Part shown: positions 1-64,000 of the stretch, one piece after another | Numbering within the stretch: the first letter of the stretch is position 1 | How the letters are laid out: every line of letters starts with the position of its first letter | Source of the DNA: Trueperaceae bacterium | Lineage (GTDB): Bacteria; Deinococcota; Deinococci; Deinococcales; Trueperaceae | Direction of reading: 5' to 3' | NCBI GenBank assembly: GCA_965213925.1 | Contig: OZ243927.1 | Span: 2,976,001 to 3,040,000, forward strand | DNA length: 64,000 nucleotides | The notes under the pieces: generated by a model | The model's database searches: none | What the model saw: only the letters and a program-made list of their open reading frames with translations | What the model was told of the DNA's origin: nothing | Program-made: the position numbers and the translations under genes

Positions 1-467
1 TAGGGAATCACGGGGATGAGGTGCGCGAGGACGATGCCGACGACACTTCCCGCGAGCCCAAGTTGGATGAATAAGACGAGCATCCCGAGACCGATGGCGA
101 TTTCTGGCACGATCAAGGGTGTGAGGAGAAAGAACTCTAACGCGCTTCGTCCCGGAAAGCGCTCGGTAGCGATGGCTCTTGCAGCGGGCAAGCAAAGCAG
201 TGACGCGAGGAGCGTCACGGCGAGGGCGATGCCCACCGTGTTGAGGAGCGCGTCCCCTGCATCCAGCGCCGAGGAGAAGACGAAGTCCCACGCCACCGGG
301 CGAAAGACCTCCCCGCGCACCTGCCACCACCACTCGCTCGGCAAGAGGTCCGGCCAGGTCCAGCGGAAGGAGACCGAGGCGATAAGGAGGGGCACGAAAG
401 GTCCCGCGAAGGCGAGCACCGCGAGGAAGAGGGTGAGGCGGCTTAGCGTGCTAGGTTTACTGCTCAT
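1..467 (-). CDS. ABC transporter permease (YnjC/PotC-like), 3' end runs off the window
   Basis: Minus-strand ATG at 467 gives hydrophobic MSSKPSTLSRLTLFLAVLAFAGPFVPLLIASVSFRWTWPDLLP; overlaps the stop of the upstream permease. Confidence 0.8.
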   Translation of the reverse strand, partial: MSSKPSTLSRLTLFLAVLAFAGPFVPLLIASVSFRWTWPDLLPSEWWWQVRGEVFRPVAWDFVFSSALDAGDALLNTVGIALAVTLLASLLCLPAARAIATERFPGRSALEFFLLTPLIVPEIAIGLGMLVLFIQLGLAGSVVGIVLAHLIPVIP

Positions 468-1380
468 CGGGCTCACTCACGCTGAAGCGGCGGTAGAGGA
501 GGAGGTAAAGGGTCAGGAGGAGGCTCGAGAAAGCGCTCACCACCACGATGATGGTTACGCCAAAGAGCCGCCGCGACACGTCCACGTCGTCAAAGGCTCG
601 CCACGCCATCACGGGCAGCGTGTTGGAACCTCCGCCGAGTAGAAACGGCACCTCGAACGAGCCGAAGTTAAAGGCGAAAACGATGAGCGTCGCCGCGAGA
701 ATGCCGGGCATCAAGCGGGGCAGCGTCACGAACCAAAAGGTTTGGCGCGGCGACGCCCCGGAGACCCGCGCCGCCGCCTCGATGTCGGGGTTTAAGCCCG
801 CTAGAACAGAAACTAGAATGAGCGTCTGAAAGGGAATCTGCTTCCAGAGGTAGACGAGCATGACGCCAATACCGCTCTCCGTGTAGAGGAGCCTGGGGAA
901 GTCCCGCGTGCTCTCGATGAATCCCAGCGCGAAGAGCGAACGCGCGACGAGCCCGCCGTTCGACCAGAGCAGCGCCGTGAGCGCGACGCCGACGAGATAC
1001 GGCACGACGAGCGGGAGTTTGTACAGGAAGCTCATCACGCCGCGCCCGGCGAAGTGACGGCGCAAGGAAAGCGCGAGGAAGATGCTTAGGACGGTGCCAA
1101 GCACGGTGGGGACGAGTGCGTAGTATAGCGTGAGCCAGAGACTTTGCCAGAACGTACTCGAGCCGAAAAGCTCGCGGTAGTAGCGCCCCGTCGGAAACTC
1201 GCGCACGCCGTAGATGGGCGCATAGCCAAGGCTCTGTGCAAGAGCGGCGAGTAGGGCTCCTAAGTAGAGAATGACAAGCACCAGCAGCACAGGCGCGAGC
1301 ATGAGCGTGAGGCGGAGACCTCTCCTCGTGAACCACGACTTGTTCGACTTCACTTGAAACGCTCCGCGCTGCTGGTCCAT
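457..1380 (-). CDS. ABC transporter permease (YnjC/PotB-like)
   Basis: Multiple TM helices; EAA loop EAAARVSGAS. Confidence 0.9.
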   Translation of the reverse strand: MDQQRGAFQVKSNKSWFTRRGLRLTLMLAPVLLVLVILYLGALLAALAQSLGYAPIYGVREFPTGRYYRELFGSSTFWQSLWLTLYYALVPTVLGTVLSIFLALSLRRHFAGRGVMSFLYKLPLVVPYLVGVALTALLWSNGGLVARSLFALGFIESTRDFPRLLYTESGIGVMLVYLWKQIPFQTLILVSVLAGLNPDIEAAARVSGASPRQTFWFVTLPRLMPGILAATLIVFAFNFGSFEVPFLLGGGSNTLPVMAWRAFDDVDVSRRLFGVTIIVVVSAFSSLLLTLYLLLYRRFSVSEPDEQ

Positions 1381-1400
1381 CCGCTACCCGTTCACCTTAT

Positions 1401-2759
1401 TTACTGACGCGCGTCGTAGGCGGCTTCGACTAGCTCGAGCACCGACGCTTCTGTTTCCTGCGCGATATACCCCTCCCACACCTCTTGGATAACTTCAATC
1501 AGCGTCGCGTTCGTGTCGGGCACTTCGTTAGCGGCGAGTTCTTCGAAAGTGAGCCCGCGCAAGCTGGGCGCAGCCGCTTCGACCTCGCTCTGCTGCTCCC
1601 CGCTCAGAAGCGGTACGTCCACGCCAGGAAAGTAGCCGAGTGCGCCCAACTTGCTGATGTGGCTCGCGGGGCTCGAGAGGACGTTCGCCAGCACCAACGC
1701 CGCCGCCGGGTTCGGCGCGGTACTCGGAATGGCGATGAAGCTCTTGTTCGCGAGCATGTTGCCCTCGGGGAAAACGATGTTCTCTATCGTCTCGGGAAAG
1801 CGCCCGTTTTGCACGCCCACCGCCGCCGTGAACGCGCCCATCTGACAGAGCATGTCTACCTCACCGTTGATCAAGAACGCCTCGTTCGCCGCCTGGTTTT
1901 CCGGGTAGATAGGGTTGCCGCGCACGCCCTCTTGTCCGCTGCCGCCGAGCAAGAAGGGCCCTATGCGCTTCAAGTATTCGAAGCCCGGCGTGATGAGCGC
2001 CGCAAATTCTTCGGGCGTGTAGGCGTCCAGCGGTTCTAAAAACGCGGTGGCGTCCTCTGGGCTCGAGGCGTAGAGAACGCTCTGCACGAACGTATTGCCG
2101 ATGTAGTCGGGCGGACGCACGTAGGTGAAGCGACCTGGGTTGTTCTGTAAAAAGGTCTCGAGTTCCTCTAACGTGTTCGGCGCGTCCTCACGGGAAAGCC
2201 GCGCCGTGTCCACCATACACGTATACTGAAACTGCGCCCAGGGCACCTCTCTGAGTTCGGTAGGGAAGCCGTTGTCACGCCGATTGATGAGCGCCTTGGG
2301 GTCATCTTCTTCTAGGTAAAAATACTGCGAGTTCGGCAACTTGTCCGCGAACGCGCCGAAGAGCAAGTCTTGTGTCGCTAAGGTGAGGAAGTTCTCGCCG
2401 TTAATCCAGATGGCGTCCACCGTACCCTCACCGAGACCGCTGCCGGTTGCTTCGTCCGCCAACACCTGGTCTACGGCGTCGCGGGTATCGGGGACGCGGG
2501 AGGTCTCCAAGGTAATGCCCAGCTCCGCCATCGCCGGGACGACCTCTTGCTCCACCCAGAAGTTCAGCTCGTCCGAGCCGCCCCAGTGGAACCAGCGGAC
2601 CTCGCCCTCCTCCTGCGCCCGCGCGACGACCTCGTCCCAGCGCAACTCGCCCGCTAAAAACGCTTCGCGAAACGCTTCCGCGTCACTGCTTTGTGCTAAA
2701 GCGCAACTCGCCAAAGAGGTTGTAACGGTAATAACCAACCCTAAAATAAAACGCATCAT
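1401..2759 (-). CDS. ABC transporter substrate-binding protein, YnjB-like
   Basis: Signal peptide; WGGS, DAIWINGENF and NPGRFTY motifs. Confidence 0.85.
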   Translation of the reverse strand: MMRFILGLVITVTTSLASCALAQSSDAEAFREAFLAGELRWDEVVARAQEEGEVRWFHWGGSDELNFWVEQEVVPAMAELGITLETSRVPDTRDAVDQVLADEATGSGLGEGTVDAIWINGENFLTLATQDLLFGAFADKLPNSQYFYLEEDDPKALINRRDNGFPTELREVPWAQFQYTCMVDTARLSREDAPNTLEELETFLQNNPGRFTYVRPPDYIGNTFVQSVLYASSPEDATAFLEPLDAYTPEEFAALITPGFEYLKRIGPFLLGGSGQEGVRGNPIYPENQAANEAFLINGEVDMLCQMGAFTAAVGVQNGRFPETIENIVFPEGNMLANKSFIAIPSTAPNPAAALVLANVLSSPASHISKLGALGYFPGVDVPLLSGEQQSEVEAAAPSLRGLTFEELAANEVPDTNATLIEVIQEVWEGYIAQETEASVLELVEAAYDARQ

Positions 2760-2767
2760 TTCTCCTT

Positions 2768-3898
2768 TTACGCCGCCAACTCCGCCGAAGTCGTGCGCGC
2801 CGCTCCATCTTTTGCGCCACTATCTTCTACGTCGTCTTCTTCTAGTGGCAGGACCCAAAGACGCTCAGTGGGTAGCGAGACGCTGACGTGCTCACCCACC
2901 GCGAACGCCGCCCCCCCGCCCAGGTGCGCGACGAGGGTTTCGGGTTCAGCTTGCTCGTCATTCCCTCGAGGGTAGACCGCGACCTCATAACGTGTGACGC
3001 CGCCACGGTAAACGGCTTTGGTGACGTGTCCGGTGATCGGTCCACCGCTTCGGCGCAGCTCGACGTATTCAGGACGAATCACCGCGGTGACTTCGCCACT
3101 TTGATACGGCGTTGACGGAAGGGTGACTCGCCCTAGCTTCGTCACTAGATGCTCGCCCTCGAGCCTGCCCGTCAGGAGGTTCGTTCCGCCCATAAACTGG
3201 GCGACTTGGGCGCTCGCCGGACGCTCGAAGACCGCTTGCGGCGTGCCGAGTTGCGCCACTTCGCCTTCAAACATCACGCCGAGCACGTCGGCGAGTTCTA
3301 GCGCCTCCATCTGGTCGTGGGTGACGAAAAGCGTGGTGATGCCCAAGTTGCCTTGTAAGTCGCGCACCAGCTCGCGCATCTCCTCGCGCAAGCCAGCGTC
3401 TAGGCTCGAGAAGGGCTCGTCCATCAGCAGCAGCTTGGGCTCCGTTACCACGGCGCGCGCAATCGCCACGCGCTGCTGCTGTCCGCCCGAAAGCTGACGC
3501 GGTTTTCTCCCTTCGAAGCCTGTAAGCTGCACCGCCGCTAACGCTTCCCCTACTCGGCGCTCGACCTCTCGGCGAGACACGCCGCGCATCTTGAGCCCGA
3601 AGCCCACGTTCGCCGCGACGTTTAGATGAGGAAAGAGCGTCGGGCGCTGAAAGACCATGCCGATGTCGCGCTTCTCGGGCGGTAAGTGGGCGACGTTTTG
3701 ACCGCTCAGCTTAATCTCGCCCGCGTCCGGCTCCAAAAGCCCCGCGACGAGCCGCAAGAGCGTCGTTTTCCCGCACCCCGACGGACCCAAAAGCGCCAAG
3801 AGCTGACCCGGCGCGACCTCTAAGGAAACCCCTTTGAGCGCGCGCACGTCGCCGTAAACCTTGCTGAGCCCTCGTAAGCTGAGCGCTGCTAAACTCAT
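2768..3898 (-). CDS. ABC transporter ATP-binding protein (PotA/FbpC-like, TOBE tail)
   Basis: GPSGCGKT, LSGGQQQ, LLMDEPF. Confidence 0.93.
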   Translation of the reverse strand: MSLAALSLRGLSKVYGDVRALKGVSLEVAPGQLLALLGPSGCGKTTLLRLVAGLLEPDAGEIKLSGQNVAHLPPEKRDIGMVFQRPTLFPHLNVAANVGFGLKMRGVSRREVERRVGEALAAVQLTGFEGRKPRQLSGGQQQRVAIARAVVTEPKLLLMDEPFSSLDAGLREEMRELVRDLQGNLGITTLFVTHDQMEALELADVLGVMFEGEVAQLGTPQAVFERPASAQVAQFMGGTNLLTGRLEGEHLVTKLGRVTLPSTPYQSGEVTAVIRPEYVELRRSGGPITGHVTKAVYRGGVTRYEVAVYPRGNDEQAEPETLVAHLGGGAAFAVGEHVSVSLPTERLWVLPLEEDDVEDSGAKDGAARTTSAELAA

Positions 3899-4010
3899 CC
3901 CTTGGGGTCCATTCTTAGAAATCTTGCCATCATCTCGAGTCTACAGACCGCGCTACCCGTGCGTCGTCCTAAGCTGACTAGCATTAGGTGCAAGAACGTG
4001 GTAGGTGCCG

Positions 4011-4652
4011 CTACCCAAGCTCCTCAGCGAGTTGCGGGTTGAGGATGTAGAAGGAGAGCCGCTGTAAACCCGTCAAGAAGTCCATGCGCTCGACGTGGAC
4101 CTCGCTCGGCACGCTGAGCATGAAGGGCGTGAAGTTGAGAATACCGCGCACGCCTGCACGTACGATATCGTCGGCGGCGTCTTGCGCGGTCTGCGAGGGC
4201 GTGCATAGGAGCGCCATATCGACACCCTTTTCTTGAACGACGCGAGATAACTCGCTCATCGGCTGCACCTCTAAGTCACCGAAGCGCTGACCGATGACGT
4301 TCGGGCTGATGTCAAAGACGCCCTTGAATTGGAACGAGTAGTCGCCGATATGAGGGTCGTCAACAATAGCCTGACCCAAGCGACCCATGCCGACAATCAC
4401 GACGCTCCACACCCTGGTTAAACCCAGGATGCGGCGCAACTCGCGGCGCAGCGTCGGCACAGTGTAGCCCGCGCCGCGCGTGCCGAAGCGCCCGAAATAC
4501 GCTAAATCTTTACGAACCTGAAACGCCGTGCTCTGCGCCTCGTCCGCTAAGTAGTCCGATGAGGTCGTCTTCACGCCTGACGCCTCGAGCCCCTCTAAGG
4601 TGCGCAGATAGAGAACCAGGCGGCTAATGGTGGCCGTCGGAATTGTGCTCAT
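4011..4652 (-). CDS. rex: Redox-sensing transcriptional repressor Rex
   Basis: QVRKDLAYFG..G.RG.GY winged helix; GMGRLG Rossmann motif; GILNF. Confidence 0.96.
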   Translation of the reverse strand: MSTIPTATISRLVLYLRTLEGLEASGVKTTSSDYLADEAQSTAFQVRKDLAYFGRFGTRGAGYTVPTLRRELRRILGLTRVWSVVIVGMGRLGQAIVDDPHIGDYSFQFKGVFDISPNVIGQRFGDLEVQPMSELSRVVQEKGVDMALLCTPSQTAQDAADDIVRAGVRGILNFTPFMLSVPSEVHVERMDFLTGLQRLSFYILNPQLAEELG

Positions 4653-4681
4653 AGTCCCTCCACGAGACCGTTATACCACAT

Positions 4682-4699
4682 AAGCGAAAACATTCACAT
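4682..4699. promoter_or_regulatory. Possible Rex operator (autoregulation)
   Basis: AAGCGAA-AACA-TTCACAT matches 10/14 positions of TTGTGAA-N4-TTCACAA, 30 nt upstream of rex. Confidence 0.45.
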
Positions 4700-5022
4700 T
4701 TTATCCTGTCTTACATTTTTACGCGGTGCTGCCGGCTTCTAAAAGGAGGTGAATCGGTCTCAAATATACCGGAGAGATTGAGTAGACATCGCACAGCGCT
4801 CGCACTCAAAACGCGGGACACCCTGTAAGAAATTGTGTAATGAAGACAATAAAAAACTTTGAGAGGACCTCCACCGGGGGGGCAGCGGGTGTGGAGATTC
4901 AACCCTCAAAGTTGAAATAAGTATACACATACCTGGTGCGGTTTGTAAACCCCCTCTTACACGCTTTAGCCGCGTCGCCTCTATCCTCACGCTTACTACA
5001 CTGTCAGTTGAAAAATGGATCA

Positions 5023-5171
5023 TGTCATTCTGAACGGAACGGTAGTGTAGTGAAGAATCTCTGACCTTGCTGACTCCTCTGATTGAGACTGAGAGTTACG
5101 AAGTTTTGGCACAGCCAATTACAGAGTTTTAGCATAGCTAAACGAGACCCTTCAACAAGCTCAAGGTGACA
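5023..5171. repeat. Inverted pair of TGTCA-type REP-like palindromes
   Basis: TGTCATTCTGAAC..GTGAAGAATCTC (5023-5061) and GAGACCCTTCAACAAGCTCAAGGTGACA (5144-5171) have complementary ends. Confidence 0.6.
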
Positions 5172-5367
5172 AGTGTGTCGCCAAATCTTTTACAGCGTAA
5201 GGTCTTAATGCTGCGTTTTGCGGTCGGGCTCGAGGCTGAGTCTAACTCCGACTCCGCGCTATACGAAACCCCACACGAAGCGCGCTAATCTTCCGGACGC
5301 CCTTCTTATGAAACACCTCATAGACGCTCCTCTTTATATCCTCTACGATGCGCGCTAGGAGGCAATT

Positions 5368-5724
5368 TTGAAGCGTCTAATCTCTCTACTCGCTCTCACG
5401 AGCACCCTAATTTTAAGCGCCTGCGATCCGGCGGTTCGGGTTGAAAACAACGTCTTACCGACCCTCTACTCGACCAGCGTGCCGCAAACCCAAGGCGAAC
5501 CCTTGGTCTTACAAGGACGCTACTTCGGCGACGGCGGCGAGAACGCCGAGAGCTACGTCATCTTGGGAGCCGACATCAGCGGTCAGGGCGGCGTCGTCGT
5601 CAGGCCCGACGACTGGAGCCCTAAGCGTATCCGCGTGAACGTACCCGAAGGCGCAGGTGCAGGCTTCGTGTTCGTCGTGACGCGGGGTGTGCGCAGCAAC
5701 GGTCTGCCCGCGAACCTTCCCTAA
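5368..5724 (+). CDS. Small lipoprotein with IPT/TIG-like domain
   Basis: AGGAGG RBS, TTG start, lipobox LSAC, L.G.YFG and WS..RI.V.VP motifs. Confidence 0.75.
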   Translation: MKRLISLLALTSTLILSACDPAVRVENNVLPTLYSTSVPQTQGEPLVLQGRYFGDGGENAESYVILGADISGQGGVVVRPDDWSPKRIRVNVPEGAGAGFVFVVTRGVRSNGLPANLP

Positions 5725-5752
5725 AACCGACCTACATTACGTTAAACTAGTG

Positions 5753-5789
5753 AAGAAGAGGTGGTGAGAGCCGCCTCTTCTTTTATTTT
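5753..5789 (+). terminator. Rho-independent terminator
   Basis: AAGAAGAGGTGGT/GCCGCCTCTTCTT stem followed by a T-rich tail. Confidence 0.75.
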
Positions 5790-5848
5790 GCAATGTTTGC
5801 GTAGTGAACGCCTGAGGACGAGGGAGCTAGGTGTTAGACTCAACTCTT

Positions 5849-7099
5849 ATGAACTTCCAGACCGCCAGAGGCACCTTTGACATTCTACCCGAGGACCAAC
5901 CTCGTTATAGAGCGCTTTATAGCGCCGCCGAGCGGGTGCTCGGCAGCGCAGGCGTCCAGGAAATCGCTACGCCTATCTTTGAATACACGGAAGTCTTCAC
6001 TAAATCGGTCGGCGCGTCGTCTGACCTCGTGGTGCAAAAAGAGATGTACACCTTTGAGAAGGGCGAGCGCTCGCTCACCTTGCGCCCCGAATTCACGGCG
6101 GGCGTCCTGCGCGCTTATATCGAAAATGGGCTCTCCAGCCGCCGCTCGCCCGTCAAACTGTGGAGCAAGGGTCCGGTCTTTCGCGCCGAGCGCCCCCAAC
6201 GCGGCAGGTTTCATCAATTTCACCAGGTCAACTGTGAATTTTTGGGATTAGATACGCCTCTAATTGACGCCGAGGCAATTGCACTTCTCTACACGACTCT
6301 TCAGGAATACGGCCTTCACGAACTGCGCGTCAAACTCGGCTCGGTGGGTGACCCTGAAGATAGGGAGCGCTACAACGACTACCTGCGAGATGAACTGAAC
6401 ACCGCGGACCTCTCCGAGACCTCTAAAGAGCGCTTGCGCCTCAACCCGATGCGCATTCTTGACTCTAAAGATGAGGATGATAAGACGATCATTCAGGACT
6501 TGAAGCGTCCGCTAGACTTTCTCAACGAAGACGCTGCCGCGCACTTTGACGCGGTCAAGCGCTATTTGGATGCTTGGAACATTCCCTTCGACATAGACGA
6601 CAGCATCGTGCGTGGGCTCGACTACTACCGCCGCACCGCCTTTGAGATTCATCACGGGCGCATCGGCGCACAGTCCGCGCTTTGCGGAGGCGGACGCTAC
6701 GATGGCTTAGTCGAGAGCATGGGCGGACCTAAAACGCCCGGTATTGGCTGGGCGTTCGGCGCGGAGCGCGTGTTAGACGCCATGAACGAAGAGAACGTCG
6801 CCCTCCCAGGCGCACCGCGTCCTGCGCTCTTTCTCGTGCCGATGGATGAACTTGCTATAGAAGAGGTCGCCCGAACAGCGCTGATGCTCCGCCCTACCTT
6901 CTGGGTCGAACATGCGTATACTAAGCGCAATCCCGGCAAGGGGCTTAAAGAGGCAGACCGCGCCGGGGCACACTACGCCGCTCTGCGCGGCTCCAAAGAG
7001 CGGCAAGAAGGGGTTTACGGGGTGAAGCACTTGGAATCGGGCGAGCAAACGCAGGTGCCAGAAGATGAACTCGAGGCATTTCTAAAAACGCATACCTAA
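5849..7099 (+). CDS. hisS: Histidine--tRNA ligase
   Basis: LRPEFTA, FRAERPQRGRFHQFHQ, RGLDYY, GGRYD. Confidence 0.97.
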   Translation: MNFQTARGTFDILPEDQPRYRALYSAAERVLGSAGVQEIATPIFEYTEVFTKSVGASSDLVVQKEMYTFEKGERSLTLRPEFTAGVLRAYIENGLSSRRSPVKLWSKGPVFRAERPQRGRFHQFHQVNCEFLGLDTPLIDAEAIALLYTTLQEYGLHELRVKLGSVGDPEDRERYNDYLRDELNTADLSETSKERLRLNPMRILDSKDEDDKTIIQDLKRPLDFLNEDAAAHFDAVKRYLDAWNIPFDIDDSIVRGLDYYRRTAFEIHHGRIGAQSALCGGGRYDGLVESMGGPKTPGIGWAFGAERVLDAMNEENVALPGAPRPALFLVPMDELAIEEVARTALMLRPTFWVEHAYTKRNPGKGLKEADRAGAHYAALRGSKERQEGVYGVKHLESGEQTQVPEDELEAFLKTHT

Positions 7100-7125
7100 A
7101 AGCAGACAGAGGTTACTGAGGACTT

Positions 7126-8931
7126 ATGAAACGAACACATATCTGCGGCGAACTGCGCCCTAAACACGATGGACAAGAGGTCACGCTTCAAGGTTGGGTC
7201 AACCGCATTCGCGATAAAAAAGTTATCTTTATTATTCTTCGTGACAGAAGCGGTTTGGTTCAAGTCGTTACTGAGCCAGGGCAAGCGGCATTTGAAAAGG
7301 CCAAGTCTTTACGTAGTGAATACATCGTTGAGGTATCAGGAAAGGTCCATTTACGTTCAGAGGGAGACCGCACTGACACGATTTCCACAGGTGACATAGA
7401 AGTCGTAGCCGACAGCATAACCATCCTCTCCGAAGCGAAAACGCCTCCTTTTCAAGTGGACGGGAGCGTGAACGCTTCTGAGGTGAACGAAGAACTGCGT
7501 TTAAAGCATCGCTACCTCGACCTGCGCCGCCCCGAGGCGCTGAACCCGCTCGTCTTGCGCCACAAAGTTTCTAAAGCGATTTGGGACTATCTAGATGGTC
7601 AGGGCTTTTTGCAGATCGAGACGCCACTTTTGACCCTCTCCACCCCGGAGGGCGCACGCGACTTCGTCGTTCCGGCGCGGCAACAAGCGGGCAGCTTCTA
7701 CGCGCTGCCACAGTCGCCGCAGCTCTTCAAGCAGATGCTGATGATGGCGGGCGCGGAGCGCTACTTTCAGATTGCGCGCTGCTTCCGCGACGAGGATTTG
7801 CGCGCCGACCGCCAGCCGGACTTCACACAGCTCGACCTCGAGATGTCGTTTGTAGACCAAGAGGATATTTTGGCGCTTAACGAGGCGCTCATGACGCATG
7901 TCGTCAAAGCCGCGACGGGGCGCGATATTGCGACGCCCTTTCCGCGCCTAACCTACCAGGACGCCATGAACCGCTACGGCTCGGACAAGCCCGACGTGCG
8001 CTTTGGCTTAGAGATGACGGACGTATCCGACCTCTTCACGGGCACCGAGTTCCGCGGCTTCGCCTCTGCTCTGGACTCGGGCGGCGCGATCAAGGTGCTC
8101 GCCGTACAGGGGGAGCAGTCGCAAGGCTTGAGCCGCAAAGTTTTGGGCGAGTTGGAAAGTCAAGCGAAGACCTACGGCGCAAAAGGTATGGCGTGGGTCA
8201 AGCGTAGCGGCGACGGAGTAAGTGGACCGGTTGCCAAGTTTTTGTCTGAGCAGGAGGTCACTAACCTCTTAGAGTATATTCCCGACGAAAACGACACCCT
8301 CCTCCTCGTTGCCGATACCTGGCGCACGGCCTGCGAAGCGCTCGGCGCGGTGCGGCTCAAGTTAGGGCGTGACCTGGGCTTGATGGGAGGTGGAGGGCTC
8401 GAGTTCCTCTGGGTGGTGGACTTTCCCCTTTTGGAGAGAGACGACGCAGCAGAGGGCGGGGGCGGCTACACCTACATGCACCACCCCTTTACTCGACCGC
8501 ACGAAGAGGATTTAGAACGCTTAGAGAGCGACCCCGCCAGCGTCCGCGCTTGGGCGTACGACCTCGTCTTGAACGGCTCGGAGATCGGCGGCGGCTCGCT
8601 CCGTATCCACCGTTTAGAGACGCAAAAGCGCATGTTCAAAGCGTTGGGCTTTTCTGAAGAGGAGGCGCAGGCTCGTTTCGGTTTCTTCTTGGACGCGCTC
8701 GCGTACGGCGCGCCGCCGCATGGCGGCATCGCTTGGGGCTTAGACCGCCTGGTGATGCTCTTAGCGGGCGCTGCTAGTTTGCGCGACGTGATTGCGTTTC
8801 CCAAAAATCAGCGCGGCGCGGACCCCTTGACGGGCGCACCTGCCGCACTCGATGAGGTACAACTCGGTGAACTCTTTTTGCGCGTACTGGATAGAAACGA
8901 ACAAGAAGGCGTAGACAAGGAGCCCGCATGA
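7126..8931 (+). CDS. aspS: Aspartate--tRNA ligase
   Basis: [46 protein letters not shown]. Confidence 0.97.
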
Positions 8932-9734
8932 TTCCGCTCATCCTCCTAGATATAGACGGCACGCTCATCGGGTCGTCCGGCACGGTCAAAGACTGCGTGT
9001 GGGACGCTGCGGGTAAGGTGCGCGAAGCGGGCGTCCGGCTGGCGGTCTGCACGGGTCGTCCTTGTGGCGGCGTGGCGCAGAAGGTGGCGGCGCGGCTCGG
9101 TCCCTCGACGCCGCACATCTTTCAGAGCGGCGCGCTCATCACCTACCCCGACGGCGAAGCGGTGCAGGTCTACGCGCTGAAAGACGCCAACACAGAGCGT
9201 CTCGTCGAGCACGCCCGTGACCACAGCCTCACCTTAGAGCTTTACTCGCCCAACGCGCTCTTCGTCGAGCGCAAAACGCCCTTGAGCGAAGCGCACGCTA
9301 AGATGCTCGGCATGAGCGCCATCGTGCGCGACCTGATTGACGTGATGGAGAACGAGCCCGTGGTGCGGGCGCAGTGGGTCGTCTCGGGAGAGCAAGCCTC
9401 CACTGCGATGTCTTTGGAGTTGGAGACCGCCCAGTTCAGCCGCGCCACCTCGCCCGCACAGCCTGACACCTTTTTTATCAGCGTGACCCAAAAGGGCGTT
9501 TCGAAGGGGACGGCGGCGCGGCGGCTCGCTGAAGACCTCAAGGTGAATCTGGCGAACGTCATGGGCGTCGGGGACACTTCGGGGGACGCGCCGATGCTGG
9601 ATGTCGTCGGGCATCCTTTTATCATGGGCGGCGCGTCGGACGACCTCAAGGAGAAGTACGCGGTCTTGGATGATGTCGAGGCGTGCGGTGTGGTGGCGGC
9701 GCTGGAAAAGGCGCTCCAACTACCCGTAGCTTAG
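8928..9734 (+). CDS. Cof-type HAD hydrolase
   Basis: DIDGTL, CTGR, SKG and GD...D motifs. Confidence 0.9.
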
Positions 9735-9905
9735 TGATGGGCAAGGCTCGAGCCACATTATGAGCGTACAAGCGTCGGCACAGCCTTTCACACCGGATTC
9801 TGCACATTGAGATGTCGAGCTTGACCAACTGATGCGCCCTCCACAATCCGATGCACCTAAACTCTGGGATGGGCTCGAGCTTTGTCGGCGAGCGCCACAC
9901 TAGCC

Positions 9906-10928
9906 ATGTCGCGCCGCGTCGTCCTCGCCCTCCTCTCTTCGCTCCTGCTGAGCGCCTTAGGCGTCGCACTCGTTATCGCGCTCACGGGCGAACGCGAAAG
10001 TTTAGCCCAACTCGGCTCGCTGAGCGCTCAGGCACTTCTCTCAGGACTCGGGCTGCTCGCGCTTCATTACCTTTCTGGCGGCGTACGCCTCGCTCTCCTA
10101 GCGCGGCTCTGCGGCGCGCCCGTTTCCGTCTGGCGCGGCGCGCGGGCGTTCATCTTAGGGCTCTTTTGCGCCGCGGTGACGCCGAGCGGCGGCGGCAACG
10201 CGCCCGCCATTGCGCTCTCCTTGCGACGTGACAAAGTGCCTAGTTCGCTCGCGTGGGCGCTCACCCTCTACACGAGCGTACTCGACTTGCTCTTTTTCGC
10301 GTGGGCCGTTCCCGTTGCGGCGTTCGTCCTCTACGTAGAAGGGTATCTGTCTCCGCTTCTACTCGGGGTAAGCCTCTTTTTCGCGCCGCTCTGTCTGCTG
10401 CTCTGGTACGGCCTCTCCTTCCAACTCGGACGGTTAAGGCGCACCCTCTTAGCCCTCTTCGCGTTGCCCTTTTTGAGGCGGTGGCAGCGCACGGCGGGGC
10501 GTTTTTTAGAACAGTTCGACGCCACCGCGCAGTTCATCGCGCGGCAACCTCTGGCGAATCAACTCTATTTACAGAGCGCGACGACCGCGCTGCACGGGAC
10601 GCTCTACGCGATCTTTTACGCGGTGGCGAGAGACTTAGGCTTGGACGTCACGCTGGGCGAAACGCTCGCGCTGCTCCTGCTCGTATCCATCACCTCGTAC
10701 GTCGTGCCGACACCGGGCTCGAGCGGCTACTTAGAGGTCGCTCTCACCTACGCCTTCGCCCAGAACGCAGACACCGCGCTCGTCATCCCCGCCGTGCTCG
10801 CTTGGCGCGGCATTAGCTTCTACCTCTCAATTGTCGTAGGCGCGCTCTTGGGGGGCGGCATCCTCGTTAGAGAGGTCTCGAGCGTCAAGGAAGCCGAAGA
10901 AGCAACCGAAGAGACCCGGCGGACGTGA
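9906..10928 (+). CDS. Lysylphosphatidylglycerol synthase TM/flippase-like membrane protein
   Basis: VTPSGGG, PTPGSSG..E and WR.ISFY motifs; many TM helices. Confidence 0.85.
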   Translation: MSRRVVLALLSSLLLSALGVALVIALTGERESLAQLGSLSAQALLSGLGLLALHYLSGGVRLALLARLCGAPVSVWRGARAFILGLFCAAVTPSGGGNAPAIALSLRRDKVPSSLAWALTLYTSVLDLLFFAWAVPVAAFVLYVEGYLSPLLLGVSLFFAPLCLLLWYGLSFQLGRLRRTLLALFALPFLRRWQRTAGRFLEQFDATAQFIARQPLANQLYLQSATTALHGTLYAIFYAVARDLGLDVTLGETLALLLLVSITSYVVPTPGSSGYLEVALTYAFAQNADTALVIPAVLAWRGISFYLSIVVGALLGGGILVREVSSVKEAEEATEETRRT

Positions 10929-12187
10929 CGGGGCTGCGCCTCGCTCTCGCCAGTATCGAATACCCGCCCGACCCGCTCTCCTCCGGCATCGGGACGTACA
11001 CGAAAACGGTCGCGACGCTGCTCGCGAAAAGAGGTCACAAAGTCTTCGTGGTGACGAGAGGGTATGAGCGCGCGGATACCGTTACGGATGAGGACGGCGT
11101 CACCGTCTATAGGCTCACGCCTGCGCGACCCGAGTTGCCCGAACTCGGCGCGTTGCCCGTCGCCCGCTTAGCGCTGACGAGCTTAGCGGACGAGTGGCGC
11201 TACCGCCGCAAGGTCGCCCGCACGCTCCACGCACTCGTAGAACGCGAACACGTAGACCTCATCGAAGCCGCCGACCACACCGCCGAGGGAATGTTTTACC
11301 GCCCCGAGAGGCGTCCGCACGTTCCTTTTGTGGTGCGTCTTCACACGCCGCTGGCGTTTAGCGAAACGGTGGACGCGAACATCCCCGAGCTAGCGCGGCG
11401 CGGTGTAGGGTACCTAGAACGCCGCTTTTTACAGAAAGCTACCCACCTGAGCGCCCCCAGCCAGAGCGCGGCGGAGGCGTTTTTAGACCTTTTCAAGTTG
11501 GAACGCCCTGTCGCTATTTTCCCGAACCCCACGTCTTACAGCGCGCCCTACGAGGCTCGAGCGACGCTCGAAAGCGAAGATGACGCCAGCGTCCTCTTCG
11601 CCGGACGCATCACGCGCTGGAAAGGCGTGCATCTGCTCATGAAAGCGGTACCGCTCGTTTTAGAGCGCGTACCTGACGCCCGCTTTATCTTGGCAGGCTC
11701 CGCGCACGTTCCGACGCAGGGCTTTCCCTCGACTCAGGCGTATCTCCTCTCGCTTGTTCCCGAAGCGCACCGCAGCCGCGTCACCTTTTTAGGTCACGTT
11801 CCCCACGAGGAACTTACGCACCTTTACGAACGCGCCACGCTCTGCGTCTTCCCCTCGCTGTTCGAGGCGTTCGGCTACACCTGTTTAGAGGCGATGACGC
11901 TCGGCAAAGCCGTTATAGGTAGTCGCAATGGCGGTATGACAGACCTCTTGGACGGTGGGAGAGCGGGCAAGCTCTTCTCTCCGCCCGACGTGGACGAACT
12001 CGCGCAGCATATCGTCCGACTACTGCAAACTCCTTCGCTGCGGGTAGAACTCGGCAACCGCGCCCTGAAGAGGGTACAAGCGCATTACACTTCGGACACC
12101 GTAATGACGCAGACCGAAGCCTTTTACCGGCGAGCCGTCGCCGAGCGCCAGCGAGCGGACGCTGAAGGCAACTTCACACAACATTGA
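10925..12187 (+). CDS. Glycosyltransferase family 4
   Basis: EYPP..SGIG; FPSLFEAFGYTCLEAM (E-x7-E). Confidence 0.92.
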   Translation: MTGLRLALASIEYPPDPLSSGIGTYTKTVATLLAKRGHKVFVVTRGYERADTVTDEDGVTVYRLTPARPELPELGALPVARLALTSLADEWRYRRKVARTLHALVEREHVDLIEAADHTAEGMFYRPERRPHVPFVVRLHTPLAFSETVDANIPELARRGVGYLERRFLQKATHLSAPSQSAAEAFLDLFKLERPVAIFPNPTSYSAPYEARATLESEDDASVLFAGRITRWKGVHLLMKAVPLVLERVPDARFILAGSAHVPTQGFPSTQAYLLSLVPEAHRSRVTFLGHVPHEELTHLYERATLCVFPSLFEAFGYTCLEAMTLGKAVIGSRNGGMTDLLDGGRAGKLFSPPDVDELAQHIVRLLQTPSLRVELGNRALKRVQAHYTSDTVMTQTEAFYRRAVAERQRADAEGNFTQH

Positions 12188-12279
12188 CCGTTCTGGTCGT
12201 AAGGTAGGAGAAACTTAGCGGTAGCGGATCACGTTATGCTGTGTTCACAAGTAGGAGTACGTCACCAGGAGTTTGTCAG

Positions 12280-13038
12280 ATGCCCACAACCATAGAACGC
12301 CCCAAAGACCAACAAGACGCCGTGAGCGCCCAAGCGCTCAGCAAGCGCTTTACTCTAGGCAGCGAGACCGTAGACGCGCTTATAGGCGTTGACCTCACCG
12401 TACCTAAGTCGGAGTTTTTGGCGGTGATGGGCCCCTCGGGCAGCGGCAAGAGCACCCTCTTACATATCCTAGGGCTCTTGGAGCAGCCCGACAAGGGCGA
12501 GGTCGTCTTGGACGGTCAGGTGACGAGCCACCTAAACGACGACGCGCTTACCCAGATTCGCCGCGAGCGCTTGGGCTTCATCTTCCAAAACTTCGAACTC
12601 ATCCCGAACTTGAGCGCCAAAGAGAATATCCTGTTGCCCGCAGAGGTCGCTGGACGCAAGAAGGAAGCGGAGCGGCGGTTAGAGAACCTAGCCGCGCAGC
12701 TCGGGTTGGAGAACCGCTTACACCACCGCCCCAACCAGCTTTCCGGTGGTCAGCAGCAGCGCGTGGCGATTGCCAGAGCGCTCATCAACGAGCCCGTCGT
12801 CATCTTGGCGGACGAGCCCACGGGCAACCTCGACACGAACACGGGCAACGAAGTGTTGGAACTTCTGCGGCGCGGCGTCCAAGAAGAGGGCTGGACCGTC
12901 ATCATGGTCACGCACGATCCCAAAGCCGCGCTTTTCGCCGAGCGCATCATCTTCTTGCGCGACGGGCGCGTCGTCGGCGAAACGCGCACGGACGATACCA
13001 ACGCGAGAGGTCGAATTGAGAATTTTGTCGGGGTGTAA
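12280..13038 (+). CDS. ABC transporter ATP-binding protein (LolD/MacB-like), no adjacent permease
   Basis: GPSGSGKST, LSGGQQQ, ADEPTGNLD. Confidence 0.92.
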   Translation: MPTTIERPKDQQDAVSAQALSKRFTLGSETVDALIGVDLTVPKSEFLAVMGPSGSGKSTLLHILGLLEQPDKGEVVLDGQVTSHLNDDALTQIRRERLGFIFQNFELIPNLSAKENILLPAEVAGRKKEAERRLENLAAQLGLENRLHHRPNQLSGGQQQRVAIARALINEPVVILADEPTGNLDTNTGNEVLELLRRGVQEEGWTVIMVTHDPKAALFAERIIFLRDGRVVGETRTDDTNARGRIENFVGV

Positions 13039-13081
13039 AGAAGTTTCGACTCCGTATCTCAGGCTTAGGCTAGCACAACCG

Positions 13082-13116
13082 AAAACGCCGTTCCTACAAT
13101 GGGGAACGGCGTTCTT
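13082..13116. terminator. Bidirectional terminator
   Basis: AACGCCGTTCC/GGAACGGCGTT stem between convergent genes. Confidence 0.7.
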
Positions 13117-13132
13117 GAAGTCGACCTCTTCC

Positions 13133-14026
13133 CTAACGCAGCAACCCCGACACCAGATTCTGCGCGGCGAAGTCTCGATCTAAGATGCCCGGTAAGCCGA
13201 GCGAAAAGCCGCCGACGAGCGCAAAGTCTAAACCTCTTCCCGCTTGTAACGTCGCCAGTTGCGAGGCGAGCGCAACCGGATTGATGTCCACCTGCAAACT
13301 CAGCGGCGCGTCTCCCCCAGCGGGCAACGCTTGCGTCACCGCTCGCCCGACGCCGACCCTTGCACCGCCTAGCCTCATATCCAGTTCGGGCGCGCGGAAG
13401 ACGTAGCCTAAAGGTGTGGGGTTGGACAGCTCGAGCCCTACCTCAACCGTCGCCCTGGTAAGCCCGACATCGCGCAGCCCCGACCTCTCGGAAACGAAAC
13501 GAATCTCGGGCGCAGCCAAGCGAATTGGCTGGGTGAGCGTGCCCGAGACGAGCGTCGCGCTCGGCAACGTTTGGCGCGTGCCCAAGACCTCTACAGCCAC
13601 CGTCCCGTCAACCCTGTAGCGCGTCGGCTCCCCGATGATGAGCCCCGCTAAGTCCGCGAGCAGGCTGACACCTCTTTCAAGCGGCACGTCTACCTCTAAA
13701 GGCAACCGAGTTGACCCGTTCGCCGCCAGCGTGAATCCTTCGGTAAATTGACTACTAACTGACCTCTTCCCATTGACAAAGAGGTCAAAGTCCAGCCCCG
13801 CCAACGAGAGCCTGAACGAATTCGGATTCTGCACCTCTAGGTTAAAGAGGAACGTCGCGCTCGGCGAGCCGACACCCGGCGGATTGAGGCGCACCAGCCC
13901 CGAGTCTTGAGTGAGGAGCTTAAACTTAGGCGCTTTGACGAGGTTGCTCGCGCCAGGAACGCAGGCGTTGAGGGGGAGCGCAAGCAGAAGAAGCGCGGTA
14001 ATCTGAACTATCGAGAGTCGTTTCAT
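13133..14026 (-). CDS. Lipoprotein with two LEA_2/WHy domains
   Basis: Lipobox LNAC; two NP(N/T) motifs (VQNPNSF, LSNPTPL) in repeated beta domains. Confidence 0.8.
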   Translation of the reverse strand: MKRLSIVQITALLLLALPLNACVPGASNLVKAPKFKLLTQDSGLVRLNPPGVGSPSATFLFNLEVQNPNSFRLSLAGLDFDLFVNGKRSVSSQFTEGFTLAANGSTRLPLEVDVPLERGVSLLADLAGLIIGEPTRYRVDGTVAVEVLGTRQTLPSATLVSGTLTQPIRLAAPEIRFVSERSGLRDVGLTRATVEVGLELSNPTPLGYVFRAPELDMRLGGARVGVGRAVTQALPAGGDAPLSLQVDINPVALASQLATLQAGRGLDFALVGGFSLGLPGILDRDFAAQNLVSGLLR

Positions 14027-14460
14027 GCGCCTAGCTTATCCGAGGCGTTTTTCGCATGGGTTGAAAAACCTTACGTTGCAACCTTTTGAGGCCTCGGTTC
14101 GCTAAAGTTCGCTGAGGGGTTGAGGTAGTCGAGTTTGAAATTATTGGCTAAGGGCAATGATACCTTTTATTTAACAAGAGGTAAAATTATTTCAAGACAA
14201 TCTGAAGTTAGCTTGCATGTTTTGTAGTTTGCACATTTCATTAACGTCGCAAAGCCACTTTACCTTGACGCTCTTTCTCGAGACCTGGTATATTTGCACC
14301 TTACAGCGCGGGTGAGTTCTGTTACGCCTGCTACAGTTTAAGAGGTCTACACAGCTTTACAGCGAAATCGACGTGCGCGTATAATGTCGCATATTTACAA
14401 CCTTTCCTCTCAACGGCTGTAGACCTGCGCGGCTCTACAACCCATCCTTTTAGGAGGCAC

Positions 14461-15327
14461 ATGGCACGCACCGTTAAAGGCGGTTTGATCCAAGCGTCGA
14501 ACCCCATTCCAGGAGACAAAGACCTTCAGAAGATCAAGCAGGCGATGATGGACAAGCACATCCCGCTGATCGAACAAGCGGGCAAACAGGGCGTCGAGGT
14601 CTTGTGCTTGCAAGAGATTTTCTACGGACCTTACTTCTGCCCCTCCCAAGACAGTCGCTGGTACACCACCGCCGAGCCGATTCCCGACGGCGAGACCACC
14701 CAGATGATGATGGAACTCGCCAAGCAGTACGGCATGGTCATCGTCGTACCGATTTACGAAGAGGAGATGACGGGCGTCTACTACAACACCGCCGCTGTGA
14801 TTGACGCGGACGGTAAGTATTTAGGCAAGTACCGCAAGACGCACATCCCGCAGGTCGCGGGCTTTTACGAGAAGTTCTTCTTCCGCCCCGGCAACCTGGG
14901 CTATCCCGTCTTCGATACGGCAGTCGGTAAAGTCGGCGTCTACATCTGCTATGACCGGCACTTTCCCGAAGGGGCACGGGCGTTGGGGCTCAACGGCGCG
15001 GAGATCGTCTTCAATCCGAGTGCCACCGTTGCAGGGCTAAGCGAGTATTTGTGGCGGCTCGAGCAACCCGCCCACGCCGTCGCCAACGGCTACTTCGTCG
15101 GCGCTATCAACCGCGTCGGACACGAGGAACCCTGGGACATCGGCGAGTTCTACGGTCAGAGCTACTTCGTCAACCCGAGAGGTCAGTTCGTCGCCGAGGG
15201 CAGCCGCGACCAGGACGAACTCATCGTCGCGGATTTGGATATGTCGATGGTGCGCGAGGTGCGGGATTTGTGGCAGTTTTATAGGGACAGACGCCCGGAG
15301 ACGTATGACGAATTGGTGGAGTTGTAG
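14461..15327 (+). CDS. Nitrilase-family beta-ureidopropionase (N-carbamoyl-beta-alanine amidohydrolase)
   Basis: E-K-C triad (LQEIF, YRKTHIP, ICYDRHFPE); first gene of the pyrimidine catabolism operon. Confidence 0.88.
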   Translation: MARTVKGGLIQASNPIPGDKDLQKIKQAMMDKHIPLIEQAGKQGVEVLCLQEIFYGPYFCPSQDSRWYTTAEPIPDGETTQMMMELAKQYGMVIVVPIYEEEMTGVYYNTAAVIDADGKYLGKYRKTHIPQVAGFYEKFFFRPGNLGYPVFDTAVGKVGVYICYDRHFPEGARALGLNGAEIVFNPSATVAGLSEYLWRLEQPAHAVANGYFVGAINRVGHEEPWDIGEFYGQSYFVNPRGQFVAEGSRDQDELIVADLDMSMVREVRDLWQFYRDRRPETYDELVEL

Positions 15328-15394
15328 GAGTGGCTAGTGAGTAGTGAAGAGTGACTAGATGCTGCTCTCCACTATTCACCCATCACTCTCCTAC
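15324..15394. repeat. Heptamer array with inverted arm
   Basis: TGGCTAG TGAGTAG TGAAGAG TGACTAG followed by the complementary CTATTCA CCCATCA CTCTCCT. Confidence 0.65.
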
Positions 15395-15401
15395 TTCTAC
15401 T

Positions 15402-16769
15402 ATGGACGGGACCCCTTTAGACCTCACCGACCTCGAGACTAGATTTACAGAGCTTAAACCGCCTATGTCGAAAAATGAGGCTCGAGTCGAAGCCAACCGC
15501 TGCTTGTACTGCTTCGACGCGCCCTGCATCACCGCCTGCCCGACCTCGATTGACGTGCCTACCTTCATCCGCAAAATCTCCACGGATAATGTTTTGGGCG
15601 CGGCGACAACCATCTTAGAAGCCAACCTCATGGGCGCGAGCTGTAGCCGCGTGTGTCCGGTTGAAGAACTCTGCGAGGGCGCGTGCGTGCTGACAAGCGA
15701 GCATAAACCCATCGAAATTGGTCGCTTGCAGCGCTACGCGATGGACTACGTATACGAGAAAGGTACGGTTCCTTTCAAGCCTGCGGAGAAAAACGGCAAG
15801 AGGGTTGCGATTATAGGCGCGGGACCTGCCGGGCTGACCTGTGCGGGCGAACTCGCTAAGCTCGGTTATGACGCTACCGTCTTCGAAAAGAACGATTTGC
15901 CAGGTGGACTCTCTACCTACGGCATCGTCGTGATGCGCGAGCCAATTCGCGTAGCGCTGCAAGAGGTTGAATTTGTCAAGAAGCTGGGCGTTGAGGTTAA
16001 GACGGGTGTCGCCATTGGGCAAGACATCACCGCCAATGACCTCTTGAACGACTACGACGCAGTGTTCATCGGTGCGGGGATGGGCAAGGTTCCGAACCTG
16101 GACATCCCTGGTGAGAATTTAGAAGGCGTTACCGAAGCCCTTTCTTTTATCGCAGAGACCAAACTCGCGGAGAAAGAAGGTTTAGAGCAGCTTAAAAATC
16201 TCCCTATCGGTCAACAGGTTGCCGTCATCGGCGCAGGCAATACGGCAATTGACGCGGCGACGATTGCGAAGAGGTTGGGCGCAGAGCGCGTCACCATCAT
16301 CTATCGCCGCAGCGAGTTAGAGATGCCCGCGTATACCTTTGAATACGACTTCATCAAAAATGAGGGCGTCGAGTTTAGGTTTTTGAATCAGCCGCTCGAG
16401 ATTCAAGGCGAAAACGGCGCGGTGACAGGCTTAAAGTGCGTCCGCATGGAGTTAGGCGAACCGGGCGAGGACGGACGCCGCCGACCCGTACAGGTTGAAG
16501 GCAGCGAGTGGGTTTTACCCTGCGACCACATCATCAAAGCGATCGGACAAGAAAAGCTCACCCCTCTTCACGAGGCGTTTGGGCTCGAGACCCAAAGCGG
16601 CTACATCAAAGTAGATGAAGCGCTCCGCACCTCTAACCCCAACGTTTTCGCGGGCGGCGACTGTATTCGTTTAGAAGGCGACGCGATGACGGTCACGGCA
16701 ACCGAGGATGGCAAAATCGCAGCGAGAAGTATCCATCAATGGCTCAGCGAGAGCCTTTCGGCAGATTAG
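15402..16769 (+). CDS. preT: Dihydropyrimidine dehydrogenase subunit PreT (GltD-like)
   Basis: RCLYCFDAPC..ACP, GAGPAG, GAGNTAID; adjacent to preA. Confidence 0.9.
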   Translation: MDGTPLDLTDLETRFTELKPPMSKNEARVEANRCLYCFDAPCITACPTSIDVPTFIRKISTDNVLGAATTILEANLMGASCSRVCPVEELCEGACVLTSEHKPIEIGRLQRYAMDYVYEKGTVPFKPAEKNGKRVAIIGAGPAGLTCAGELAKLGYDATVFEKNDLPGGLSTYGIVVMREPIRVALQEVEFVKKLGVEVKTGVAIGQDITANDLLNDYDAVFIGAGMGKVPNLDIPGENLEGVTEALSFIAETKLAEKEGLEQLKNLPIGQQVAVIGAGNTAIDAATIAKRLGAERVTIIYRRSELEMPAYTFEYDFIKNEGVEFRFLNQPLEIQGENGAVTGLKCVRMELGEPGEDGRRRPVQVEGSEWVLPCDHIIKAIGQEKLTPLHEAFGLETQSGYIKVDEALRTSNPNVFAGGDCIRLEGDAMTVTATEDGKIAARSIHQWLSESLSAD

Positions 16770-16780
16770 GAGGTGAGGAA

Positions 16781-16843
16781 GCTAGTCAGCTAGTCAGCCA
16801 GTCAGCACTTCAGGGTTTTCCTGATTAGCTGACTGGCTGAAGT
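16781..16843. repeat. Octamer array with inverted arm
   Basis: CTAGTCAG CTAGTCAG CCAGTCAG CACTTCAG, then CTGATTAG CTGACTGG CTGAAGT. Confidence 0.8.
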
Positions 16844-16884
16844 CCAGTCAAGCTGGATGAACGATGCTGAGTTGCTTATCCTTT

Positions 16885-18240
16885 ATGGCTGACCTTTCCA
16901 TCAACTTCGCAGGCATCAAGTCCCCCAACCCCTTCTGGCTCGCCTCCGCCCCGCCGACGAACACCGCCTATCAGGTCAACAAGGCGTTCGAGTACGGCTG
17001 GGGTGGCGCGGTCTGGAAGACCATCGGGGAGCCCGTTTTGAACGTCTCGTCGCGCTACGGCGGCTTCGAGTACAGCGGCAATAAGCTCGTGGCGATCAAC
17101 AACGTCGAACTGATTTCGGATAGACCTCTTGAAACGAATTTGCGAGAGATCAAAGAGGTCAAAGAACTCTGGAGTGACCGCGCCGTCATCGCCTCCGCGA
17201 TGGTGGCGTCCGAGCCGAAAGCGTGGCACGACATCATTCAGAAGATCGAGGACACGGGCGCGGACGGCATCGAACTCAACTACGGCTGCCCGCACGGGAT
17301 GAGCGAGCGCGGCATGGGCGCGGCGGTGGGGCAAGTGCCCGAATACTGCTCGATGATTACCGAGTGGGTGACGGACGTGGCGAGCATCCCCGTGATTGTC
17401 AAACTCACGCCGAACGTGACCGACATCGGCAAGCCTGCGCAGGCTGCTGTGAAGGGCAAAGCGGACGCCCTCTCACTAATTAACACCATCAATTCTATCG
17501 TCGGGGTGGATTTGGACAGTTTTCAACTCGAGCCCAATATCGGCGGCAAAGGCTCCCACGGCGGCTATGCGGGTCCGGCGGTGAAACCCGTCGCCTTGCA
17601 CCTCTTGTCCGTCGTCGCGAATGATGAAGAGGTGCAGCGGGCGAACTTGCCCATCTCCGGGATGGGTGGCATCCAGACCTGGCGCGACGCCGCTGAATTT
17701 CTACTTTTAGGTGCGACGAGTTTGCAAGTTTGCACGGCGGTCATGCACTACGGCTTTCGCATCATCGAAGATTTGACGGACGGACTTTCGAACTGGTTAG
17801 ACGAGAAAGGCGCGGCGTCGGTGAATGAAATTATCGGGGCGTCGGTGCCGAGAGTAAGCAGCTTCGGTGACTTCGATCTCAGCTACAAAGTCGTTGCCCG
17901 CATCAACCCCAAGACTTGTATCAACTGCAACCTCTGTTACGTCGCCTGCGATGAGGGAGCGCATCAGTGTATTGACCTCACGGTAGACGGCGCGAAAATC
18001 GACCCCGCGACCTATACAGGAAGTGTTAAGCCGCAGCCCGTCGTGCGCGAACAAGATTGCGTCGGCTGTAACCTCTGCTCATTGGTGTGTCCAGTGGACG
18101 AATGCATCTCGATGGTGGAAATGCCGCCGGAGCATGAAAGTGTTACCTGGAACGAGTTGAGCACGAATAAGCCGGAGGTGACGCGGGACTGGGAGGCGAT
18201 GGAGCGGTATCGGAAAGAGGTTGGGATAGACATACATTAG
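16885..18240 (+). CDS. preA: Dihydropyrimidine dehydrogenase subunit PreA
   Basis: NPFWLASAPP, ELNYGCPHGM, KLTPN; two C-terminal 4Fe-4S motifs. Confidence 0.95.
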   Translation: MADLSINFAGIKSPNPFWLASAPPTNTAYQVNKAFEYGWGGAVWKTIGEPVLNVSSRYGGFEYSGNKLVAINNVELISDRPLETNLREIKEVKELWSDRAVIASAMVASEPKAWHDIIQKIEDTGADGIELNYGCPHGMSERGMGAAVGQVPEYCSMITEWVTDVASIPVIVKLTPNVTDIGKPAQAAVKGKADALSLINTINSIVGVDLDSFQLEPNIGGKGSHGGYAGPAVKPVALHLLSVVANDEEVQRANLPISGMGGIQTWRDAAEFLLLGATSLQVCTAVMHYGFRIIEDLTDGLSNWLDEKGAASVNEIIGASVPRVSSFGDFDLSYKVVARINPKTCINCNLCYVACDEGAHQCIDLTVDGAKIDPATYTGSVKPQPVVREQDCVGCNLCSLVCPVDECISMVEMPPEHESVTWNELSTNKPEVTRDWEAMERYRKEVGIDIH

Positions 18241-18296
18241 GACTGGGAGAAAAGGACTGGGAGAAAAGGACTGAGTGAAGAGGACTGAGAGGTTGA
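18239..18296 (+). repeat. Heptamer array, left arm of the four-helix-bundle cassette
   Basis: GACTGGG AGAAAAG GACTGGG AGAAAAG GACTGAG TGAAGAG GACTGAG. Confidence 0.9.
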
Positions 18297-18300
18297 AGGC

Positions 18301-18681
18301 GTGAGTGAGAAGGTTAGTCGTTTTGAAGAGCTTGTGGCTTGGCAGAAGGCTCGAGCTTTGACTAAGTCGGTTTATCAAGTCACTAAGCGCGGTGACTTCG
18401 CTAAGGATTTTGGTCTGACAAATCAGATACAGCGAGCAGCGGTCTCAGTTATGTCGAATATTGCTGAAGGATTTGAGCGTGGGCGCCGCGCCGAATTTCA
18501 TCAGTTTTTATCTGTCGCTAAATCCTCTTGCGGAGAGGTAAGATCACAACTCTACGTCGCTCTGGATGTTGGCTACCTCCAAAAATCGACCTTTGACAAC
18601 CTTATGTCTCAAGCGGAAGAGGTATCACGAATCGTGGGCGGGTTCAGAGCCGCAGTACAAAAGCAGCGAGAGAAAAGTTAA
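18301..18681 (+). CDS. Four-helix-bundle protein (23S rRNA IVP / TIGR02436-like)
   Basis: FEEL.AWQKA, DFGL..QI.RAAVSV.SNIAEG.ER, F..FL..AK.S..E..SQL. Confidence 0.92.
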
Positions 18682-18752
18682 AAGGACTGAGGACTGAGAG
18701 AAAAGAGATTTTACTCAGTCCTCAGCACTCAGTCCTTTTCTCTTCTCAACCT
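18681..18752. repeat. Heptamer hairpin, right side of the four-helix-bundle cassette
   Basis: GACTGAG GACTGAG AGAAAAG..CTCAGTC CTCAGCA CTCAGTC CTTTTCT. Confidence 0.9.
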
Positions 18753-18778
18753 ACTCTTTCCCCACATAGGAGGGCATT

Positions 18779-20152
18779 TTGAGTTTGCTTATCCGCAACG
18801 CCGACATCATCACCGCCGACTCGCGTATGACCGCTGACATCTACTGCGAAGGCGAAACCATTACCCGCATTGGGCAAAACTTAGATGTTTCCGCCGATGA
18901 GGTCATCGACGCCTCGGGCAAATACGTCTTCCCCGGCTTCATCGACCCGCACGTCCACATCTACCTCCCTTTCATGAGCACCTACGCCAAAGACTCCCAC
19001 GCGACGGGCAGCCGCGCCGCGCTCATGGGCGGCACGACGACCTTCATCGAGATGTGTGCGCCGAACAAGGGCGAAGACCTCTTAGAAGGTTACGAGTTGT
19101 GGAAGGGCAAAGCGGAGGGCGAGAGCGCGTGCGATTACACCTTTCACATGGGCGTCTCTAAGTTCGACGATAAGAGCGAAAAACAACTTCGTGAAATTGT
19201 CGCGGACGGTATCTCATCGTTCAAGGTCTTTTTAGCGTACAAGGGCTTTTTCGGCGTGAACGACGAAGAGCTTTTCAAGGCACTGACGCTCGCTAAAGAA
19301 CTCGGCGTCATCGTCACCGCGCACTGCGAGAACCCCGAACTCGTGGCGCAGCTTCAAACGAAGCTCTTAGAGGAGGGCAAAACCGGACCCGGCTACCACG
19401 AGCCGAGCCGTCCCGAATGGGTGGAGGCGGACGGGACGCATCACTTCGCGACCTTTTTGGAGGCGACGGGCGCGAAGGGGTACGTCGTTCACCTCTCGTG
19501 TGCACCTGCCCTAAAAGCGGCGCTAGACGCGAAAGCGAGAGGGGTAGACCTCTCTATCGAGGCGGTGATTCCGCACCTCTTGTTGGATAAAACGCTCGCT
19601 GAGCAGGACGGGTTAGAGGGTGCGAAGTACGTGATGTCGCCGCCCTTGCGGAAGAAGTCGAATCAGAAAGTTCTGTGGGACGCGCTGGCGCAAGGGTTTA
19701 TCGACACCGTCGGCACGGACCACTGCCCCTTTGACACGGAGCAAAAAGAGATGGGGCTGGACGACTTTACGAAGATTCCGAATGGGATTCCGGCTTTAGA
19801 AGACCGCGTCAAACTCCTCTACACCTACGGCGTGAGTCGCGGCGGTTTGGATGTGCACCGCTTCGTGGAGGCAGCCTCGACCAAAGCCGCTAAGTTATTC
19901 GGGCTCTTTCCGCGCAAAGGGACGATTGCGGTAGGGAGCGACGCCGACTTGGTGATTTATGACCCGAACGCAGAAGATACGATTTCGGCGCAAAGTCAAA
20001 CGATGAACGTCAACTATAGTGGGTTTGAAGGGACAGAAGTAGACGGGCGCGTTAAGACAGTGACGGTAAGAGGTAAGGTACAAGTTAAAGAGGGTGAGTT
20101 CGTCGGTGAGCAGGGGTGGGGAACGCTACTAAAACGTGAGGCGGGCGCTTAG
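18779..20152 (+). CDS. hydA: Dihydropyrimidinase
   Basis: PGFIDPHVH, SFKVFLAY, HCEN, SPPLR, TDHCPF. Confidence 0.95.
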   Translation: MSLLIRNADIITADSRMTADIYCEGETITRIGQNLDVSADEVIDASGKYVFPGFIDPHVHIYLPFMSTYAKDSHATGSRAALMGGTTTFIEMCAPNKGEDLLEGYELWKGKAEGESACDYTFHMGVSKFDDKSEKQLREIVADGISSFKVFLAYKGFFGVNDEELFKALTLAKELGVIVTAHCENPELVAQLQTKLLEEGKTGPGYHEPSRPEWVEADGTHHFATFLEATGAKGYVVHLSCAPALKAALDAKARGVDLSIEAVIPHLLLDKTLAEQDGLEGAKYVMSPPLRKKSNQKVLWDALAQGFIDTVGTDHCPFDTEQKEMGLDDFTKIPNGIPALEDRVKLLYTYGVSRGGLDVHRFVEAASTKAAKLFGLFPRKGTIAVGSDADLVIYDPNAEDTISAQSQTMNVNYSGFEGTEVDGRVKTVTVRGKVQVKEGEFVGEQGWGTLLKREAGA

Positions 20153-20823
20153 GTGTTGGCTTTCGCTTCTAGCTCCCCTACAAACCTCTCGTGCGCTTCG
20201 CTTTTTAGAGCATTTTGCAGCGTCATCATGACTTGCATGTCATCCTCGAGCAGCGCCCTTGTATCAAGCACAAGCCCCGGAAAGGTGCGGCTTTCCAAAA
20301 TTCCGTCTTTGGGCTCGAGCCTCACATACCTCTCTTCATCCAACGCAAACCAGTCGAACGCGCTATCCTCCACCCGCCACACTAGATATTCTTTCACCCC
20401 GTTACGGCGGTACGCGCGGAGTTTGTCGTGCAAATCGTAGGAGGCGGTGTTTGAAGCGATTTCGACCACTAACTCGGGCGGACCTTCGATGTAGTCATCC
20501 GCGCTCACAGAAGAGGTTCCGCCGACTTTGGGCTCGAGCCTTAGAAGCGCGTCGGGCTGAGGTTCATTGTCCATATCCAAGCGAACGGTTGCATTATCCG
20601 AGATGGACGAAAACGGTGTGGCTATCTCATAGGCTCCTAACCACATGACGATGCGAGTATGAGGATGACCATGTCTTTGATGACGAACAGGAGACGGCAC
20701 GTAAACAACCCCTTCGATGAGTTCGGCTTTTTTAAGGCGCGGCGTAGCGTGATAGCGCCGCTCGAACTCCGCACGGGTGAGTCTGTCGCCGTTCGCCAGT
20801 ATGGGAATATCTGCTACGACCAT
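20149..20823 (-). CDS. Uma2 family (PD-(D/E)xK) endonuclease
   Basis: AELIEGVV, QPDA, PELVVEIA, K..AY...GVKEY; start placed 6 nt after TAAAAT. Confidence 0.9.
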   Translation of the reverse strand: MVVADIPILANGDRLTRAEFERRYHATPRLKKAELIEGVVYVPSPVRHQRHGHPHTRIVMWLGAYEIATPFSSISDNATVRLDMDNEPQPDALLRLEPKVGGTSSVSADDYIEGPPELVVEIASNTASYDLHDKLRAYRRNGVKEYLVWRVEDSAFDWFALDEERYVRLEPKDGILESRTFPGLVLDTRALLEDDMQVMMTLQNALKSEAHERFVGELEAKANT

Positions 20824-20863
20824 GTACATATTTTACGACATTTCGAATCTATGAGGTATCCGC

Positions 20864-21658
20864 TTGATTGCTACTGAACCCAAGAAAGACGTTCAAACCG
20901 TCATCAGTATCCGCGACCTCAACATGGTTTATACGGGGCGCGGTACGGAAACCGTCGCGCTCAAAAAGGCCAACCTAGAAATTAGAGAGGGCGAATTCAT
21001 CTCGCTCATCGGTCCGTCGGGCTGCGGCAAAACAACCCTTCTGCGCCTTATCGCCGACCTCATCCAGCCGACCTCGGGCGAAATTACGGTGACGGGCAAG
21101 ACGCCCCAGGAAGCGAGAGAACGCCGCGAATACGGTTACGTCTTCCAGGCTCCGGTGCTATACGATTGGCGGACCGTGCTCAAAAACGTGACGCTACCCT
21201 TAGAGATTATGAATTTCTCTAAAGCAGAGCGTAAGGAGCGGGCGGCAGAGTTACTCGAGATGGTCGGCTTGCGAGACTTCCACCATCAATATCCCTGGCA
21301 GCTTTCGGGTGGAATGCAGCAGCGCGTTTCGATTGCAAGGGCGCTCGCCTTTGACCCCAAACTCCTCTTGATGGACGAACCTTTCGGCGCACTGGACGAA
21401 ATCACCAGAGAGCAGATGAATCACGAACTCTTGACGATCTGGCAGGAAACGAAAAAGACCGTCGTCTTCGTCACCCACTCCATCGCCGAAGCCGTCTTCC
21501 TCTCCTCACGCATCATCGTGATGACGCCGCGCCCCGGCAAAATCGAGCAGGTGATCCCGGTGGACTTGCCTTATCCGAGAGATAACGATACAAGAGAATC
21601 GAAGGAATTTTTCGACTTAGCAACCGAAGTGCGTGAGTCTTTGAGAGGGGTTCACTGA
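20864..21658 (+). CDS. ABC ATP-binding protein (TauB/SsuB-type), probable pyrimidine importer
   Basis: GPSGCGKT, LSGGMQQR, DEPFGALD. Confidence 0.93.
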   Translation: MIATEPKKDVQTVISIRDLNMVYTGRGTETVALKKANLEIREGEFISLIGPSGCGKTTLLRLIADLIQPTSGEITVTGKTPQEARERREYGYVFQAPVLYDWRTVLKNVTLPLEIMNFSKAERKERAAELLEMVGLRDFHHQYPWQLSGGMQQRVSIARALAFDPKLLLMDEPFGALDEITREQMNHELLTIWQETKKTVVFVTHSIAEAVFLSSRIIVMTPRPGKIEQVIPVDLPYPRDNDTRESKEFFDLATEVRESLRGVH

Positions 21659-23049
21659 TGAGGACTGAGGAAAAAGGACTGAGGACTGAGAGAAAAGAGA
21701 AAAACTCAGCACTCAGTCCTCAGTCCTTTTCTCTTCTCAAGTTTTTACCCTCATTCAAAAGCTATCTCCCGGTGTTCGCAGTGCTGACCCTGCTCATCCT
21801 CTTAGGCTATCCCCTCGCCCTCGTGTTCGGGCTACCTCTCGCCTACCGCGACATGCAAGACATCAGGAAGTGGGAAAAAGAGATCGTCACCGAGCGTCAA
21901 CCGCTTCAGGGAGAGGTCAATGGTGAAAATCGCACCTTCACCTTCCCTGCAAACAACCTTGTGGAAAACGACAGCGGGCGGACGCTTTTAGTGAACGACA
22001 CGCCGCTCACCTATGACGCCGAACGACCTGAAGAACGGGTAGATGGAGAAACGCGAACCTTTACCTTTGAGAGTCAGTCGGGACTGGTGACGTTGGATAG
22101 GCGGTTTTTGGAAGAGGGGGAGAACTTCTCCAGAAATGCCAACATCCTCACCTTTTCACGCCCACCGCCGCGCAACGCGCAGCTCAGGCAGTATCCAGAT
22201 TACGCGGTGACGAATCCAGCACAGGGAGAGGTCACGCTGGCGGAGGCTCCACCTGTAGGCTCGAGCCTCGCCACCGACCAATACACCTTTTACGCGAGAC
22301 CGAGCTGCGGGGCGAACGTGCTCGAGTGCTTTTTCGCCTTGCCACAGCACCCCGTCCCCTTTCCCCACTGGATTGCGGCGGGCGTCGCGCCCTTCTTTAG
22401 CAAGTATCCCTTTACGGACGAGCGCAACGTGGTGAGAGCGACGCTTTATACGGCGCTTGGAACGTCGGCGGCGTTGGCGTTGGGGGGAGCGGTGGGGATT
22501 ATCTTGGCGGTGCTCTTTGTACTTTTGAGACCGCTCGAGCGTGCCCTCTTGCCCTGGGTCATCGCCTCGCAGACCGTCCCCATCATCGCGCTCGTGCCCG
22601 TGCTGCTCCTCGTGTTGGGTAACTTCGGCATCACCATTCAGACGAGTATTTTGCCCACTGCGATTATCGGCGCGTACATCGCGTTCTTTCCTGTTGTCGT
22701 CGGCACTGTAAAAGGTCTGCGCTCGGTGGACCCGCTCGCCCTAGACCTCATGCGCTCGTACGCTGCCTCACCGCGTCAAGTTTTTACGAAGGTACGTTTT
22801 CCAGCTGCCGTACCCTTCTTCTTTACCTCTCTCAAACTGGGAACCGCCGCCGCCTTGGTCGGCGCACTCGTCGCGGAAACCGAATCGAACAATCGGCGCG
22901 GGCTGGGCTTTCAGATTTTGGGTCAAGTGCAGTCGGGTAACGTCGCGGATGTGTGGATTTTGCTGCTCATCTCGGCGCTTCTGGGCGTCGGCTTAGTGGC
23001 ACTCGTTGGCTTGATGCAGCGTTTGATTGCACCTTGGGAGCGGACGTGA
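21658..23049 (+). CDS. ABC permease with repeat-derived N-terminus and inserted beta-rich extracytoplasmic domain
   Basis: C-terminal TauC/SsuC-like permease (QTVPIIAL, FFPVV, GL.SVD); TGATG coupling to the ATPase gene. Confidence 0.85.
   Translation: MRTEEKGLRTERKEKNSALSPQSFSLLKFLPSFKSYLPVFAVLTLLILLGYPLALVFGLPLAYRDMQDIRKWEKEIVTERQPLQGEVNGENRTFTFPANNLVENDSGRTLLVNDTPLTYDAERPEERVDGETRTFTFESQSGLVTLDRRFLEEGENFSRNANILTFSRPPPRNAQLRQYPDYAVTNPAQGEVTLAEAPPVGSSLATDQYTFYARPSCGANVLECFFALPQHPVPFPHWIAAGVAPFFSKYPFTDERNVVRATLYTALGTSAALALGGAVGIILAVLFVLLRPLERALLPWVIASQTVPIIALVPVLLLVLGNFGITIQTSILPTAIIGAYIAFFPVVVGTVKGLRSVDPLALDLMRSYAASPRQVFTKVRFPAAVPFFFTSLKLGTAAALVGALVAETESNNRRGLGFQILGQVQSGNVADVWILLLISALLGVGLVALVGLMQRLIAPWERT
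21659..21740. repeat. Gene-less copy of the heptamer hairpin, in frame within the permease
   Basis: GACTGAG GAAAAAG GACTGAG GACTGAG AGAAAAG AGAAAAA CTCAGCA CTCAGTC CTCAGTC CTTTTCT CTTCTCA; near-identical to 18681-18749. Confidence 0.9.
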
Positions 23050-24155
23050 CCTCTTCCGTAAAGCCGATTTGGACGGCGCTCGCCGCGTCTCTCATTGCAC
23101 CGGTTGGGCTCTTCGGACCTCTTAGCAGTGGCGTGGGTGCATTCAGCGTCACGCTACTCGTTCTCGGACTTCTCTCGCTCATCGGCGCAACAGTCGGACG
23201 CTTCTGGTTTGCAGTTGCGCTCGTTCCTGTCGGGCTTCTTGGTGCATTTGCAACGGTTCTGTCGCTGATGAACACAAATGGTGAAGGAGCATGGGGTTTC
23301 TGGTCACTCCTTTGGGGCTTTCTCTTCATCTCTATATTCGCGGTTGGACGAGTGAGTACAGACGAGACGACCTCTTCCCTCGAGACCCGCTTAAAGATAC
23401 TTTTACCCTCCGCCTCCGTCCCCTTCCTATTCCTCCTCATCTGGCAAGGTCTCGTTGTCGGCTACGGCGTGCCGAAAGGGATTTTCCCGAGTGTCGTGGA
23501 CGTGTGGCGCTCGCTCACAGCTTCGTTCAGCGTGCTCCTTTCAGACGCTTACGTCACCTTCATCAAAGAGGTCTTGCTCGGCTTCGCGGTTGGGCTGACG
23601 ATGGGCTTTTTGGCGGGCGTCGGCATCGCCTTTAGCACCTTTTTGCGGCGCGGCTTTTTACCTCTCGCTGCCGCCTTCGGTGCGGTACCCATCGTCGGAC
23701 TTGCGCCTGTGTTGGGGCGAGCCTTTGGCGTGGATTGGGAATCGAAAGCGGCGGTTGTGGTCATCGTGACCTTCTTTCCGGTGGTGCTCAACACGGTGCA
23801 GGGGCTCGTGTCGGTGGACGCGCTCAAACTCGAGCTGCTCCGCGCCTACGCCGCCACCCCCCGAGAAGTGTTTTTCAAACTCCGCTTGCCGAATGCTCTC
23901 CCCTACCTCTTCAACGCCCTCAAACTCGCCGCCGTTTTAGCCGTCATCAGCGTCATCGTCGCGGAGTTCTTGATTCCAGGTCCGCCCGAAGGATTGGGGC
24001 AGCGGATTTCTCTCTCAGCACGGCGCGGGGCATATGACGTGGTGTTTGCGGCGATTTTTGTCTCGAGCGTCATCTCTATCGCCATCTACGGGGCGCTCGC
24101 CTGGTTGGAGCGGCGCTTGACTGGGTGGCATTCGTCGTTTAGGGAAGGAAGGTAG
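23046..24155 (+). CDS. ABC permease (TauC/SsuC-type)
   Basis: GTGA overlap with the previous stop; FFPVVLNT..GL, KLRLPNALP. Confidence 0.9.
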   Translation: MTSSVKPIWTALAASLIAPVGLFGPLSSGVGAFSVTLLVLGLLSLIGATVGRFWFAVALVPVGLLGAFATVLSLMNTNGEGAWGFWSLLWGFLFISIFAVGRVSTDETTSSLETRLKILLPSASVPFLFLLIWQGLVVGYGVPKGIFPSVVDVWRSLTASFSVLLSDAYVTFIKEVLLGFAVGLTMGFLAGVGIAFSTFLRRGFLPLAAAFGAVPIVGLAPVLGRAFGVDWESKAAVVVIVTFFPVVLNTVQGLVSVDALKLELLRAYAATPREVFFKLRLPNALPYLFNALKLAAVLAVISVIVAEFLIPGPPEGLGQRISLSARRGAYDVVFAAIFVSSVISIAIYGALAWLERRLTGWHSSFREGR

Positions 24156-24197
24156 AAGTCAGGATGAAGAGTTGAGAAGTCAGCAGTCAGAAGTCAG
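24154..24197 (+). repeat. Heptamer array
   Basis: AGAAGTC AGGATGA AGAGTTG AGAAGTC AGCAGTC AGAAGTC, starting at the permease stop codon. Confidence 0.8.
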
Positions 24198-24258
24198 TGG
24201 AAAGCGCCAAACCTCTTTCGCCCATCTCTCGTTCGCGTCATCTCATAGGAGGAAAACC

Positions 24259-25308
24259 ATGAAAAAAAACTTACTCACTCTCGCCGCGCTTCTCTTTTCT
24301 ATCACGTTCGCCCAAGACCTCATCCCCGTGACCTTTCAGTCGAAGTGGTTTCCGCAGGCGCAGTTTGCGGGGTACTTCGTGGCGATTGACCAGGGGTTTT
24401 ATGAGGAAGAAGGCTTAGAGGTCACGGTCTTGGACGGCGGCAACGTCAACCCGACGGTGCAGGTCGCCTCGGGTAACGCTGACTTCGGGACGGACTGGAT
24501 TGCCAATATGTTGGTGCAGCGCGAGCAGGGGCTCGAGGTGGTGCAAATCGCGCAGATTTACCAGGACTCGGGCTACCGGATGGTGTCGCTGCAAGACTCG
24601 GGCATCGAGACTTTTGCTGACTTAGCCGGGCGGCGCGTGGGCGTGTGGGGCTTCGGCAACGAGTTCGTCGCGCAGGCTGTGTTCGACGTGGAGGGCTTAA
24701 CTTCCGACCTCGACCCGACGACGAGCAACCCCGATGTGAACGCGGTCGTGTACGCCTTTGACCCCGCGCTCGTCTTTCCGAATGAGGTGGACGTCGCCTC
24801 GGTCATGACCTATAACGAACTCGATCAGATTGTCGGACTTGGGTACGAATTGGACAACCTGAACATCTTAGACCCCTCAGAAATCGACGCGGAACTCCTA
24901 GAAGACCTCATCTTTACGACGCCGGAGTTATTGGAGAGCGAAGACTTCAAAGGCTCGGGCGTCTCCGGGCAAGAGGTCGCGGAGCGCTTTTTGCGGGCGA
25001 CGATTCGCGGCTGGGAGGTCGCGGTGGAGAACCCGGCGGAAGCCGTCGAAATCGTGCTCGGCTATTGCGGCGATACCTGTGCGGGGTCGGGGAGCACCTC
25101 GAGCCCCGAAATCCACCAGTCCTGGCAGATGGACCGCGTCGCCGAACTCGTCAGACCGAGTGAGGATACGGAAATCGGTGCGCTCAGCGAAGAGGCGTTC
25201 AATAAGTCGGTTGAGTTGCTCGTGCAAGTCGGGCTGATTAACGAGGCGCTCTCTTATGGAGAGATCGTGAACTCGAGCGTCTACGAAGCGGTGAGCGGCG
25301 CGGAATAG
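24259..25308 (+). CDS. ABC substrate-binding protein, NMT1/THI5-like
   Basis: AGGAGG RBS; signal peptide; KWFPQAQFAGYFVA...GFY.EEGL. Confidence 0.9.
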   Translation: MKKNLLTLAALLFSITFAQDLIPVTFQSKWFPQAQFAGYFVAIDQGFYEEEGLEVTVLDGGNVNPTVQVASGNADFGTDWIANMLVQREQGLEVVQIAQIYQDSGYRMVSLQDSGIETFADLAGRRVGVWGFGNEFVAQAVFDVEGLTSDLDPTTSNPDVNAVVYAFDPALVFPNEVDVASVMTYNELDQIVGLGYELDNLNILDPSEIDAELLEDLIFTTPELLESEDFKGSGVSGQEVAERFLRATIRGWEVAVENPAEAVEIVLGYCGDTCAGSGSTSSPEIHQSWQMDRVAELVRPSEDTEIGALSEEAFNKSVELLVQVGLINEALSYGEIVNSSVYEAVSGAE

Positions 25309-25323
25309 GCAACGCTGACACGA

Positions 25324-25355
25324 AAGGCGTACACTGGTTGTGCGCCTTATTTTAT
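25324..25355 (+). terminator. Rho-independent terminator
   Basis: AAGGCGTACA/TGTGCGCCTT stem plus T-rich tail. Confidence 0.6.
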
Positions 25356-25491
25356 CTCGCGTCACGGGTTTCATCTGATTGAAATGTATAGAACGGTCCA
25401 CTGACCGAAACAAATAGCGCTTAGCCGAACGGTAAGACATTCGCACAGCTCGAGTATAACGCTCAAAATCATCATATTAGAGGAGGCTTTT

Positions 25492-26802
25492 ATGATTTCC
25501 ACTAAGAACCGCACCGACGAACTCCTAGACCGCCAAAAGGAGTACCTCTTCCCCATCCAGAGCAAGATGCTTCTCTACGGCGATGAGCCTTTAGCCGTCT
25601 CCCACGCCAAAGACCAGTTCGTCTGGGACGTGGAGGGCAATAAATATTTAGACTTCTTCGGCGGTATCCTCACCGTGTCAGTAGGTCACGCTAACGAAGA
25701 GGTCACAGCGGCGGTTATCGAGCAGCTTCTCCGCGTGCAGCACACCTCGACGCTCTACATCAACGAAATTACGATTAAAGTCGCAGAAAAAATTGCGAAG
25801 TTGACACCGGGACGCTTGCAGCACTGCTTTTTTACGAGCAGCGGCACAGAGGCCGACGAAACTGCGATTCTCGCCGCGCGGATGTACACGGGCAACACCG
25901 ACATCATCGCGCTTCGTCACGCTTACTCGGGCCGCTCGGTCAGCATGATGAGCATGACCGCGCACGGCACGTGGCGTTTGGGCGGCGTGTTCGACGGGGC
26001 GATTAAGCACGTCCGCAACCCCTACACCTACCGGATGCCTGCGGGGATGAACGAGGAGCAGTTTTTAGACTTCTTGGTGGACGACCTTAAAGAGATGATC
26101 GCGACCTGCACGAACGGCAGAATCGCCGCGTTCATGGCGGAGCCGATTCAAGGGGTGGGCGGCTTTGTGGTTGCGCCGCAGGACTATTTTCAGCGCATCT
26201 TGCCCGTTGTAAGAGAGGCGGGCGGACTGCTGATTATCGATGAGGTTCAAACGGGCTGGGGGCGTACGGGTGGGCACATGTGCGGCATCGAGCATTGGGG
26301 CGTGGAGCCTGACATCATGACCTTTGCCAAAGGAATCGCCAACGGTGCGCCCGTGGGCTGCACCATCGCGACGCCCGAAGTGGCAGAGGCGGTGAACGGG
26401 CTCACACTGGCAACCTTTGGCGGCAACCCGGTGGCGATGGCGCAGGCGTACGCGACGATTGAATACATCGAGGAGAACAAGCTCTGGGAGAACGCCGAAA
26501 AGCAAGGCGCAAAGCTGCGTGAGCGCATGGAAGAGATGCGGACCCGTTACCCCTTCTTAGGCGATGTGCGCGGGATGGGGCTGATGCAAGCCTTTGAGAT
26601 CGTGCAGCCAGACGGGAGCAAAGAGCCCGACAGTGCGCGGACGGCGGCATTTGTCAATACAGCGCGGAAGCAGGGACTCCTCATTGGCAAAGGCGGACTC
26701 TACAGCAATGTAGTTCGGATTGCGCCGCATCTGAATGTTTCGGATGAAGACACGGACAAGGGTTGTGAGCTGATGGAGGCGGCGCTTGAAGAAGTAGCGT
26801 GA
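25492..26802 (+). CDS. Class III aminotransferase, probable beta-alanine transaminase
   Basis: YLDFFGG, SGTEA, EPIQG.GG, DEVQTGWGRTG, AKG; follows the pyrimidine operon. Confidence 0.85.
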   Translation: MISTKNRTDELLDRQKEYLFPIQSKMLLYGDEPLAVSHAKDQFVWDVEGNKYLDFFGGILTVSVGHANEEVTAAVIEQLLRVQHTSTLYINEITIKVAEKIAKLTPGRLQHCFFTSSGTEADETAILAARMYTGNTDIIALRHAYSGRSVSMMSMTAHGTWRLGGVFDGAIKHVRNPYTYRMPAGMNEEQFLDFLVDDLKEMIATCTNGRIAAFMAEPIQGVGGFVVAPQDYFQRILPVVREAGGLLIIDEVQTGWGRTGGHMCGIEHWGVEPDIMTFAKGIANGAPVGCTIATPEVAEAVNGLTLATFGGNPVAMAQAYATIEYIEENKLWENAEKQGAKLRERMEEMRTRYPFLGDVRGMGLMQAFEIVQPDGSKEPDSARTAAFVNTARKQGLLIGKGGLYSNVVRIAPHLNVSDEDTDKGCELMEAALEEVA

Positions 26803-26877
26803 GGTGTAGGGCTTGGGCGAGGCTCGAGCCCTCTTCCCGAACATCTCAACGTCATCTTCGCTTGACTAAAGACGACG

Positions 26878-27360
26878 TCAGGTAAGCTCGAGCTGTGACC
26901 GAAGGAAATCCTTTAGGGCACCCGAACCGCCCTTTCAATCTGCCCTAAATCATCTCTATTCAAAACGCCGACTTGTCCTGACAAGCGCTCTTTGCTGACC
27001 GTCGTAAGCTGGTCTGCCACCGCCTTACGCTGCTCGCCGCCTAGCGTCACATAAGCCTCACTCGGGTAAAGGCGGGCGACGTTACTCGTGAGCGGTACAA
27101 CCTGGATGCGGTTGAGATGCTTGTCATACCCTTTCCGGTTAAATACGCTACAAAGTAGCGTATTTAATCCCGAGCGGATGCGAGTAGAAAAAATACGGAT
27201 TCCGATGAGCACGGAAGAAACTCCGAAGGAGTTTATGGAGTAATCAATCGGAATCCGTATTAGAAGCGTCGTTGCTAATGATGACAGCAGGACGCACTTT
27301 GCGGATTTCACCGCCGACAGAAGGGCTGAAGTTGACCCACCACACCTCGCCCCGTTTCAC
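26878..27360 (-). pseudogene. mazF: PemK/MazF toxin disrupted by two insertions
   Basis: MKRGEVWWVNF..GGEIRKVRPAVIISNDASN and KHLNRIQVVPLTS lie in different frames across a 136-nt insert; the QLELT* end is displaced by a 23-nt insert. Confidence 0.88.
27127..27259 (-). mobile_element. 133-bp MITE-like structured repeat, copy 1
   Basis: Ends TACGGATTCCG..CCGGAAAGGGTA, flanked by TCA/TTA; homologous to 42856-42988. Confidence 0.85.
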
Positions 27361-27584
27361 CTGTTTTCGTCAATTTCTAGGAGCGTTCCTTCAGACCACT
27401 CTAGCGCTTCCGCCTCACGCACCTCATCCTCAGCCATCTGCTTATAAGCCGCGTCCAAATCGTCAGGAAGGACGTGAGGACGTACTAAAGACTCTATAAA
27501 CTGGCTTATCTTGCCCTGACCGATCTGAGCGTAAAGACCTTCGTAAACCTGTTCGTCAATCGTAATAGTGAGCTTTTTTTGCAT
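27357..27584 (-). CDS. Type II antitoxin
   Basis: MQKKLTITIDEQVY N-terminus, acidic C-terminus AY..MA.DE.RE.EA.EW; GTGA overlap with the toxin. Confidence 0.85.
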   Translation of the reverse strand: MQKKLTITIDEQVYEGLYAQIGQGKISQFIESLVRPHVLPDDLDAAYKQMAEDEVREAEALEWSEGTLLEIDENR

Positions 27585-27659
27585 ACACGTATTGTACACG
27601 TATTAGAGATAGCAGGTTTCACCAAACAGGAACCCTGAGCAAGTTCTATACTGATTGAG

Positions 27660-29138
27660 ATGACCTATTTTCAGTTTCACTTTATCTTCACTCTGCCGCC
27701 GGTCCTCATATTAGGGCTCATCTCTTGGCTCGAGGCTCGCCGCCGCCCTTTGAGTGGCAGCTTAGGTAGACAGACCCCGTTCGCGTTTTGGGCGCTCCTC
27801 TTGCACGTTTTGATCGCCTTCGCCTACACGACGCCGTGGGACAACTATCTGGTCGCGCAAGAGGTCTGGGGCTACGGGGCGGAGCGCGTGTGGGCGACGG
27901 TCGGCTATGTGCCGGTCGAAGAGTACCTCTTCTTCATCTTGCAAACGCTTCTAACCGGGATGTTTCTCTTCTTTTTGGCACGGCGTTTCGGCGCTCAGAA
28001 GCGGGAGCTTTCGCCGGACTCGAGGCTGCGCATCCGCGTCTACGGCGCGCTCTTCTGGCTCGTTGTCGGGGCGGCGGGCGTACTGGCGCTCACCGCGCCC
28101 AAGGGGACCTATTTCGGGCTCATCGCGGTGTGGGCAGCTCCCGTGCTCGCGCTGCAGTGGGGCTTCGGCGGCGACTTGTTGGTGCGGCGCTGGCGGCTTT
28201 TACTTCCGGCGGTTGCCGTACCGACGCTCTATCTCTGGGCCGCGGACCGCTTGGCGATTGGAGACGGGATTTGGTGGATCAGTGAGCGGCTCTCGAGCGG
28301 CCTCGTCCCCTTAGGGTTACCCGTCGAAGAGGCGTTTTTCTTTTTGGTGACCAATCTGCTCGTCGTCTTCGGACTGACGCTCGCGTTGGAGCCTGCCTCG
28401 CTCGCACGTTTCGACACCCTGCGCGGCGTGCGCTGGTGGCGCGGGGCGTTGGCGCTGTGGGCGCTCAGCATGGTCCCGACGCCGCTCGTGCCGGGAGCGT
28501 TCGCGCCGCTCGCCTACGTCAGCACGGCGCTTCTAGCCTTGGGGATTTTCGGCTACGCCTTGGAGCGCTACGGTGTGAGGACGTGGCTCCTCTTCGCGGC
28601 GGCGTTTTCGTTCGGCGTGCTGGTCGAGTGGTTAGGTCACACGACGGGGTTTCCCTTCGGTTCCTACGACTACACCGCGCCCGGTCCGAGTCTTTTGGGC
28701 GTTCCGCTGCTCGTGCCGCTCGGCTGGTTCGCCTTTACGCTCATCGCCCTTGCGGTGAGCGGGACGCGCAAACTCTGGGTCGCGCCTCTGGCGCTCGTCG
28801 CGTGGGATTTGGGGCTAGACCCCCTCATGGTGGACAAAGGCTTTTGGACCTTTCAGGCGCAGAGCGTGTACTACGATATCCCGCTCACGAACTTCCTCGG
28901 CTGGTACGCGGCGGGCGTGGTGCTCGTGTGGGTTCTCCTCAAGCTCGAGCCCCGTCTAAAGGGAGAAGCGAGCACAGATTTGCGCCTCATCTTCGCCCTT
29001 CAAGCTTTTTTGATGGCGACGGGGCTCCTCTTTTTCGGTCTCACGCTAGCTGCGTTGGTGACGCTCGCCGCGATGGGCGCGTTTGTTTTCTCGTGGCGAG
29101 GGCGACCGGTCTTGAGCGGCGCGCAGCGCGCGAAATGA
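27660..29138 (+). CDS. Fusion of membrane lycopene cyclase (two CrtYc/d-type repeats) and CruF-like carotenoid 1,2-hydratase
   Basis: TTPWDNYL/PVEEYLFF and GLPVEEAFFF cyclase motifs; C-terminal TGFPFGSY.Y, WDLGLDP, IPLTNFLGW. Confidence 0.82.
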   Translation: MTYFQFHFIFTLPPVLILGLISWLEARRRPLSGSLGRQTPFAFWALLLHVLIAFAYTTPWDNYLVAQEVWGYGAERVWATVGYVPVEEYLFFILQTLLTGMFLFFLARRFGAQKRELSPDSRLRIRVYGALFWLVVGAAGVLALTAPKGTYFGLIAVWAAPVLALQWGFGGDLLVRRWRLLLPAVAVPTLYLWAADRLAIGDGIWWISERLSSGLVPLGLPVEEAFFFLVTNLLVVFGLTLALEPASLARFDTLRGVRWWRGALALWALSMVPTPLVPGAFAPLAYVSTALLALGIFGYALERYGVRTWLLFAAAFSFGVLVEWLGHTTGFPFGSYDYTAPGPSLLGVPLLVPLGWFAFTLIALAVSGTRKLWVAPLALVAWDLGLDPLMVDKGFWTFQAQSVYYDIPLTNFLGWYAAGVVLVWVLLKLEPRLKGEASTDLRLIFALQAFLMATGLLFFGLTLAALVTLAAMGAFVFSWRGRPVLSGAQRAK

Positions 29139-29145
29139 TCAGCGC

Positions 29146-29856
29146 GTGATCCGGTCTGCGCACTTCAAAACCCTCTTCGCTGAGGAGATCGAACGTTGGA
29201 TCGTCCGCGCCATGCCCTTCATCATCCGGCGCTCACTAAGGAGCGGGCTGCACGGCGTCTATACGCGAGGAGACTGGGACGCGCTCCCCCAGCGCGGCTA
29301 CATCGTCGCGGCGAACCATCATTCCTGGTGGGACGGCTACTTGGCGTGGCTCGTGCAGGGGCGCGTGGCGCAACCTCTAGGCGGCATGATGGGCGAGGCG
29401 CAGCTCTCGCGCTTTCGCTTCTTTCGGCGTATGGGCGTGATTTCTCCCAAAGAGGTGCGCCACGCGCTGAGGCGTTTGGCGCAGGGCGAGGTGATGTTCA
29501 TCTTTTGTGAGGGGGCGATTCGCCCGGCAGGTGAGGTGAAAGAGGTCGAGGAAGGCGTGGCGTTTTTAGCCGAGCGAGCGAACGTCCCTATCTACCCACT
29601 CGCGCTGCGAACCGCCGTGCGCGGTTCGCAGCACCCCGAAGCGTTCATGGTGCTAGGCAAGAGGTTAGAGCCGGATACAGACCGCGCCGCGCTGAGCCGA
29701 GAGGTGCGAGCGAGTCTCAACGCGCTTTTAGGAGAGGTCGACCAGATGTTACGGAGCGCCGACCCCGAAGCGCCGCCGCCCGGTTTTGAAGCGTGGCTTA
29801 CGGGTCCGCAGAGCTTTCACGAACGCATGGGGTGGGTGGCGCGGCTTTGGCGCTAG
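29146..29856 (+). CDS. Acyltransferase (PlsC-like, CruD-type carotenoid acyltransferase)
   Basis: NHHSWWDG and F.EG motifs; carotenoid operon context. Confidence 0.82.
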   Translation: MIRSAHFKTLFAEEIERWIVRAMPFIIRRSLRSGLHGVYTRGDWDALPQRGYIVAANHHSWWDGYLAWLVQGRVAQPLGGMMGEAQLSRFRFFRRMGVISPKEVRHALRRLAQGEVMFIFCEGAIRPAGEVKEVEEGVAFLAERANVPIYPLALRTAVRGSQHPEAFMVLGKRLEPDTDRAALSREVRASLNALLGEVDQMLRSADPEAPPPGFEAWLTGPQSFHERMGWVARLWR

Positions 29857-30091
29857 CGTCCCACCGTCGGGCCGAGAAGGTTGGCGTGAAGAGGGCGTAA
29901 GAGGTGGATGGTATTATCGCTCTTGATACGATGCCACGAAGACATTCCGAAAACAACGCGCACCTACCTTTGCAAGGCGTGTTGCCGCATAGCGGTAGCG
30001 CTGACCGGTACTCGCATCCGCACGGTTTTGGTTGCCACACCTGGCGATCAAAATTGCACATGCTCCTTAACTGCGTCCCTGTGCCGACCTT

Positions 30092-31198
30092 ATGAGCGTG
30101 GGCTGGCTCTGGTGGCTGGCGACGGGTTTTGTCGGCGTGCAGCTTCTGACGCTGCTCTCCAATCTCTCGACCTTTCCAGTTCTGAAAGCCGCGCGAGAGG
30201 TTGAAACGACCCTACCTCAAGTTCCCAAAGTCTCCATTCTCATCCCCGCTCGCAACGAAGAGGACAACTTGCCCGTGACGCTGCCGCGCATTCTGGCGCA
30301 ACAAGGTATCTACGAAGTGCTCGTCTTAGACGACGATTCGCAAGACCGAACCGCTGAGGTATTGGCGCTCTTCGCGGCGCAGTATCCGAAGCTTAGGGCA
30401 CTACAAGGCGAAGCGCCGCCGGGGGGCTGGAACGGCAAGAACTGGGCGTGCGAGCAGCTCGCCAACGCCGCCTCGGGGACACTGCTCATCTTTACAGACG
30501 CCGACGTGCTGTGGGAGGCGGGAGCGCTCTTAGGGTTGCTCGAGTTCCAGCAAACCCAAAAAGCCGCCTTTGTCAGCGTGTGGCCCCGCCAAATCACACG
30601 CACCTTCAAAGAACGACTCTACGTTCCTATCGTCGACCTTATCTTGCTCGGCTGGTTGCCTTACATAGGCGTCAAACATCTCCCCTTCGGCGCGTTCTCA
30701 GCGGGCAACGGTCAGCTCATGCTCTGGACGCGGCGGGCATATCGGCGCGTCGGCGGGCACAAAGCGTTCAAAGGAGAGGTTTTAGAGGACGTGCGCATGG
30801 GGCAAGCGGCGAAGCGCCAGGGGTTGCGTGTGGCGTTAGCTTTGGGCGGCGACATGTTGAGCACGCGGATGTACAAAAATGAAAACGAGATTTTAGAAGG
30901 GTTCAGCAAGAATATCCTATCCGCGCACGGCAACAGCCGCCCCTTTTTGGCGCTCTCGCTCGCGTTGAATACGCTCGCCTATACGCTTTCGTGGGTTTTC
31001 GCGCTCATCAATCCGCTCTGGCTCGTTCCTGCTGCTCTAGGTGTCTTCCAGCGCGGTTTGACCGCTTACAAAACGCACCGAACGCCTTTGGAAGCGTTTT
31101 TGCAACCGTTGGCGGCGTACCCGCTCCTGCGTGTCGGCGTGCGGGCACTTTTGCGCAACGGGCGCTATGCGTGGCGAGGGCGTGAATATGAAGGGTGA
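30092..31198 (+). CDS. Glycosyltransferase family 2 (CruC-type carotenoid glucosyltransferase)
   Basis: IPARNEE, DDDS.D, GWNGKNWAC, FTDAD, GNGQ, LED. Confidence 0.88.
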   Translation: MSVGWLWWLATGFVGVQLLTLLSNLSTFPVLKAAREVETTLPQVPKVSILIPARNEEDNLPVTLPRILAQQGIYEVLVLDDDSQDRTAEVLALFAAQYPKLRALQGEAPPGGWNGKNWACEQLANAASGTLLIFTDADVLWEAGALLGLLEFQQTQKAAFVSVWPRQITRTFKERLYVPIVDLILLGWLPYIGVKHLPFGAFSAGNGQLMLWTRRAYRRVGGHKAFKGEVLEDVRMGQAAKRQGLRVALALGGDMLSTRMYKNENEILEGFSKNILSAHGNSRPFLALSLALNTLAYTLSWVFALINPLWLVPAALGVFQRGLTAYKTHRTPLEAFLQPLAAYPLLRVGVRALLRNGRYAWRGREYEG

Positions 31199-32609
31199 GA
31201 AGAGGTCGGTGAAGTCGGCGCTCGTACTCGGCGGCGGCTTCGCTGGGTTGTCGGCGGCGGTTCACTTGGCACTCGAGGGGCGAGAGGTCACGCTCTTAGA
31301 GCAAGCCCCCTCGCTCGGCGGCAAAGCGGGCGAATACGCTGAGTCGGGCTACCGCTTCGACATCGGACCGAGCGTGTGGACGCTGCCGCATATCGTCACC
31401 GACCTCTTCGAACGAGCGGGGGAAACGCCGCCTGTATTCAAATCCTTAGAGCCACTTTGTCGCTACCGCTTTGGGAGTGGGCGCGTGTGGGACGTATACC
31501 GCGACGTGAAAAAAACGACGGCGCAACTCAGCGGCGAAGAAGCGCAGGTTTACCGCAACTTAGTCGCGGAGGCGCGTGCACTTTACGAGGCGGCCGCGCC
31601 GACGTTCCTCTACGACCAAGCGCCGGGGCTCACTGCTTTGGCACGCTACGGGCTCCAGCACGGGCTCCGAGCGCATCCTTTTAAGAGGTTGCCGGGTTTG
31701 CTCGAGTCACTAGGCGCACAAGGCGACCTCAAAACCTTTTTCCTGCGCTTCGCCACCTATTTCGGCGCGGACCCCCACCGCGCCCCGGCGGTACTACACA
31801 ATATTGCTTGGACCGAATTGGGGTTGGGCGCGTACTACCCCGAAGGGGGCATTCGAGGTTTAGTCAACCAGCTCTGTGCTTTGGCTAAAAAGCTCGGCGT
31901 CGAAATCTTGACCGAAACGAAGGTGGAGCGGCTCGAGACTCACGCTAACCTCCTGAAAGTCCACACCTCGAGAGGTCTCTTCAAAGCCGACACCGTCATC
32001 TCCTCGCTCGATATCATCCGTACATACCAGCTTTTGGGGAGGAGGACGAGACGAGAGAGGCTCGAGCCCTCCTTGTCCGGCTTCGTCCTCTTGCTTGGAT
32101 TAAGAGGTCAAACGCCAGGGCTCACCCACCACAACATCCTCTTTCCGAAGGACTACCGCGCTGAATTCGAAGAGGTCAAGCGCGGCGAACTACCCCGTGA
32201 CCCGACGCTCTATGTGTCGATAAGTAGCAAATCTCAGTTGGACGACGCGCCGCGTGGGGGCGAAAACTGGTTCGTGTTGGCGAACGCGCCTGCTGTGTCG
32301 GAAGAGGTCAGCTACGATGAGGAACGCTACGCGGAGCATCTTATTGACCTCTTGGAGCGGCGCGGCTTGGCGGTGAGAAAGCGGCTCGAGGTCCAGAAAA
32401 TCTTCCCGCCGCGCTACCTCACCACGCTCGCCCATAGGGGCAGCATCTACGGCGCGGCTCCGCACTCACTCCTGCAAACCTTGCGTCCGAAACAGACGGT
32501 TCACGGCATACAAAACCTCTTTTTGGCAGGTGGCAGCGTGCATCCAGGGGGCGGGATTCCTTTGGCACTTCTTTCAGGGAAGCACGCGGCGGCGCTGGCG
32601 CTTAAATGA
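31188..32609 (+). CDS. CrtI/CrtD-family carotenoid desaturase
   Basis: GGGFAGL FAD motif, GYRFDIGPS, GGSVHPGGGIP. Confidence 0.9.
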   Translation: MKGEKRSVKSALVLGGGFAGLSAAVHLALEGREVTLLEQAPSLGGKAGEYAESGYRFDIGPSVWTLPHIVTDLFERAGETPPVFKSLEPLCRYRFGSGRVWDVYRDVKKTTAQLSGEEAQVYRNLVAEARALYEAAAPTFLYDQAPGLTALARYGLQHGLRAHPFKRLPGLLESLGAQGDLKTFFLRFATYFGADPHRAPAVLHNIAWTELGLGAYYPEGGIRGLVNQLCALAKKLGVEILTETKVERLETHANLLKVHTSRGLFKADTVISSLDIIRTYQLLGRRTRRERLEPSLSGFVLLLGLRGQTPGLTHHNILFPKDYRAEFEEVKRGELPRDPTLYVSISSKSQLDDAPRGGENWFVLANAPAVSEEVSYDEERYAEHLIDLLERRGLAVRKRLEVQKIFPPRYLTTLAHRGSIYGAAPHSLLQTLRPKQTVHGIQNLFLAGGSVHPGGGIPLALLSGKHAAALALK

Positions 32610-32640
32610 CCTCTTTGACCTCTTGCAATACTGTGAGCGA

Positions 32641-32664
32641 AACAAGGGGTTGCAACCCCTTGTT
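32641..32664. repeat. REP-like palindrome
   Basis: Perfect palindrome AACAAGGGGTTGCAACCCCTTGTT; related copy at 54585. Confidence 0.7.
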
Positions 32665-32672
32665 TTATGAAA

Positions 32673-33971
32673 CTACGGACAAGACGCCACTCGAGCGTAG
32701 TACCCTTCTCGCACCTCTTCCAAGCTCGTCGTCCGGGTTGCGTAGCCGAGCCAGCGGTACGAGCCTCTCGCGGAGTAGCTCTCCCAGGGCTCGAGCCCGA
32801 TCTGAACCGCCCGGTCTGCGGCGTAGTGCGCGGCGTTCGTGTCCGTCCAGCAGGTTACGTTTCCGTCATCACCGCCACCATCACCGTCACCATCACCGCC
32901 ATCGTCCCCGCCTCCATTGTCGCCACCATCCTCACCCGCTTCCGCGACGATGCCCCAAAAACGCCCGATGTAGTAGCTCGAGCAGATGTTCACGTCTAAG
33001 ATGTACGCCCCCGCCTGTCCGCATTCTGCCTCCGCTGAGCCGGGATCAACGGGTGTGCCGTGCCCCATGCCCGTCAAGCTGTAGGTTTCGACCACGTCTA
33101 CGCCGTCCTTTTGGTAGACCTTATGCGGGTAGCCCTCTACCGTGTCCGACACGTCGGCTTGCTGGTCCGCGCCGTGCACGTTCGTCCACTGCTCCATTGC
33201 CTCTCGCAAATTTGCGTCTCTCACGGTATAGTCCGCGTCGCCGTGCCAAATGGAGACCTTCGGCTGAGGACCCGAATAGTTCGATGCACCTCTTACCAAG
33301 TCGCCCCAAGCCTTCGGCGTTTTGTTCGCGCCAGGGTTCATGCAGCTAAAAGCGTTCACCAGACCCACGCCGCACCTGTACGGTCCGCCTGCGATGACGC
33401 CGCCGCCCGCGAACACGTCGGGATACGTCGCCAGCATCACCGTCGTCATGAAGCCGCCCGCCGAGAGACCCGTGACGAAAACGCGCTCCGAATCGAGACC
33501 GTAGTCTGAGACCATTTTGTTCACCATCCGCTTAATGGAGAGCGGCTCACCCGCACCTCTACGGATGTCGCCGGATTCGAACCAGTTGAAACAGGCATTT
33601 TGGTTGTTGGCGCTCTTCTGCTCAGGGAAGAGGAGGGCGAAGCCGTCCTTATCCGCGTATTTCGCCCAACCCGCGCCGTTCGCGTAGACGCTCGCGGACT
33701 GCGTGCAGCCGTGCAGTGCGACGACGAGTGGCGCGTTCGTAGGTAGATTATTCGGCACGTAGCGGAACATGCGCAGGTTGCCGGGGTTGGAGCCGAAATT
33801 GGCGACTTGCTCTAACGTCACCACCTGGGTTGTCAGTTCAGCCGAGAGGTCTGAATCTGACGCACACGCACTGAGAACGAGCAGGCATAATATGAATAAA
33901 CATAACAGGTAGTTTAGCGAACGAAACGAAAAACGGTCCACACCCATCACCTCATCTTTCGCGGTATTCAT
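32673..33971 (-). CDS. Extracellular PHB-depolymerase-family esterase lipoprotein with C-terminal substrate-binding domain
   Basis: Lipobox LSAC, NPGNL, LHGCTQ, GLSAG, WHG.AD, GMGH; Gly/Asp linker; N..H....RA..GS..LG domain. Start uncertain. Confidence 0.88.
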   Translation of the reverse strand: MNTAKDEVMGVDRFSFRSLNYLLCLFILCLLVLSACASDSDLSAELTTQVVTLEQVANFGSNPGNLRMFRYVPNNLPTNAPLVVALHGCTQSASVYANGAGWAKYADKDGFALLFPEQKSANNQNACFNWFESGDIRRGAGEPLSIKRMVNKMVSDYGLDSERVFVTGLSAGGFMTTVMLATYPDVFAGGGVIAGGPYRCGVGLVNAFSCMNPGANKTPKAWGDLVRGASNYSGPQPKVSIWHGDADYTVRDANLREAMEQWTNVHGADQQADVSDTVEGYPHKVYQKDGVDVVETYSLTGMGHGTPVDPGSAEAECGQAGAYILDVNICSSYYIGRFWGIVAEAGEDGGDNGGGDDGGDGDGDGGGDDGNVTCWTDTNAAHYAADRAVQIGLEPWESYSARGSYRWLGYATRTTSLEEVREGYYARVASCP

Positions 33972-34127
33972 CCAGCATTCGCGCTACACTATGCAGGAAA
34001 CTGTGCAGAAAGTCGTGCACGCGAGCGCATTTTATCCGGGATACACCCTTAATTTTGCCTAGACTCCGCAAGGCTAGCATGGACGAGCGACCTCTTGTTA
34101 GAGCGTTCTTCGCAAAAAGAACACAAG

Positions 34128-34178
34128 TTGACGCTCCGCCCCACTTCGTGTATTCTGACGACTGATTCAGGTCTCAGT
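34128..34178 (+). promoter_or_regulatory. Sigma70 promoter with probable TetR operator
   Basis: TTGACG-17-TATTCT followed by ACTGA-N8-TCAGT. Confidence 0.65.
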
Positions 34179-34257
34179 TTTAGAGATAAGCGGCTTCATT
34201 GAACTCGAGCCCCGCGTTCGCCGCATCCTCTAATTTCGGAAAGGGTACTTAACGCAT

Positions 34258-34854
34258 ATGCCCGATTTGCCCCAACCCACCACCCCTCGCGGCGAAGCCA
34301 CGCGGCAAAAGCTCCTCGACGCCGCCGAAGCAGAGTTCGGCACGAAGGGATTTTCTAAGGCGTCGGTCTCGAGCATCACCAGCCGCGCCGAGGTTGGGCA
34401 AGGGACGTTTTACCTCTACTTCCCCTCCAAAGAGAGTATTTTACGCGAACTCGTGCGGCGCATGGGGCGCGAACTGCGTAGGGCGCTCGCTGAGGCGACG
34501 ACGGGGTTGGAAAACAGGCTCGAGCTAGAACGCGCCGGTTTAGTCGCTTTCGCCCGCTTTAGCCTAGAAAACGGCAACCTCTACCGCGTGGTGATGGAGT
34601 CGCAGTTCGTGGACGAAGCCATCTACCGCGAGTATTACGAGACGCTCCTGTCTGCGTACAAAACGGGCTTGGAGACCGCCCAGGCTGACGGACAGATTCG
34701 CCCCGGCGACGCTGAAGCGCAAGCCTGGGCGCTCATGGGCGTGTCGCACTTTTTAGGATTGCGCTACGCGATTTGGCAGGGCTGCGAGCCGCCCGAGAGC
34801 GCTATCGAGACGACCTTCGATTTTATCAGGCGTGGGCTCGAGGTGAAGGCGTGA
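34258..34854 (+). CDS. TetR family regulator
   Basis: AEVGQGTFYLYFPSKE helix-turn-helix. Confidence 0.93.
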   Translation: MPDLPQPTTPRGEATRQKLLDAAEAEFGTKGFSKASVSSITSRAEVGQGTFYLYFPSKESILRELVRRMGRELRRALAEATTGLENRLELERAGLVAFARFSLENGNLYRVVMESQFVDEAIYREYYETLLSAYKTGLETAQADGQIRPGDAEAQAWALMGVSHFLGLRYAIWQGCEPPESAIETTFDFIRRGLEVKA

Positions 34855-36371
34855 ACCGCTTCGATATTGCCGCAAGGCGCGCCGTGCTGACGCCGAAGCG
34901 CAAGGCGCTCTATTTTGAAGGGCGCTGGTACGCCTACGCCGAGCTTGACGAACGAGCACGTAAGCTCGCCGGGCAGCTTCAGCAAAGAGGTGTCCAAAAG
35001 GGCGACAGGGTCAGCATTTTGGCGCACAACCACCTCGCGCATGTAGACCTGATTTTAGCAACCGCGAAGCTGGGCTTTGTCTACGCGCCTTTTAACATTC
35101 GGTTGAGCACAGAGGAGCAGCGAGAGGTGGCGGCGTATCTGCGCCCTACACTCCTCTTTTACGACGAGACGCATGAGGAGAAAGCTGAGGGGACGGGACT
35201 GGGGCTTGTTTCGCTCGAGCACTACAATCAGTGGCTCCGAGCCGACTCCCTTACCTTTCCTAACATTGAGCTAAGCGGCGAAGACATTCAGATGATTCTC
35301 CTTACGAGCGGCAGCGCGGGGCGTCCTCGGGGCGTGATGCAACCCTACCGCCAGGGCTTCACTAACGCGGTCAACACCGTTTTTTCCTGGGGGCTACGCG
35401 AGGACGACTGCGCGGTTCAAGCGACGCCTTGCTTCCACGCAGGCGTGAACGCGCTCACGGTGCCGCTGCTGCATATGGGGGCCCGAGTGGTTTTACAGTC
35501 CAGCTTTGACGCCGGGGCGTATCTCGACCTCTTGCAGAAGACGAACGCAACTGTAATGTTTATGGTCCCGGCGATGTACCGCATGGTCAAAGACCATCCA
35601 GACTTTGCAGACGCCGATTTGAGCGGCGTACGCTGGGCGATTTCAGGGGGCGCACCCTGCCCCGCGCCCGTCCGCGAAGCATTTACGCAAAGAGGTGTTC
35701 CGTTCAAACAGGGCTACGGGCTCACCGAGGCGGGCGTCAACTGCTTCTCTATCCAAACGGACGAGGCGGCGGCGCGTCCTGACTCAGTCGGGAAGCCTAT
35801 TTTCTATAGCGACGCGGTGATTCGCAGTGAGACGGGCGAAGCTGTTTCGTCAAATGAGGTTGGCGAACTCACGCTGAGCGGTCCACACCTCTTTAGCGGC
35901 TACTTTGAGCGCCCTCAAGACACGGCGGACGCGCTTAAAGAGGGCTGGCTCTGGACGGGCGACCTCGCGGTGAGAGACGACGAAGGCTTTTTTACCGTCG
36001 TCGGGCGGCGCAAAGAGATGTTTATCTCGGGCGGCGAAAACGTCTTCCCAGTCGAGGTGGAAACCGCGCTCTACACCCACGCTGCGGTTGCCGAGTGCGC
36101 CGTCTTGGGCGTGCCCGACGCGCAGTGGGGTGAGGTGGGGCTCGCGGCAATCGTCCTAAAAGATAGAGTCCTCAGTGAAGAGGTCAGCGAAGACGCGCTC
36201 AGAACCTATCTCGAGGAAAAACTCGCCAAGTACAAAGTGCCCAAACACATCCGTTTCGTCGAGACGTTGCCCAAAAGCGGCGCAGGTAAAATTCAGAAAA
36301 CAGCGCTGACCTCTTTGGCGCTGGCTTCATCTTTAGATTCAGGGGCTTTAGGTTCGGAGTTCTCAAAATGA
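34851..36371 (+). CDS. Acyl-CoA synthetase (AMP-binding)
   Basis: TSGSAGRP, GYGLTE, TGDL, ISGGENVFP, LPK...GK. Confidence 0.92.
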   Translation: MNRFDIAARRAVLTPKRKALYFEGRWYAYAELDERARKLAGQLQQRGVQKGDRVSILAHNHLAHVDLILATAKLGFVYAPFNIRLSTEEQREVAAYLRPTLLFYDETHEEKAEGTGLGLVSLEHYNQWLRADSLTFPNIELSGEDIQMILLTSGSAGRPRGVMQPYRQGFTNAVNTVFSWGLREDDCAVQATPCFHAGVNALTVPLLHMGARVVLQSSFDAGAYLDLLQKTNATVMFMVPAMYRMVKDHPDFADADLSGVRWAISGGAPCPAPVREAFTQRGVPFKQGYGLTEAGVNCFSIQTDEAAARPDSVGKPIFYSDAVIRSETGEAVSSNEVGELTLSGPHLFSGYFERPQDTADALKEGWLWTGDLAVRDDEGFFTVVGRRKEMFISGGENVFPVEVETALYTHAAVAECAVLGVPDAQWGEVGLAAIVLKDRVLSEEVSEDALRTYLEEKLAKYKVPKHIRFVETLPKSGAGKIQKTALTSLALASSLDSGALGSEFSK

Positions 36372-36619
36372 GCGAGCGCGACCTCATCCTCTGGATGCTG
36401 AGGCTCATTATTGGCGTCGGTCTGGTCTACGGTCTTCTCTTTGCAAGGCCCAAACTCTTCTCTCGCTTTCGCCGCGTCGGAGGCTGGAAAGCGCTTCTCG
36501 TGCGCGTCGTCCTGCTGCTCTGGCTGCTCGTCATCGTCGGCTACTTCGGCATCTTTTTACCAAGATTTCAGCAAGAATTATTTGGACACGAAAGGACACT
36601 ATGCCCAACACTCGCGTAA
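36368..36619 (+). CDS. Small two-TM hypothetical protein
   Basis: ATGA coupling to the previous gene; two hydrophobic segments. Confidence 0.6.
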   Translation: MSERDLILWMLRLIIGVGLVYGLLFARPKLFSRFRRVGGWKALLVRVVLLLWLLVIVGYFGIFLPRFQQELFGHERTLCPTLA

Positions 36620-37416
36620 ACGGCGTGAATCTCTACTACAAGCGCGGCGGGAACCAAGAGAGCGAGACGATTGTCTTTATCAACGGTCTCACGATGGACA
36701 CCACCGCGTGGGAGGGTGCGGCGCATTATTTGGAAGATACGTGCACTACCCTTCGCTACGATTGCCGAGGGCAAGGCGAATCGGAGAAGCCGGAGGGACC
36801 CTATACGCCGCAGCAACATAAAGAGGATTTGTTAGGGCTATTAGAAGCGTTGGAACTGGGGGAGGTCCACCTCGTCGGGCTAAGTAACGGCGGCATCATC
36901 GCCTCGCTCGCGGCGGCGGAGTTGGGCGCGGAGCGGGTTAAGACCCTCACCGTCGTGGATTCATTCAGCCAGATGGACGCTGTCATGCGGAGCATCTTGC
37001 GCGGCTGGAAAGCGGCAACCCAGGCGGGCGGCTCCGGCTTGCGCTTCGACGTGGCGACACCCTGGGTCTGGGGGCACACCTTTATGAATCAGCACGCCGA
37101 CGAGATCGCTTCGTACCGAGACAAGGCGGCGCAAGCGGACGCGGCGGTGATTGGCTATCTTATCGACGGTCTGGCAAGCTTCGAGAGTTCGCTGGAAGAG
37201 GTCAGTCGTTATGGCGGACCTCTTTTGGCTATTGTTGGCGAAGAGGACATCTTGACGCCAAAACGCTGCAGCGAGGAGACCGTAGCGGCGGCGCAGCGGG
37301 GCAAACTCACCGTGTTGGATAGGGCGGGACACGCCGCGCCGATCGAGCGTCCGGAAGAGATGGCGGACCTCTTGCGCGACTTCATCACTCAGCCTGACGA
37401 GGTATTGGAATCATGA
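36601..37416 (+). CDS. Alpha/beta hydrolase (PcaD-like)
   Basis: YDCRGQG, GLSNGG, GEED, GH. Confidence 0.9.
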   Translation: MPNTRVNGVNLYYKRGGNQESETIVFINGLTMDTTAWEGAAHYLEDTCTTLRYDCRGQGESEKPEGPYTPQQHKEDLLGLLEALELGEVHLVGLSNGGIIASLAAAELGAERVKTLTVVDSFSQMDAVMRSILRGWKAATQAGGSGLRFDVATPWVWGHTFMNQHADEIASYRDKAAQADAAVIGYLIDGLASFESSLEEVSRYGGPLLAIVGEEDILTPKRCSEETVAAAQRGKLTVLDRAGHAAPIERPEEMADLLRDFITQPDEVLES

Positions 37417-38213
37417 TCGCCGACGTTCGCACGCAAAGCGTCAACCTCAGTGGCGTAGAGGTTGTCTATCAGGAGTCAGGCACCGGACGCCCTCTAGTCT
37501 GCGTTCACGGTAACTTCGCGAGCAAGCGCTGGTTCACCGAGCAGCTCAAAGCGCCGCCGGAAGGCTGGCGCGTCCTGGCGCTCGACTTGCCGAACTTCGG
37601 CGAGTCAGACACGCTGGAGGGCAACATCAGTATCGGGGCGTACGCCGATGTGCTGAACGACTTCGTGAAGGTGCTGGACCTCTCCACTTTCGCCCTCATG
37701 GGTCACTCTTTAGGCGGCGGCGTCGCGCAGGTCTACGCCGCTCGCCAGCCCAATACGCTGAGCGCTCTCGTCCTTATCGCCGCCGCCGGACCGAGCGGGC
37801 TGGTCACGCCCGAGGAGCGCTACACGGGTTTAGAGATGCTCAAGGACAACCCCGGACTCATGGCGAGCGCCTTGGAGCCGACGATGCCGACGGGCAAGCC
37901 ATCTTATTTCGGCGACATCGTCGAAGACGCCCTGAAGATGAACCCCAACGCCTTTAGCGGCAACGCGCGGGCGCTCGAGCACTACAACGTAAGGAGCGCC
38001 CTTAGAGAGGTCACGTGTCCCGTTCTCGTCATTCGCGGCGAACAGGACTACCTCGTGTCGGAGGAGATGGCGAGGGAGACGGCGGCGGCGCTTACGGAGG
38101 CGTCTGAAGAGGTGAGGCTCGAGCTGTGGAAGCACATCGGTCATTCCCCGCAGATCGAAGACCCCGAGCGGTTCAACCACCTCTTGGCAGAGTTTTTGAA
38201 AGGAGCGACATGA
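37413..38213 (+). CDS. Alpha/beta hydrolase
   Basis: HGN, GHSLGG, GEQD, GHSP. Confidence 0.9.
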   Translation: MIADVRTQSVNLSGVEVVYQESGTGRPLVCVHGNFASKRWFTEQLKAPPEGWRVLALDLPNFGESDTLEGNISIGAYADVLNDFVKVLDLSTFALMGHSLGGGVAQVYAARQPNTLSALVLIAAAGPSGLVTPEERYTGLEMLKDNPGLMASALEPTMPTGKPSYFGDIVEDALKMNPNAFSGNARALEHYNVRSALREVTCPVLVIRGEQDYLVSEEMARETAAALTEASEEVRLELWKHIGHSPQIEDPERFNHLLAEFLKGAT

Positions 38214-38225
38214 AAGGTTAAAGAG

Positions 38226-38292
38226 GAAAGGACTGAGAGAAAAGAAAAACCTAACAGCTAATTGCTAATCGCTAATACCTAACAGCTAATTT
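38226..38292. repeat. Chimeric heptamer array
   Basis: GAAAGGACTGAGAGAAAAG followed by CTAACAG CTAATTG CTAATCG CTAATAC CTAACAG CTAATTT. Confidence 0.85.
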
Positions 38293-38303
38293 AAGGAGAC
38301 ACC

Positions 38304-39497
38304 ATGAAGAAAAAGTTATGCATCCTCCTCGCCACACTCGCGCTGACGCTCGCGTACGCGCAGCCCGTGCAAATCGGCATTTTGAGCCCGCTCACCGGCG
38401 CGGCTGCGGGTACAGGGCAAGCACAACGCGCGGGCTTCGAACTCGCGCTAGAAGAGATCAACGCCGCTGGCGGCGTGCTCGGGGAGCCGCTGGAAATTAT
38501 CATCGAAGACACCCAAGCGGACCCCGCCGTGGCGCAAGCCGCCTTTGAAAAGTTGATGGTGGAAGACGGGGTGGCGTTTGTGGGTGGGGGGTACTCGAGC
38601 GGCGCGACCCTCGCACTTGTCGAGTCCATGCGCACCTTTCAGCCGCTCGTGTCCTGGATCGGCGGCGCGGTCTCGGGCGTCGGGATTGAGGGCTTCGACG
38701 GCATCGAGGAGCTTTTAGGCGAAGAACCTTGGTTCTTCCACGTCCACCCCTGGGACTACCACAACGTCGAGGCGGCGACAGGCTTTATCGGTGAAACGGG
38801 CGTGGAAAACGTCGCCCTATTGCACGAAGACTCCGCCTTCGGCGGTCCCGGTGCGGCAGGCGCAGAGGCGCTTATCGAAGAGCAAGGGATTGACGTACCG
38901 CTCCGCGAAGCCTTTAAGTCCACGCTTTTCGGCGGCACGGGCGACTTCCGCGCGGCGATTTCTAAAGCGGTGGCGACGGACCCCGACATGATCTACTGGA
39001 TCGGTTACGACTCGGACGTGGTGCCCATCATTTCGCAGCTTCGCGAGCTGAATGCTAGCCCGAGCCATATCTTCGGGGCTCCTCCAGGATGGCCCGCGCA
39101 GTTCGCCGGTGCGCCCGAAGCGTCGTGCGTCACGGGTCTGATCGGCTTCTTGCCCAACCTACCCACGCCCGAAGCGCAAGCGTTCACCGAGGCGTATAGA
39201 GCGATGCACGGCGGCGAGCCAGACAACTACATGGCGGCGCTCGCTTACGCGCAGCTCTGGTCCTTTGCCGACGCGATTAACGAAGCGGGCACGACGGACC
39301 AAGCCGCCGTCACCGAAGCGATGGAGAGCCTGACCTTCAACTCGCCGATGGGTGAATGGTCTTTTACTCAGTCCGAAATCACGCCGCACCAGGGCTTCGA
39401 CGAGAGCATGTGGCTCGTCTTCCAATATCAGAACGGCACGCGAGAAATCGTCTATCCGACGGCGCGGGCGACGGCTCCGCTCGAGTCCTGCCAATAA
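38304..39497 (+). CDS. Liv-type ABC substrate-binding protein
   Basis: Signal peptide; IG...PLTG, EINAAGGVLG. Confidence 0.9.
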   Translation: MKKKLCILLATLALTLAYAQPVQIGILSPLTGAAAGTGQAQRAGFELALEEINAAGGVLGEPLEIIIEDTQADPAVAQAAFEKLMVEDGVAFVGGGYSSGATLALVESMRTFQPLVSWIGGAVSGVGIEGFDGIEELLGEEPWFFHVHPWDYHNVEAATGFIGETGVENVALLHEDSAFGGPGAAGAEALIEEQGIDVPLREAFKSTLFGGTGDFRAAISKAVATDPDMIYWIGYDSDVVPIISQLRELNASPSHIFGAPPGWPAQFAGAPEASCVTGLIGFLPNLPTPEAQAFTEAYRAMHGGEPDNYMAALAYAQLWSFADAINEAGTTDQAAVTEAMESLTFNSPMGEWSFTQSEITPHQGFDESMWLVFQYQNGTREIVYPTARATAPLESCQ

Positions 39498-39512
39498 GGA
39501 TTTCGGGGCATC

Positions 39513-39540
39513 GTAGGGGGGATTCGTGAATCCCCCCTAC
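39513..39540. repeat. GTAG-type REP palindrome
   Basis: GTAGGGGGGATTC-GT-GAATCCCCCCTAC. Confidence 0.75.
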
Positions 39541-39550
39541 CCCGCATGTT

Positions 39551-40417
39551 ATGGATTTTTCTCTTTTACTTCAAGGTATTGTCTCGGGCGTTCTCGCCTC
39601 GGGGCTCTACGCGCTCGTCTCGGTGGGGCTGGCGCTGGCGATTGGCGTGATTGGCATTGTCAACTTCGCGCACGGCGAGTTCTTTATGGTGGGCGCGTTC
39701 TTGGCGTACCAGTTTTTTATCTCGTTCGGCTTCGATCCCGTCGTGTCGCTCCTCTTTGTCGCGCCTATCCTCTTTCTCATCGGCGCGGCGATCTACCTGG
39801 GAACCATCCAGTATGTCCTTAAAGCGCCCGAACTCAACCAGATGCTCCTGACCTTTGGCGTCGGCATCATCTTGCAAAACGCGGCGCTCCTCATCTGGGG
39901 CGGCGACCCGGTGTCGATCGCTAACGTGCCGTACCGGGCGTTAGGGTTTCAAATCGGCGGCGTGAGCGTCGGGGCGGTGCCGCTCTTTTCGTTTCTCATC
40001 TCTGTCGTTTTAGTTGGAGTGCTCTACTTTACGCTGCTCAAGACCTCTTTAGGTAAGGCGATGCGAGCGGTGGCGCAAAACCGCGTCGGGGCGAGTCTGG
40101 TGGGGCTCGAGGTGAACCGCATCTACCTCGTCGCCTTCGCGCTCTCCGCTGCTTTAGCTGGCTTGGGCGGTGTGATGATCGCCGTCATCCAGTCGCCCAC
40201 GCCCACCGTCGGCTTCGCGTATACGCTTAAAGCGTTCGCGATTGTCGTCTTGGCTGGGCTCGGCAACATTCGCGGCATCTTGTGGGCGTCTCTAGCTGTC
40301 GCCCTCTCCGAGTCGCTCGTGGCGACGCTCGTCCCGAACGGTGACGCGCTCAGAAACGCGGTCTTTTTCGCCATTATCTTTGTCGTGCTAATCGTGCGGC
40401 AGCGGGAGCACGCATGA
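39551..40417 (+). CDS. Liv-type ABC permease (LivH-like)
   Basis: NFAHGE, G.AMRAVAQN, AFAIVVLAGLG. Confidence 0.92.
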   Translation: MDFSLLLQGIVSGVLASGLYALVSVGLALAIGVIGIVNFAHGEFFMVGAFLAYQFFISFGFDPVVSLLFVAPILFLIGAAIYLGTIQYVLKAPELNQMLLTFGVGIILQNAALLIWGGDPVSIANVPYRALGFQIGGVSVGAVPLFSFLISVVLVGVLYFTLLKTSLGKAMRAVAQNRVGASLVGLEVNRIYLVAFALSAALAGLGGVMIAVIQSPTPTVGFAYTLKAFAIVVLAGLGNIRGILWASLAVALSESLVATLVPNGDALRNAVFFAIIFVVLIVRQREHA

Positions 40418-41403
40418 GACGCGCTACACCTCTTATCGCGTTGGCTGTTCTCGCCGCGCTCCTCTTTTTGATGCCCGGCTTACTCAAAGAGGTCTTCGGA
40501 CGCGCTTCGGTCTCGTACCTCTCGCTCTTGACAGGTGGCATCACGCTCGCCGTGCTCGCGCTGTCGTGGGATATTCTAGGACGCACCGGACAACTCTCGC
40601 TGGCGCACGCAGCGTTCTACGGTGCGGGCGCATACACCACAGCGATCCTCGTCAAGCTGACCGAGTTGCCGCTCTGGGTAGGGCTGCCGCTCGGCGGGTT
40701 CGTCGCGGCGCTTATCGCCCTCGCGCTCGGCGCGGTCACGTTGCGGCTGCGCGGCATATACTTCGCCATCGCCACGCTCGCCTTTACCGAGGTGTTGCGG
40801 GCTGTGGTGCAGCAGCTTCCTACGCGCGTCGCGGGTGGCGCGGCGGGCATCAACGTCGAGGCGCTTTTTCGCCCGACGTTTGTTCCCGGTGAGATGGAGC
40901 GTTGGGAGATCGCCTTTAACCGCAACGAGAGTTACTTCTTCGTCTACGCGGGGCTGCTCGTCTTGACGATTTTAATTAGCCTACTCATTCAAAGCTCGAG
41001 GCTCAAACCCGCCTTCACCGCCATCCGCACCAATGAAGAGGTAGCGGCGGTCATGGGCGTGCGTCCAGCGCGGTACAAGTTGCTCGCGTTCGCGCTCTCC
41101 AGCCTCCTCGTCGGCTTACTCGGCGCAGTCGAGGCGCACCGCATCGGCTCGGTGAGCCCGGACCAAACCTTCGCCATCGGCACGACCGTCTTAGCGCTCG
41201 TCACACCGATTTTTGGCGGACTCTACACGACGCTCGGACCTGTGTTGGGGGCGGGGGTGCTGGCGGGGCTCGAGGAAACTTTGAAGCGCACCTTCGAAGA
41301 CGGCTACCTGATTGGCTACGGCATCGTCCTCGTTCTCTCCATCCTCTTCATGCCGAGGGGCATCGTCGGACTGTTCCGGCGTATGTTCGGGAGTCGCGCA
41401 TGA
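40414..41403 (+). CDS. Liv-type ABC permease (LivM-like)
   Basis: GQLSLAHAAF, LRLRGIYFAIATL. Confidence 0.92.
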   Translation: MRRATPLIALAVLAALLFLMPGLLKEVFGRASVSYLSLLTGGITLAVLALSWDILGRTGQLSLAHAAFYGAGAYTTAILVKLTELPLWVGLPLGGFVAALIALALGAVTLRLRGIYFAIATLAFTEVLRAVVQQLPTRVAGGAAGINVEALFRPTFVPGEMERWEIAFNRNESYFFVYAGLLVLTILISLLIQSSRLKPAFTAIRTNEEVAAVMGVRPARYKLLAFALSSLLVGLLGAVEAHRIGSVSPDQTFAIGTTVLALVTPIFGGLYTTLGPVLGAGVLAGLEETLKRTFEDGYLIGYGIVLVLSILFMPRGIVGLFRRMFGSRA

Positions 41404-42125
41404 GCGTCTTATCGGTGCAGAATTTGGGCAAGACCTTCGGCGGCTTAGCGGCGGTGGCTGACCTCGACGTGGAGGTGTCCGAAGGCGAAATCTTAGCTAT
41501 CATCGGACCGAACGGCGCTGGTAAAACCACGACGCTGAACATGATGTCGGGGCTTCTGATGCCGTCTCGAGGGCGCGTCACCTTAAAAGGTCAAGATATC
41601 ACCCAGGCGGACCCCGCCACGCGCTGTCACGCCGGGCTCGGGCGAGCCTTTCAAGTCGTGCAGCCTTTTCCTGAAATGACAGTAGAAGAGAATGTGCTGG
41701 TAGGGGCACTTTTCGGCAAAGCGGGCGTAGGCGAGGCGAAAGGGCGTGAGCTTACGCGGGATGCGTTGGAGCGCTCCGGGCTTATGCACGTGAAAGATAC
41801 GCCCGCCGAAGAGCTGACGCTTTTGCAGGAGAAGCGGCTCGAGATTGCCCGCGCCTTAGCCACCCAACCCGATGTGCTTCTCTTAGACGAAGTCATGGCA
41901 GGCCTGCGTCCCGCCGAAGCGAAAGAGGCCGTCGCGCTTGTCCGCTCTGTGCGCGAATCGGGCGTGACCGTCGTCTTTATCGAACACGTCATGCCCGTCG
42001 TACGCGACCTCGCGGACAGGGTGGTAGTGATGGACTACGGACAGAAGATCGCCGAGGGAACCTATCAAGAGGTGACGAGCCACCCACAGGTGATCTCCGC
42101 GTACTTGGGTGAAGAGGAGCTATAA
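41400..42125 (+). CDS. Liv-type ABC ATP-binding protein (LivG-like)
   Basis: GPNGAGKT, LLDE, AYLG. Confidence 0.93.
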   Translation: MSVLSVQNLGKTFGGLAAVADLDVEVSEGEILAIIGPNGAGKTTTLNMMSGLLMPSRGRVTLKGQDITQADPATRCHAGLGRAFQVVQPFPEMTVEENVLVGALFGKAGVGEAKGRELTRDALERSGLMHVKDTPAEELTLLQEKRLEIARALATQPDVLLLDEVMAGLRPAEAKEAVALVRSVRESGVTVVFIEHVMPVVRDLADRVVVMDYGQKIAEGTYQEVTSHPQVISAYLGEEEL

Positions 42126-42127
42126 GC

Positions 42128-42838
42128 GTGATTTTGGAGACAAGGGACCTGAGCGCTGCCTACGGCAAAATTCAGGTGCTGTGGGACGTGTCGCTTTCGG
42201 TCAACGAAGGCGACTTCGTGACGATCATCGGCGCGAACGGCGCAGGCAAAACGACGCTTTTACGTGTGATTTCCGGTTTGATCCCCGTAAAAAGCGGTGA
42301 GGTGCGAGCGTTCGGCGAGCCGCTGGGTGGTCTCAGCGCTGCTAAGATCGTGCGGCGCGGCGTCGGGCACGTTCCCGAAGGGCGGCAGCTCTTCGGCGAG
42401 ATGACGGTCAAGGAGAACTTGGAGAGCGGCGCAGACTATCTGCCCCACGCAAAGAAAGAGGCTGCGGCGACTCGGAAGTTCGTCTACGACCTCTTCCCCC
42501 GTTTAGCAGAGCGGCAGAGTCAACTCGCAGGGACGCTTTCGGGCGGCGAACGGCAGATGCTCGCCATTGGGAGGGCGCTGATGAGCAAGCCGAAGCTCTT
42601 GTTAGTGGACGAGCCGAGTTTAGGTCTAGCTCCAGCTCTAACGAAGACCGTCTTTCGGGCGCTCAAACAGATCAACCAAGAGGGCGTGACCGTCGTTTTA
42701 GTCGAGCAGAACGTGAAAGGCTCGCTGCGCTTAGCGAATAAAGCCTACGTTTTAGAAAATGGTGAAGTCAAAAAAGAGGGAAGCGGTGAGGCGCTCTTAG
42801 ATGACCCGGATGTGCAGGCGGCGTATTTGTCGATGTAA
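42128..42838 (+). CDS. Liv-type ABC ATP-binding protein (LivF-like)
   Basis: GANGAGKT, VPEGR, LSGGERQ, DEPSLGLAP. Confidence 0.93.
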   Translation: MILETRDLSAAYGKIQVLWDVSLSVNEGDFVTIIGANGAGKTTLLRVISGLIPVKSGEVRAFGEPLGGLSAAKIVRRGVGHVPEGRQLFGEMTVKENLESGADYLPHAKKEAAATRKFVYDLFPRLAERQSQLAGTLSGGERQMLAIGRALMSKPKLLLVDEPSLGLAPALTKTVFRALKQINQEGVTVVLVEQNVKGSLRLANKAYVLENGEVKKEGSGEALLDDPDVQAAYLSM

Positions 42839-42855
42839 AGGACAGCAATGAGTTA

Positions 42856-42988
42856 TACGGGTCCCGATTTATTACTACATCAACTCCTTCGGAGTTTCTT
42901 CCGTAATCATCGGAACCCATAGCTCTTTATTCTCGCATCCGCTTAGGTCAAACGCGAAACTTTATTTTGTGTTTGACCGGAAATAGTA
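42856..42988 (+). mobile_element. 133-bp MITE-like structured repeat, copy 2
   Basis: Homologous to the reverse complement of 27127-27259; flanked by TTA (42853-55) and TTA (42989-91). Confidence 0.85.
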
Positions 42989-43090
42989 TTAAAAGTGAAA
43001 ATCTTTAGACTCATTGCTCGCCGTTCGTTTGCTTCGCAAGAACTAGCGTACACCAGTTCGACTAGATTGCTTTTAACTCATTGCTTTTGG

Positions 43091-44083
43091 TTAAGCGGGT
43101 ACGGGGGTAGGCTCGAGCCGCTTCACAATGTCATCCATCGCCTTCTGTGCGTGAACAAGTCCGTTCTCAATGAATACGTCGCTCGTGCGTTTGCCGAAGC
43201 CCGCCGAGCCAATGAAGTAGAGACCAGGAACGTTGCTCTCTAAGGTCTCTTCGTCTAGGTTGACCGAGCCGTCTTCCGGGTTGAAATCAACGCCCAAGCC
43301 GTCCACCATCTCGGGCGCGGCGTAGTAGCCCGTCAGTGCGAAGGTCATATCAGTCGGGATGGAGAAAGTTTCCCCCTCTTGCTCCACGATAACCTCGGTG
43401 GGTGTAATTTCCTTGGCGACCGCGCCTAAGTGCAAGTCGATGCTGCCTTCTTTGATGCGGTTTTCCAGGTCAGGGCGAATCCAGTACTTGAGCGAGTGGC
43501 GGAAGTCGTCGCCTCGGTGCACCATCGTGACCTGCGCGCCCGCGCGAAAGAGGTCTAAAGCGGCGTCGGCGGCGCTGCTGCCCGCACCGATGATGGTAAC
43601 GTTGCGTTTCCAGAAAGGGTGCGCTTCAGTGAAGTAGTGCGAGACATGCTCTTGGTCTTCACCGGGAATATCAAGCAGTTTCGGATTCTCATAGTAGCCC
43701 GTCGCCACCGCAACTTTGCGCGCCTGAATCTGCTCAGCGGGCTGCCTGTCCGGGCGCAGCGTCAGCTCGAAGCCTTGCGGTGAACGCTTCACGTCAGTCA
43801 CGCGAGTATAGAGCCGCACGTTGAGGTCTTCGTTGTGGGCAACTTTGCGGTAGTAGTCCAAAGCTTCTTTGCGCGTTGGCTTAGTACTACTTGTAACCAT
43901 CGGGTGATTACCGACTTCTAGCCTATCTGCAGTTGTAAAAAACGTGACGTAGGTAGGCCAGTGGTAAATCGCGTCCGTGATACAACCCGCTTCGATGAGA
44001 ACATAGGAAAGCCCCGCTCGTTTCGCGCGAATTGCCGCTTCTAAACCGACAGGGCCAGCACCGATAATGGCTAAATCAAACAT
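43091..44083 (-). CDS. ypdA: YpdA-family putative bacillithiol disulfide reductase
   Basis: GAGPVG, KPTRKEALDYY, ATGYY, SHYF.EAHP, VFIENG. Confidence 0.9.
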   Translation of the reverse strand: MFDLAIIGAGPVGLEAAIRAKRAGLSYVLIEAGCITDAIYHWPTYVTFFTTADRLEVGNHPMVTSSTKPTRKEALDYYRKVAHNEDLNVRLYTRVTDVKRSPQGFELTLRPDRQPAEQIQARKVAVATGYYENPKLLDIPGEDQEHVSHYFTEAHPFWKRNVTIIGAGSSAADAALDLFRAGAQVTMVHRGDDFRHSLKYWIRPDLENRIKEGSIDLHLGAVAKEITPTEVIVEQEGETFSIPTDMTFALTGYYAAPEMVDGLGVDFNPEDGSVNLDEETLESNVPGLYFIGSAGFGKRTSDVFIENGLVHAQKAMDDIVKRLEPTPVPA

Positions 44084-44201
44084 CTGCGTATGGTAGCAAA
44101 AAGCCGTCTACATCGGTATAGATGAGCTTACAAATAGTCCTGAAGTGCTCAGCGAGTCAGGAAAATCTTAAAACCTGACGAGCTGAAATGCTGACATACT
44201 C

Positions 44202-44849
44202 CTACGCTTGACTACTCGGACAATGCGGGCTTAATGTGCACGCTTCGCAATCTGGATTTCTAGCATGGCAAACCCTACGCCCGTGAAAGATAAGCGCGTT
44301 ATGCAGAAAAATCCAACTCTCTTTGGGGAAGAGGTTTTCTAATGCATCTTGCACTTTGTCGGGGTTCGTTTCTTTCGTGAAGCCCAGCCGCCGCGCTAAG
44401 CGTCCTACATGCGTATCCACCGCCACCGCCGGGCGTCCAAAGGCGTTAGCGAGCACCACCGACGCTGTTTTTCTGCCGACGCCGGGTAAGCTCATCACAT
44501 CGTCAAAATCTTGAGGCACCTCGCCGCCAGAATCCTCGACGAGTTTCTTAGCGGTTCCTACGCAGTTTTTCGCTTTATTTTTATAGAGCCCGATGGTTTT
44601 GATATAGGGGATGAGGTCTTCCGGTTCCGCTCGAGCCATCGCTTTCGCATCGGGGTAGCGTTCAAAAAGCGCGGGCGTCGCGGCGTTGACGCTCTTATCC
44701 GTTGCCTGGGCGGAGAGAATCGTTGAGATAAGGAGTTCGAAGGGGCTGCGGTGGCTCAGTTCGGTTTTAGCTTCGGGGTAGAGGGCGCGGAGTTCATCCA
44801 AAATGTGTGCGGCGCGCTCGCGCTTTCTTTTCATCGATTCGCGGGGCAT
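44202..44849 (-). CDS. nth: Endonuclease III
   Basis: LSAQATD, LPGVGRKTA, VDTHV, C-x6-C-x2-C-x5-C. Confidence 0.96.
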   Translation of the reverse strand: MPRESMKRKRERAAHILDELRALYPEAKTELSHRSPFELLISTILSAQATDKSVNAATPALFERYPDAKAMARAEPEDLIPYIKTIGLYKNKAKNCVGTAKKLVEDSGGEVPQDFDDVMSLPGVGRKTASVVLANAFGRPAVAVDTHVGRLARRLGFTKETNPDKVQDALENLFPKESWIFLHNALIFHGRRVCHARNPDCEACTLSPHCPSSQA

Positions 44850-45073
44850 AAAGACATCCTACCTTTGCAGCAGGTGCGGACGTACTAGGCGAGATGGACG
44901 TTCGAGAAAACAGGTTGTGAAGCTTGAGATTGGGCTCGAGTCCTGCCCTATTTCAGCCGCCCTCGTTAAGTCGGTCACAACTTCACTATACCTTCAGACT
45001 CTTACAGAAATCTTACAGACCGAGTGACCTGCTCGGCTTAAACTACCACTATCACTGAGGGGAAAGACCCCAC

Positions 45074-45152
45074 CCCTCGGAAGCGATGATACCTAGACCC
45101 GCAATTTGGGCGCTTGGGACTAGGAGGAGCTAGTAGCGCAACCGGCCGAGGG
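45074..45152 (+). ncRNA. Cyclic di-GMP-II riboswitch
   Basis: GGAAGCGATGA..CCTAG..GGGCGCTT..CTAGG..GGAGCTAGTAGCGCAACCG; GCGCT/AGCGC pseudoknot; CCCTCGG/CCGAGGG closing stem. Confidence 0.85.
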
Positions 45153-45211
45153 TAGCACTTTGCTATGCCCGGTACCTACATCGACTTCTTATGGGGTCAA
45201 GGGAGCAGAGT

Positions 45212-47212
45212 ATGCCAGTGACCAGCACAACCCACACCCAAGCCAACCAGACCAACCAAGCTAACCAGACCAACCAAGCTAACCAGACTAACCGCCAGTC
45301 CTACCTTCGCTTAGCCCTCTTAGCCGTACTCGTCTTGTTCTTCACCGCTTGTAGCAGCGTTACCGACACGCCTAACCTAGAGACCCAGGGCAAGACCAAG
45401 TACCTCAAGGTGCGCGTCGCCTCGGACAAAGACGACGCCGAAGAGCGCGCCTCGGGCAAGGTCGTGCTTGACAGCACCGACTTAGAGCTGCCCTACGACG
45501 TCAAGCGCGGTCAGCAGATCGTGGGCGTGCGCTTCAAGCGCGTTACGATTCCCCAAGGTGCGACCATCAAGCGCGCCGAGGTGCGTTTCAAGGCGGACGA
45601 GCGTGACGGCGGCACGGTGCGCCTCAAGGTGCGCGCCGTTGACAGCGACAGCGCCGCCCCTTTTAGCACAGCGCACCGCAGCCTCTCCAAGCGCAAGACC
45701 ACCGCCGCCTCGGTCACCTGGCAACCCGCCGCCTGGCGCAAGGTCGGCGAGCACGGCGGCAAGCAGTGGACGCCCGACATCGCCGCGCTCTTGCAAGAGG
45801 TCGTGAACCGTCAAGGCTGGAGAGAGGGCAACGCCTTCGCGCTACTCATCAGCGGCGAGGGCAAAGCCAAGCGCGTCGCCGAGTCCTACCGCGGTGACCG
45901 GCGCGGCGCTCCGCAGCTCTACGTCGAGTACACCCTTAGTAGCGCCGCTCCGAGCGCTCCCGAAGCGGCACCTGCGCCCGCGCCCACCCCTGCACCTGCG
46001 CCCACAACTAAGCCCACGACCAAGAACGCGCTCTACGTCTCGACCAAGGGCTCCGACAGCAACGACGGTCGCTCCAAGGACAAGCCGATCAAGACCATCT
46101 ACAAAGCCACCAAGCTCGTCAAGCCTGGCGACACGGTCTACTTGCGCGGCGGCGTCTACAAGGGCAAGTACCAGGGCTACGTCGGCTACGACCGCACCCC
46201 CTTTACCACCGACGGCACCCAAGACAAGCCCATCACCATCACCAGCTACCCTGGCGAGCGCGCCATCATCGACGGCAGCGACCGCCACTGGCGCGACTCC
46301 AAGAGCCTCAGCAGCCCCGAGCTGTTCAAAGTGACCGCCGACCACTACGTCATCCAAAACCTGACCTTCCGCCGCGGTGCCGGGCGCGGTCTCTACCTGA
46401 GGGGCAAGCACATCACCGTGCGCAACGTCTTATCGCACCACCATCATAGCGACGGCATCTACTTCTTGGGCGACTACGGCACCTTTGAGGACACCGTTTC
46501 GCACTCCAACTACAGCGAGCAAAATGGCGGCGACTCTGCCGACGGCATCAAGATTCCTGGCGGCGTCAAGCACGTGGTGAGAAACTTCTTAGCCTACAAC
46601 AACTCCGACGACGGTGTCGACATCTTCTGCTCCAGAAACACGCTCATCGAGTACAGCGTTGCGCACTCCAACGGGCGCGGTTATGCGGGCAACGGCAACG
46701 GCTACAAGTTAGGCTGCCGCGGCAACTACCAGTCGCGCATGAACAACCAAAACGTAGTGCGTTACAACATCGCTTACAAAAACCGCTCGAACAACTTTGA
46801 CACCAACGGCAGTGGCGGGGTGACCCTCTTACACAACACCTCCTGGAAAGCGGGCGGGCGCGGTTTCGCTGGTGACACCGACAGCCGCCGCCGGGTCAAC
46901 GTCGTCAAGAACAACATCAGCTACCAAGACGCCAAGGGTGTCGGCATGGGCAAGGGTGACAAGGAGAGTTACAACAACTGGAACCTGGGCATCCGCAACC
47001 CCGAGTTCGTCTCCCTAGACCACCGTTCCAGCCACTTCTTCAAGCTCAGCCGCGGCAGCGACGCGATTGACGCCGGCAGCAAGCTGAGCAGCTCCTACCG
47101 CGGTTCTGCGCCTGACCTAGGTGCTTTAGAGTACGGCTCCAGTGTCGCTGAACTGCTCGGTCCGACCGTTAAAGCCCTTCAGGGTGGCACCCTCAAGTTA
47201 GCCGGCTTCTAA
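45212..47212 (+). CDS. Surface lipoprotein with N-terminal beta-sandwich domain, Pro/Ala linker and PL9-like right-handed beta-helix
   Basis: Lipobox FTAC; YVS..GSD.NDG, PGDTVYLRGG.Y, ADG, NSDDG.D, GNGNGYKLG, PDLGA.E. Confidence 0.8.
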   Translation: MPVTSTTHTQANQTNQANQTNQANQTNRQSYLRLALLAVLVLFFTACSSVTDTPNLETQGKTKYLKVRVASDKDDAEERASGKVVLDSTDLELPYDVKRGQQIVGVRFKRVTIPQGATIKRAEVRFKADERDGGTVRLKVRAVDSDSAAPFSTAHRSLSKRKTTAASVTWQPAAWRKVGEHGGKQWTPDIAALLQEVVNRQGWREGNAFALLISGEGKAKRVAESYRGDRRGAPQLYVEYTLSSAAPSAPEAAPAPAPTPAPAPTTKPTTKNALYVSTKGSDSNDGRSKDKPIKTIYKATKLVKPGDTVYLRGGVYKGKYQGYVGYDRTPFTTDGTQDKPITITSYPGERAIIDGSDRHWRDSKSLSSPELFKVTADHYVIQNLTFRRGAGRGLYLRGKHITVRNVLSHHHHSDGIYFLGDYGTFEDTVSHSNYSEQNGGDSADGIKIPGGVKHVVRNFLAYNNSDDGVDIFCSRNTLIEYSVAHSNGRGYAGNGNGYKLGCRGNYQSRMNNQNVVRYNIAYKNRSNNFDTNGSGGVTLLHNTSWKAGGRGFAGDTDSRRRVNVVKNNISYQDAKGVGMGKGDKESYNNWNLGIRNPEFVSLDHRSSHFFKLSRGSDAIDAGSKLSSSYRGSAPDLGALEYGSSVAELLGPTVKALQGGTLKLAGF

Positions 47213-47270
47213 ACGGAGACGACAAAGGTAAACGAGTCAATGAAGTTGAACAAGGTAAATAAGCTAAAGC

Positions 47271-47299
47271 GCAAGGGCGTCCACTTGGGACGCCCTTGC
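47271..47299. terminator. Hairpin between convergent genes
   Basis: GCAAGGGCGTCC/GGACGCCCTTGC. Confidence 0.7.
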
Positions 47300-47346
47300 T
47301 TGTTGGGACTACAAAATTGCAAGAGCAAACGCTCGAGCCCGCTTGT

Positions 47347-49284
47347 CTACTTAGCCATACTAGCGGGCAACACCGTATCCTCTCGCTCCGAGAGGTTCTG
47401 AATGCGCGTATCTTCGGCGACGTCGGTGTCGGGTTGCGTCACCGGGCTCACCTCGCCCAAGTACCCCTGCAACGCTGCTTGCTCCGCCGTTTCCAAATCC
47501 TGTCTGTCTGTAGCGGGGAAGGGATAGGAGTCGCCACCGTCCGCCAAAAAGCCCAAGGTTACGGTGCGAATAGGGCGCTCCGGGTCACCGACAACAACGC
47601 CATTTTCTACAATGACGTCTTTGACTTCGCCGCTATCGTCCAATAAGACGACGTTCTGTACGCGCTGACCCTCGCTCACGACGTTGCCCTCTTCGTCCAC
47701 CTCACTGGGCGGCAGGCTCGGGTCGAAGGAGAAGGCTAAGCCGCCGACTTGCGGGAACTGCCCCGGCGTCGCGCCGGGCTCCGCCTCTGCGACACCGTGC
47801 TCTAAAATCTGCTTCAACTCCCGCGCGGTGAGCGTGAGAAGCGTCAAATCGTTATCAAAGCGCAGGGCGTTTTGGATGTCGAGCTGCGAGACGTCGCCCT
47901 CTTGTTTGTCGGTAAGCGGATTAGCTCTTGGCGGCACACGCTCGCCCGTATCGCCCGGCAAAACCGCGCCGATGGCTGCGCGGATGCCGCCGCCGTTTTT
48001 AATCGACACAGCCGTATCGGGGTCCGTTTCTCTGGCAACTGCAAGGTTCGCGTCTGCGGTGAGATTACCTAGATTCGTTTCCTGCGTACGCACCGCTTCG
48101 CGCAGACCGTTCAGATAGACTTCGGTGCTACCGAATATCTCGCCGTCGAGTTCTTCGATGACAGTGCGCACGTCGGCGACGGCTTCTAACACGCCATCAG
48201 CGGGCGCTTCGTCGCCCGCCTCGGCGACGCCCTGCTCGTCGGTCGCGTACGCGCCGCTCTCCTCGCCGATGTTGACCAAGACGCCCGCGCTGTTAAAGCC
48301 CGCGATAAGACGCCCGACGTAGCGGTACTCACGGCTCGTGTTGACTAAAGCGATAGGCTCGCCCGAGGCGTTGGTGTAGAGCAGCGGGTAGTTACCCCTA
48401 CGCTCGTCGCCTTGACGCAATCTGTTATTTGGCGTCGCGAGGAGCGTGTCCGAGCCGCCCGCGATCACGATATCGACGCCGCTGAGCATCTGCGCCAAGT
48501 CAATTTCATTCTCGAGCTGCTGCAAATGCGCCAGAACGACGATTTTGTTGACACCTTGCGAGGTCAGATCGTTGATAGCGGGCTGGACGATTTGCGCCAA
48601 CGCCTGCATATCTTGTTGGTCGCGCGGCGACACCTCCACGTCACCCGGCGAGGAGATGCTGGGCAGTTGCGGCGTGGTGACGCCGACGACGCCGAAGGTT
48701 TCGCCGCCCTCCGTAATGACCACACTGCCCGCGATGCTATTGGGCACGCTCGACGCTTCTTGTCCGTCCGGTACGACGAAGTCGCCCAAGTTGCTGCCGC
48801 TAAAGTCTAAGTTAGTGCTGAGATACGGAAACGTCGCGCCGGGATAGCCGTCCTCTTCGTCGGCAGCGATGAGGTCTTCCACCGTATCCGTACCGAGGTC
48901 GAACTCGTGGTTGCCAAACGCGGCAGCTTGCACGCCAAGCGCGTTGTTGATGCGGATGTCGGCGCTGCCCGAGGTCGCGCTGAAAAAAGGACCGGGGATG
49001 TAGAGGTCACCCGACGAGAGAATCAAGGTGAGGTCGTAGTCATCCCTTAGCCCGTTGATCACTGAAGAAAAACGCGGCGCGTCCTCGATCGCGGCGACTG
49101 CGCCCTCTTGGTCGCTGGCGTGGAGAATCTGCACGATGGTTTCGGCGTCGCCCTCCAAGGGACCACGCGTGCTCTGAAAGGGCAAACTCGGGTCGTCGGT
49201 CGGTTGAGAGGTGCTAGGCGCGCACGCAGCGAGCGCGAGTATAAGGGCAAGAAAGAGGTTGAGGTGTAAACGTCGTTGGTGCAT
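47347..49284 (-). CDS. 5'-nucleotidase/metallophosphoesterase lipoprotein
   Basis: Lipobox LAAC, HASDQE, SGD, GNHEFD, NGGGIR, FPQVGG, GGDSY. Confidence 0.9.
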   Translation of the reverse strand: MHQRRLHLNLFLALILALAACAPSTSQPTDDPSLPFQSTRGPLEGDAETIVQILHASDQEGAVAAIEDAPRFSSVINGLRDDYDLTLILSSGDLYIPGPFFSATSGSADIRINNALGVQAAAFGNHEFDLGTDTVEDLIAADEEDGYPGATFPYLSTNLDFSGSNLGDFVVPDGQEASSVPNSIAGSVVITEGGETFGVVGVTTPQLPSISSPGDVEVSPRDQQDMQALAQIVQPAINDLTSQGVNKIVVLAHLQQLENEIDLAQMLSGVDIVIAGGSDTLLATPNNRLRQGDERRGNYPLLYTNASGEPIALVNTSREYRYVGRLIAGFNSAGVLVNIGEESGAYATDEQGVAEAGDEAPADGVLEAVADVRTVIEELDGEIFGSTEVYLNGLREAVRTQETNLGNLTADANLAVARETDPDTAVSIKNGGGIRAAIGAVLPGDTGERVPPRANPLTDKQEGDVSQLDIQNALRFDNDLTLLTLTARELKQILEHGVAEAEPGATPGQFPQVGGLAFSFDPSLPPSEVDEEGNVVSEGQRVQNVVLLDDSGEVKDVIVENGVVVGDPERPIRTVTLGFLADGGDSYPFPATDRQDLETAEQAALQGYLGEVSPVTQPDTDVAEDTRIQNLSEREDTVLPASMAK

Positions 49285-49446
49285 AGATGCCTCCTAAGGG
49301 GTGGGTTTCACATTTGATAGTACCTTATGAAGCGACGTTCGAGCTACGTTTAGGGTAAAGGTGGCGAGTTGATGAAAAGGGCAAGCAATAAGTCGAAAGC
49401 AACGAGCGATGAGGTCAAGAGGTCTACGCTTGCAGTAGAGTGAAGC

Positions 49447-50541
49447 GTGGCTAAGAAGTTGCGTCCCAAACGTCTTTCTAAACAGGTGTCCGAGTGTAAG
49501 AAGCGCCGCCCGGCTCCGAGCGTTCAGAAGAACGATGCGCGGAACTACGAAGCCGAAGTTTTAGAGGGATTGGTCCCTTTTGCGGCGCGCGAACTGGCAG
49601 AGGTCAAGGGTCTTCAGATCACCTCTCAAAACGCGGCCTCCTTGCAGTTCCGCTTTTCCGGGCCTCCTAAAGCGTTACAAAAGCTGCGTAAGGTAGTAGC
49701 GGTGTACCGCCTCGAGTCCTTCCCTATCCCCCGTCCCAAAGCACTTTTAGGTCACGAGCACTTGACGAGACTCCTCCAAGTCGTCGAAGAGGTCAAGAAG
49801 CAAGGCACGTTCTCGAGCTTTCGTATAGGCGCAGCGGGCAGCGACTCGGCGGTGTTCACGCGGCTCGCGCAAGAGGTCGAGAAAAGTGCAGGCTTACGCT
49901 TCGACGCCGAAGAGGGTGACTTGCTCCTGCGGGTGAGGAAGTCGAAAGAGGGTTGGGAGATTCTTACCAGAATCACAGCTAGACCGCTCTCGAGCCGTTT
50001 CTGGCGCGTTTGCAACCTAGCGGGCGGTCTCAACGCAACCTTGGCGGCCGCCATCATCGACCTCGTCGGCGCGAACCCGCAAGACAGGTTTCTCAACGCG
50101 ATGTGCGGCTCGGGGACACTGCTCATCGAAAGAGGTCTGAGCGGCAACGCGGCGCGGCTTGTCGGCTGTGATATCAGCAGCCAAGCGCTCAAATGTTCCG
50201 AAGAAAACGTGCGTGCGAGCAACCTCCCAGAGGTCGAACTTTTGCAGGCTGACGCGGCGAACTTGCCTTTCGAGGACGCTTCATTCGATGTCATCGTGGC
50301 GGACGTTCCCTGGGGCGACGCAGTGGGCACCCATAGAGGTAATGCCGAACTCTACCCAGCTTTCTTAAAAGAGGCGGCGAGAATCGCAGGTTCAGGGGCG
50401 CAGCTGGCGGTGCTCACCCATGAAATCAAACTTTTTGAGAGGGTACTCGGTGAGTTCCGACATGCTTGGCAGCTTAGGGATAAGGTGCGCGTGTTTCACG
50501 GCGGGCACTATCCGCGTATCTATGTGTTGACTCGAGCTTGA
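49447..50541 (+). CDS. THUMP/UPF0020-type RNA methyltransferase (TrmN-like)
   Basis: MCGSGTLLIE SAM motif, D.PWG, RPLS.R.WR. Confidence 0.8.
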   Translation: MAKKLRPKRLSKQVSECKKRRPAPSVQKNDARNYEAEVLEGLVPFAARELAEVKGLQITSQNAASLQFRFSGPPKALQKLRKVVAVYRLESFPIPRPKALLGHEHLTRLLQVVEEVKKQGTFSSFRIGAAGSDSAVFTRLAQEVEKSAGLRFDAEEGDLLLRVRKSKEGWEILTRITARPLSSRFWRVCNLAGGLNATLAAAIIDLVGANPQDRFLNAMCGSGTLLIERGLSGNAARLVGCDISSQALKCSEENVRASNLPEVELLQADAANLPFEDASFDVIVADVPWGDAVGTHRGNAELYPAFLKEAARIAGSGAQLAVLTHEIKLFERVLGEFRHAWQLRDKVRVFHGGHYPRIYVLTRA

Positions 50542-50728
50542 CAAACCTGCTTGAAGCCCCGTCTCCCAGTTGACGTACTGAGTACTCAACCTTGACACGC
50601 CTCACCTAGCGGCTTAAACTCATAAAGAATTCAATCTTTTAGAACGTGAAGTTTCAGGTCTCCTTTACGTAAGTGCCGTATTTATGCAAGTGCCGGAGAC
50701 GCCAGCGACTTCACCGAAAGGAACGCTT

Positions 50729-52021
50729 ATGAAGGCTGCCATAAAAAGAGCGGTGCTCGTTCTCGTCTTGCTCTCGTTCGGGCTCGCGCAGGCGCAGGAG
50801 TTCGACTGGAGGCAGTTCGAGGGGAGCGAAATCCGCTTCCTGATGAACAACCACCCCTTCACCGACTTTATCCAGCCGCTCGTGCCCGAGTTCGAAGAAC
50901 TCACCGGCATCAGCGTGACGATGGAGGTCTTTCCCGAGGACCAGTTCCGCCAGCGCAGACTTTTAGAGTCGAGCAGCGGCGCGAACACGCTGGACGGCTA
51001 CATGATCATGCCCGGTCAAGTCGGCGCGCAGTACCTGGGCGCAAACTGGATTCGCTATATCGACGACTTCGTGAACGACCCCAGCCTCACCATGCCCGAG
51101 CTTGCCGTAGACGACTTTTTCGAGGGAGCCCTCAGCACGTTCGAGGGCGAGCAGGGACTTTTCGGTCTGCCCTTACAAATTGAAGCGAGCCTGCTCTATT
51201 ACCGCACCGACCTCTTGGAAGAGGCGGGCTTAGACGGTCCCCCCACGACGATGGAAGAGCTTAGGAGCTACGCCCAAACGCTTAACCAAGGCGGCACGGC
51301 GGGCTTCGCGATGCGCGGCAACGGCGCGAGCGCGACGAGCCAGATCGTCAACTTGCTCTACTCCTTCGGCGGTCAGTGGTTGGACGAAGAGGGCAACTCA
51401 GCCCTGGCGAGCGAGGGAAGCCAAGAGGCGCTCTCGTTCTACGCCGACGTGCTCAGCAACTACGGACCGCCCGGCGTCACCAACATGTCATGGCCCGAGG
51501 TGACGAGCATCTTCGCCCAGGGGCAAGCCGCCATGATGTTCGACGCGAACGTGTTCCGCTCCATCATGGAAGACCCCGAGCAAGCGATTGAAGAGGTGCG
51601 CAACAACGTCGAATATGCGCCCTTACCCGAAGGTCCGGCGGGTAGCGTGCCCGCCGTACTCGTATGGGGCTTGAGCGTCAACCAAGCGTCGGAGAACCCC
51701 GAAGCGGCGTGGTATTTCATCCAGTGGGCGCTCTCGCAGGAGAAGCAATTGGAGGCGCTCCTAGCGGGCGTACCTGCGGCGAGGGAGTCGGCGTGGCAAA
51801 ACGCGGAGTTCCAGGAGACCGCGCCCGCAAGCTGGATCGAGGCGTCGCGGACCTCGTTTGACAACGGTCAACCTGACTGGAACCCGCCCGTGGTGCCCGT
51901 ACCCGAGGTGCGCGACGCCTACGGACAAGCGATCGTCGCCGCGCTCCAAGGGCAAGAGGTGGGACCGGCGTTGGAGAGGGCGAACGAGCAGATTAATGGG
52001 ATACTCGAGCGTCAGCAGTAG
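50729..52021 (+). CDS. Sugar ABC substrate-binding protein
   Basis: Signal peptide; LYYRTDLL, F..G.AAM, PEAAW.FI.W. Confidence 0.9.
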   Translation: MKAAIKRAVLVLVLLSFGLAQAQEFDWRQFEGSEIRFLMNNHPFTDFIQPLVPEFEELTGISVTMEVFPEDQFRQRRLLESSSGANTLDGYMIMPGQVGAQYLGANWIRYIDDFVNDPSLTMPELAVDDFFEGALSTFEGEQGLFGLPLQIEASLLYYRTDLLEEAGLDGPPTTMEELRSYAQTLNQGGTAGFAMRGNGASATSQIVNLLYSFGGQWLDEEGNSALASEGSQEALSFYADVLSNYGPPGVTNMSWPEVTSIFAQGQAAMMFDANVFRSIMEDPEQAIEEVRNNVEYAPLPEGPAGSVPAVLVWGLSVNQASENPEAAWYFIQWALSQEKQLEALLAGVPAARESAWQNAEFQETAPASWIEASRTSFDNGQPDWNPPVVPVPEVRDAYGQAIVAALQGQEVGPALERANEQINGILERQQ

Positions 52022-52106
52022 CCGAGAGGTAGCATCTATCAGTAAACGCTACCAGTCGACGGCGTTCTAATCATCGCTCAGTTCAAATTAGACATCTATC
52101 ACTACA

Positions 52107-52133
52107 TGGCGCTAGGCTTCGACCCTAGCGCCA
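52107..52133 (+). terminator. Hairpin after the binding-protein gene
   Basis: TGGCGCTAGG/CCTAGCGCCA. Confidence 0.55.
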
Positions 52134-52294
52134 CATTCTGCCAAAATCAAGGGGGTCTTTTGTATGACTCAAATCTTCTTTGGTCGCTCATTGGCGCTAT
52201 CACATAAGAGAAATAGACGCAGGGGTTGTCTAAAAGCCTATGGGTTAGATAGCGCTTTATTCATTTTGAGCGTTGATGACCAAACCATAGCTGC

Positions 52295-53164
52295 ATGAAA
52301 CGCGCCGCCGACTTCTTCGACCGCAACGCCCAGTGGCTCTTCCCCCTCCCGGCTGTGCTCGCCGTCATCGTCCTTATCCTCATCCCGATGCTCGCCAACT
52401 TCGGGCTTTCGGCGTACAACTTCTTCATCGGCTCCGCCCCGAACTTTGTGGGTTTGGAAAATTTCCGTGAAGCTTTATCTGATAGGCGCTTTTGGAACGG
52501 GCTCAGAAACACCTTCTATTTCACGCTCTTAGCCGTGCCGCTCCAGCTTCTTTTCGGCTTGGGCATCGCGCTCTTATTCAACCGCGAGTTCCCGGGTAAG
52601 GGGATCGTGCGCACGATCATCCTCCTGCCGATGGTGGCGACGCCGGTCGCGATTGCGCTCATCTGGGCGCTGATGTTCAACCCGAGCTTAGGCGTGCTCA
52701 ACTATTTTTTAGAGAGCGTGGGGCTGCCGCGCTCCTTGTGGGTGGCGAACGCGAGTTTGGTGATTCCGTCGCTCGTTTTAGTCGATGTGTGGGAATGGAC
52801 GCCTTTTATTGCGCTTATTCTCTTAGCCGCACTTCAGGGCGTGCCTTTGGAGTACTACGAAGCCGCCCGAATCGACGGCGCGAACGCCTGGCAGAGCTTT
52901 TGGTACATTACCCTGCCGGGTATTCGCGCCGCGATTGTCGTCGCGGTGATTTTGCGCAGCATCGACGCGCTTAAAACGTTCGATATCATCTACGTCATCA
53001 CGCAAGGGGGACCGGGCACCGCTTCGGAGACGCTCAACGTCTTCGCCTTTAGGACGGGTTTCGAGTTCTTCCGCGCCGGTTACGCCGCGACGCTCCTTAT
53101 CTTCCTCCTCTTTGTGGTGCTCGGCGTCTCGATCGTCCTCAACTTGATAAGGAGCCGCGTATGA
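52295..53164 (+). CDS. Sugar ABC permease
   Basis: FVGLENF, YEAARIDGA, GGPG. Confidence 0.92.
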   Translation: MKRAADFFDRNAQWLFPLPAVLAVIVLILIPMLANFGLSAYNFFIGSAPNFVGLENFREALSDRRFWNGLRNTFYFTLLAVPLQLLFGLGIALLFNREFPGKGIVRTIILLPMVATPVAIALIWALMFNPSLGVLNYFLESVGLPRSLWVANASLVIPSLVLVDVWEWTPFIALILLAALQGVPLEYYEAARIDGANAWQSFWYITLPGIRAAIVVAVILRSIDALKTFDIIYVITQGGPGTASETLNVFAFRTGFEFFRAGYAATLLIFLLFVVLGVSIVLNLIRSRV

Positions 53165-54039
53165 GTCAGCAGACGGGTCAGAGGGCACAAACCGTACCGC
53201 GTTCACAAGAGCGTACAAGAGAAAAGCGCATCCAGCAGGCACAGAAAATAGGAATTTACCTCCTCATGGCGCTCGTACTCATCGTCATGCTCTTTCCCTT
53301 CTACTGGATGGTCCTGACGAGCTTTCGGAGCCAGGTGGCGAACACGAGCCCGATACCCGTGTGGTTCTTCGTGCCAACCTTGGAGAACTACCAGAACGTC
53401 ATTCGCGGCAACAACTTCTTGGAATTCACCTGGAATTCGCTTATAGTGGCGACGCTAGCGACGGGCTTCGGCTTAGTGCTGGGCTTGCCCGCCGCCTATT
53501 CGATTGCCCGCTACAAGCAGAACGGTCTCGCGCTGGCGATTCTCGTGGCGCGTTTGACGCCCTACATCACCTACCTCGTGCCCTGGTACTTAGCGTTTCG
53601 AGCTTTGGGACTGATCGACACCTACGTCGCGCTGACGCTAACACACCTCATCGTGGGGATGCCTTTAATTATCTGGATCATGATTTCGTTTTTTGAAGAG
53701 GTGCCCATCGAACTCGAGGAGGCGGCGTACGTGGACGGCTCGAGCAAGTTGGGCGCGTTTTTCCGCATCATCTTGCCCCTCTCCGCGCCCGGCATCGTCG
53801 CGGCGAGCATCTTGTCGTTTATCTTCTCCTGGAACCAGTTTCTCTTCTCGCTGGTGCTCTCGGGACCGAACACCAAAACCGTACCCGTGGCGGTCTTTAA
53901 TTTCATTTCGTATGGGCAGATCGACTTCGGCGGTTTGGGGGCGGCGGCGGTCCTCATCACTCTGCCCGTCATCCTCCTGACGCTCGTCATTCAGCGCTAC
54001 ATCGTTACTGGATTGACGATGGGGGCGGTGAAGGGTTAG
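53161..54039 (+). CDS. Sugar ABC permease
   Basis: LEEAAYVDG, FSWNQF, GAVKG. Confidence 0.92.
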   Translation: MSQQTGQRAQTVPRSQERTREKRIQQAQKIGIYLLMALVLIVMLFPFYWMVLTSFRSQVANTSPIPVWFFVPTLENYQNVIRGNNFLEFTWNSLIVATLATGFGLVLGLPAAYSIARYKQNGLALAILVARLTPYITYLVPWYLAFRALGLIDTYVALTLTHLIVGMPLIIWIMISFFEEVPIELEEAAYVDGSSKLGAFFRIILPLSAPGIVAASILSFIFSWNQFLFSLVLSGPNTKTVPVAVFNFISYGQIDFGGLGAAAVLITLPVILLTLVIQRYIVTGLTMGAVKG

Positions 54040-54107
54040 AAACCTGGCATCAGTCAGAACCGTTCCTCGGGAATCCAACGTCACTAGCTCGACTGGATTT
54101 AGCACAA

Positions 54108-54142
54108 ATCTACCGACTTCTGAATTCTGACCACGGACTACC
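54108..54142. repeat. Degenerate heptamer array
   Basis: ATCTACC GACTTCT GAATTCT GACCACG GACTACC; GACTTCT is the reverse complement of the AGAAGTC unit at 24154. Confidence 0.5.
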
Positions 54143-54258
54143 GCTTTCCCCTTTGTTCGCCAGCGTTTTGCGTCCACTACACTTCTATGCTAAACTCTTT
54201 AGGTTTGCAAGTCCCCTGATGGGTATATCCCTAGACAGGTATTTTTCAGAGGTGAAAC

Positions 54259-54486
54259 ATGGCAAAAGTATGTGAAATTTGCGGCAAAAAGCCGATCATG
54301 GGCCGCGACGTGGTCCAGAGCGGTAAAGCCAAGCGCGAGGGCGGCGTCGGGCGCAAGACGACGGGCATTACCAAAAAGTGGAAGCTCCCCAACCTTCAGC
54401 GCGTCAAGGTCCACCGGAGCGGCAACGCGCACACTATACGCGCCTGCACGAGCTGCATCCGCGCGGGCAGGACGCTTTCGGTTTAA
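54259..54486 (+). CDS. rpmB: 50S ribosomal protein L28
   Basis: [19 protein letters not shown]. Confidence 0.95.
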
Positions 54487-54516
54487 TTGTTAAACAGCTA
54501 CGTGGCAGATGGAAGC

Positions 54517-54546
54517 CGAGGCTCGATGACTCGAGCCTCGATTTTT
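54517..54546 (+). terminator. Terminator of rpmB
   Basis: CGAGGCTCGA/TCGAGCCTCG plus ATTTTT. Confidence 0.7.
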
Positions 54547-54584
54547 GGTAGTGGCTCTGTCTGGAACAATACTGATGTCAAAGT

Positions 54585-54605
54585 AAGGGGTTTCAACCCC
54601 TTGTT
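54585..54605. repeat. REP-like palindrome
   Basis: AAGGGGTTTCAACCCCTTGTT; 20/21 identical to 32644-32664. Confidence 0.65.
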
Positions 54606-54763
54606 TAGCTCATGGGCAGAAGGAGTACACGGCGGCATTCGACCTAAAGCCACGACTGACTTTTTGCATCTCTTGAAGGCGCTTAAAGAGACGTCTCATT
54701 AGAAAGAAACACCCTCGTGATAGATTGACGATGTGAATTCTCATTTGACCGAGTTAGGGCGCG

Positions 54764-56212
54764 ATGGCTAGAGATATCACCGCCTTCGAGATTGTCTGGC
54801 GCAACCCCTGGGTGCGCGCCATCACCTACGCAGTGGCAGCGGCGGTCGTCTTTTGGCTGCTCTTCTGGGAAATCTTGCCGGGCGCGGCTACCGCGTTTCA
54901 GGTTGCGGTCATCGGTTTTGTCATCGCCTATATCCTCAACCCGCTCGTGATGGGGCTTAAACGCCTGCGCATCCCCCGGACGATCGCGGTCATCCTCGTT
55001 TATTTGGCGCTGCTCGCGGTGCTCGTGTTGGGCTCAGTGCTCATCACGCAGGTGGTCACCGACATCAGCCGCTTCGCGCGCTTTATCCCGGACGCATTGG
55101 AGAACATCACCATGCTTTTGGGGCAAGCGGCGGCGTGGTTCTCCGGGCTGAGCGAAAACGTGCCCGACTTTATCGCCAACCGCTTCAGCGACGGTGTAGA
55201 GACGGGCGGCGTAGAGACGGGCGACGCGACATTAGGGGAGGGTACGGGGCAAGACGCGGCGACGGACGCGCAGACGGGCGATATCGCCGAGCGCGTCGAA
55301 GAGGCGGTCCAGAACCTCTTGACGCAGGCGGCAACCTCGCTCGAGGCGGGGCTTCAAGAATTCATCAGCAACAGCGGCAACATCCTCCTCTCCGGCGGTG
55401 GTACGTTCATCTCCGGCGTGACCACGGTTTTCTCTACCACCTTCCAAATCTTTTTGATCCTCTTAGCGGGCGCGTACTTCCTCTACGACTTTCCCAAGAT
55501 CACATCGAACTTTCGGCGCTACGTGCCACTGCGCTACCGCCCTTTTTACAGCGGCGTCGCGCAGAAGGTGGACCGCACCGTCGGCGGCTATTTGCGCGGG
55601 CAGCTCATCGTCATGCTCGCGATCGGTATCTTGCTCTGGATAGGGCTGGAACTCGTCGGCGTGCCCTCCGCGCCCTCAATCAGTTTTCTGGCGGCGATTT
55701 TCAATATCATCCCCTACTTGGGACCGATCATCGGCGTGGTGCCAGCCGTGCTGCTCTCCTTCACGACGGGCGCACCCCTAACGACGGCGATTCTCGCTGT
55801 TGTCGTCTTCGTCGTCGCCAACCAGATCGAGGGCAACTTTCTCTCGCCCCTCATCTTGTCAAAATCGACGAACTTGCACCCCGTAACGGTCTTTATCGCC
55901 ATCATCGCGGGTTTCGGACTGTTCGGCTTAGTCGGCGGCTTGCTCGCCGTGCCGAGCGTGGCACTCGCCAAGGTGCTCGTCGAGTCCTACCTGCTGACCC
56001 GCCCGGCTTATACGGGCGAGGACAAGCGCGCCGAAGAGGTCGCGGGCGGGGCGGAAGATGCGGCGTTGACGGAGCGAGAACAGCGGATACAGGTCGCATA
56101 TGAGGCGGACGAAGCTAGGCAAGAGAACGAGGCAGAACGCGACGCCAAAGCGAACCAAGAGCGCCCTTCGCCGCGTGACAGAACCCGACCGGGCACCGAG
56201 ACGGGCGACTGA
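54764..56212 (+). CDS. AI-2E family transporter
   Basis: AYILNP, GYLRGQ, IPYLGP, QIEGN.L.P, LHP. Confidence 0.9.
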   Translation: MARDITAFEIVWRNPWVRAITYAVAAAVVFWLLFWEILPGAATAFQVAVIGFVIAYILNPLVMGLKRLRIPRTIAVILVYLALLAVLVLGSVLITQVVTDISRFARFIPDALENITMLLGQAAAWFSGLSENVPDFIANRFSDGVETGGVETGDATLGEGTGQDAATDAQTGDIAERVEEAVQNLLTQAATSLEAGLQEFISNSGNILLSGGGTFISGVTTVFSTTFQIFLILLAGAYFLYDFPKITSNFRRYVPLRYRPFYSGVAQKVDRTVGGYLRGQLIVMLAIGILLWIGLELVGVPSAPSISFLAAIFNIIPYLGPIIGVVPAVLLSFTTGAPLTTAILAVVVFVVANQIEGNFLSPLILSKSTNLHPVTVFIAIIAGFGLFGLVGGLLAVPSVALAKVLVESYLLTRPAYTGEDKRAEEVAGGAEDAALTEREQRIQVAYEADEARQENEAERDAKANQERPSPRDRTRPGTETGD

Positions 56213-56476
56213 CAAGTTCGCCATTACTTTGCTAAAGCGTCTGAACCAACGACTGAGTCTGTATCACGCAAATCTCAGCTCGAAGACCGGCCCGCTAGGC
56301 TTCGCCTGAGAGCGGGACTTCACCTTTGAAAGTGCGTGCTAGGTGGGTGCTCTCTATAGTGAGAGCTTTTATAACCAGATGAAAGTGCCCTGCTTTAGCG
56401 GGTATACCTGCTACACCATGTGTAAGTACTGTAAAGCACTTCGCTCCCTCCTCACCTAGACGCGGTAGACTGGCGT

Positions 56477-59380
<2,904 letters not shown>

Positions 59381-59534
59381 AGTAGGTCTAGCGGGCCAGT
59401 GGGAACGAAGTGACGCGGGACCACGCGACTGCATCTAGTCACGAATGCCCTCACGGTAAAGGACGTTGCTGAGCATTCACGTTAATCGATGCTACCTGCA
59501 CGACACAGTCTTGGATAAACCGCTATAATGACCC

Positions 59535-60140
59535 ATGACGGTTGAAGCAAAAGACCCCCTCGAGATGAGCTATGAGGCGTTTCTCGAGTGGGCGGATGAG
59601 GATATTTTCGCGGAATGGGTAGATGGTAGAGTCATCATCTTGAGCCCACCTTCGACCCGTCATCAGCTCACCGCTGTCTTCCTAAATGCGCTACTTAGCT
59701 ACTTCATTGAAGCGCGTCAGTTAGGTGTTTTGCTCTCCGCGCCCTATCAAATGAAGTTGGGTCCAGACTTACCAGGACGTGAACCCGACCTTCTCTTTGT
59801 GGCGAATGAGAACGTCAGCAGAATTCAGAAAAACTGCCTTGCCGGTCCCGCCGACCTCGTCGTAGAAATCGTCAGTCCTGAAAGCCGTACAAGAGACCGA
59901 AAAGAGAAATTTACCGAATATGAGCAAGCGGGCGTTAGAGAGTACTGGCTCACCGACTACGAGCGTGAGCAAGCGGAGTTTTACCGACTGGATGAACGCG
60001 GCGTTTATCAAGCTGCTGCGCTGAATGAAGGCGTATTTCGCAGTGAGGTGTTGGCGGGGTTAGAACTTGGCACCGCTTGGCTTTGGTAAGAACCGCTGCC
60101 ACCTCTTATGCACGTGCTCAAGGTGTGGGGCTTGGTTTAG
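59535..60140 (+). pseudogene. Uma2 family endonuclease with probable premature stop at 60087-60089
   Basis: EPD, DLVVEIVS, K...YE.AGVREYW; after WLW* the frame continues EPLPPLMHVLKVWGLV*. Confidence 0.65.
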
Positions 60141-60239
60141 CCGCTAAGCAAGTTAAATTCGTACACAGGCATTTGGAGAAGCCGGAGGTGGCGTGGCTGC
60201 AACGGCATAGGCACCCGGCTCGCCTGGAGAGGACACGCT

Positions 60240-61274
60240 ATGGAAGCGGTGATGAAGGTCGCGCGCGGCGCAGGTCAGGTCGAGCTGTGCAAGGTGGACG
60301 AGCCGGTTGCAGGACCGGATCAGGTGCTGATCGAGGTGGACGCGGCTGGCATCTGCGGCACCGACCTGCACATCTACCACGGTGAGTTCGCAACCCGCCC
60401 GCCTGTCGTCATGGGACATGAGGTCGCCGGGACGGTAGTCGCAGTCGGGGACGAGGTTGACGCCCTCGCGCTCGGCACCCGTGTGACGACCGAAACCTAC
60501 TTTTCGACTTGCGGTCGCTGCAGGCACTGCCGAGATGGAGCGCTCAACCTCTGCTCTCAACGTCGCTCGATCGGCTCGGCGGTGGACGGCGGCTTTGCGG
60601 ACTATCTGGTGGTGCCCGCAGGCAATGTGCATATCCTGCCCGAGAATGTTTCGGTAGAGGCGGGCGCGCTTACCGAGCCGCTCGCCTGCGTCGCCCACGC
60701 CGTGCTCACCCGCCCGACAATCCGCCCTAGAGACCTCGCCGTGGTGGCTGGTCCCGGTGCTATCGGTCTCCTCACGCTGCAAGTATTAAGGGCGGCGGGC
60801 GCTACTGTCGTCGTGCTCGGAACCGACGCCGACGCGGGAAGGCTAGACCTCGCCCGCGAACTCGGCGCAGACTACGTTCTAAATGTTCATTCTGAAAACC
60901 CTGAGCCGCTGCTCGAGGACCTGTCCCGACACAGTTACGGCGCGGACGTAGTTTACGAGTGCTCCGGCGCGGGAGCCGCCGCTAGCCAACTTCTCCGACT
61001 GGTACGTAGAGGCGGGCGGTACGTGCAGATCGGGCTCTTCGGCAGGTCGGTCAGCTGGGACCTCGACCAGGTCTGTTACAAGGAACTCGTTGTCACGGGC
61101 AGTAACGCCAGCACGCCCGAGTCTTGGCTTCGGGCGCTCGCCTTGCTCGAGTCCGGCCAGGTAAAAACCGAACCTTTAATCAGCAATCGCTACAGGCTCC
61201 GTGACTGGGAAGAGGCGTTCGAGGCGTTCGAGGGAAAGCGGGGGGTGAAACTCGTATTCACGCCTGGCGCGTGA
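60240..61274 (+). CDS. Zinc-dependent alcohol dehydrogenase (sorbitol/threonine DH-like)
   Basis: GICGTD, GHE, C-x2-C-x2-C-x7-C, GPGAIG. Confidence 0.9.
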
Positions 61275-61375
61275 AAGTATCTATTTGATGATCAATCGGA
61301 ACCCGTATTAACGCTAGCATACTGCCGATACGTTCAGCGCACAGCGGAAAAATTGGTACGTGGTTGGCGCACGGT

Positions 61376-61417
61376 AAGAGAAAAACGGCTCGCTCCGGAG
61401 CGAGCCGTTTTTCTCTT
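61376..61417. terminator. Bidirectional terminator (perfect 42-bp palindrome)
   Basis: AAGAGAAAAACGGCTCGCTCC/GGAGCGAGCCGTTTTTCTCTT between the ADH gene and the tRNA. Confidence 0.8.
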
Positions 61418-61434
61418 TTTTCACGTCTGTGACG

Positions 61435-61521
61435 TGGTGCCGAGAGCGGGACTTGAACCCGCACAGGGTTTCCCCCGACAGATTTTAAGTCTGTTGCGTC
61501 TACCGATTCCGCCATCCCGGC
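61435..61521 (-). tRNA. tRNA-Leu(TAA)
   Basis: GCCGGGA..ACAGA-CT-TAA-AA-TCTGT, long variable arm, GGTTCAAGTCC, encoded CCA. Confidence 0.97.
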
Positions 61522-61713
61522 GTGGCTAGTGGGTATCAAAGCCTATCTCCCGTTGGTCGGAGCTGGTCGGAACGAGGACGAAGTGACACCTAATATACCA
61601 CTGTCGGTGATACTATCTACGTGGCTCGCTTCTCAGTGATACCGCTAACGAGGCGGTGCGTCAAACAGTATACGTGCTAGGCAGAGGCGCGTCAACGCAC
61701 CCCTATCTAGCGC

Positions 61714-63321
61714 TCATGGCTGGTCGAAGTAGCGCCGCGCTGCCTCTTGGTCTCTTTGCGCTCTGCTCGTGTCCCACTCGAGCGTCTGGGCTAAAAGTTC
61801 AGACACGCGAGAAATCGAATTCCTCGTCGCTTCTTCGTCCAAAAAGCCGATGCGCGTGCGGCGTGCCAAAAAGTCGGTCGCGCTCCGCGCCCCTTCGTGC
61901 TTGGCGGAGTAGACGACTTCAGCCTCTAAGAAAGGTTCCCCGTGAACGAGCCGCTCGCCAAGTCCATTCGTCGCTAGCGCGGCGACGTTGCGCGCTCTGT
62001 CTCCGTAGGCGCGGTTGAGGTATTCGGCGACGTCGGCGGCGAGGTCGAACTCCTGTTGGAGCTTGCCGATGTCCGAGTCTGTAAACTTCTCCGCGCCAAC
62101 GAGTTTTAGCGTCTCAGTCTGCGATTCGCGCTCAGGCTTTAAGCTACCCAATTTCACAGCTTCGTTGACGGCGTCTAGCCCCATCTTGCGGTATGAGGTC
62201 CATTTGCCACCTGCGATGGTCAGGAGCCCCGAGTCGCTGATATTGACGACGTGGTCACGCGAGAGCCCCGCCGTATCGGACGCTTCGGGGTCGGAAACCA
62301 GGGGGCGCAGACCAGACCAGCTCGCGAGCACGTCCTCACGCTCGACGGGCACGTCGAAGTAGCGTTCGATGTGGTTGAGGATGTACTGGATATCTTCTTC
62401 GCTGGGCTTGGGGTTGTCCTCGACGTCGGCGGGCTTGTCCGTCGTTCCGACCAAGGTGTGGTTCAGCCACGGGAGCAAAAAGAGTACGCGCCCGTCGTCC
62501 GTTTCGGGGATGAGCAGCCCCGTCTCGGGCGGCGAAAAACGCTCGTCTAAAACGATGTGCACGCCCGAACTCGCCTCTAACATCCCCTTCGCGTCGGGGT
62601 CGTCCATATGGCGAATTTTATCGGTAAAGGGTCCCGTCGCGTTGACGACGACTTTTGCCGACGTCTCCCATTCGTCCTCACCGAGCCTGTCGCGCAGTTT
62701 GACGCCGCTCAGCTTGCCGTTCTCCTTGGTCAAACCCGTGACCTCGACGTGGTTGACCACAGCAGCGCCTTGCTCGACGGCGGTCAGCACGATTGCCAGG
62801 TTCATACGGGCGTCGTCGAACTGTCCGTCGTAGTAGACGACTGCGCCGCGTAAACCTTCACTCTTGAGCATCGGAAACTGCTTTTTAGCAGCCGTCGGTC
62901 CTAAAAAGCGGCTCGGCTGCAAATTCGCTTTGCCCGCTAAGCGGTCATAAATTTTGAGTCCGGTGGTGATGTAAGGAACCTCGAACAGATTATAAATTGG
63001 CGTCAAGATAGGTATCGGTCTCGCCAGATGCGGCGCGATTTTAAGGAGCACGGCGCGCTCTTTGAGACCGTCACGCACGAGGTTCCACTGGGTGCGGTCG
63101 AGGTGCTTGATGGCTTTTTCCAAGTAGCGCACGCCGCCGTGGATGAGCTTGGTGGAGCGGCTGGACGTGCCTGCGGCGAAGTCGTCGCGCTCGACCATCG
63201 CCACATTTAGACCGCGCGTCGCCGCGTCTAAGGCTACACCTGCGCCCGTCGCCCCGCCGCCAATCACCAACACGTCGAACGTCTCGTTCTTCAGTCTTTC
63301 CAACTGCGCTTCGCGGTCCAT
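61714..63321 (-). CDS. glpD: FAD-dependent glycerol-3-phosphate dehydrogenase
   Basis: IGGGATG, GTSSRSTKLIHGGVRYL, SGLRPL, GGKWT. Confidence 0.95.
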   Translation of the reverse strand: MDREAQLERLKNETFDVLVIGGGATGAGVALDAATRGLNVAMVERDDFAAGTSSRSTKLIHGGVRYLEKAIKHLDRTQWNLVRDGLKERAVLLKIAPHLARPIPILTPIYNLFEVPYITTGLKIYDRLAGKANLQPSRFLGPTAAKKQFPMLKSEGLRGAVVYYDGQFDDARMNLAIVLTAVEQGAAVVNHVEVTGLTKENGKLSGVKLRDRLGEDEWETSAKVVVNATGPFTDKIRHMDDPDAKGMLEASSGVHIVLDERFSPPETGLLIPETDDGRVLFLLPWLNHTLVGTTDKPADVEDNPKPSEEDIQYILNHIERYFDVPVEREDVLASWSGLRPLVSDPEASDTAGLSRDHVVNISDSGLLTIAGGKWTSYRKMGLDAVNEAVKLGSLKPERESQTETLKLVGAEKFTDSDIGKLQQEFDLAADVAEYLNRAYGDRARNVAALATNGLGERLVHGEPFLEAEVVYSAKHEGARSATDFLARRTRIGFLDEEATRNSISRVSELLAQTLEWDTSRAQRDQEAARRYFDQP

Positions 63322-63456
63322 AGTTCTCCTTTACTACAGTGTTGATTGACAGCGTTGATTGACAGTGTCGACGGTAGTAGCTACTGCAATGTTTCTCAGC
63401 CGATACGAACTATTATTCTATAGAGTATACTCTCGCAGAAAACACACAATTGCGCC

Positions 63457-63491
63457 GTAGGCGGCGTTACGCTCATTATAACGCCGCCTAC
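63457..63491. repeat. GTAG-type REP palindrome
   Basis: GTAGGCGGCGTTA..TAACGCCGCCTAC. Confidence 0.65.
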
Positions 63492-63524
63492 TCTATGCGC
63501 ACTATGTGCTAAGAACCTAAGCGC

Positions 63525-64000
63525 TCACTCGTCGTGCCACGATTTCGAACGCTCCAAAGCGTCGTGCCAACGCCCCGTCAATTCCTCGCGCCGGCTCTCC
63601 TCCATCTGCGGCTCGAAGCGCTTCTCCTCCTCCCAGAGCGACGTCAGCTCGTCCTTGCCGCTCCAGAAATCCACGGCGAGCCCGGCGGCGTACGCCGCAC
63701 CCAGCGCAGTGGTTTCTGTGATTTTCGGGCGCACCACCTCGACACCTAAGGTGTCCGCTTGGAACTGCATCAAGAGGTCATTTTTCGCCGCGCCGCCGTC
63801 CACGCGGAGTTCTTTTAAGGGCGTGCCGCTGTCCGCCTCCATCGCCTTCGCCACGTCGTTGACCTGATAGACGATGCCCTCTAATGCCGCTCTCGCGATA
63901 TGTCCCGCCGTGCTGCCCCGCGTCAGACCGACGATGGTGCCCCTCGCGTATTGGTCCCAGTGAGGCGCACCTAAACCCGCAAAGGCAGGAACGAGGTAGA
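63525..64000 (-). CDS. glpK: Glycerol kinase, C-terminal part (5' end outside the window)
   Basis: [27 protein letters not shown]. Confidence 0.95.

Follow-up and report, generated by a model that had tools for sequence, protein, structure and literature searches.

The arrays in which AG recurs every 7 nt at operon junctions of this genome are probably the arms of one class of short elements, in which the period and the in-phase AG are constrained; this assessment concerns what the elements are and how period and AG are constrained, and excludes binding. We describe their anatomy, their genome-wide enrichment and purine-arm-first polarity, their linkage, in cis and across genomes, to a four-helix-bundle protein gene (PF05635), and the purifying selection that sequence comparison indicates for that protein. 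In our reading, the gene-less form is a hairpin with a 5' arm of AG-initial 7-nt (rarely 8-nt) units and a 3' arm that is their complement, some gene-less copies being a lone arm, and the full form carries the PF05635 gene between the arms, one such copy occupying 18239-18760 of the window (the whole 64,000-nt stretch that was analysed). The elements sit just past stop codons in co-directional gene strings and are probably co-transcribed with the operon, the helix-bundle gene riding on host transcription. Among close relatives they turn over fast, with the period and the in-phase AG persisting. The gene of a small ring-forming protein in the same packaging across many phyla links three long-unexplained features, the protein being a candidate reader of the arrays.

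Arrays and hairpins in the window

An initial annotation had reported AG and CT every 7 nt at operon junctions, and arrays are indeed present at 6/6 of the sites that it named. The first hairpin (15324..15394) starts 2 bases past the stop of a CN-hydrolase gene; its purine-rich arm (15329-15358, 5 AG at 7-nt spacing, AGTGNNN units) is followed by the pyrimidine-rich arm, and its predicted RNA fold of -31.5 kcal/mol (z -3.7) was equalled by 0/200 shuffles. A hairpin missing from the initial list lies between two dihydropyrimidine-dehydrogenase-type genes (16776..16858): it is built of 8-nt units, (AGCTAGTC)3 and the complement forming the hairpin proper (16776-16841) ahead of a small second one, with a TRF period of 8, 3.4 copies and a predicted fold of -44.8 kcal/mol (z -4.8). 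Another (21659..21739) starts 3 bases past the stop of an ABC ATPase gene and has an AGGACTG/AGAGAAA arm (21661-21697, 6 AG), a CT arm (21705-21734, 5 CT) and a predicted fold of -42.7 kcal/mol (z -5.4).

The helix-bundle gene (18301..18681, forward strand, 126 amino acids) lies in a cassette. On its left, an outer purine-rich array of AGGACTG/GGAGAAA units (18239..18312, forward strand) takes its phase from the AG of a stop TAG (18239) and overlaps the GTG start of the gene; strict runs of 4 + 4 AG at 7-nt spacing are found in 18267-18312, and in the phase from 18239, assigned by eye, 6/8 positions are AG and 2/8 GG. On its right, an inner hairpin with the outer pyrimidine-rich tail (18662..18760) has 7 AG in 18662-18705 and 5 CT in 18714-18743, with a predicted fold of -30.6 kcal/mol (z -3.5), and its AG arm codes for the final residues of the protein. 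In a minimum-free-energy prediction for 551 nt, 18259-18277 pairs with 18726-18744 around the gene.

Other arrays, all on the forward strand, are unpaired. At 24154..24204, 8 AG are in phase from the AG of a stop TAG, in units AGAAGTC, AGCAGTC and others; at 38215..38291, 5 AG (38215-38244) precede an array of GCTAAT-type heptamers; and at 49384..49413, 5 AG in AGCAACG/AGCGATG units sit in the spacer of divergent genes. The first two do not fold as hairpins: the array at 24154 has no complementary arm and folds no better than shuffles (z +1.0), and the GCTAAT-type heptamers are not complementary to the AG array before them (9/14 match; z +1.8). Measured from the stop codon, the first in-phase AG of the six sites lies at +2, inside TAG, -17, +3, inside TAG and +2; the -17 belongs to the 18662 array, which begins within the helix-bundle gene, near its 3' end. 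Right arms often run on into TTTTCTCTT.

Genome-wide enrichment, polarity and position

The non-coding DNA of the 4.75-Mb genome (803,654 nt, a rough set from gene calls that over-extend starts and miss the helix-bundle gene itself) contains 171 runs of at least 5 (AG or CT) at period 7, compared with 38 at period 8 and with 7, 4, 5 and 5 at the control periods 5, 6, 9 and 10. When runs of 4 or more are counted, AG gives 155 and CT 156, with about 20 expected; other periods of 4-11 give 20-51, and at period 7 the dinucleotides ranking next are AA (56), GC (54) and GA (52). The enrichment check that the initial annotation had put forward comes out in its favour. The excess over control periods is highest at run lengths 4-5. 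Detection blind to AG (at least 14/21 lag-7 matches) returns 207 arrays at lag 7, where the other lags of 5-10 give 47-80; in 98.6/207 arrays the dinucleotide kept best is AG (AA second, 27.2), with a retention of 0.69 against 0.38-0.64 for other dinucleotides. The claim that period and AG are kept above the rest of the unit is borne out by this figure and by the orthologous left arm of the helix-bundle cassette in a same-genus genome, which has 8 in-phase AGs and differs in its inner bases. The most abundant unit, AGCAATG (219 occurrences), flanks none of the helix-bundle genes of this genome.

Genome-wide, 129-145 hairpins have such arrays as their arms, and about 96 further arrays are unpaired. 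At the 91 loci with both arm types, the AG arm precedes the CT arm in all and the reverse order occurs 0 times; 66/82 non-coding two-arm loci pass a 12/14 complementarity test (control 1/82), and among 160 single-arm seeds a complementary partner lies on the expected side in 63 and on the other in 1. The CT-initial right arms of the initial annotation are thus present, but each is the complement of its left arm and therefore not independent evidence. Its sense-strand reading fails: a palindrome presents the purine arm first on either strand, so that the sense strand is uninformative for hairpins, and unpaired arrays in co-directional spacers have no strand bias (27 sense, 25 antisense). Sense and antisense folds are equally stable (57 vs 48, p = 0.57), and together with the lack of array strand bias this means that sense RNA is not singled out as the ligand.

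Both AG and the purine-arm-first polarity would be accounted for if the purine arm served to end translation in every reading frame. The unit length of 7 shares no factor with 3, so that a TGA or TAG overlapping AG (TG-AG, T-AG) hits all three frames within three units, and an element inserted at or in a gene end would therefore always terminate translation ahead of the stem. Stops in at least 2 frames occur in 99/121 purine arms against 56% of shuffled ones, all 3 frames are stopped in 32/121 against 12%, and 53/121 pyrimidine arms have no stop; the commonest stops among 927 units are AG-overlapping TGA (240) and TAG (92), and two window arrays begin with the AG of a stop TAG. However, just 589/927 units contain any stop, just 26% of arms stop three frames, the frequent units AGCAACG, AGAGAAA and AGAAGCA have none, and the enrichment over shuffles is modest and in part compositional, so that we consider this explanation improbable.

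The position of the elements brings in another alternative, namely that the hairpins are host RNA elements, either intrinsic terminators or attenuators or REP-like 3' stabilisers, tuning the levels of operon segments, with A-rich and T-rich outer units as tracts. Median stop-to-array distances genome-wide are 13 and 15.5 nt, and in 105 co-directional spacers the element is closer to the stop in 70 and to the next start in 34 (p = 9e-5, with rough gene calls). Divergent spacers are depleted: the 145 elements are distributed over 17 divergent, 105 co-directional and 23 convergent spacers, compared with 646, 1847 and 520 of 3013 background spacers (chi-square about 9.5, 2 degrees of freedom). The stable stems (z -3.5 to -5.4), the TTTTCTCTT often found after right arms, and the junctions of this operon, all occupied in both same-genus genomes by differing sequences, also fit. 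Yet a consensus terminator scan flagged 0 hairpins while flagging a classical terminator at 25324-25348, which, unlike the hairpins, is nearly identical in the same-genus genome G058; five successive junctions in one catabolic operon would be odd for terminators; and neither role requires a 7-nt phase, AG or a linked protein gene. REP/BIME elements with their RAYT transposases are likewise hundreds of short palindromes in spacers past stop codons, but REP elements are not made of phased tandem units, and a search of the genome for a Y1 (REP-associated) transposase gene found none. We regard a host RNA role as unlikely.

The helix-bundle gene and its packaging

The product of 18301..18681 matches PF05635 in Pfam (E 1.9e-37), TIGR02436 in NCBIfam (E 2.9e-34) and PDB 2gsc (E 4.6e-15), and the gene has a dN/dS of 0.055 against G058. 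All PF05635 genes of this genome (3/3) lie within AG-phased inverted arrays; the three proteins are 26-35% identical, p2 and p3 giving no BLAST match to each other. In Calidithermus chliarophilus the same junction holds the gene (neighbours 71% and 74% identical, gene product 63%), the gene being kept at one junction across two families of the phylum.

The co-occurrence of arrays and protein family that the initial annotation had proposed extends well beyond this genome. We compared 73 relatives, 57-75% identical and from 13 named phyla, for which both flanks are complete. Upstream of the gene, 62/73 carry 4 or more AG in a row at 7-nt spacing, whereas periods 5, 6, 8 and 9 give 0, 1, 2 and 0; downstream, 54/73 carry 4 or more CT in such a run, compared with 16/731 control windows of the same loci. 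Upstream, AG (62) ranks above GA (43), TG (41) and GT (39); TGAG is found in 29/73, and the gene is co-oriented with its upstream neighbour at 66/73 loci. The unit AGGACTG recurs in 7 named phyla and AGTGCTG in 6. On the protein tree, arm-unit class takes 35 changes against 41.3 when shuffled, and host phylum 25 against 46.4. Over 61 genomes of the phylum, which as relatives are not independent, gene count correlates with AG period-7 matches (Spearman 0.55) and with the reversed GA pattern (0.70), and the gene is present in 7/7 genomes with at least 50 AG matches against 17/54 below.

The AG grammar, which holds in this genome and in these relatives, is not general among the more distant relatives in the phylum: just 4/20 show 4 or more AG in an upstream run, although inverted arrays made of 7- or 8-nt units persist in these 20. 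GA outnumbers AG in other genomes of the phylum (for example G021, 132 against 38). AG is not universal for the PF05635 family, and the period is more general. With 3/3 divergent paralogues AG-armed here against those 4/20 comparably distant relatives, AG is tied to the genome no less than to the protein.

The layout of the full form is that of an ORF-bearing 23S rRNA intervening sequence, as named for Coxiella burnetii, Leptospira, Xanthomonas and Brucella in the account given in PMC4990558, but located between protein-coding genes and not in rRNA helix 25 or 45. In C. burnetii, the inverted termini form a 28-bp stem with the ORF in the loop, accompanied by tandem GACAGAT heptamers, and RNase III cuts the stem (PMC4990558). 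Judging from that account, the likeness includes the PF05635 ('S23p') gene in the loop of an inverted-termini stem, tandem heptamers beside the gene, GACAGAT also giving AG every 7 nt, and a strain-variable heptamer copy number. Gene-less copies, in contrast, number hundreds here, and the helix-bundle protein, described in Coxiella as decaying and probably not made (PMC4990558), is under purifying selection in this genome. Apart from the Coxiella intervening sequence, we found no account in the literature of a gene packaged in a heptamer hairpin.

On the pattern of the Coxiella layout, with its cut in the stem (PMC4990558), the arms might be RNase III substrates, cleavage freeing the helix-bundle transcript and splitting the operon mRNA, and the predicted stems here, of 19 bp or more, would be suitable. 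However, no RNase III domain was found in this 96.9%-complete genome (PF14622; PF00636 at E up to 0.1), PF14622 was found in 0/61 sampled genomes of the phylum against 8/14 control genomes, and the 7-nt phase and AG would be left unexplained. For this genome the explanation is very unlikely and close to refuted.

PF05635 'resembles the Avd protein' (4DWL compared with 2GSC; PMC10053308), the accessory protein of diversity-generating retroelements and a homologous pentameric four-helix bundle. Unlike Avd genes, none of the three PF05635 genes here is adjoined by a reverse transcriptase; four identical RVT_1 copies (C1:291528, 2670406, 3430718 and 3475506) are distant from the window as well as from the two PF05635 genes outside it, and no template/variable repeat pair was seen.

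Turnover and the origin of the phase

Arrays of same-genus genomes differ by entire units, and one hairpin family may stand in for another at orthologous junctions. The 16776 family is found at another junction in G058, where the homologue of the 24154 array is shorter and diverged and that of the 38215 array longer. Of 40 array loci, 7 could be anchored in G058: 1 has an identical core, 3 persist in diverged or resized form, and the other 3 have been replaced or are missing.

Such turnover is what one would expect if there were no reader at all and the arrays were selfish or neutral hairpin repeats in which helix-bundle genes merely lodge, AG phase and period stemming from founder units homogenised within a genome through slippage, gain or loss of units, and exchange among arrays. 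The dependence of AG on the genome, the excess of GA over AG elsewhere in the phylum and the 5/21 genomes that have at least 20 period-7 matches and no gene fit this explanation as well. Slippage alone is disfavoured, because it copies all seven positions equally and AG is retained far above its neighbours. A TGAG-type core, moreover, recurs in 13 phyla though unit type flips often on the protein tree, selection on the protein is strong, and the gene is retained at one junction over two families. We consider the absence of a reader possible but doubtful.

Cyanobacterial STRR repeats are dispersed heptamer repeats too. TAACTGA repeats, reported from Beggiatoaceae, Cyanobacteria and Bacteroidetes (PMC4679880), resemble the present arrays as short intergenic 7-nt tandem arrays of patchy cross-phylum spread and no known function, and a single-strand-binding protein is their proposed reader (PMC4679880). 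They are direct and stand beside start codons (169 direct sets, 1 indirect; PMC4679880), whereas the arrays here are mostly inverted pairs past stop codons and PF05635-linked; a term search of PMC4679880 gave no mention of four-helix-bundle, 23S or S23 proteins.

A candidate ring-shaped reader

The initial annotation, partly supported overall, had suggested a ring-shaped oligomer wrapping RNA, and the family does form ring pentamers: 2gsc and 2rld have 5 chains each, and the Xanthomonas member is described as a toroidal homopentamer (PMC4990558). By analogy, the AG-phased arm may tentatively be regarded as a candidate single-stranded nucleic acid binding site for such a pentamer. Each subunit would take one AG, often in the form TGAG, at 7-nt intervals, in the manner of HutP with NAG and a 4-nt spacer, and protein binding and hairpin folding would be in competition at the junctions. 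Against this stand the absence of AGCAATG units beside helix-bundle genes here, the tie of AG to the genome, the array-rich genomes without the gene, the unbiased strand of unpaired arrays and the equal stability of sense and antisense folds.

The analogy originally drawn was to TRAP, an oligomeric ring whose target on single-stranded RNA is a series of spaced (G/U)AG triplets. TRAP has 11 subunits and 2-3 nt spacers, giving a period of 5-6 as against 7 here, and HutP of the Bacillus subtilis hut terminator, a ring-like oligomer with NAG motifs 4 nt apart and hence period 7, is by its grammar the nearer analogy. On each face, HutP reads only A and G in three XAG motifs set apart by a U4 spacer, and it melts the terminator hairpin (PMC2425495). 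Although NAG + 4 nt is the HutP site, the suggestion that a TRAP or HutP homologue encoded elsewhere in the genome reads the arrays is already ruled out as far as sequence homology goes for this 96.9%-complete assembly, where neither HutP (PF09021) nor TRAP (PF02081) was found while both models match the Bacillus subtilis control. The HutP fold is unrelated to the helix bundle, and HutP serves one regulatory site, compared with hundreds of sites, of candidate binding, here. HutP is a hexamer with 3 + 3 motifs, whereas we have a pentamer family and a modal number of 5 motifs: in the 73 relatives the commonest AG-run length is 5 upstream (30 loci; 4 and 6, 10 each) and 5 downstream (24). Limits on palindrome length could just as well account for arms of about 5 units.

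Heptamer arrays at the operon junctions

The genome (4.75 Mb, 58.4% G+C) carries at 14461-26802 of the window a co-directional string of genes, delimited by ORF calls and profile matches, that encodes a carbon-nitrogen hydrolase, two dihydropyrimidine-dehydrogenase-type subunits, a four-helix-bundle protein of family PF05635 (126 aa, 18301-18681, forward strand), an amidohydrolase, an ABC ATPase, two permeases, an NMT1-type binding protein and an aminotransferase. On inspection of the sequence, an array was present at every site named in the initial annotation: strict runs of AG spaced by 7 nt lie at 15329-15358 (5 AG), 18267-18312 (4+4 AG), 18662-18705 (7 AG), 21661-21697 (6 AG), 24154-24204 (8 AG) and 38215-38244 (5 AG), and runs of CT at 18714-18743 and 21705-21734. 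The arrays had also been said to start at or just after a stop codon, and those of the window indeed begin -17 to +3 nt from the stop, the AG of a TAG stop being the first AG in two of them. Three of the sites fold as hairpins (-31.5, -30.6 and -42.7 kcal/mol; z of -3.7, -3.5 and -5.4 against shuffles); the arrays at 24154 and 38215 fold no better than shuffles (z of +1.0 and +1.8) and are considered unpaired. One more hairpin, absent from the initial list, is found at 16776-16841 and is made of 8-nt units, (AGCTAGTC)n, with a z of -4.8; taken over 16776-16858, it consists of (AGCTAGTC)3 and separates two dehydrogenase genes.

Arrays and coding frames meet at several places. The C-terminal residues of the helix-bundle protein (...QKQREKS) correspond to the first units of the AG arm of the inner hairpin (18662-18681), so that array and gene overlap. 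The longest-ORF starts of three genes fall within arrays, at 15351, 21658 and 24172; true starts are probably further downstream, at the ATG at 15403 and the ATG at 24260 behind AGGAGG, and such arrays may lead automatic annotation to extend genes too far. Two other tandem repeats of the window lie outside the AG-phased family, at 45238-45293 (18-nt unit CCAAGCTAACCAGACCAA, 3.1 copies) and 32863-32930 (a CATCAC-type 6/12-nt repeat).

Period and dinucleotide across the genome

In a rough non-coding set, runs of at least four AG were found 155 times at a period of 7 (156 for CT), compared with 20 to 51 times at the other periods from 4 to 11 and about 20 expected, and no dinucleotide other than AG or CT exceeded 56 at period 7. 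Runs of at least five AG or CT numbered 171 at period 7, 38 at period 8 and 3 to 7 at periods 5, 6, 9 and 10. To avoid circularity, arrays were also detected from lag-7 identity alone, which gave 207 arrays versus 47 to 80 at other lags; array counts made with length-dependent thresholds are not comparable between lags, and comparable counts were used instead. AG was the best-kept dinucleotide in 98.6 of these 207 arrays, and was retained in 0.69 of units, versus 0.38 to 0.64 for the others. As many as 617 distinct heptamers occur among the AG-phased runs and, each type being counted once, their positions 3 to 7 are nearly free. On enrichment, retention and heptamer diversity, the proposal that the period and AG are kept, and not the whole unit, therefore holds in this genome. 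Autocorrelation over all non-coding DNA has no peak at lag 7 (0.2575 versus about 0.25-0.26): arrays make up too little of this DNA, which moreover still contains uncalled genes with their period-3 signal.

Hairpin anatomy and placement

Among the two-arm loci of the genome, the AG arm comes first in 91 and the CT arm in none. Complementarity of at least 12/14 was reached in 66 of 82 non-coding two-arm loci and in 1 of 82 controls, and of 160 single-arm seeds, 63 were matched by a complementary arm where one was expected, 1 by an arm on the opposite side and 96 by none. In total, 129 hairpins satisfy the strict criterion, or 145 if arm order alone is required, and about 96 arrays are unpaired, with chance hits among them. 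This purine-arm-first rule is real yet strand-symmetric, because the reverse complement of a hairpin likewise begins with a purine arm. The initial annotation had assigned the purine-rich phase to the sense strand, and this part of its proposal was not borne out: palindromic symmetry makes the hairpins uninformative, and the unpaired arrays in co-directional spacers are divided into 27 sense and 25 antisense. Fold stability was likewise balanced between strands in the 105 co-directional hairpins (sense favored in 57, antisense in 48, p = 0.57), a noisy comparison made on stretches that include 90-nt flanks.

The hairpins occupy 105 co-directional, 23 convergent and 17 divergent spacers (background 1847, 520 and 646), and 70 of the 105 co-directional ones are closer to the stop, 34 to the next start, on gene calls that are crude, with over-extended starts and some genes missed. 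Terminator or REP-like roles fit these elements in part, given this position behind stops, but account neither for the phase nor for the linked gene; REP and BIME elements further differ in that there is no RAYT here, the Y1 transposase profile (PF01797) matching 6 of 14 control genomes and nothing in this one. Several hairpins are followed by TTTTCTCTT, and a consensus terminator scan, whose loop and stem limits may exclude them, flagged none. The idea that the arms act as frame-independent translation stops has modest support, as 99 of 121 purine arms contain stops in at least two frames, compared with 56% of shuffles.

The helix-bundle gene and its flanking arrays

The product of 18301-18681 scores 128.1 bits against Pfam PF05635 (cut-off 33.8) and 117.6 bits against TIGR02436 (cut-off 24). 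A Xanthomonas relative is described as a toroidal homopentamer (PMC4990558), the PDB entries 2gsc and 2rld, both of relatives, each contain 5 chains, and PF05635 is reported to resemble Avd of diversity-generating retroelements (DGR) (PMC10053308). Comparison with the orthologue of a genome of the same genus (G058) gives a dN/dS of 0.055, with a dS of 1.30 versus 0.47 in the neighboring genes, which indicates that the protein is under strong purifying selection. Relatives of the protein are present on 30 of 72,556 plasmid records, mostly cyanobacterial, and none was detected among 50,697 phage records at E 1e-5.

In the predicted minimum free energy fold of a 551-nt stretch (z of -3.5), part of the left array (18259-18277) is base-paired to 18726-18744, enclosing the ORF and the inner hairpin. 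The genome has three PF05635 genes, all of them within AG-phased inverted arrays, and the other two copies likewise stand between protein-coding frames. A search restricted to one genome per species yielded 80 relatives, 57 to 75% identical and spread over 13 named phyla, 73 of them with full flanks. An upstream run of at least four AG at period 7 precedes 62 of these 73 genes, compared with 0 to 2 at periods 5, 6, 8 and 9; a downstream CT run of at least four follows 54, and 50 have both, versus 16 of 731 control windows taken from the same loci. AG is the commonest phased dinucleotide beside the 73 genes (62, followed by GA 43, TG 41 and GT 39; TGAG 29). The number of AG per run has a mode of 5, reached upstream of 30 genes (10 each at 4 and 6) and downstream of 24; in the window's genome, the excess over control periods is greatest at run lengths 4-5. 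The gene is co-oriented with its upstream neighbor in 66 of the 73 loci, which fits a promoter-less gene using host transcription.

In a sample of 61 genomes from the phylum, the number of copies of the gene rises with that of period-7 hits (Spearman 0.55 for AG, 0.70 for the reversed GA), related genomes not being independent. With the same non-independence, every one of the 7 genomes that reach 50 AG hits carries the gene, as do 17 of the 54 below that level; it is absent from 5 of the 21 genomes with at least 20 period-7 hits. The anticipated co-occurrence of arrays and protein family was thus recovered at three levels: the three settings of this genome, most of the relatives, and the counts across the phylum.

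The limits of this grammar appear in more distant loci. The phylum offers another 20 loci, of which 19 encode proteins 30 to 41% identical to that of the window; inverted arrays of short units flank the gene there too, mostly of period 7 and in three cases of period 8. An upstream run of at least four AG was seen in 4 of the 20, the others having units such as GTCCTAC, GGCAGAA or AAGGGTCT. AG being rare in these loci and the period kept, it is the period that holds in general; AG (or TGAG) characterizes the window's genome and the subfamily of its protein. Arms with AG are found beside each of this genome's three paralogues, even though these share only 26 to 35% identity and one pair gives no BLAST match. 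When mapped on a quick tree built from the 80 relatives, the class of arm unit required 35 changes versus 41.3 after shuffling (5 of 500 shuffles were as low), and host phylum 25 versus 46.4; the arm unit thus tracks the protein only weakly, and the host phylum tracks it well. We see no sign of a cognate pairing of protein clades with whole units and, with tracking this weak, claim none. As a separate observation, in some genomes of the phylum sample (G021, G002, G023, G045 and G036, for example) the reversed GA outnumbers AG at period 7, for instance 132 to 38, and the helix-bundle genes of GA-richer genomes are flanked by GGCAGAA, GATGGAT or AAGGGTCT octamers.

Turnover among relatives

In G058, the operon is syntenic at 82 to 88% DNA identity. 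Its helix-bundle gene occupies the corresponding junction, with a left arm of 8 in-phase AG and different inner bases; two other junctions have hairpins of other families, and an array homologous to that at 24154 is shorter. The gene is also at the same junction in Calidithermus chliarophilus, where the gene product shares 63% identity with that of the window and the neighboring proteins share 71% and 74% with theirs. Of the 40 array loci lying no more than 300 kb from the helix-bundle gene, 7 could be anchored on both sides in a 400-kb stretch of G058. One of them has a core identical to the G058 copy; three persist, though diverged or changed in length by whole units; and three are replaced or absent. 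These loci are described without rates of substitution at AG versus other positions, because 7 are too few.

Three differences of detail were noted between the two genomes. The family of 8-nt-unit hairpins found at 16776-16858 is located one junction upstream in G058, whose junction corresponding to 16776-16858 has an AG-phased heptamer hairpin instead. Its region orthologous to 15328-15411 (about 3330-3750 of L101, a stretch of contig C4) is longer by about 400 bases, which include an open frame and are lacking in the window. Unlike the heptamer hairpins, the classical terminator-like hairpin and T run that follow the binding-protein gene (25324-25348) are near-identical in G058.

Descent with concerted evolution, in which nothing reads the arrays, fits both this fast turnover and the genome-specific use of AG. 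It leaves unexplained that AG is better kept than its neighbors and that the protein is conserved, and we regard it as possible, though less likely than not.

Relation to known systems and a candidate reader

The elements are cassettes resembling the intervening sequences of rRNA, accompanied by gene-less derivatives, outside rRNA. Tandem GACAGAT heptamers are described within an ORF-bearing intervening sequence of Coxiella (PMC4990558). The likeness lies in inverted termini forming a stem around an ORF, here as predicted by folding. In contrast, rRNA intervening sequences are inserted in 23S rRNA (helix 25 or 45), and the cassette of the window lies between protein genes, one for a DHO_dh/Fer4-type dehydrogenase subunit and the other for an amidohydrolase. 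They are moreover excised by RNase III, the accepted fate of such sequences, and this explanation is nearly excluded here: no RNase III domain (PF14622, PF00636) was found in the genome, and PF14622 matched 0 of the 61 phylum genomes and 8 of 14 control genomes. Long double-stranded stems within operons would accordingly escape cutting by that enzyme in this host, and as the system persists in a phylum without it, the usual explanation for such stems is removed.

HutP offers another comparison. Each face of this hexamer is reported to contact the A and G of three XAG motifs separated by a 4-nt spacer, and HutP melts a hairpin (PMC2425495); AG every 7 nt, that is NAG plus 4 nt, has the same site spacing. 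A HutP or TRAP homologue as the reader is rejected, since neither PF09021 nor PF02081 matches in this genome, and both match in the B. subtilis control. The reading we consider most likely, still tentatively and by analogy, is that the PF05635 pentamer would bind the AG-phased arm as a single strand, in competition with hairpin formation. A bolder form of this reading is conceivable though doubtful: the toroidal homopentamer would read a periodic motif, each subunit contacting one AG (TGAG) every 7 nt, five per arm, by a code like that of HutP or TRAP but of independent origin on a four-helix-bundle scaffold, and a few protein genes would control hairpin formation at hundreds of operon junctions. 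The interpretation offered in the initial annotation is partly supported: the constraint on period and AG and the co-occurrence with the gene stand, the strand bias does not, and HutP provides an exact precedent for the spacing.

If true, the bolder reading would provide a first function for the proteins of rRNA intervening sequences, for stand-alone Avd-like proteins and for dispersed bacterial heptamer repeats. Such repeats have been known since the STRR repeats of cyanobacteria. Three long-standing puzzles prove to be facets of one class of element, namely the dispersed heptamer repeats, the very large PF05635 family, which includes relatives of DGR Avd, and the ORF-bearing rRNA intervening sequences. 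To this the present genome adds a grammar in numbers (a 7-nt period, phased AG, the purine arm leading, most often five motifs), some 240 copies without a gene alongside 3 that carry one, and strong purifying selection on the protein. Taken with the persistence in a phylum lacking RNase III, these points make the function of the family a direct binding question with a defined ligand. MacGregor 2015 describes TAACTGA direct repeats in three phyla and does not mention these proteins, and in the open-access literature searched we found no paper linking gene-less heptamer hairpins to PF05635. This work newly contributes the grammar of AG and period in numbers, together with where it stops holding; the rule of arm polarity; five as the most frequent number of motifs; the absence of RNase III from the phylum; and the parallel with HutP.

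DGR systems differ in having a reverse transcriptase and a template/variable repeat pair; neither adjoins the helix-bundle gene, and none is found among the ORFs of 13000-26000. Elsewhere on the contig, and never near a helix-bundle gene, are four reverse-transcriptase (RVT_1) frames of 618-637 aa with identical scores (genome positions 291528, 2670406, 3430718 and 3475506), a pattern suggestive of a multi-copy retroelement, for example a group II intron.

Follow-up and report, generated by a model that had tools for sequence, protein, structure and literature searches.

The closest published relative of the element described here is the intervening sequence (IVS) in the 23S rRNA of Coxiella that bears an open reading frame (ORF). 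Based on passages of one account (PMC4990558), the helix-45 IVS of Coxiella burnetii has a 28-bp stem that RNase III cleaves, an S23p ORF, and, upstream, variable heptamers (GACAGAT); the same passages state that the family's protein is a pentamer (a homopentameric toroid of four-helix bundles) and cite the Leptospira IVS as an ORF-bearing 23S IVS. Tandem heptamers termed STRR, which are intergenic and capable of forming hairpins, are described for filamentous cyanobacteria in part of PMC2670836. A further point of reference is bAvd of the diversity-generating retroelements (DGRs), which, according to one section of a review, forms pentamers and binds nucleic acid; that section equates the PF05635 and bAvd folds (PMC10053308).

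We analyzed a 64,000-nt window (the whole stretch of DNA under study) from a Trueperaceae genome, G000, in which a gene of the PF05635 family is enclosed in heptamer arrays in the spacer between preA and hydA. Like the Coxiella IVS as portrayed in those passages, this cassette has its PF05635-family ORF between terminal inverted repeats of ∼28 nt, carries tandem heptamers directly upstream of the ORF, has no visible promoter of its own, and probably rides its host transcript. Variation among close relatives is common to both and affects copy number in Coxiella and the units in the cassette (G000 versus the congener G001). The Coxiella IVS is regarded there as a selfish or mobile element, a likely parallel to the cassette. 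Unlike that IVS, the cassette lies between protein-coding genes and not in rRNA, and its ORF is intact (dN/dS, 0.054 between G000 and the G001 orthologue), whereas the Coxiella ORF is reported in the same passages as decaying and untranslated. The cassette also has an additional local 3′ hairpin, and RNase III processing is documented there for Coxiella.

REP/REPIN elements and MITEs resemble the repeats in being short, palindromic, and intergenic, with tens of copies that vary between close relatives, but the arms of the cassette are variable numbers of heptamer units and not one conserved sequence. Unlike genomes with REP/REPIN, G000 (96.9% complete) yielded no match to the RAYT/Y1 transposase PF01797, in a search whose control was positive in 6 of 14 named genomes. 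Like the STRR heptamer repeats, reportedly the subject of work by Mazel in 1990 and Vioque in 1997, the arrays are 7-bp tandem units in spacers and able to form hairpins, and the left-arm unit GGACTGG is presumably STRR1 (CCCCAGT) read on the opposite strand. The STRR repeats are gene-less and cyanobacterial, whereas here the genome belongs to the Deinococcota and arrays bracket a PF05635 gene at three loci. Our literature search found no paper linking STRR-type heptamers to PF05635 genes.

Layout of the locus between preA and hydA

The host genes are pyrimidine-breakdown genes: a preA-like gene upstream (16864 to 18240; Pfam DHO_dh, dihydroorotate dehydrogenase-like, and Fer4_21, 4Fe-4S dicluster) and a hydA-like amidohydrolase gene downstream (18779 to 20152; dihydropyrimidinase-like; Pfam Amidohydro_1). 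They and all features of the cassette are on the forward strand. The preA stop codon (TAG, 18238 to 18240) abuts the cassette, and sequence common with the congeners resumes at the hydA ribosome-binding site (AGGAGG, 18768 to 18773) and TTG start (18779 to 18781). The 5′ arm (18239 to 18300) is a purine-rich array that reads GGACTGG, GAGAAAA, GGACTGG, GAGAAAA, GGACTGA, GTGAAGA, GGACTGA, and GAGG onward, reaching the start-codon region; TRF described 18239 to 18291 as 3.8 copies of a 14-nt period (score, 78; consensus, AGGACTGAGAGAAA), and a repeat search also registered this arm as direct-repeat families D1 to D4. The four-helix-bundle gene itself (18301 to 18681, GTG start) encodes 126 amino acids with a pI of 9.7, and its final codons overlap the 3′ array.

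On the 3′ side, a sense-word array, A2 (18669 to 18703; GAGAAAAG, then TTAAAAG, GACTGAG, GACTGAG, and AGAAAAG), forms the 5′ half of a local hairpin (predicted fold, −36.6 kcal/mol; z, −3.8) and is followed by the 3′ arm (18709 to 18747), a pyrimidine-rich array of antisense words (ACTCAGT, CCTCAGC, ACTCAGT, CCTTTTC, and TCTTCTC). TRF placed arrays here at 18683 to 18698 (AGGACTG) and 18714 to 18736 (CTCAGTC). The proximal portion of the 3′ arm pairs locally with A2, and the distal portion pairs with the far 5′ arm. The long-range inverted repeat joins a left arm at 18261 to 18289 to a right arm at 18714 to 18742 over 29 nt with 93% complementarity (27/29), and the left arm is paired in both the minimum free energy (MFE) and centroid folds. 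The right arm has alternative local partners at 18669 to 18703 or 18672 to 18698. An earlier sequence-only reading had described inverted arms, heptamer flanks, an array beginning at the preA stop, and local pairing of the right arm, all of which we recovered.

The arrangement of gene and arms exceeds chance. In the window, GGACTGAG occurs 13 times versus 2.3 expected, a count attained in 0 of 100 shuffles. When upstream flanks were locally aligned to reverse-complemented downstream flanks, the cassette scored 48, a value equaled or exceeded by only 8 of 4,421 crude genes of G000; for the cassette locus, non-self pairings among 15 related loci had a mean of 16 and a maximum of 20. Local alignment was used for this scoring, and RNAduplex on 120-nt flanks was dropped for its long, loose duplexes that gave no discrimination.

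Profile searches placed the 126-aa protein well above the cutoffs of both PF05635 (E value, 1.9e-37; 128.1 bits versus 33.8; positions 1 to 104 of 106) and TIGR02436 (E value, 2.9e-34; 117.6 bits versus 24), so the sequence-only reading was right in calling it IVP/Avd-like. The gene is shown to be a PF05635/TIGR02436 member under purifying selection. Its relatives in the PDB, 2gsc (E value, 4.6e-15) and 2rld, were each deposited with five chains, and by homology the protein is predicted to form pentamers. The cassette is also compositionally foreign: as the letters alone had suggested, it is less GC rich (47.9% over 18239 to 18752) than preA (57.7%) and hydA (56.8%), with 55 to 58% in the surroundings, and the GC3 of its ORF is 44.9% versus 75.2% for preA and 71.4% for hydA (64 to 75% for the neighbors overall). 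The family is large, with >7,900 homologues listed at an E value of ≤1e-5 in one search. Among the matches listed, named cyanobacterial and Armatimonadota (Chthonomonas) proteins are 73 to 79% identical to the G000 protein and thus nearer to it than the copy in the congener G002 (64.7%). G000 has three PF05635 genes, every one of them between protein-coding genes; the cassette, in the preA-hydA spacer, is not in a 23S rRNA helix. PADLOC returned no match for paralogues 1 and 3.

Homology to the basic four-helix-bundle protein bAvd raises the question of whether the gene is the Avd of a DGR, and the bAvd-like profile PF22296 weakly matches close homologues (e.g., P0017 with 25 bits, below the cutoff of 40). 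This reading is refuted for the cassette locus, where, unlike for bAvd, there is no reverse transcriptase nearby and no template/variable repeat pair, and we give it virtually no credence. The only RVT_1 matches in G000 are four identical ORFs of 618 to 637 aa that look like group II intron proteins, the nearest ∼323 kbp from the cassette.

A simple scan found no promoter-like or terminator-like site inside the cassette, so its transcription by read-through from the operon promoter region near 14.3 kbp, in the style of a promoter-less cassette, is probable. The 3′ array was also considered as an intrinsic terminator, a reading rejected for want of a GC-rich stem with a T run at 18669 to 18747; the nearest terminator-like match (18756 to 18774) overlaps the hydA ribosome-binding site. 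Genome-wide, convergent spacers show no enrichment of arrays (3.6%, versus 5.9% of co-directional ones). Rfam at an E value of ≤1 over 14000 to 24500 returned solely sub-threshold miRNA-precursor models, on the hairpins.

Presence and absence in congeners and arms in other phyla

Among 17 loci in which preA adjoins hydA, the gene is present only in G000 and G001, and 15 junctions lack the cassette; 11 of the spacers without it are 31 to 73 nt long, and 4 hold other, unrelated inserts. The comparison of junctions for empty sites thus rules out stable synteny. G001 carries the cassette at the same site with a protein 87% identical and arm units largely different: the outermost units alone are in common, and each cassette keeps complementarity between its own arms (27/29 in G000 and 29/32 in G001). 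In G002, the spacer is 68 nt, without the cassette, and those 68 nt form an unrelated, GC-rich hairpin. G002 carries a different PF05635 copy 18 kbp away, at a site that in G000 holds a gene-less heptamer hairpin. No target-site duplication and no clean empty-site sequence were visible in the comparison of G000 and congener junctions, where the whole spacer differs. Gene and arms behave as an insertable unit, present or absent among congeners at two sites, which bears out that part of the mobile-cassette idea in the sequence-only reading. G000/G001 and G002 appear to carry separate PF05635 lineages, based mainly on identities; the phylogeny is a quick tree (SH-aLRT) with many open forks.

Arrays called by TRF lie on all six flanks of the three G000 paralogues, versus 163 of 3,121 spacers (5.2%); bare paralogues, which would have spoken against the cassette, were not seen. 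Within the order, 11 of 15 loci ranked first of 29 for flank self-complementarity. We extended the survey to 139 contigs from other phyla and metagenomes, comprising 73 loci of subfamily 1 and 66 of subfamily 3. At a self-score threshold of 28 (the 99th percentile of cross-subfamily pairs), at least that score was reached by 66/73 and 55/66 loci, respectively. The motif TGAGnnnTGAG lies upstream of 54/73 genes of subfamily 1 versus 2/66 of subfamily 3, and GAAKnnnGAAK upstream of 2/73 versus 64/66; the antisense word is upstream in just 1/73 and 4/66. Arm word classes are therefore subfamily specific and of fixed polarity, with a TGAG core in subfamily 1, as in the G000 cassette, and a GAAG core in subfamily 3. 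In G000, paralogue 3 has an array of the word GAAGGGU (in RNA letters). GGACTGA recurs in the arms of close homologues from Acidobacteriota, Chloroflexota, Nitrospirota, and Proteobacteria, and arms of Nostoc homologues contain GAGTGCT and GAGTAAT. Because word class tracks protein subfamily, at constant polarity, in many phyla, these sequence comparisons show that the arms belong with the gene, and they indirectly support a link between protein and repeat. Arm length has a mode of four in-phase units (∼28 nt) in both subfamilies; a model of one pentamer subunit per heptamer would predict five and finds no support here.

This mode is close to the 28-bp stem that RNase III cuts in the Coxiella IVS, one of several observations consistent with an mRNA-level IVS. 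In such an IVS, the arms would pair into a long RNA stem and so loop the gene out of the operon transcript; an RNase III cut would then release a small mRNA and separate the preA and hydA messages. The arms are complementary as described, both the MFE and the centroid fold of 18225 to 18770 contain the stem (−187.7 kcal/mol; z, −3.67), and the cassette lacks promoter-like and terminator-like sites. Loop-out of the transcript had been proposed from the sequence, and although the stem is indeed in the predicted fold, this fold-based support failed its control. A reversed downstream flank still gave 23 expected long-range pairs versus 28 (−179.4 versus −189.0 kcal/mol), since one arm rich in purines and one rich in pyrimidines can pair in nearly any register. 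Arm mismatches at 118 loci showed no excess of G·U (75, versus 82 A·C, of 157 transition-type mismatches; P = 0.63). The right arm, moreover, has a competing local partner, being part of a complete local hairpin from a genome-wide gene-less family. We consider an mRNA-level IVS possible but doubtful.

Heptamer arrays without a gene

Heptamer arrays are not specific to the PF05635 gene. TRF detected 299 period-7 arrays in G000, 166 of them noncoding (for period 8, 42 of 213), and these 166 (about 160) noncoding period-7n loci compare with only 3 PF05635 genes. We used the TRF loci in place of a strict lag-7 identity scan, which found 26 arrays only because adjacent units differ. Genome-wide, GGACTGAG forms ∼57 clusters. 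The dominant gene-less word, GGACTGA (∼39 loci), is the arm word of paralogue 1; GCAATGA (∼46 loci) and the CAGTAGT and GCTAAnn families are without a cognate gene in G000. Arrays also occupy spacers of the same operon at 16780 to 16850, 21660 to 21740, and 24150 to 24200. The second of these, between ABC ATPase and permease genes, is a hairpin of cassette words with an exact 29-nt match, read by eye, to the 3′ hairpin of the cassette (predicted fold, −45.1 kcal/mol; z, −5.2), and it is missing from the corresponding spacer of both congeners. Hairpin folds range in z from −3.8 to −5.2, and the arrays and gene-less copies are of STRR type (7-bp tandem, noncoding, and in many copies). Orthologous spacers of three congeners hold hairpins built of different words, so arrays turn over regardless of the PF05635 gene.

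This abundance, the arrays in neighboring spacers of the operon, and the exchange of spacer hairpins between congeners with no PF05635 gene involved are what would be expected if STRR-like hairpins filled spacers independently of PF05635 and an ordinary small accessory gene happened to lie beside two of them. Ordinary genes are bracketed too, as illustrated by an SBP_bac_5 gene and an MFS gene with flank inverted-repeat scores of 96 and 68. Such a coincidence of neighbors is already disfavored by the paralogue flanks (6/6, versus 5.2% of spacers) and by the subfamily survey, in which the same packaging recurs in most loci with subfamily-specific words of fixed polarity and GGACTGA arms surround close homologues in four other phyla. 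We regard it as very unlikely.

A different reading of the gene-less copies is that the PF05635 protein makes or spreads hairpins in trans, leaving MITE-like derivatives as the nonautonomous partners of an autonomous gene. The identity of the dominant gene-less word with the arm word of paralogue 1 is consistent with this, as are the gene-less hairpin in G000 at the site of the G002 cassette and the lack in G000 of a detectable Y1/RAYT transposase able to move REP-like hairpins. In G026, with 33 TGAG-type matches versus 1 in the control, the sole PF05635 match is a pseudogene with the upstream flank word GAGCTAT, and array words of that family (GAGCTAT, GAGCTTT, and GAGTCTT) appear among the matches listed. 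Of 11 genomes with a PF05635 match, 5 have clear TGAG-type arrays, compared with 1 of 20 that lack such a match, although these genomes are kin and not independent. Against this reading, G030, an assembly 94% complete and split into 460 contigs, contains 193 matches to TGAGnnnTGAGnnnTGAG and none to PF05635, the GCAATGA, CAGTAGT, and GCTAAnn families of G000 lack a cognate gene there, no gene remnant was found in the gene-less hairpin loops, and we know of no enzymatic domain in a four-helix bundle of 126 aa. Spread in trans is thus an unlikely explanation.

A probable passenger cassette and its candidate ligand

The explanation that we favor, and consider fairly probable, is a passenger cassette of rRNA-IVS type gained by horizontal transfer: a PF05635 gene and the complementary heptamer arms that belong to it entered the preA-hydA spacer together, as one unit, in this Trueperaceae genus. 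The basic protein, a predicted pentamer, probably recognizes the words of its own heptamer arms, in RNA or in single-stranded DNA, and in our view such recognition most likely explains why the core of an array that changes quickly stays specific to the subfamily. The largely different arm units of the 87%-identical orthologues in G000 and G001 argue against base-by-base recognition. As in the 23S IVS of Coxiella, RNase III could cleave the ∼28-nt duplex of the arms. Gene-less hairpins of cassette words may be relics or nonautonomous relatives.

PF05635/TIGR02436 is a very large family with solved structures and no known function outside DGRs. A single genus here provides a natural experiment, with the preA-hydA site filled or empty, a second site occupied in one species by a different PF05635 copy and in another by a hairpin lacking a gene, and both arms rewritten between close orthologues. 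With arm words specific to the subfamily, the heptamer array is the likely ligand of the protein, which makes a direct binding experiment possible. The lack of a wobble signature and the gene-less arrays of G030 are a warning against carrying the rRNA-IVS mechanism, an RNase III-cut stem, over to mRNA.

The comparison also connects PF05635 proteins with heptamer repeats that occur, so far unexplained, in several phyla. More speculatively, and at low probability, PF05635 proteins could be sequence-specific readers of heptamer arrays and, with their arms, make up the autonomous form of a very large mobile-element class; its nonautonomous or decayed forms would then be the gene-less STRR-type hairpins found in cyanobacteria, in Deinococcota, and in further phyla, together with the rRNA IVSs, whether or not these carry an ORF. 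If true, this would provide one mechanism for the function of S23p/IVP proteins, the origin of rRNA IVSs, and the origin of STRR repeats.

The preA-hydA cassette and its gain within one genus

Four co-directional host genes span window positions 14461-20152 in the ORF list and Pfam annotation, namely, a CN-hydrolase gene, a preT-like oxidoreductase gene, a preA-like gene for a DHO_dh + 4Fe-4S protein (16864-18240), and a hydA-like amidohydrolase gene (18779-20152). A Uma2-family putative endonuclease gene (20149-20829, minus strand), with a 4-nt overlap of the hydA stop, breaks into a cluster of catabolic and transport genes that otherwise all point the same way. The preA-hydA spacer holds a 126-aa ORF (18301-18681), which profile searches placed in PF05635 (E value, 1.9e-37) and TIGR02436 (2.9e-34), bearing out the family assignment of the sequence-only reading. 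The encoded protein is basic (pI 9.7), and its nearest solved structures, 2gsc (E value, 4.6e-15) and 2rld, have five chains in each deposit. The flanking arrays and inverted repeat claimed for this locus were likewise recovered. Positions 18261-18289 form a 29-nt inverted repeat with 18714-18742 (27/29 matches), and TRF reported a period-14 array (18239-18291; score, 78), the first base(s) of which lie in the preA stop codon, and short period-7 arrays at 18683-18698 and 18714-18736. The right arm also has a rival local partner at 18669-18703. As that reading held, the cassette (18239-18752) is lower in GC (47.9%) than the neighboring genes (55-58%), and GC3 of the ORF is 44.9% versus 64-75%.

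Among 31 related genomes, 22 have hydA, and preA adjoins it at 17 loci, counting the genome under study (G000, with the window at C1:2976001-3040000). Only G000 and its congener G001 carry a PF05635 gene in this spacer; 11 of the 17 spacers are 31-73 nt long, and 4 hold unrelated inserts of 215-591 nt. In a second congener, G002 (hydA 93% identical), the spacer is 68 nt long and contains a GC-rich hairpin without heptamers. The sole PF05635 gene of G002 lies ∼18 kb away in a 484-nt cassette with arms of GCAATGA/TCATTGC, and the G000 counterpart of that spacer (C1:2975566-2975656, just before the window start) is occupied by a gene-less GAAGnnn heptamer hairpin. The G000 and G002 copies share 64.7% protein identity. 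Among the matches listed, the named proteins from cyanobacteria and Armatimonadota (Chthonomonas) show 73-79% identity to the G000 protein. A quick tree of poor resolution placed the copies of G000 and G001 apart from the G002 copy, which grouped with another Trueperaceae MAG (SH-aLRT, 83). No target-site duplication was seen between filled and empty preA-hydA spacers, the entire spacer differing between the two states. The cassette entered an operon spacer within one genus; the proposed insertable unit with empty sites in relatives thus held up, and the gene is not stably syntenic.

Based on a dN/dS of 0.054 between the G000 and G001 copies, we conclude that selection acts on the cassette protein. 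The dS of the two copies is 1.25 versus 0.42-0.76 in five flanking genes, an imprecise value from 119 codons. The gene of the cassette is conserved and selected as protein-coding, and its composition is foreign.

Heptamer arms and the RNA-stem question

G000 encodes three PF05635 genes, each flanked by co-directional genes. The cassette gene has arms of GGACTGA/GAGAAAA; paralogue 2 (L002; C1:1223909-1224300), between an FtsX-type permease and an ABC ATPase gene, has GGAGCGA/GAAGCAA; and paralogue 3, between an ORF without assignment and a DNA methylase gene, has GAAGGGT/GAAGTGT. L002 is apparently frameshifted near its 3' end, with the conserved C-terminal helix (…LSEQLFEVGRLLGAYMKAIQKQRT) in another frame. 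TRF found period-7n arrays on 6/6 flanks of the three genes versus 163/3121 spacers (5.2%) genome-wide, so that the heptamer flanks are common to all paralogues. The related genomes hold 15 PF05635 loci. At 11 of these, the self score (local alignment of the upstream flank with the reverse-complemented downstream flank of the same gene) ranked first of 29, 3 of them with low scores of 23-24; the others were a frameshifted copy (rank 2), locus L035 (rank 4), an internal-stop copy, and a pseudogene.

Searches with the cassette protein as query yielded 80 subfamily 1 loci from at least 10 phyla (57-75% identical; 73 with enough flank), and a Trueperaceae MAG is among the loci related to the cassette protein. 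Paralogue 3 as query yielded 80 metagenome loci of subfamily 3, of which 66 were usable. Subfamily 1 arms are built of AGGACTG, AGTGCTG, AGTGATG, AGTACTG, and the like, a TGAG core with three variable bases, and those of subfamily 3 of GAAGGGT, GAAGAGT, GAAGTGT, or GAATTGT. The arm words showed a sharp double dissociation by subfamily: TGAGnnnTGAG occurred upstream at 54/73 subfamily 1 and 2/66 subfamily 3 loci, and GAAKnnnGAAK at 2/73 and 64/66. The complementary word was found downstream at 53/73 and 63/66 loci, respectively, and the antisense word upstream at 1/73 and 4/66. Self scores reached at least 28, the 99th percentile of cross-subfamily pairings (median, 16), at 66/73 and 55/66 loci. 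Within subfamilies, median self scores (48 and 39) exceeded non-self medians (22 and 28); therefore, the two arms of one cassette share variant words. The modal arm length is four units (∼28 nt). The G000 and G001 arms have only their outermost units in common (TAG-GACTGrGAGAAAAGG ... CCTTTTCTCT), and despite the differing units, each pair is complementary (27/29 and 29/32). The cassette gene carries subfamily-specific, polar, complementary heptamer arms.

In the sequence-only reading, the transcript can loop the gene out in a long stem. The predicted fold of 18225-18770 combines a 12-bp local hairpin with a long-range stem of ∼19 bp, and longer flanks gave 28 long-range pairs. A control with the downstream flank reversed still gave 23 expected long-range pairs, at a loss of just 9.6 kcal/mol. 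Across 118 loci with clear arms, the 391 mismatches comprised 75 G.U-type, 82 A.C-type, and 234 transversion-type changes, a test whose power is limited should arms change one whole unit at a time. Based on these counts and the fold control, complementarity looks like a shared vocabulary of both arms rather than selection acting on individual base pairs of the sense RNA, and looping-out was not borne out.

Gene-less arrays and other bracketed genes

Heptamer arrays are widespread in G000. TRF listed 299 period-7 arrays, 166 of them non-coding (at period 8, 42/213 were non-coding), and the period-7n arrays merged to 166 non-coding loci with the words GGACTGA (∼39), GCAATGA (∼46), GrAGnnn (12), and others such as CAGTAGT/CAGAATT and GCTAAnn. 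Two or more copies of GGACTGAG occur in 57 clusters, and 52/132 clusters have this word on both strands and are thus hairpins. The window has 13 GGACTGAG matches, with 2.3 expected. Convergent spacers of G000 showed no enrichment in arrays. A ∼22-nt GTTACGAAGTTTTCGCAGAGCG-like element is nested in several GGACTGAG hairpins (e.g., near C1 positions 383327, 908715, 1329802, 4373731, and 4501444).

A gene-less GGACTGAG/GAGAAAA hairpin at 21660-21740, between an ABC ATPase stop and a permease gene, shares 29 identical bases with the 3' hairpin of the cassette. G001 and G002 lack it at this site, where they have a common, different spacer of 87-88 nt. The listed ORF at 21658-23049 begins within this array, and its true start is therefore probably further downstream. 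In orthologous operon spacers, the hairpin words differ among the three species. In the preT-preA spacer (16780-16850), G000 has a hairpin built from 8-base units (AGCTAGTC), G001 a GGTTAAA/GAGGAAA/GAGAAAA hairpin, and G002 a GCTGTTA/GCCATTA hairpin, the repeats being wholly replaced between species with 94-99% identity in the flanking proteins. The G001 CN-hydrolase-preT spacer (orthologous to 15328-15410) has a 484-nt insert that opens with a AGCTAGTC hairpin and holds an open reading frame; those of G000 and G002 are 83-92 nt long with heptamer arrays of other words.

Two further genomes, G030 and G026, belong to another family of the same order. G030 has 193 TGAGnnnTGAGnnnTGAG matches (words GAGCTAT and GAGCTTT) and 0 in the control pattern, with no PF05635 match at 94% completeness in 460 contigs. 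G026 has 33, and its sole PF05635 match is a pseudogene with GAGCTAT in the upstream flank. Arrays can thus be plentiful in a genome where no PF05635 gene is found.

Each of the 4421 crude, ORF-based genes in G000 was scored for flank self-complementarity; just 8 reached the cassette's score of 48, and 63 reached 26. Four of the ∼8 best scorers were inspected: an IS1 InsA fragment, an IS240-type transposase, an SBP_bac_5 gene (C1:107727-109295), and an MFS transporter gene (4309227-4310435), the last two bracketed by inverted repeats (flank scores, 96 and 68). Bracketing by complementary flanks is therefore rare yet not confined to the PF05635 gene. A 92-aa InsA-like (IS1) ORF at C1:4513600-4514500 (L203) is enclosed by inverted arms of 222 nt with 88% complementarity.

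Expression, recognition, and known systems

The best promoter-like sites in our scan were at 14265-14385 and none lay within the cassette, suggesting that its gene would be expressed by read-through. Arrays change fast by units, and the subfamily-specific core persists where the proteins have diverged by 25-43%. The simplest explanation, which we offer tentatively, is that the heptamer word may be recognized by the basic and, by homology, pentameric protein, the sole product carried along with it. The Coxiella IVS is described as having a 28-bp stem that is cut within the stem and strain-variable GACAGAT heptamers upstream of its ORF (PMC4990558). By analogy, the arm duplex is a plausible, if rather unlikely, target of RNase III.

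The cassette resembles ORF-bearing 23S rRNA IVSs in build and working, with RNase III processing as an analogy, but lacks their defining feature, location in rRNA. A DGR Avd role was rejected, as a search for reverse transcriptases gave none within 323 kb of the cassette. Four identical reverse-transcriptase ORFs of 618-637 aa (C1:291528, 2670406, 3430718, and 3475506) are probably a single group II intron present in four copies. A REP/RAYT system was also rejected, a Y1 transposase not being found in G000. Cyanobacterial STRRs are reported as hairpin-forming repeats of 7-bp units with no known function (PMC2670836), a description that the gene-less hairpins fit. Literature searches of main texts, mostly from outside subscription journals, returned no paper on non-rRNA PF05635 genes as repeat-armed cassettes and none linking such genes to STRRs.

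Overall, the observations of the sequence-only reading were confirmed, and its interpretation is supported in part, for the inserted armed unit and not for RNA looping-out. The cassette is an IVS-type cassette in an mRNA operon, and the locus is of value mainly for the filled and empty sites within one genus, the similar hairpins that lack a gene, and the tests of an RNA stem that came out negative.
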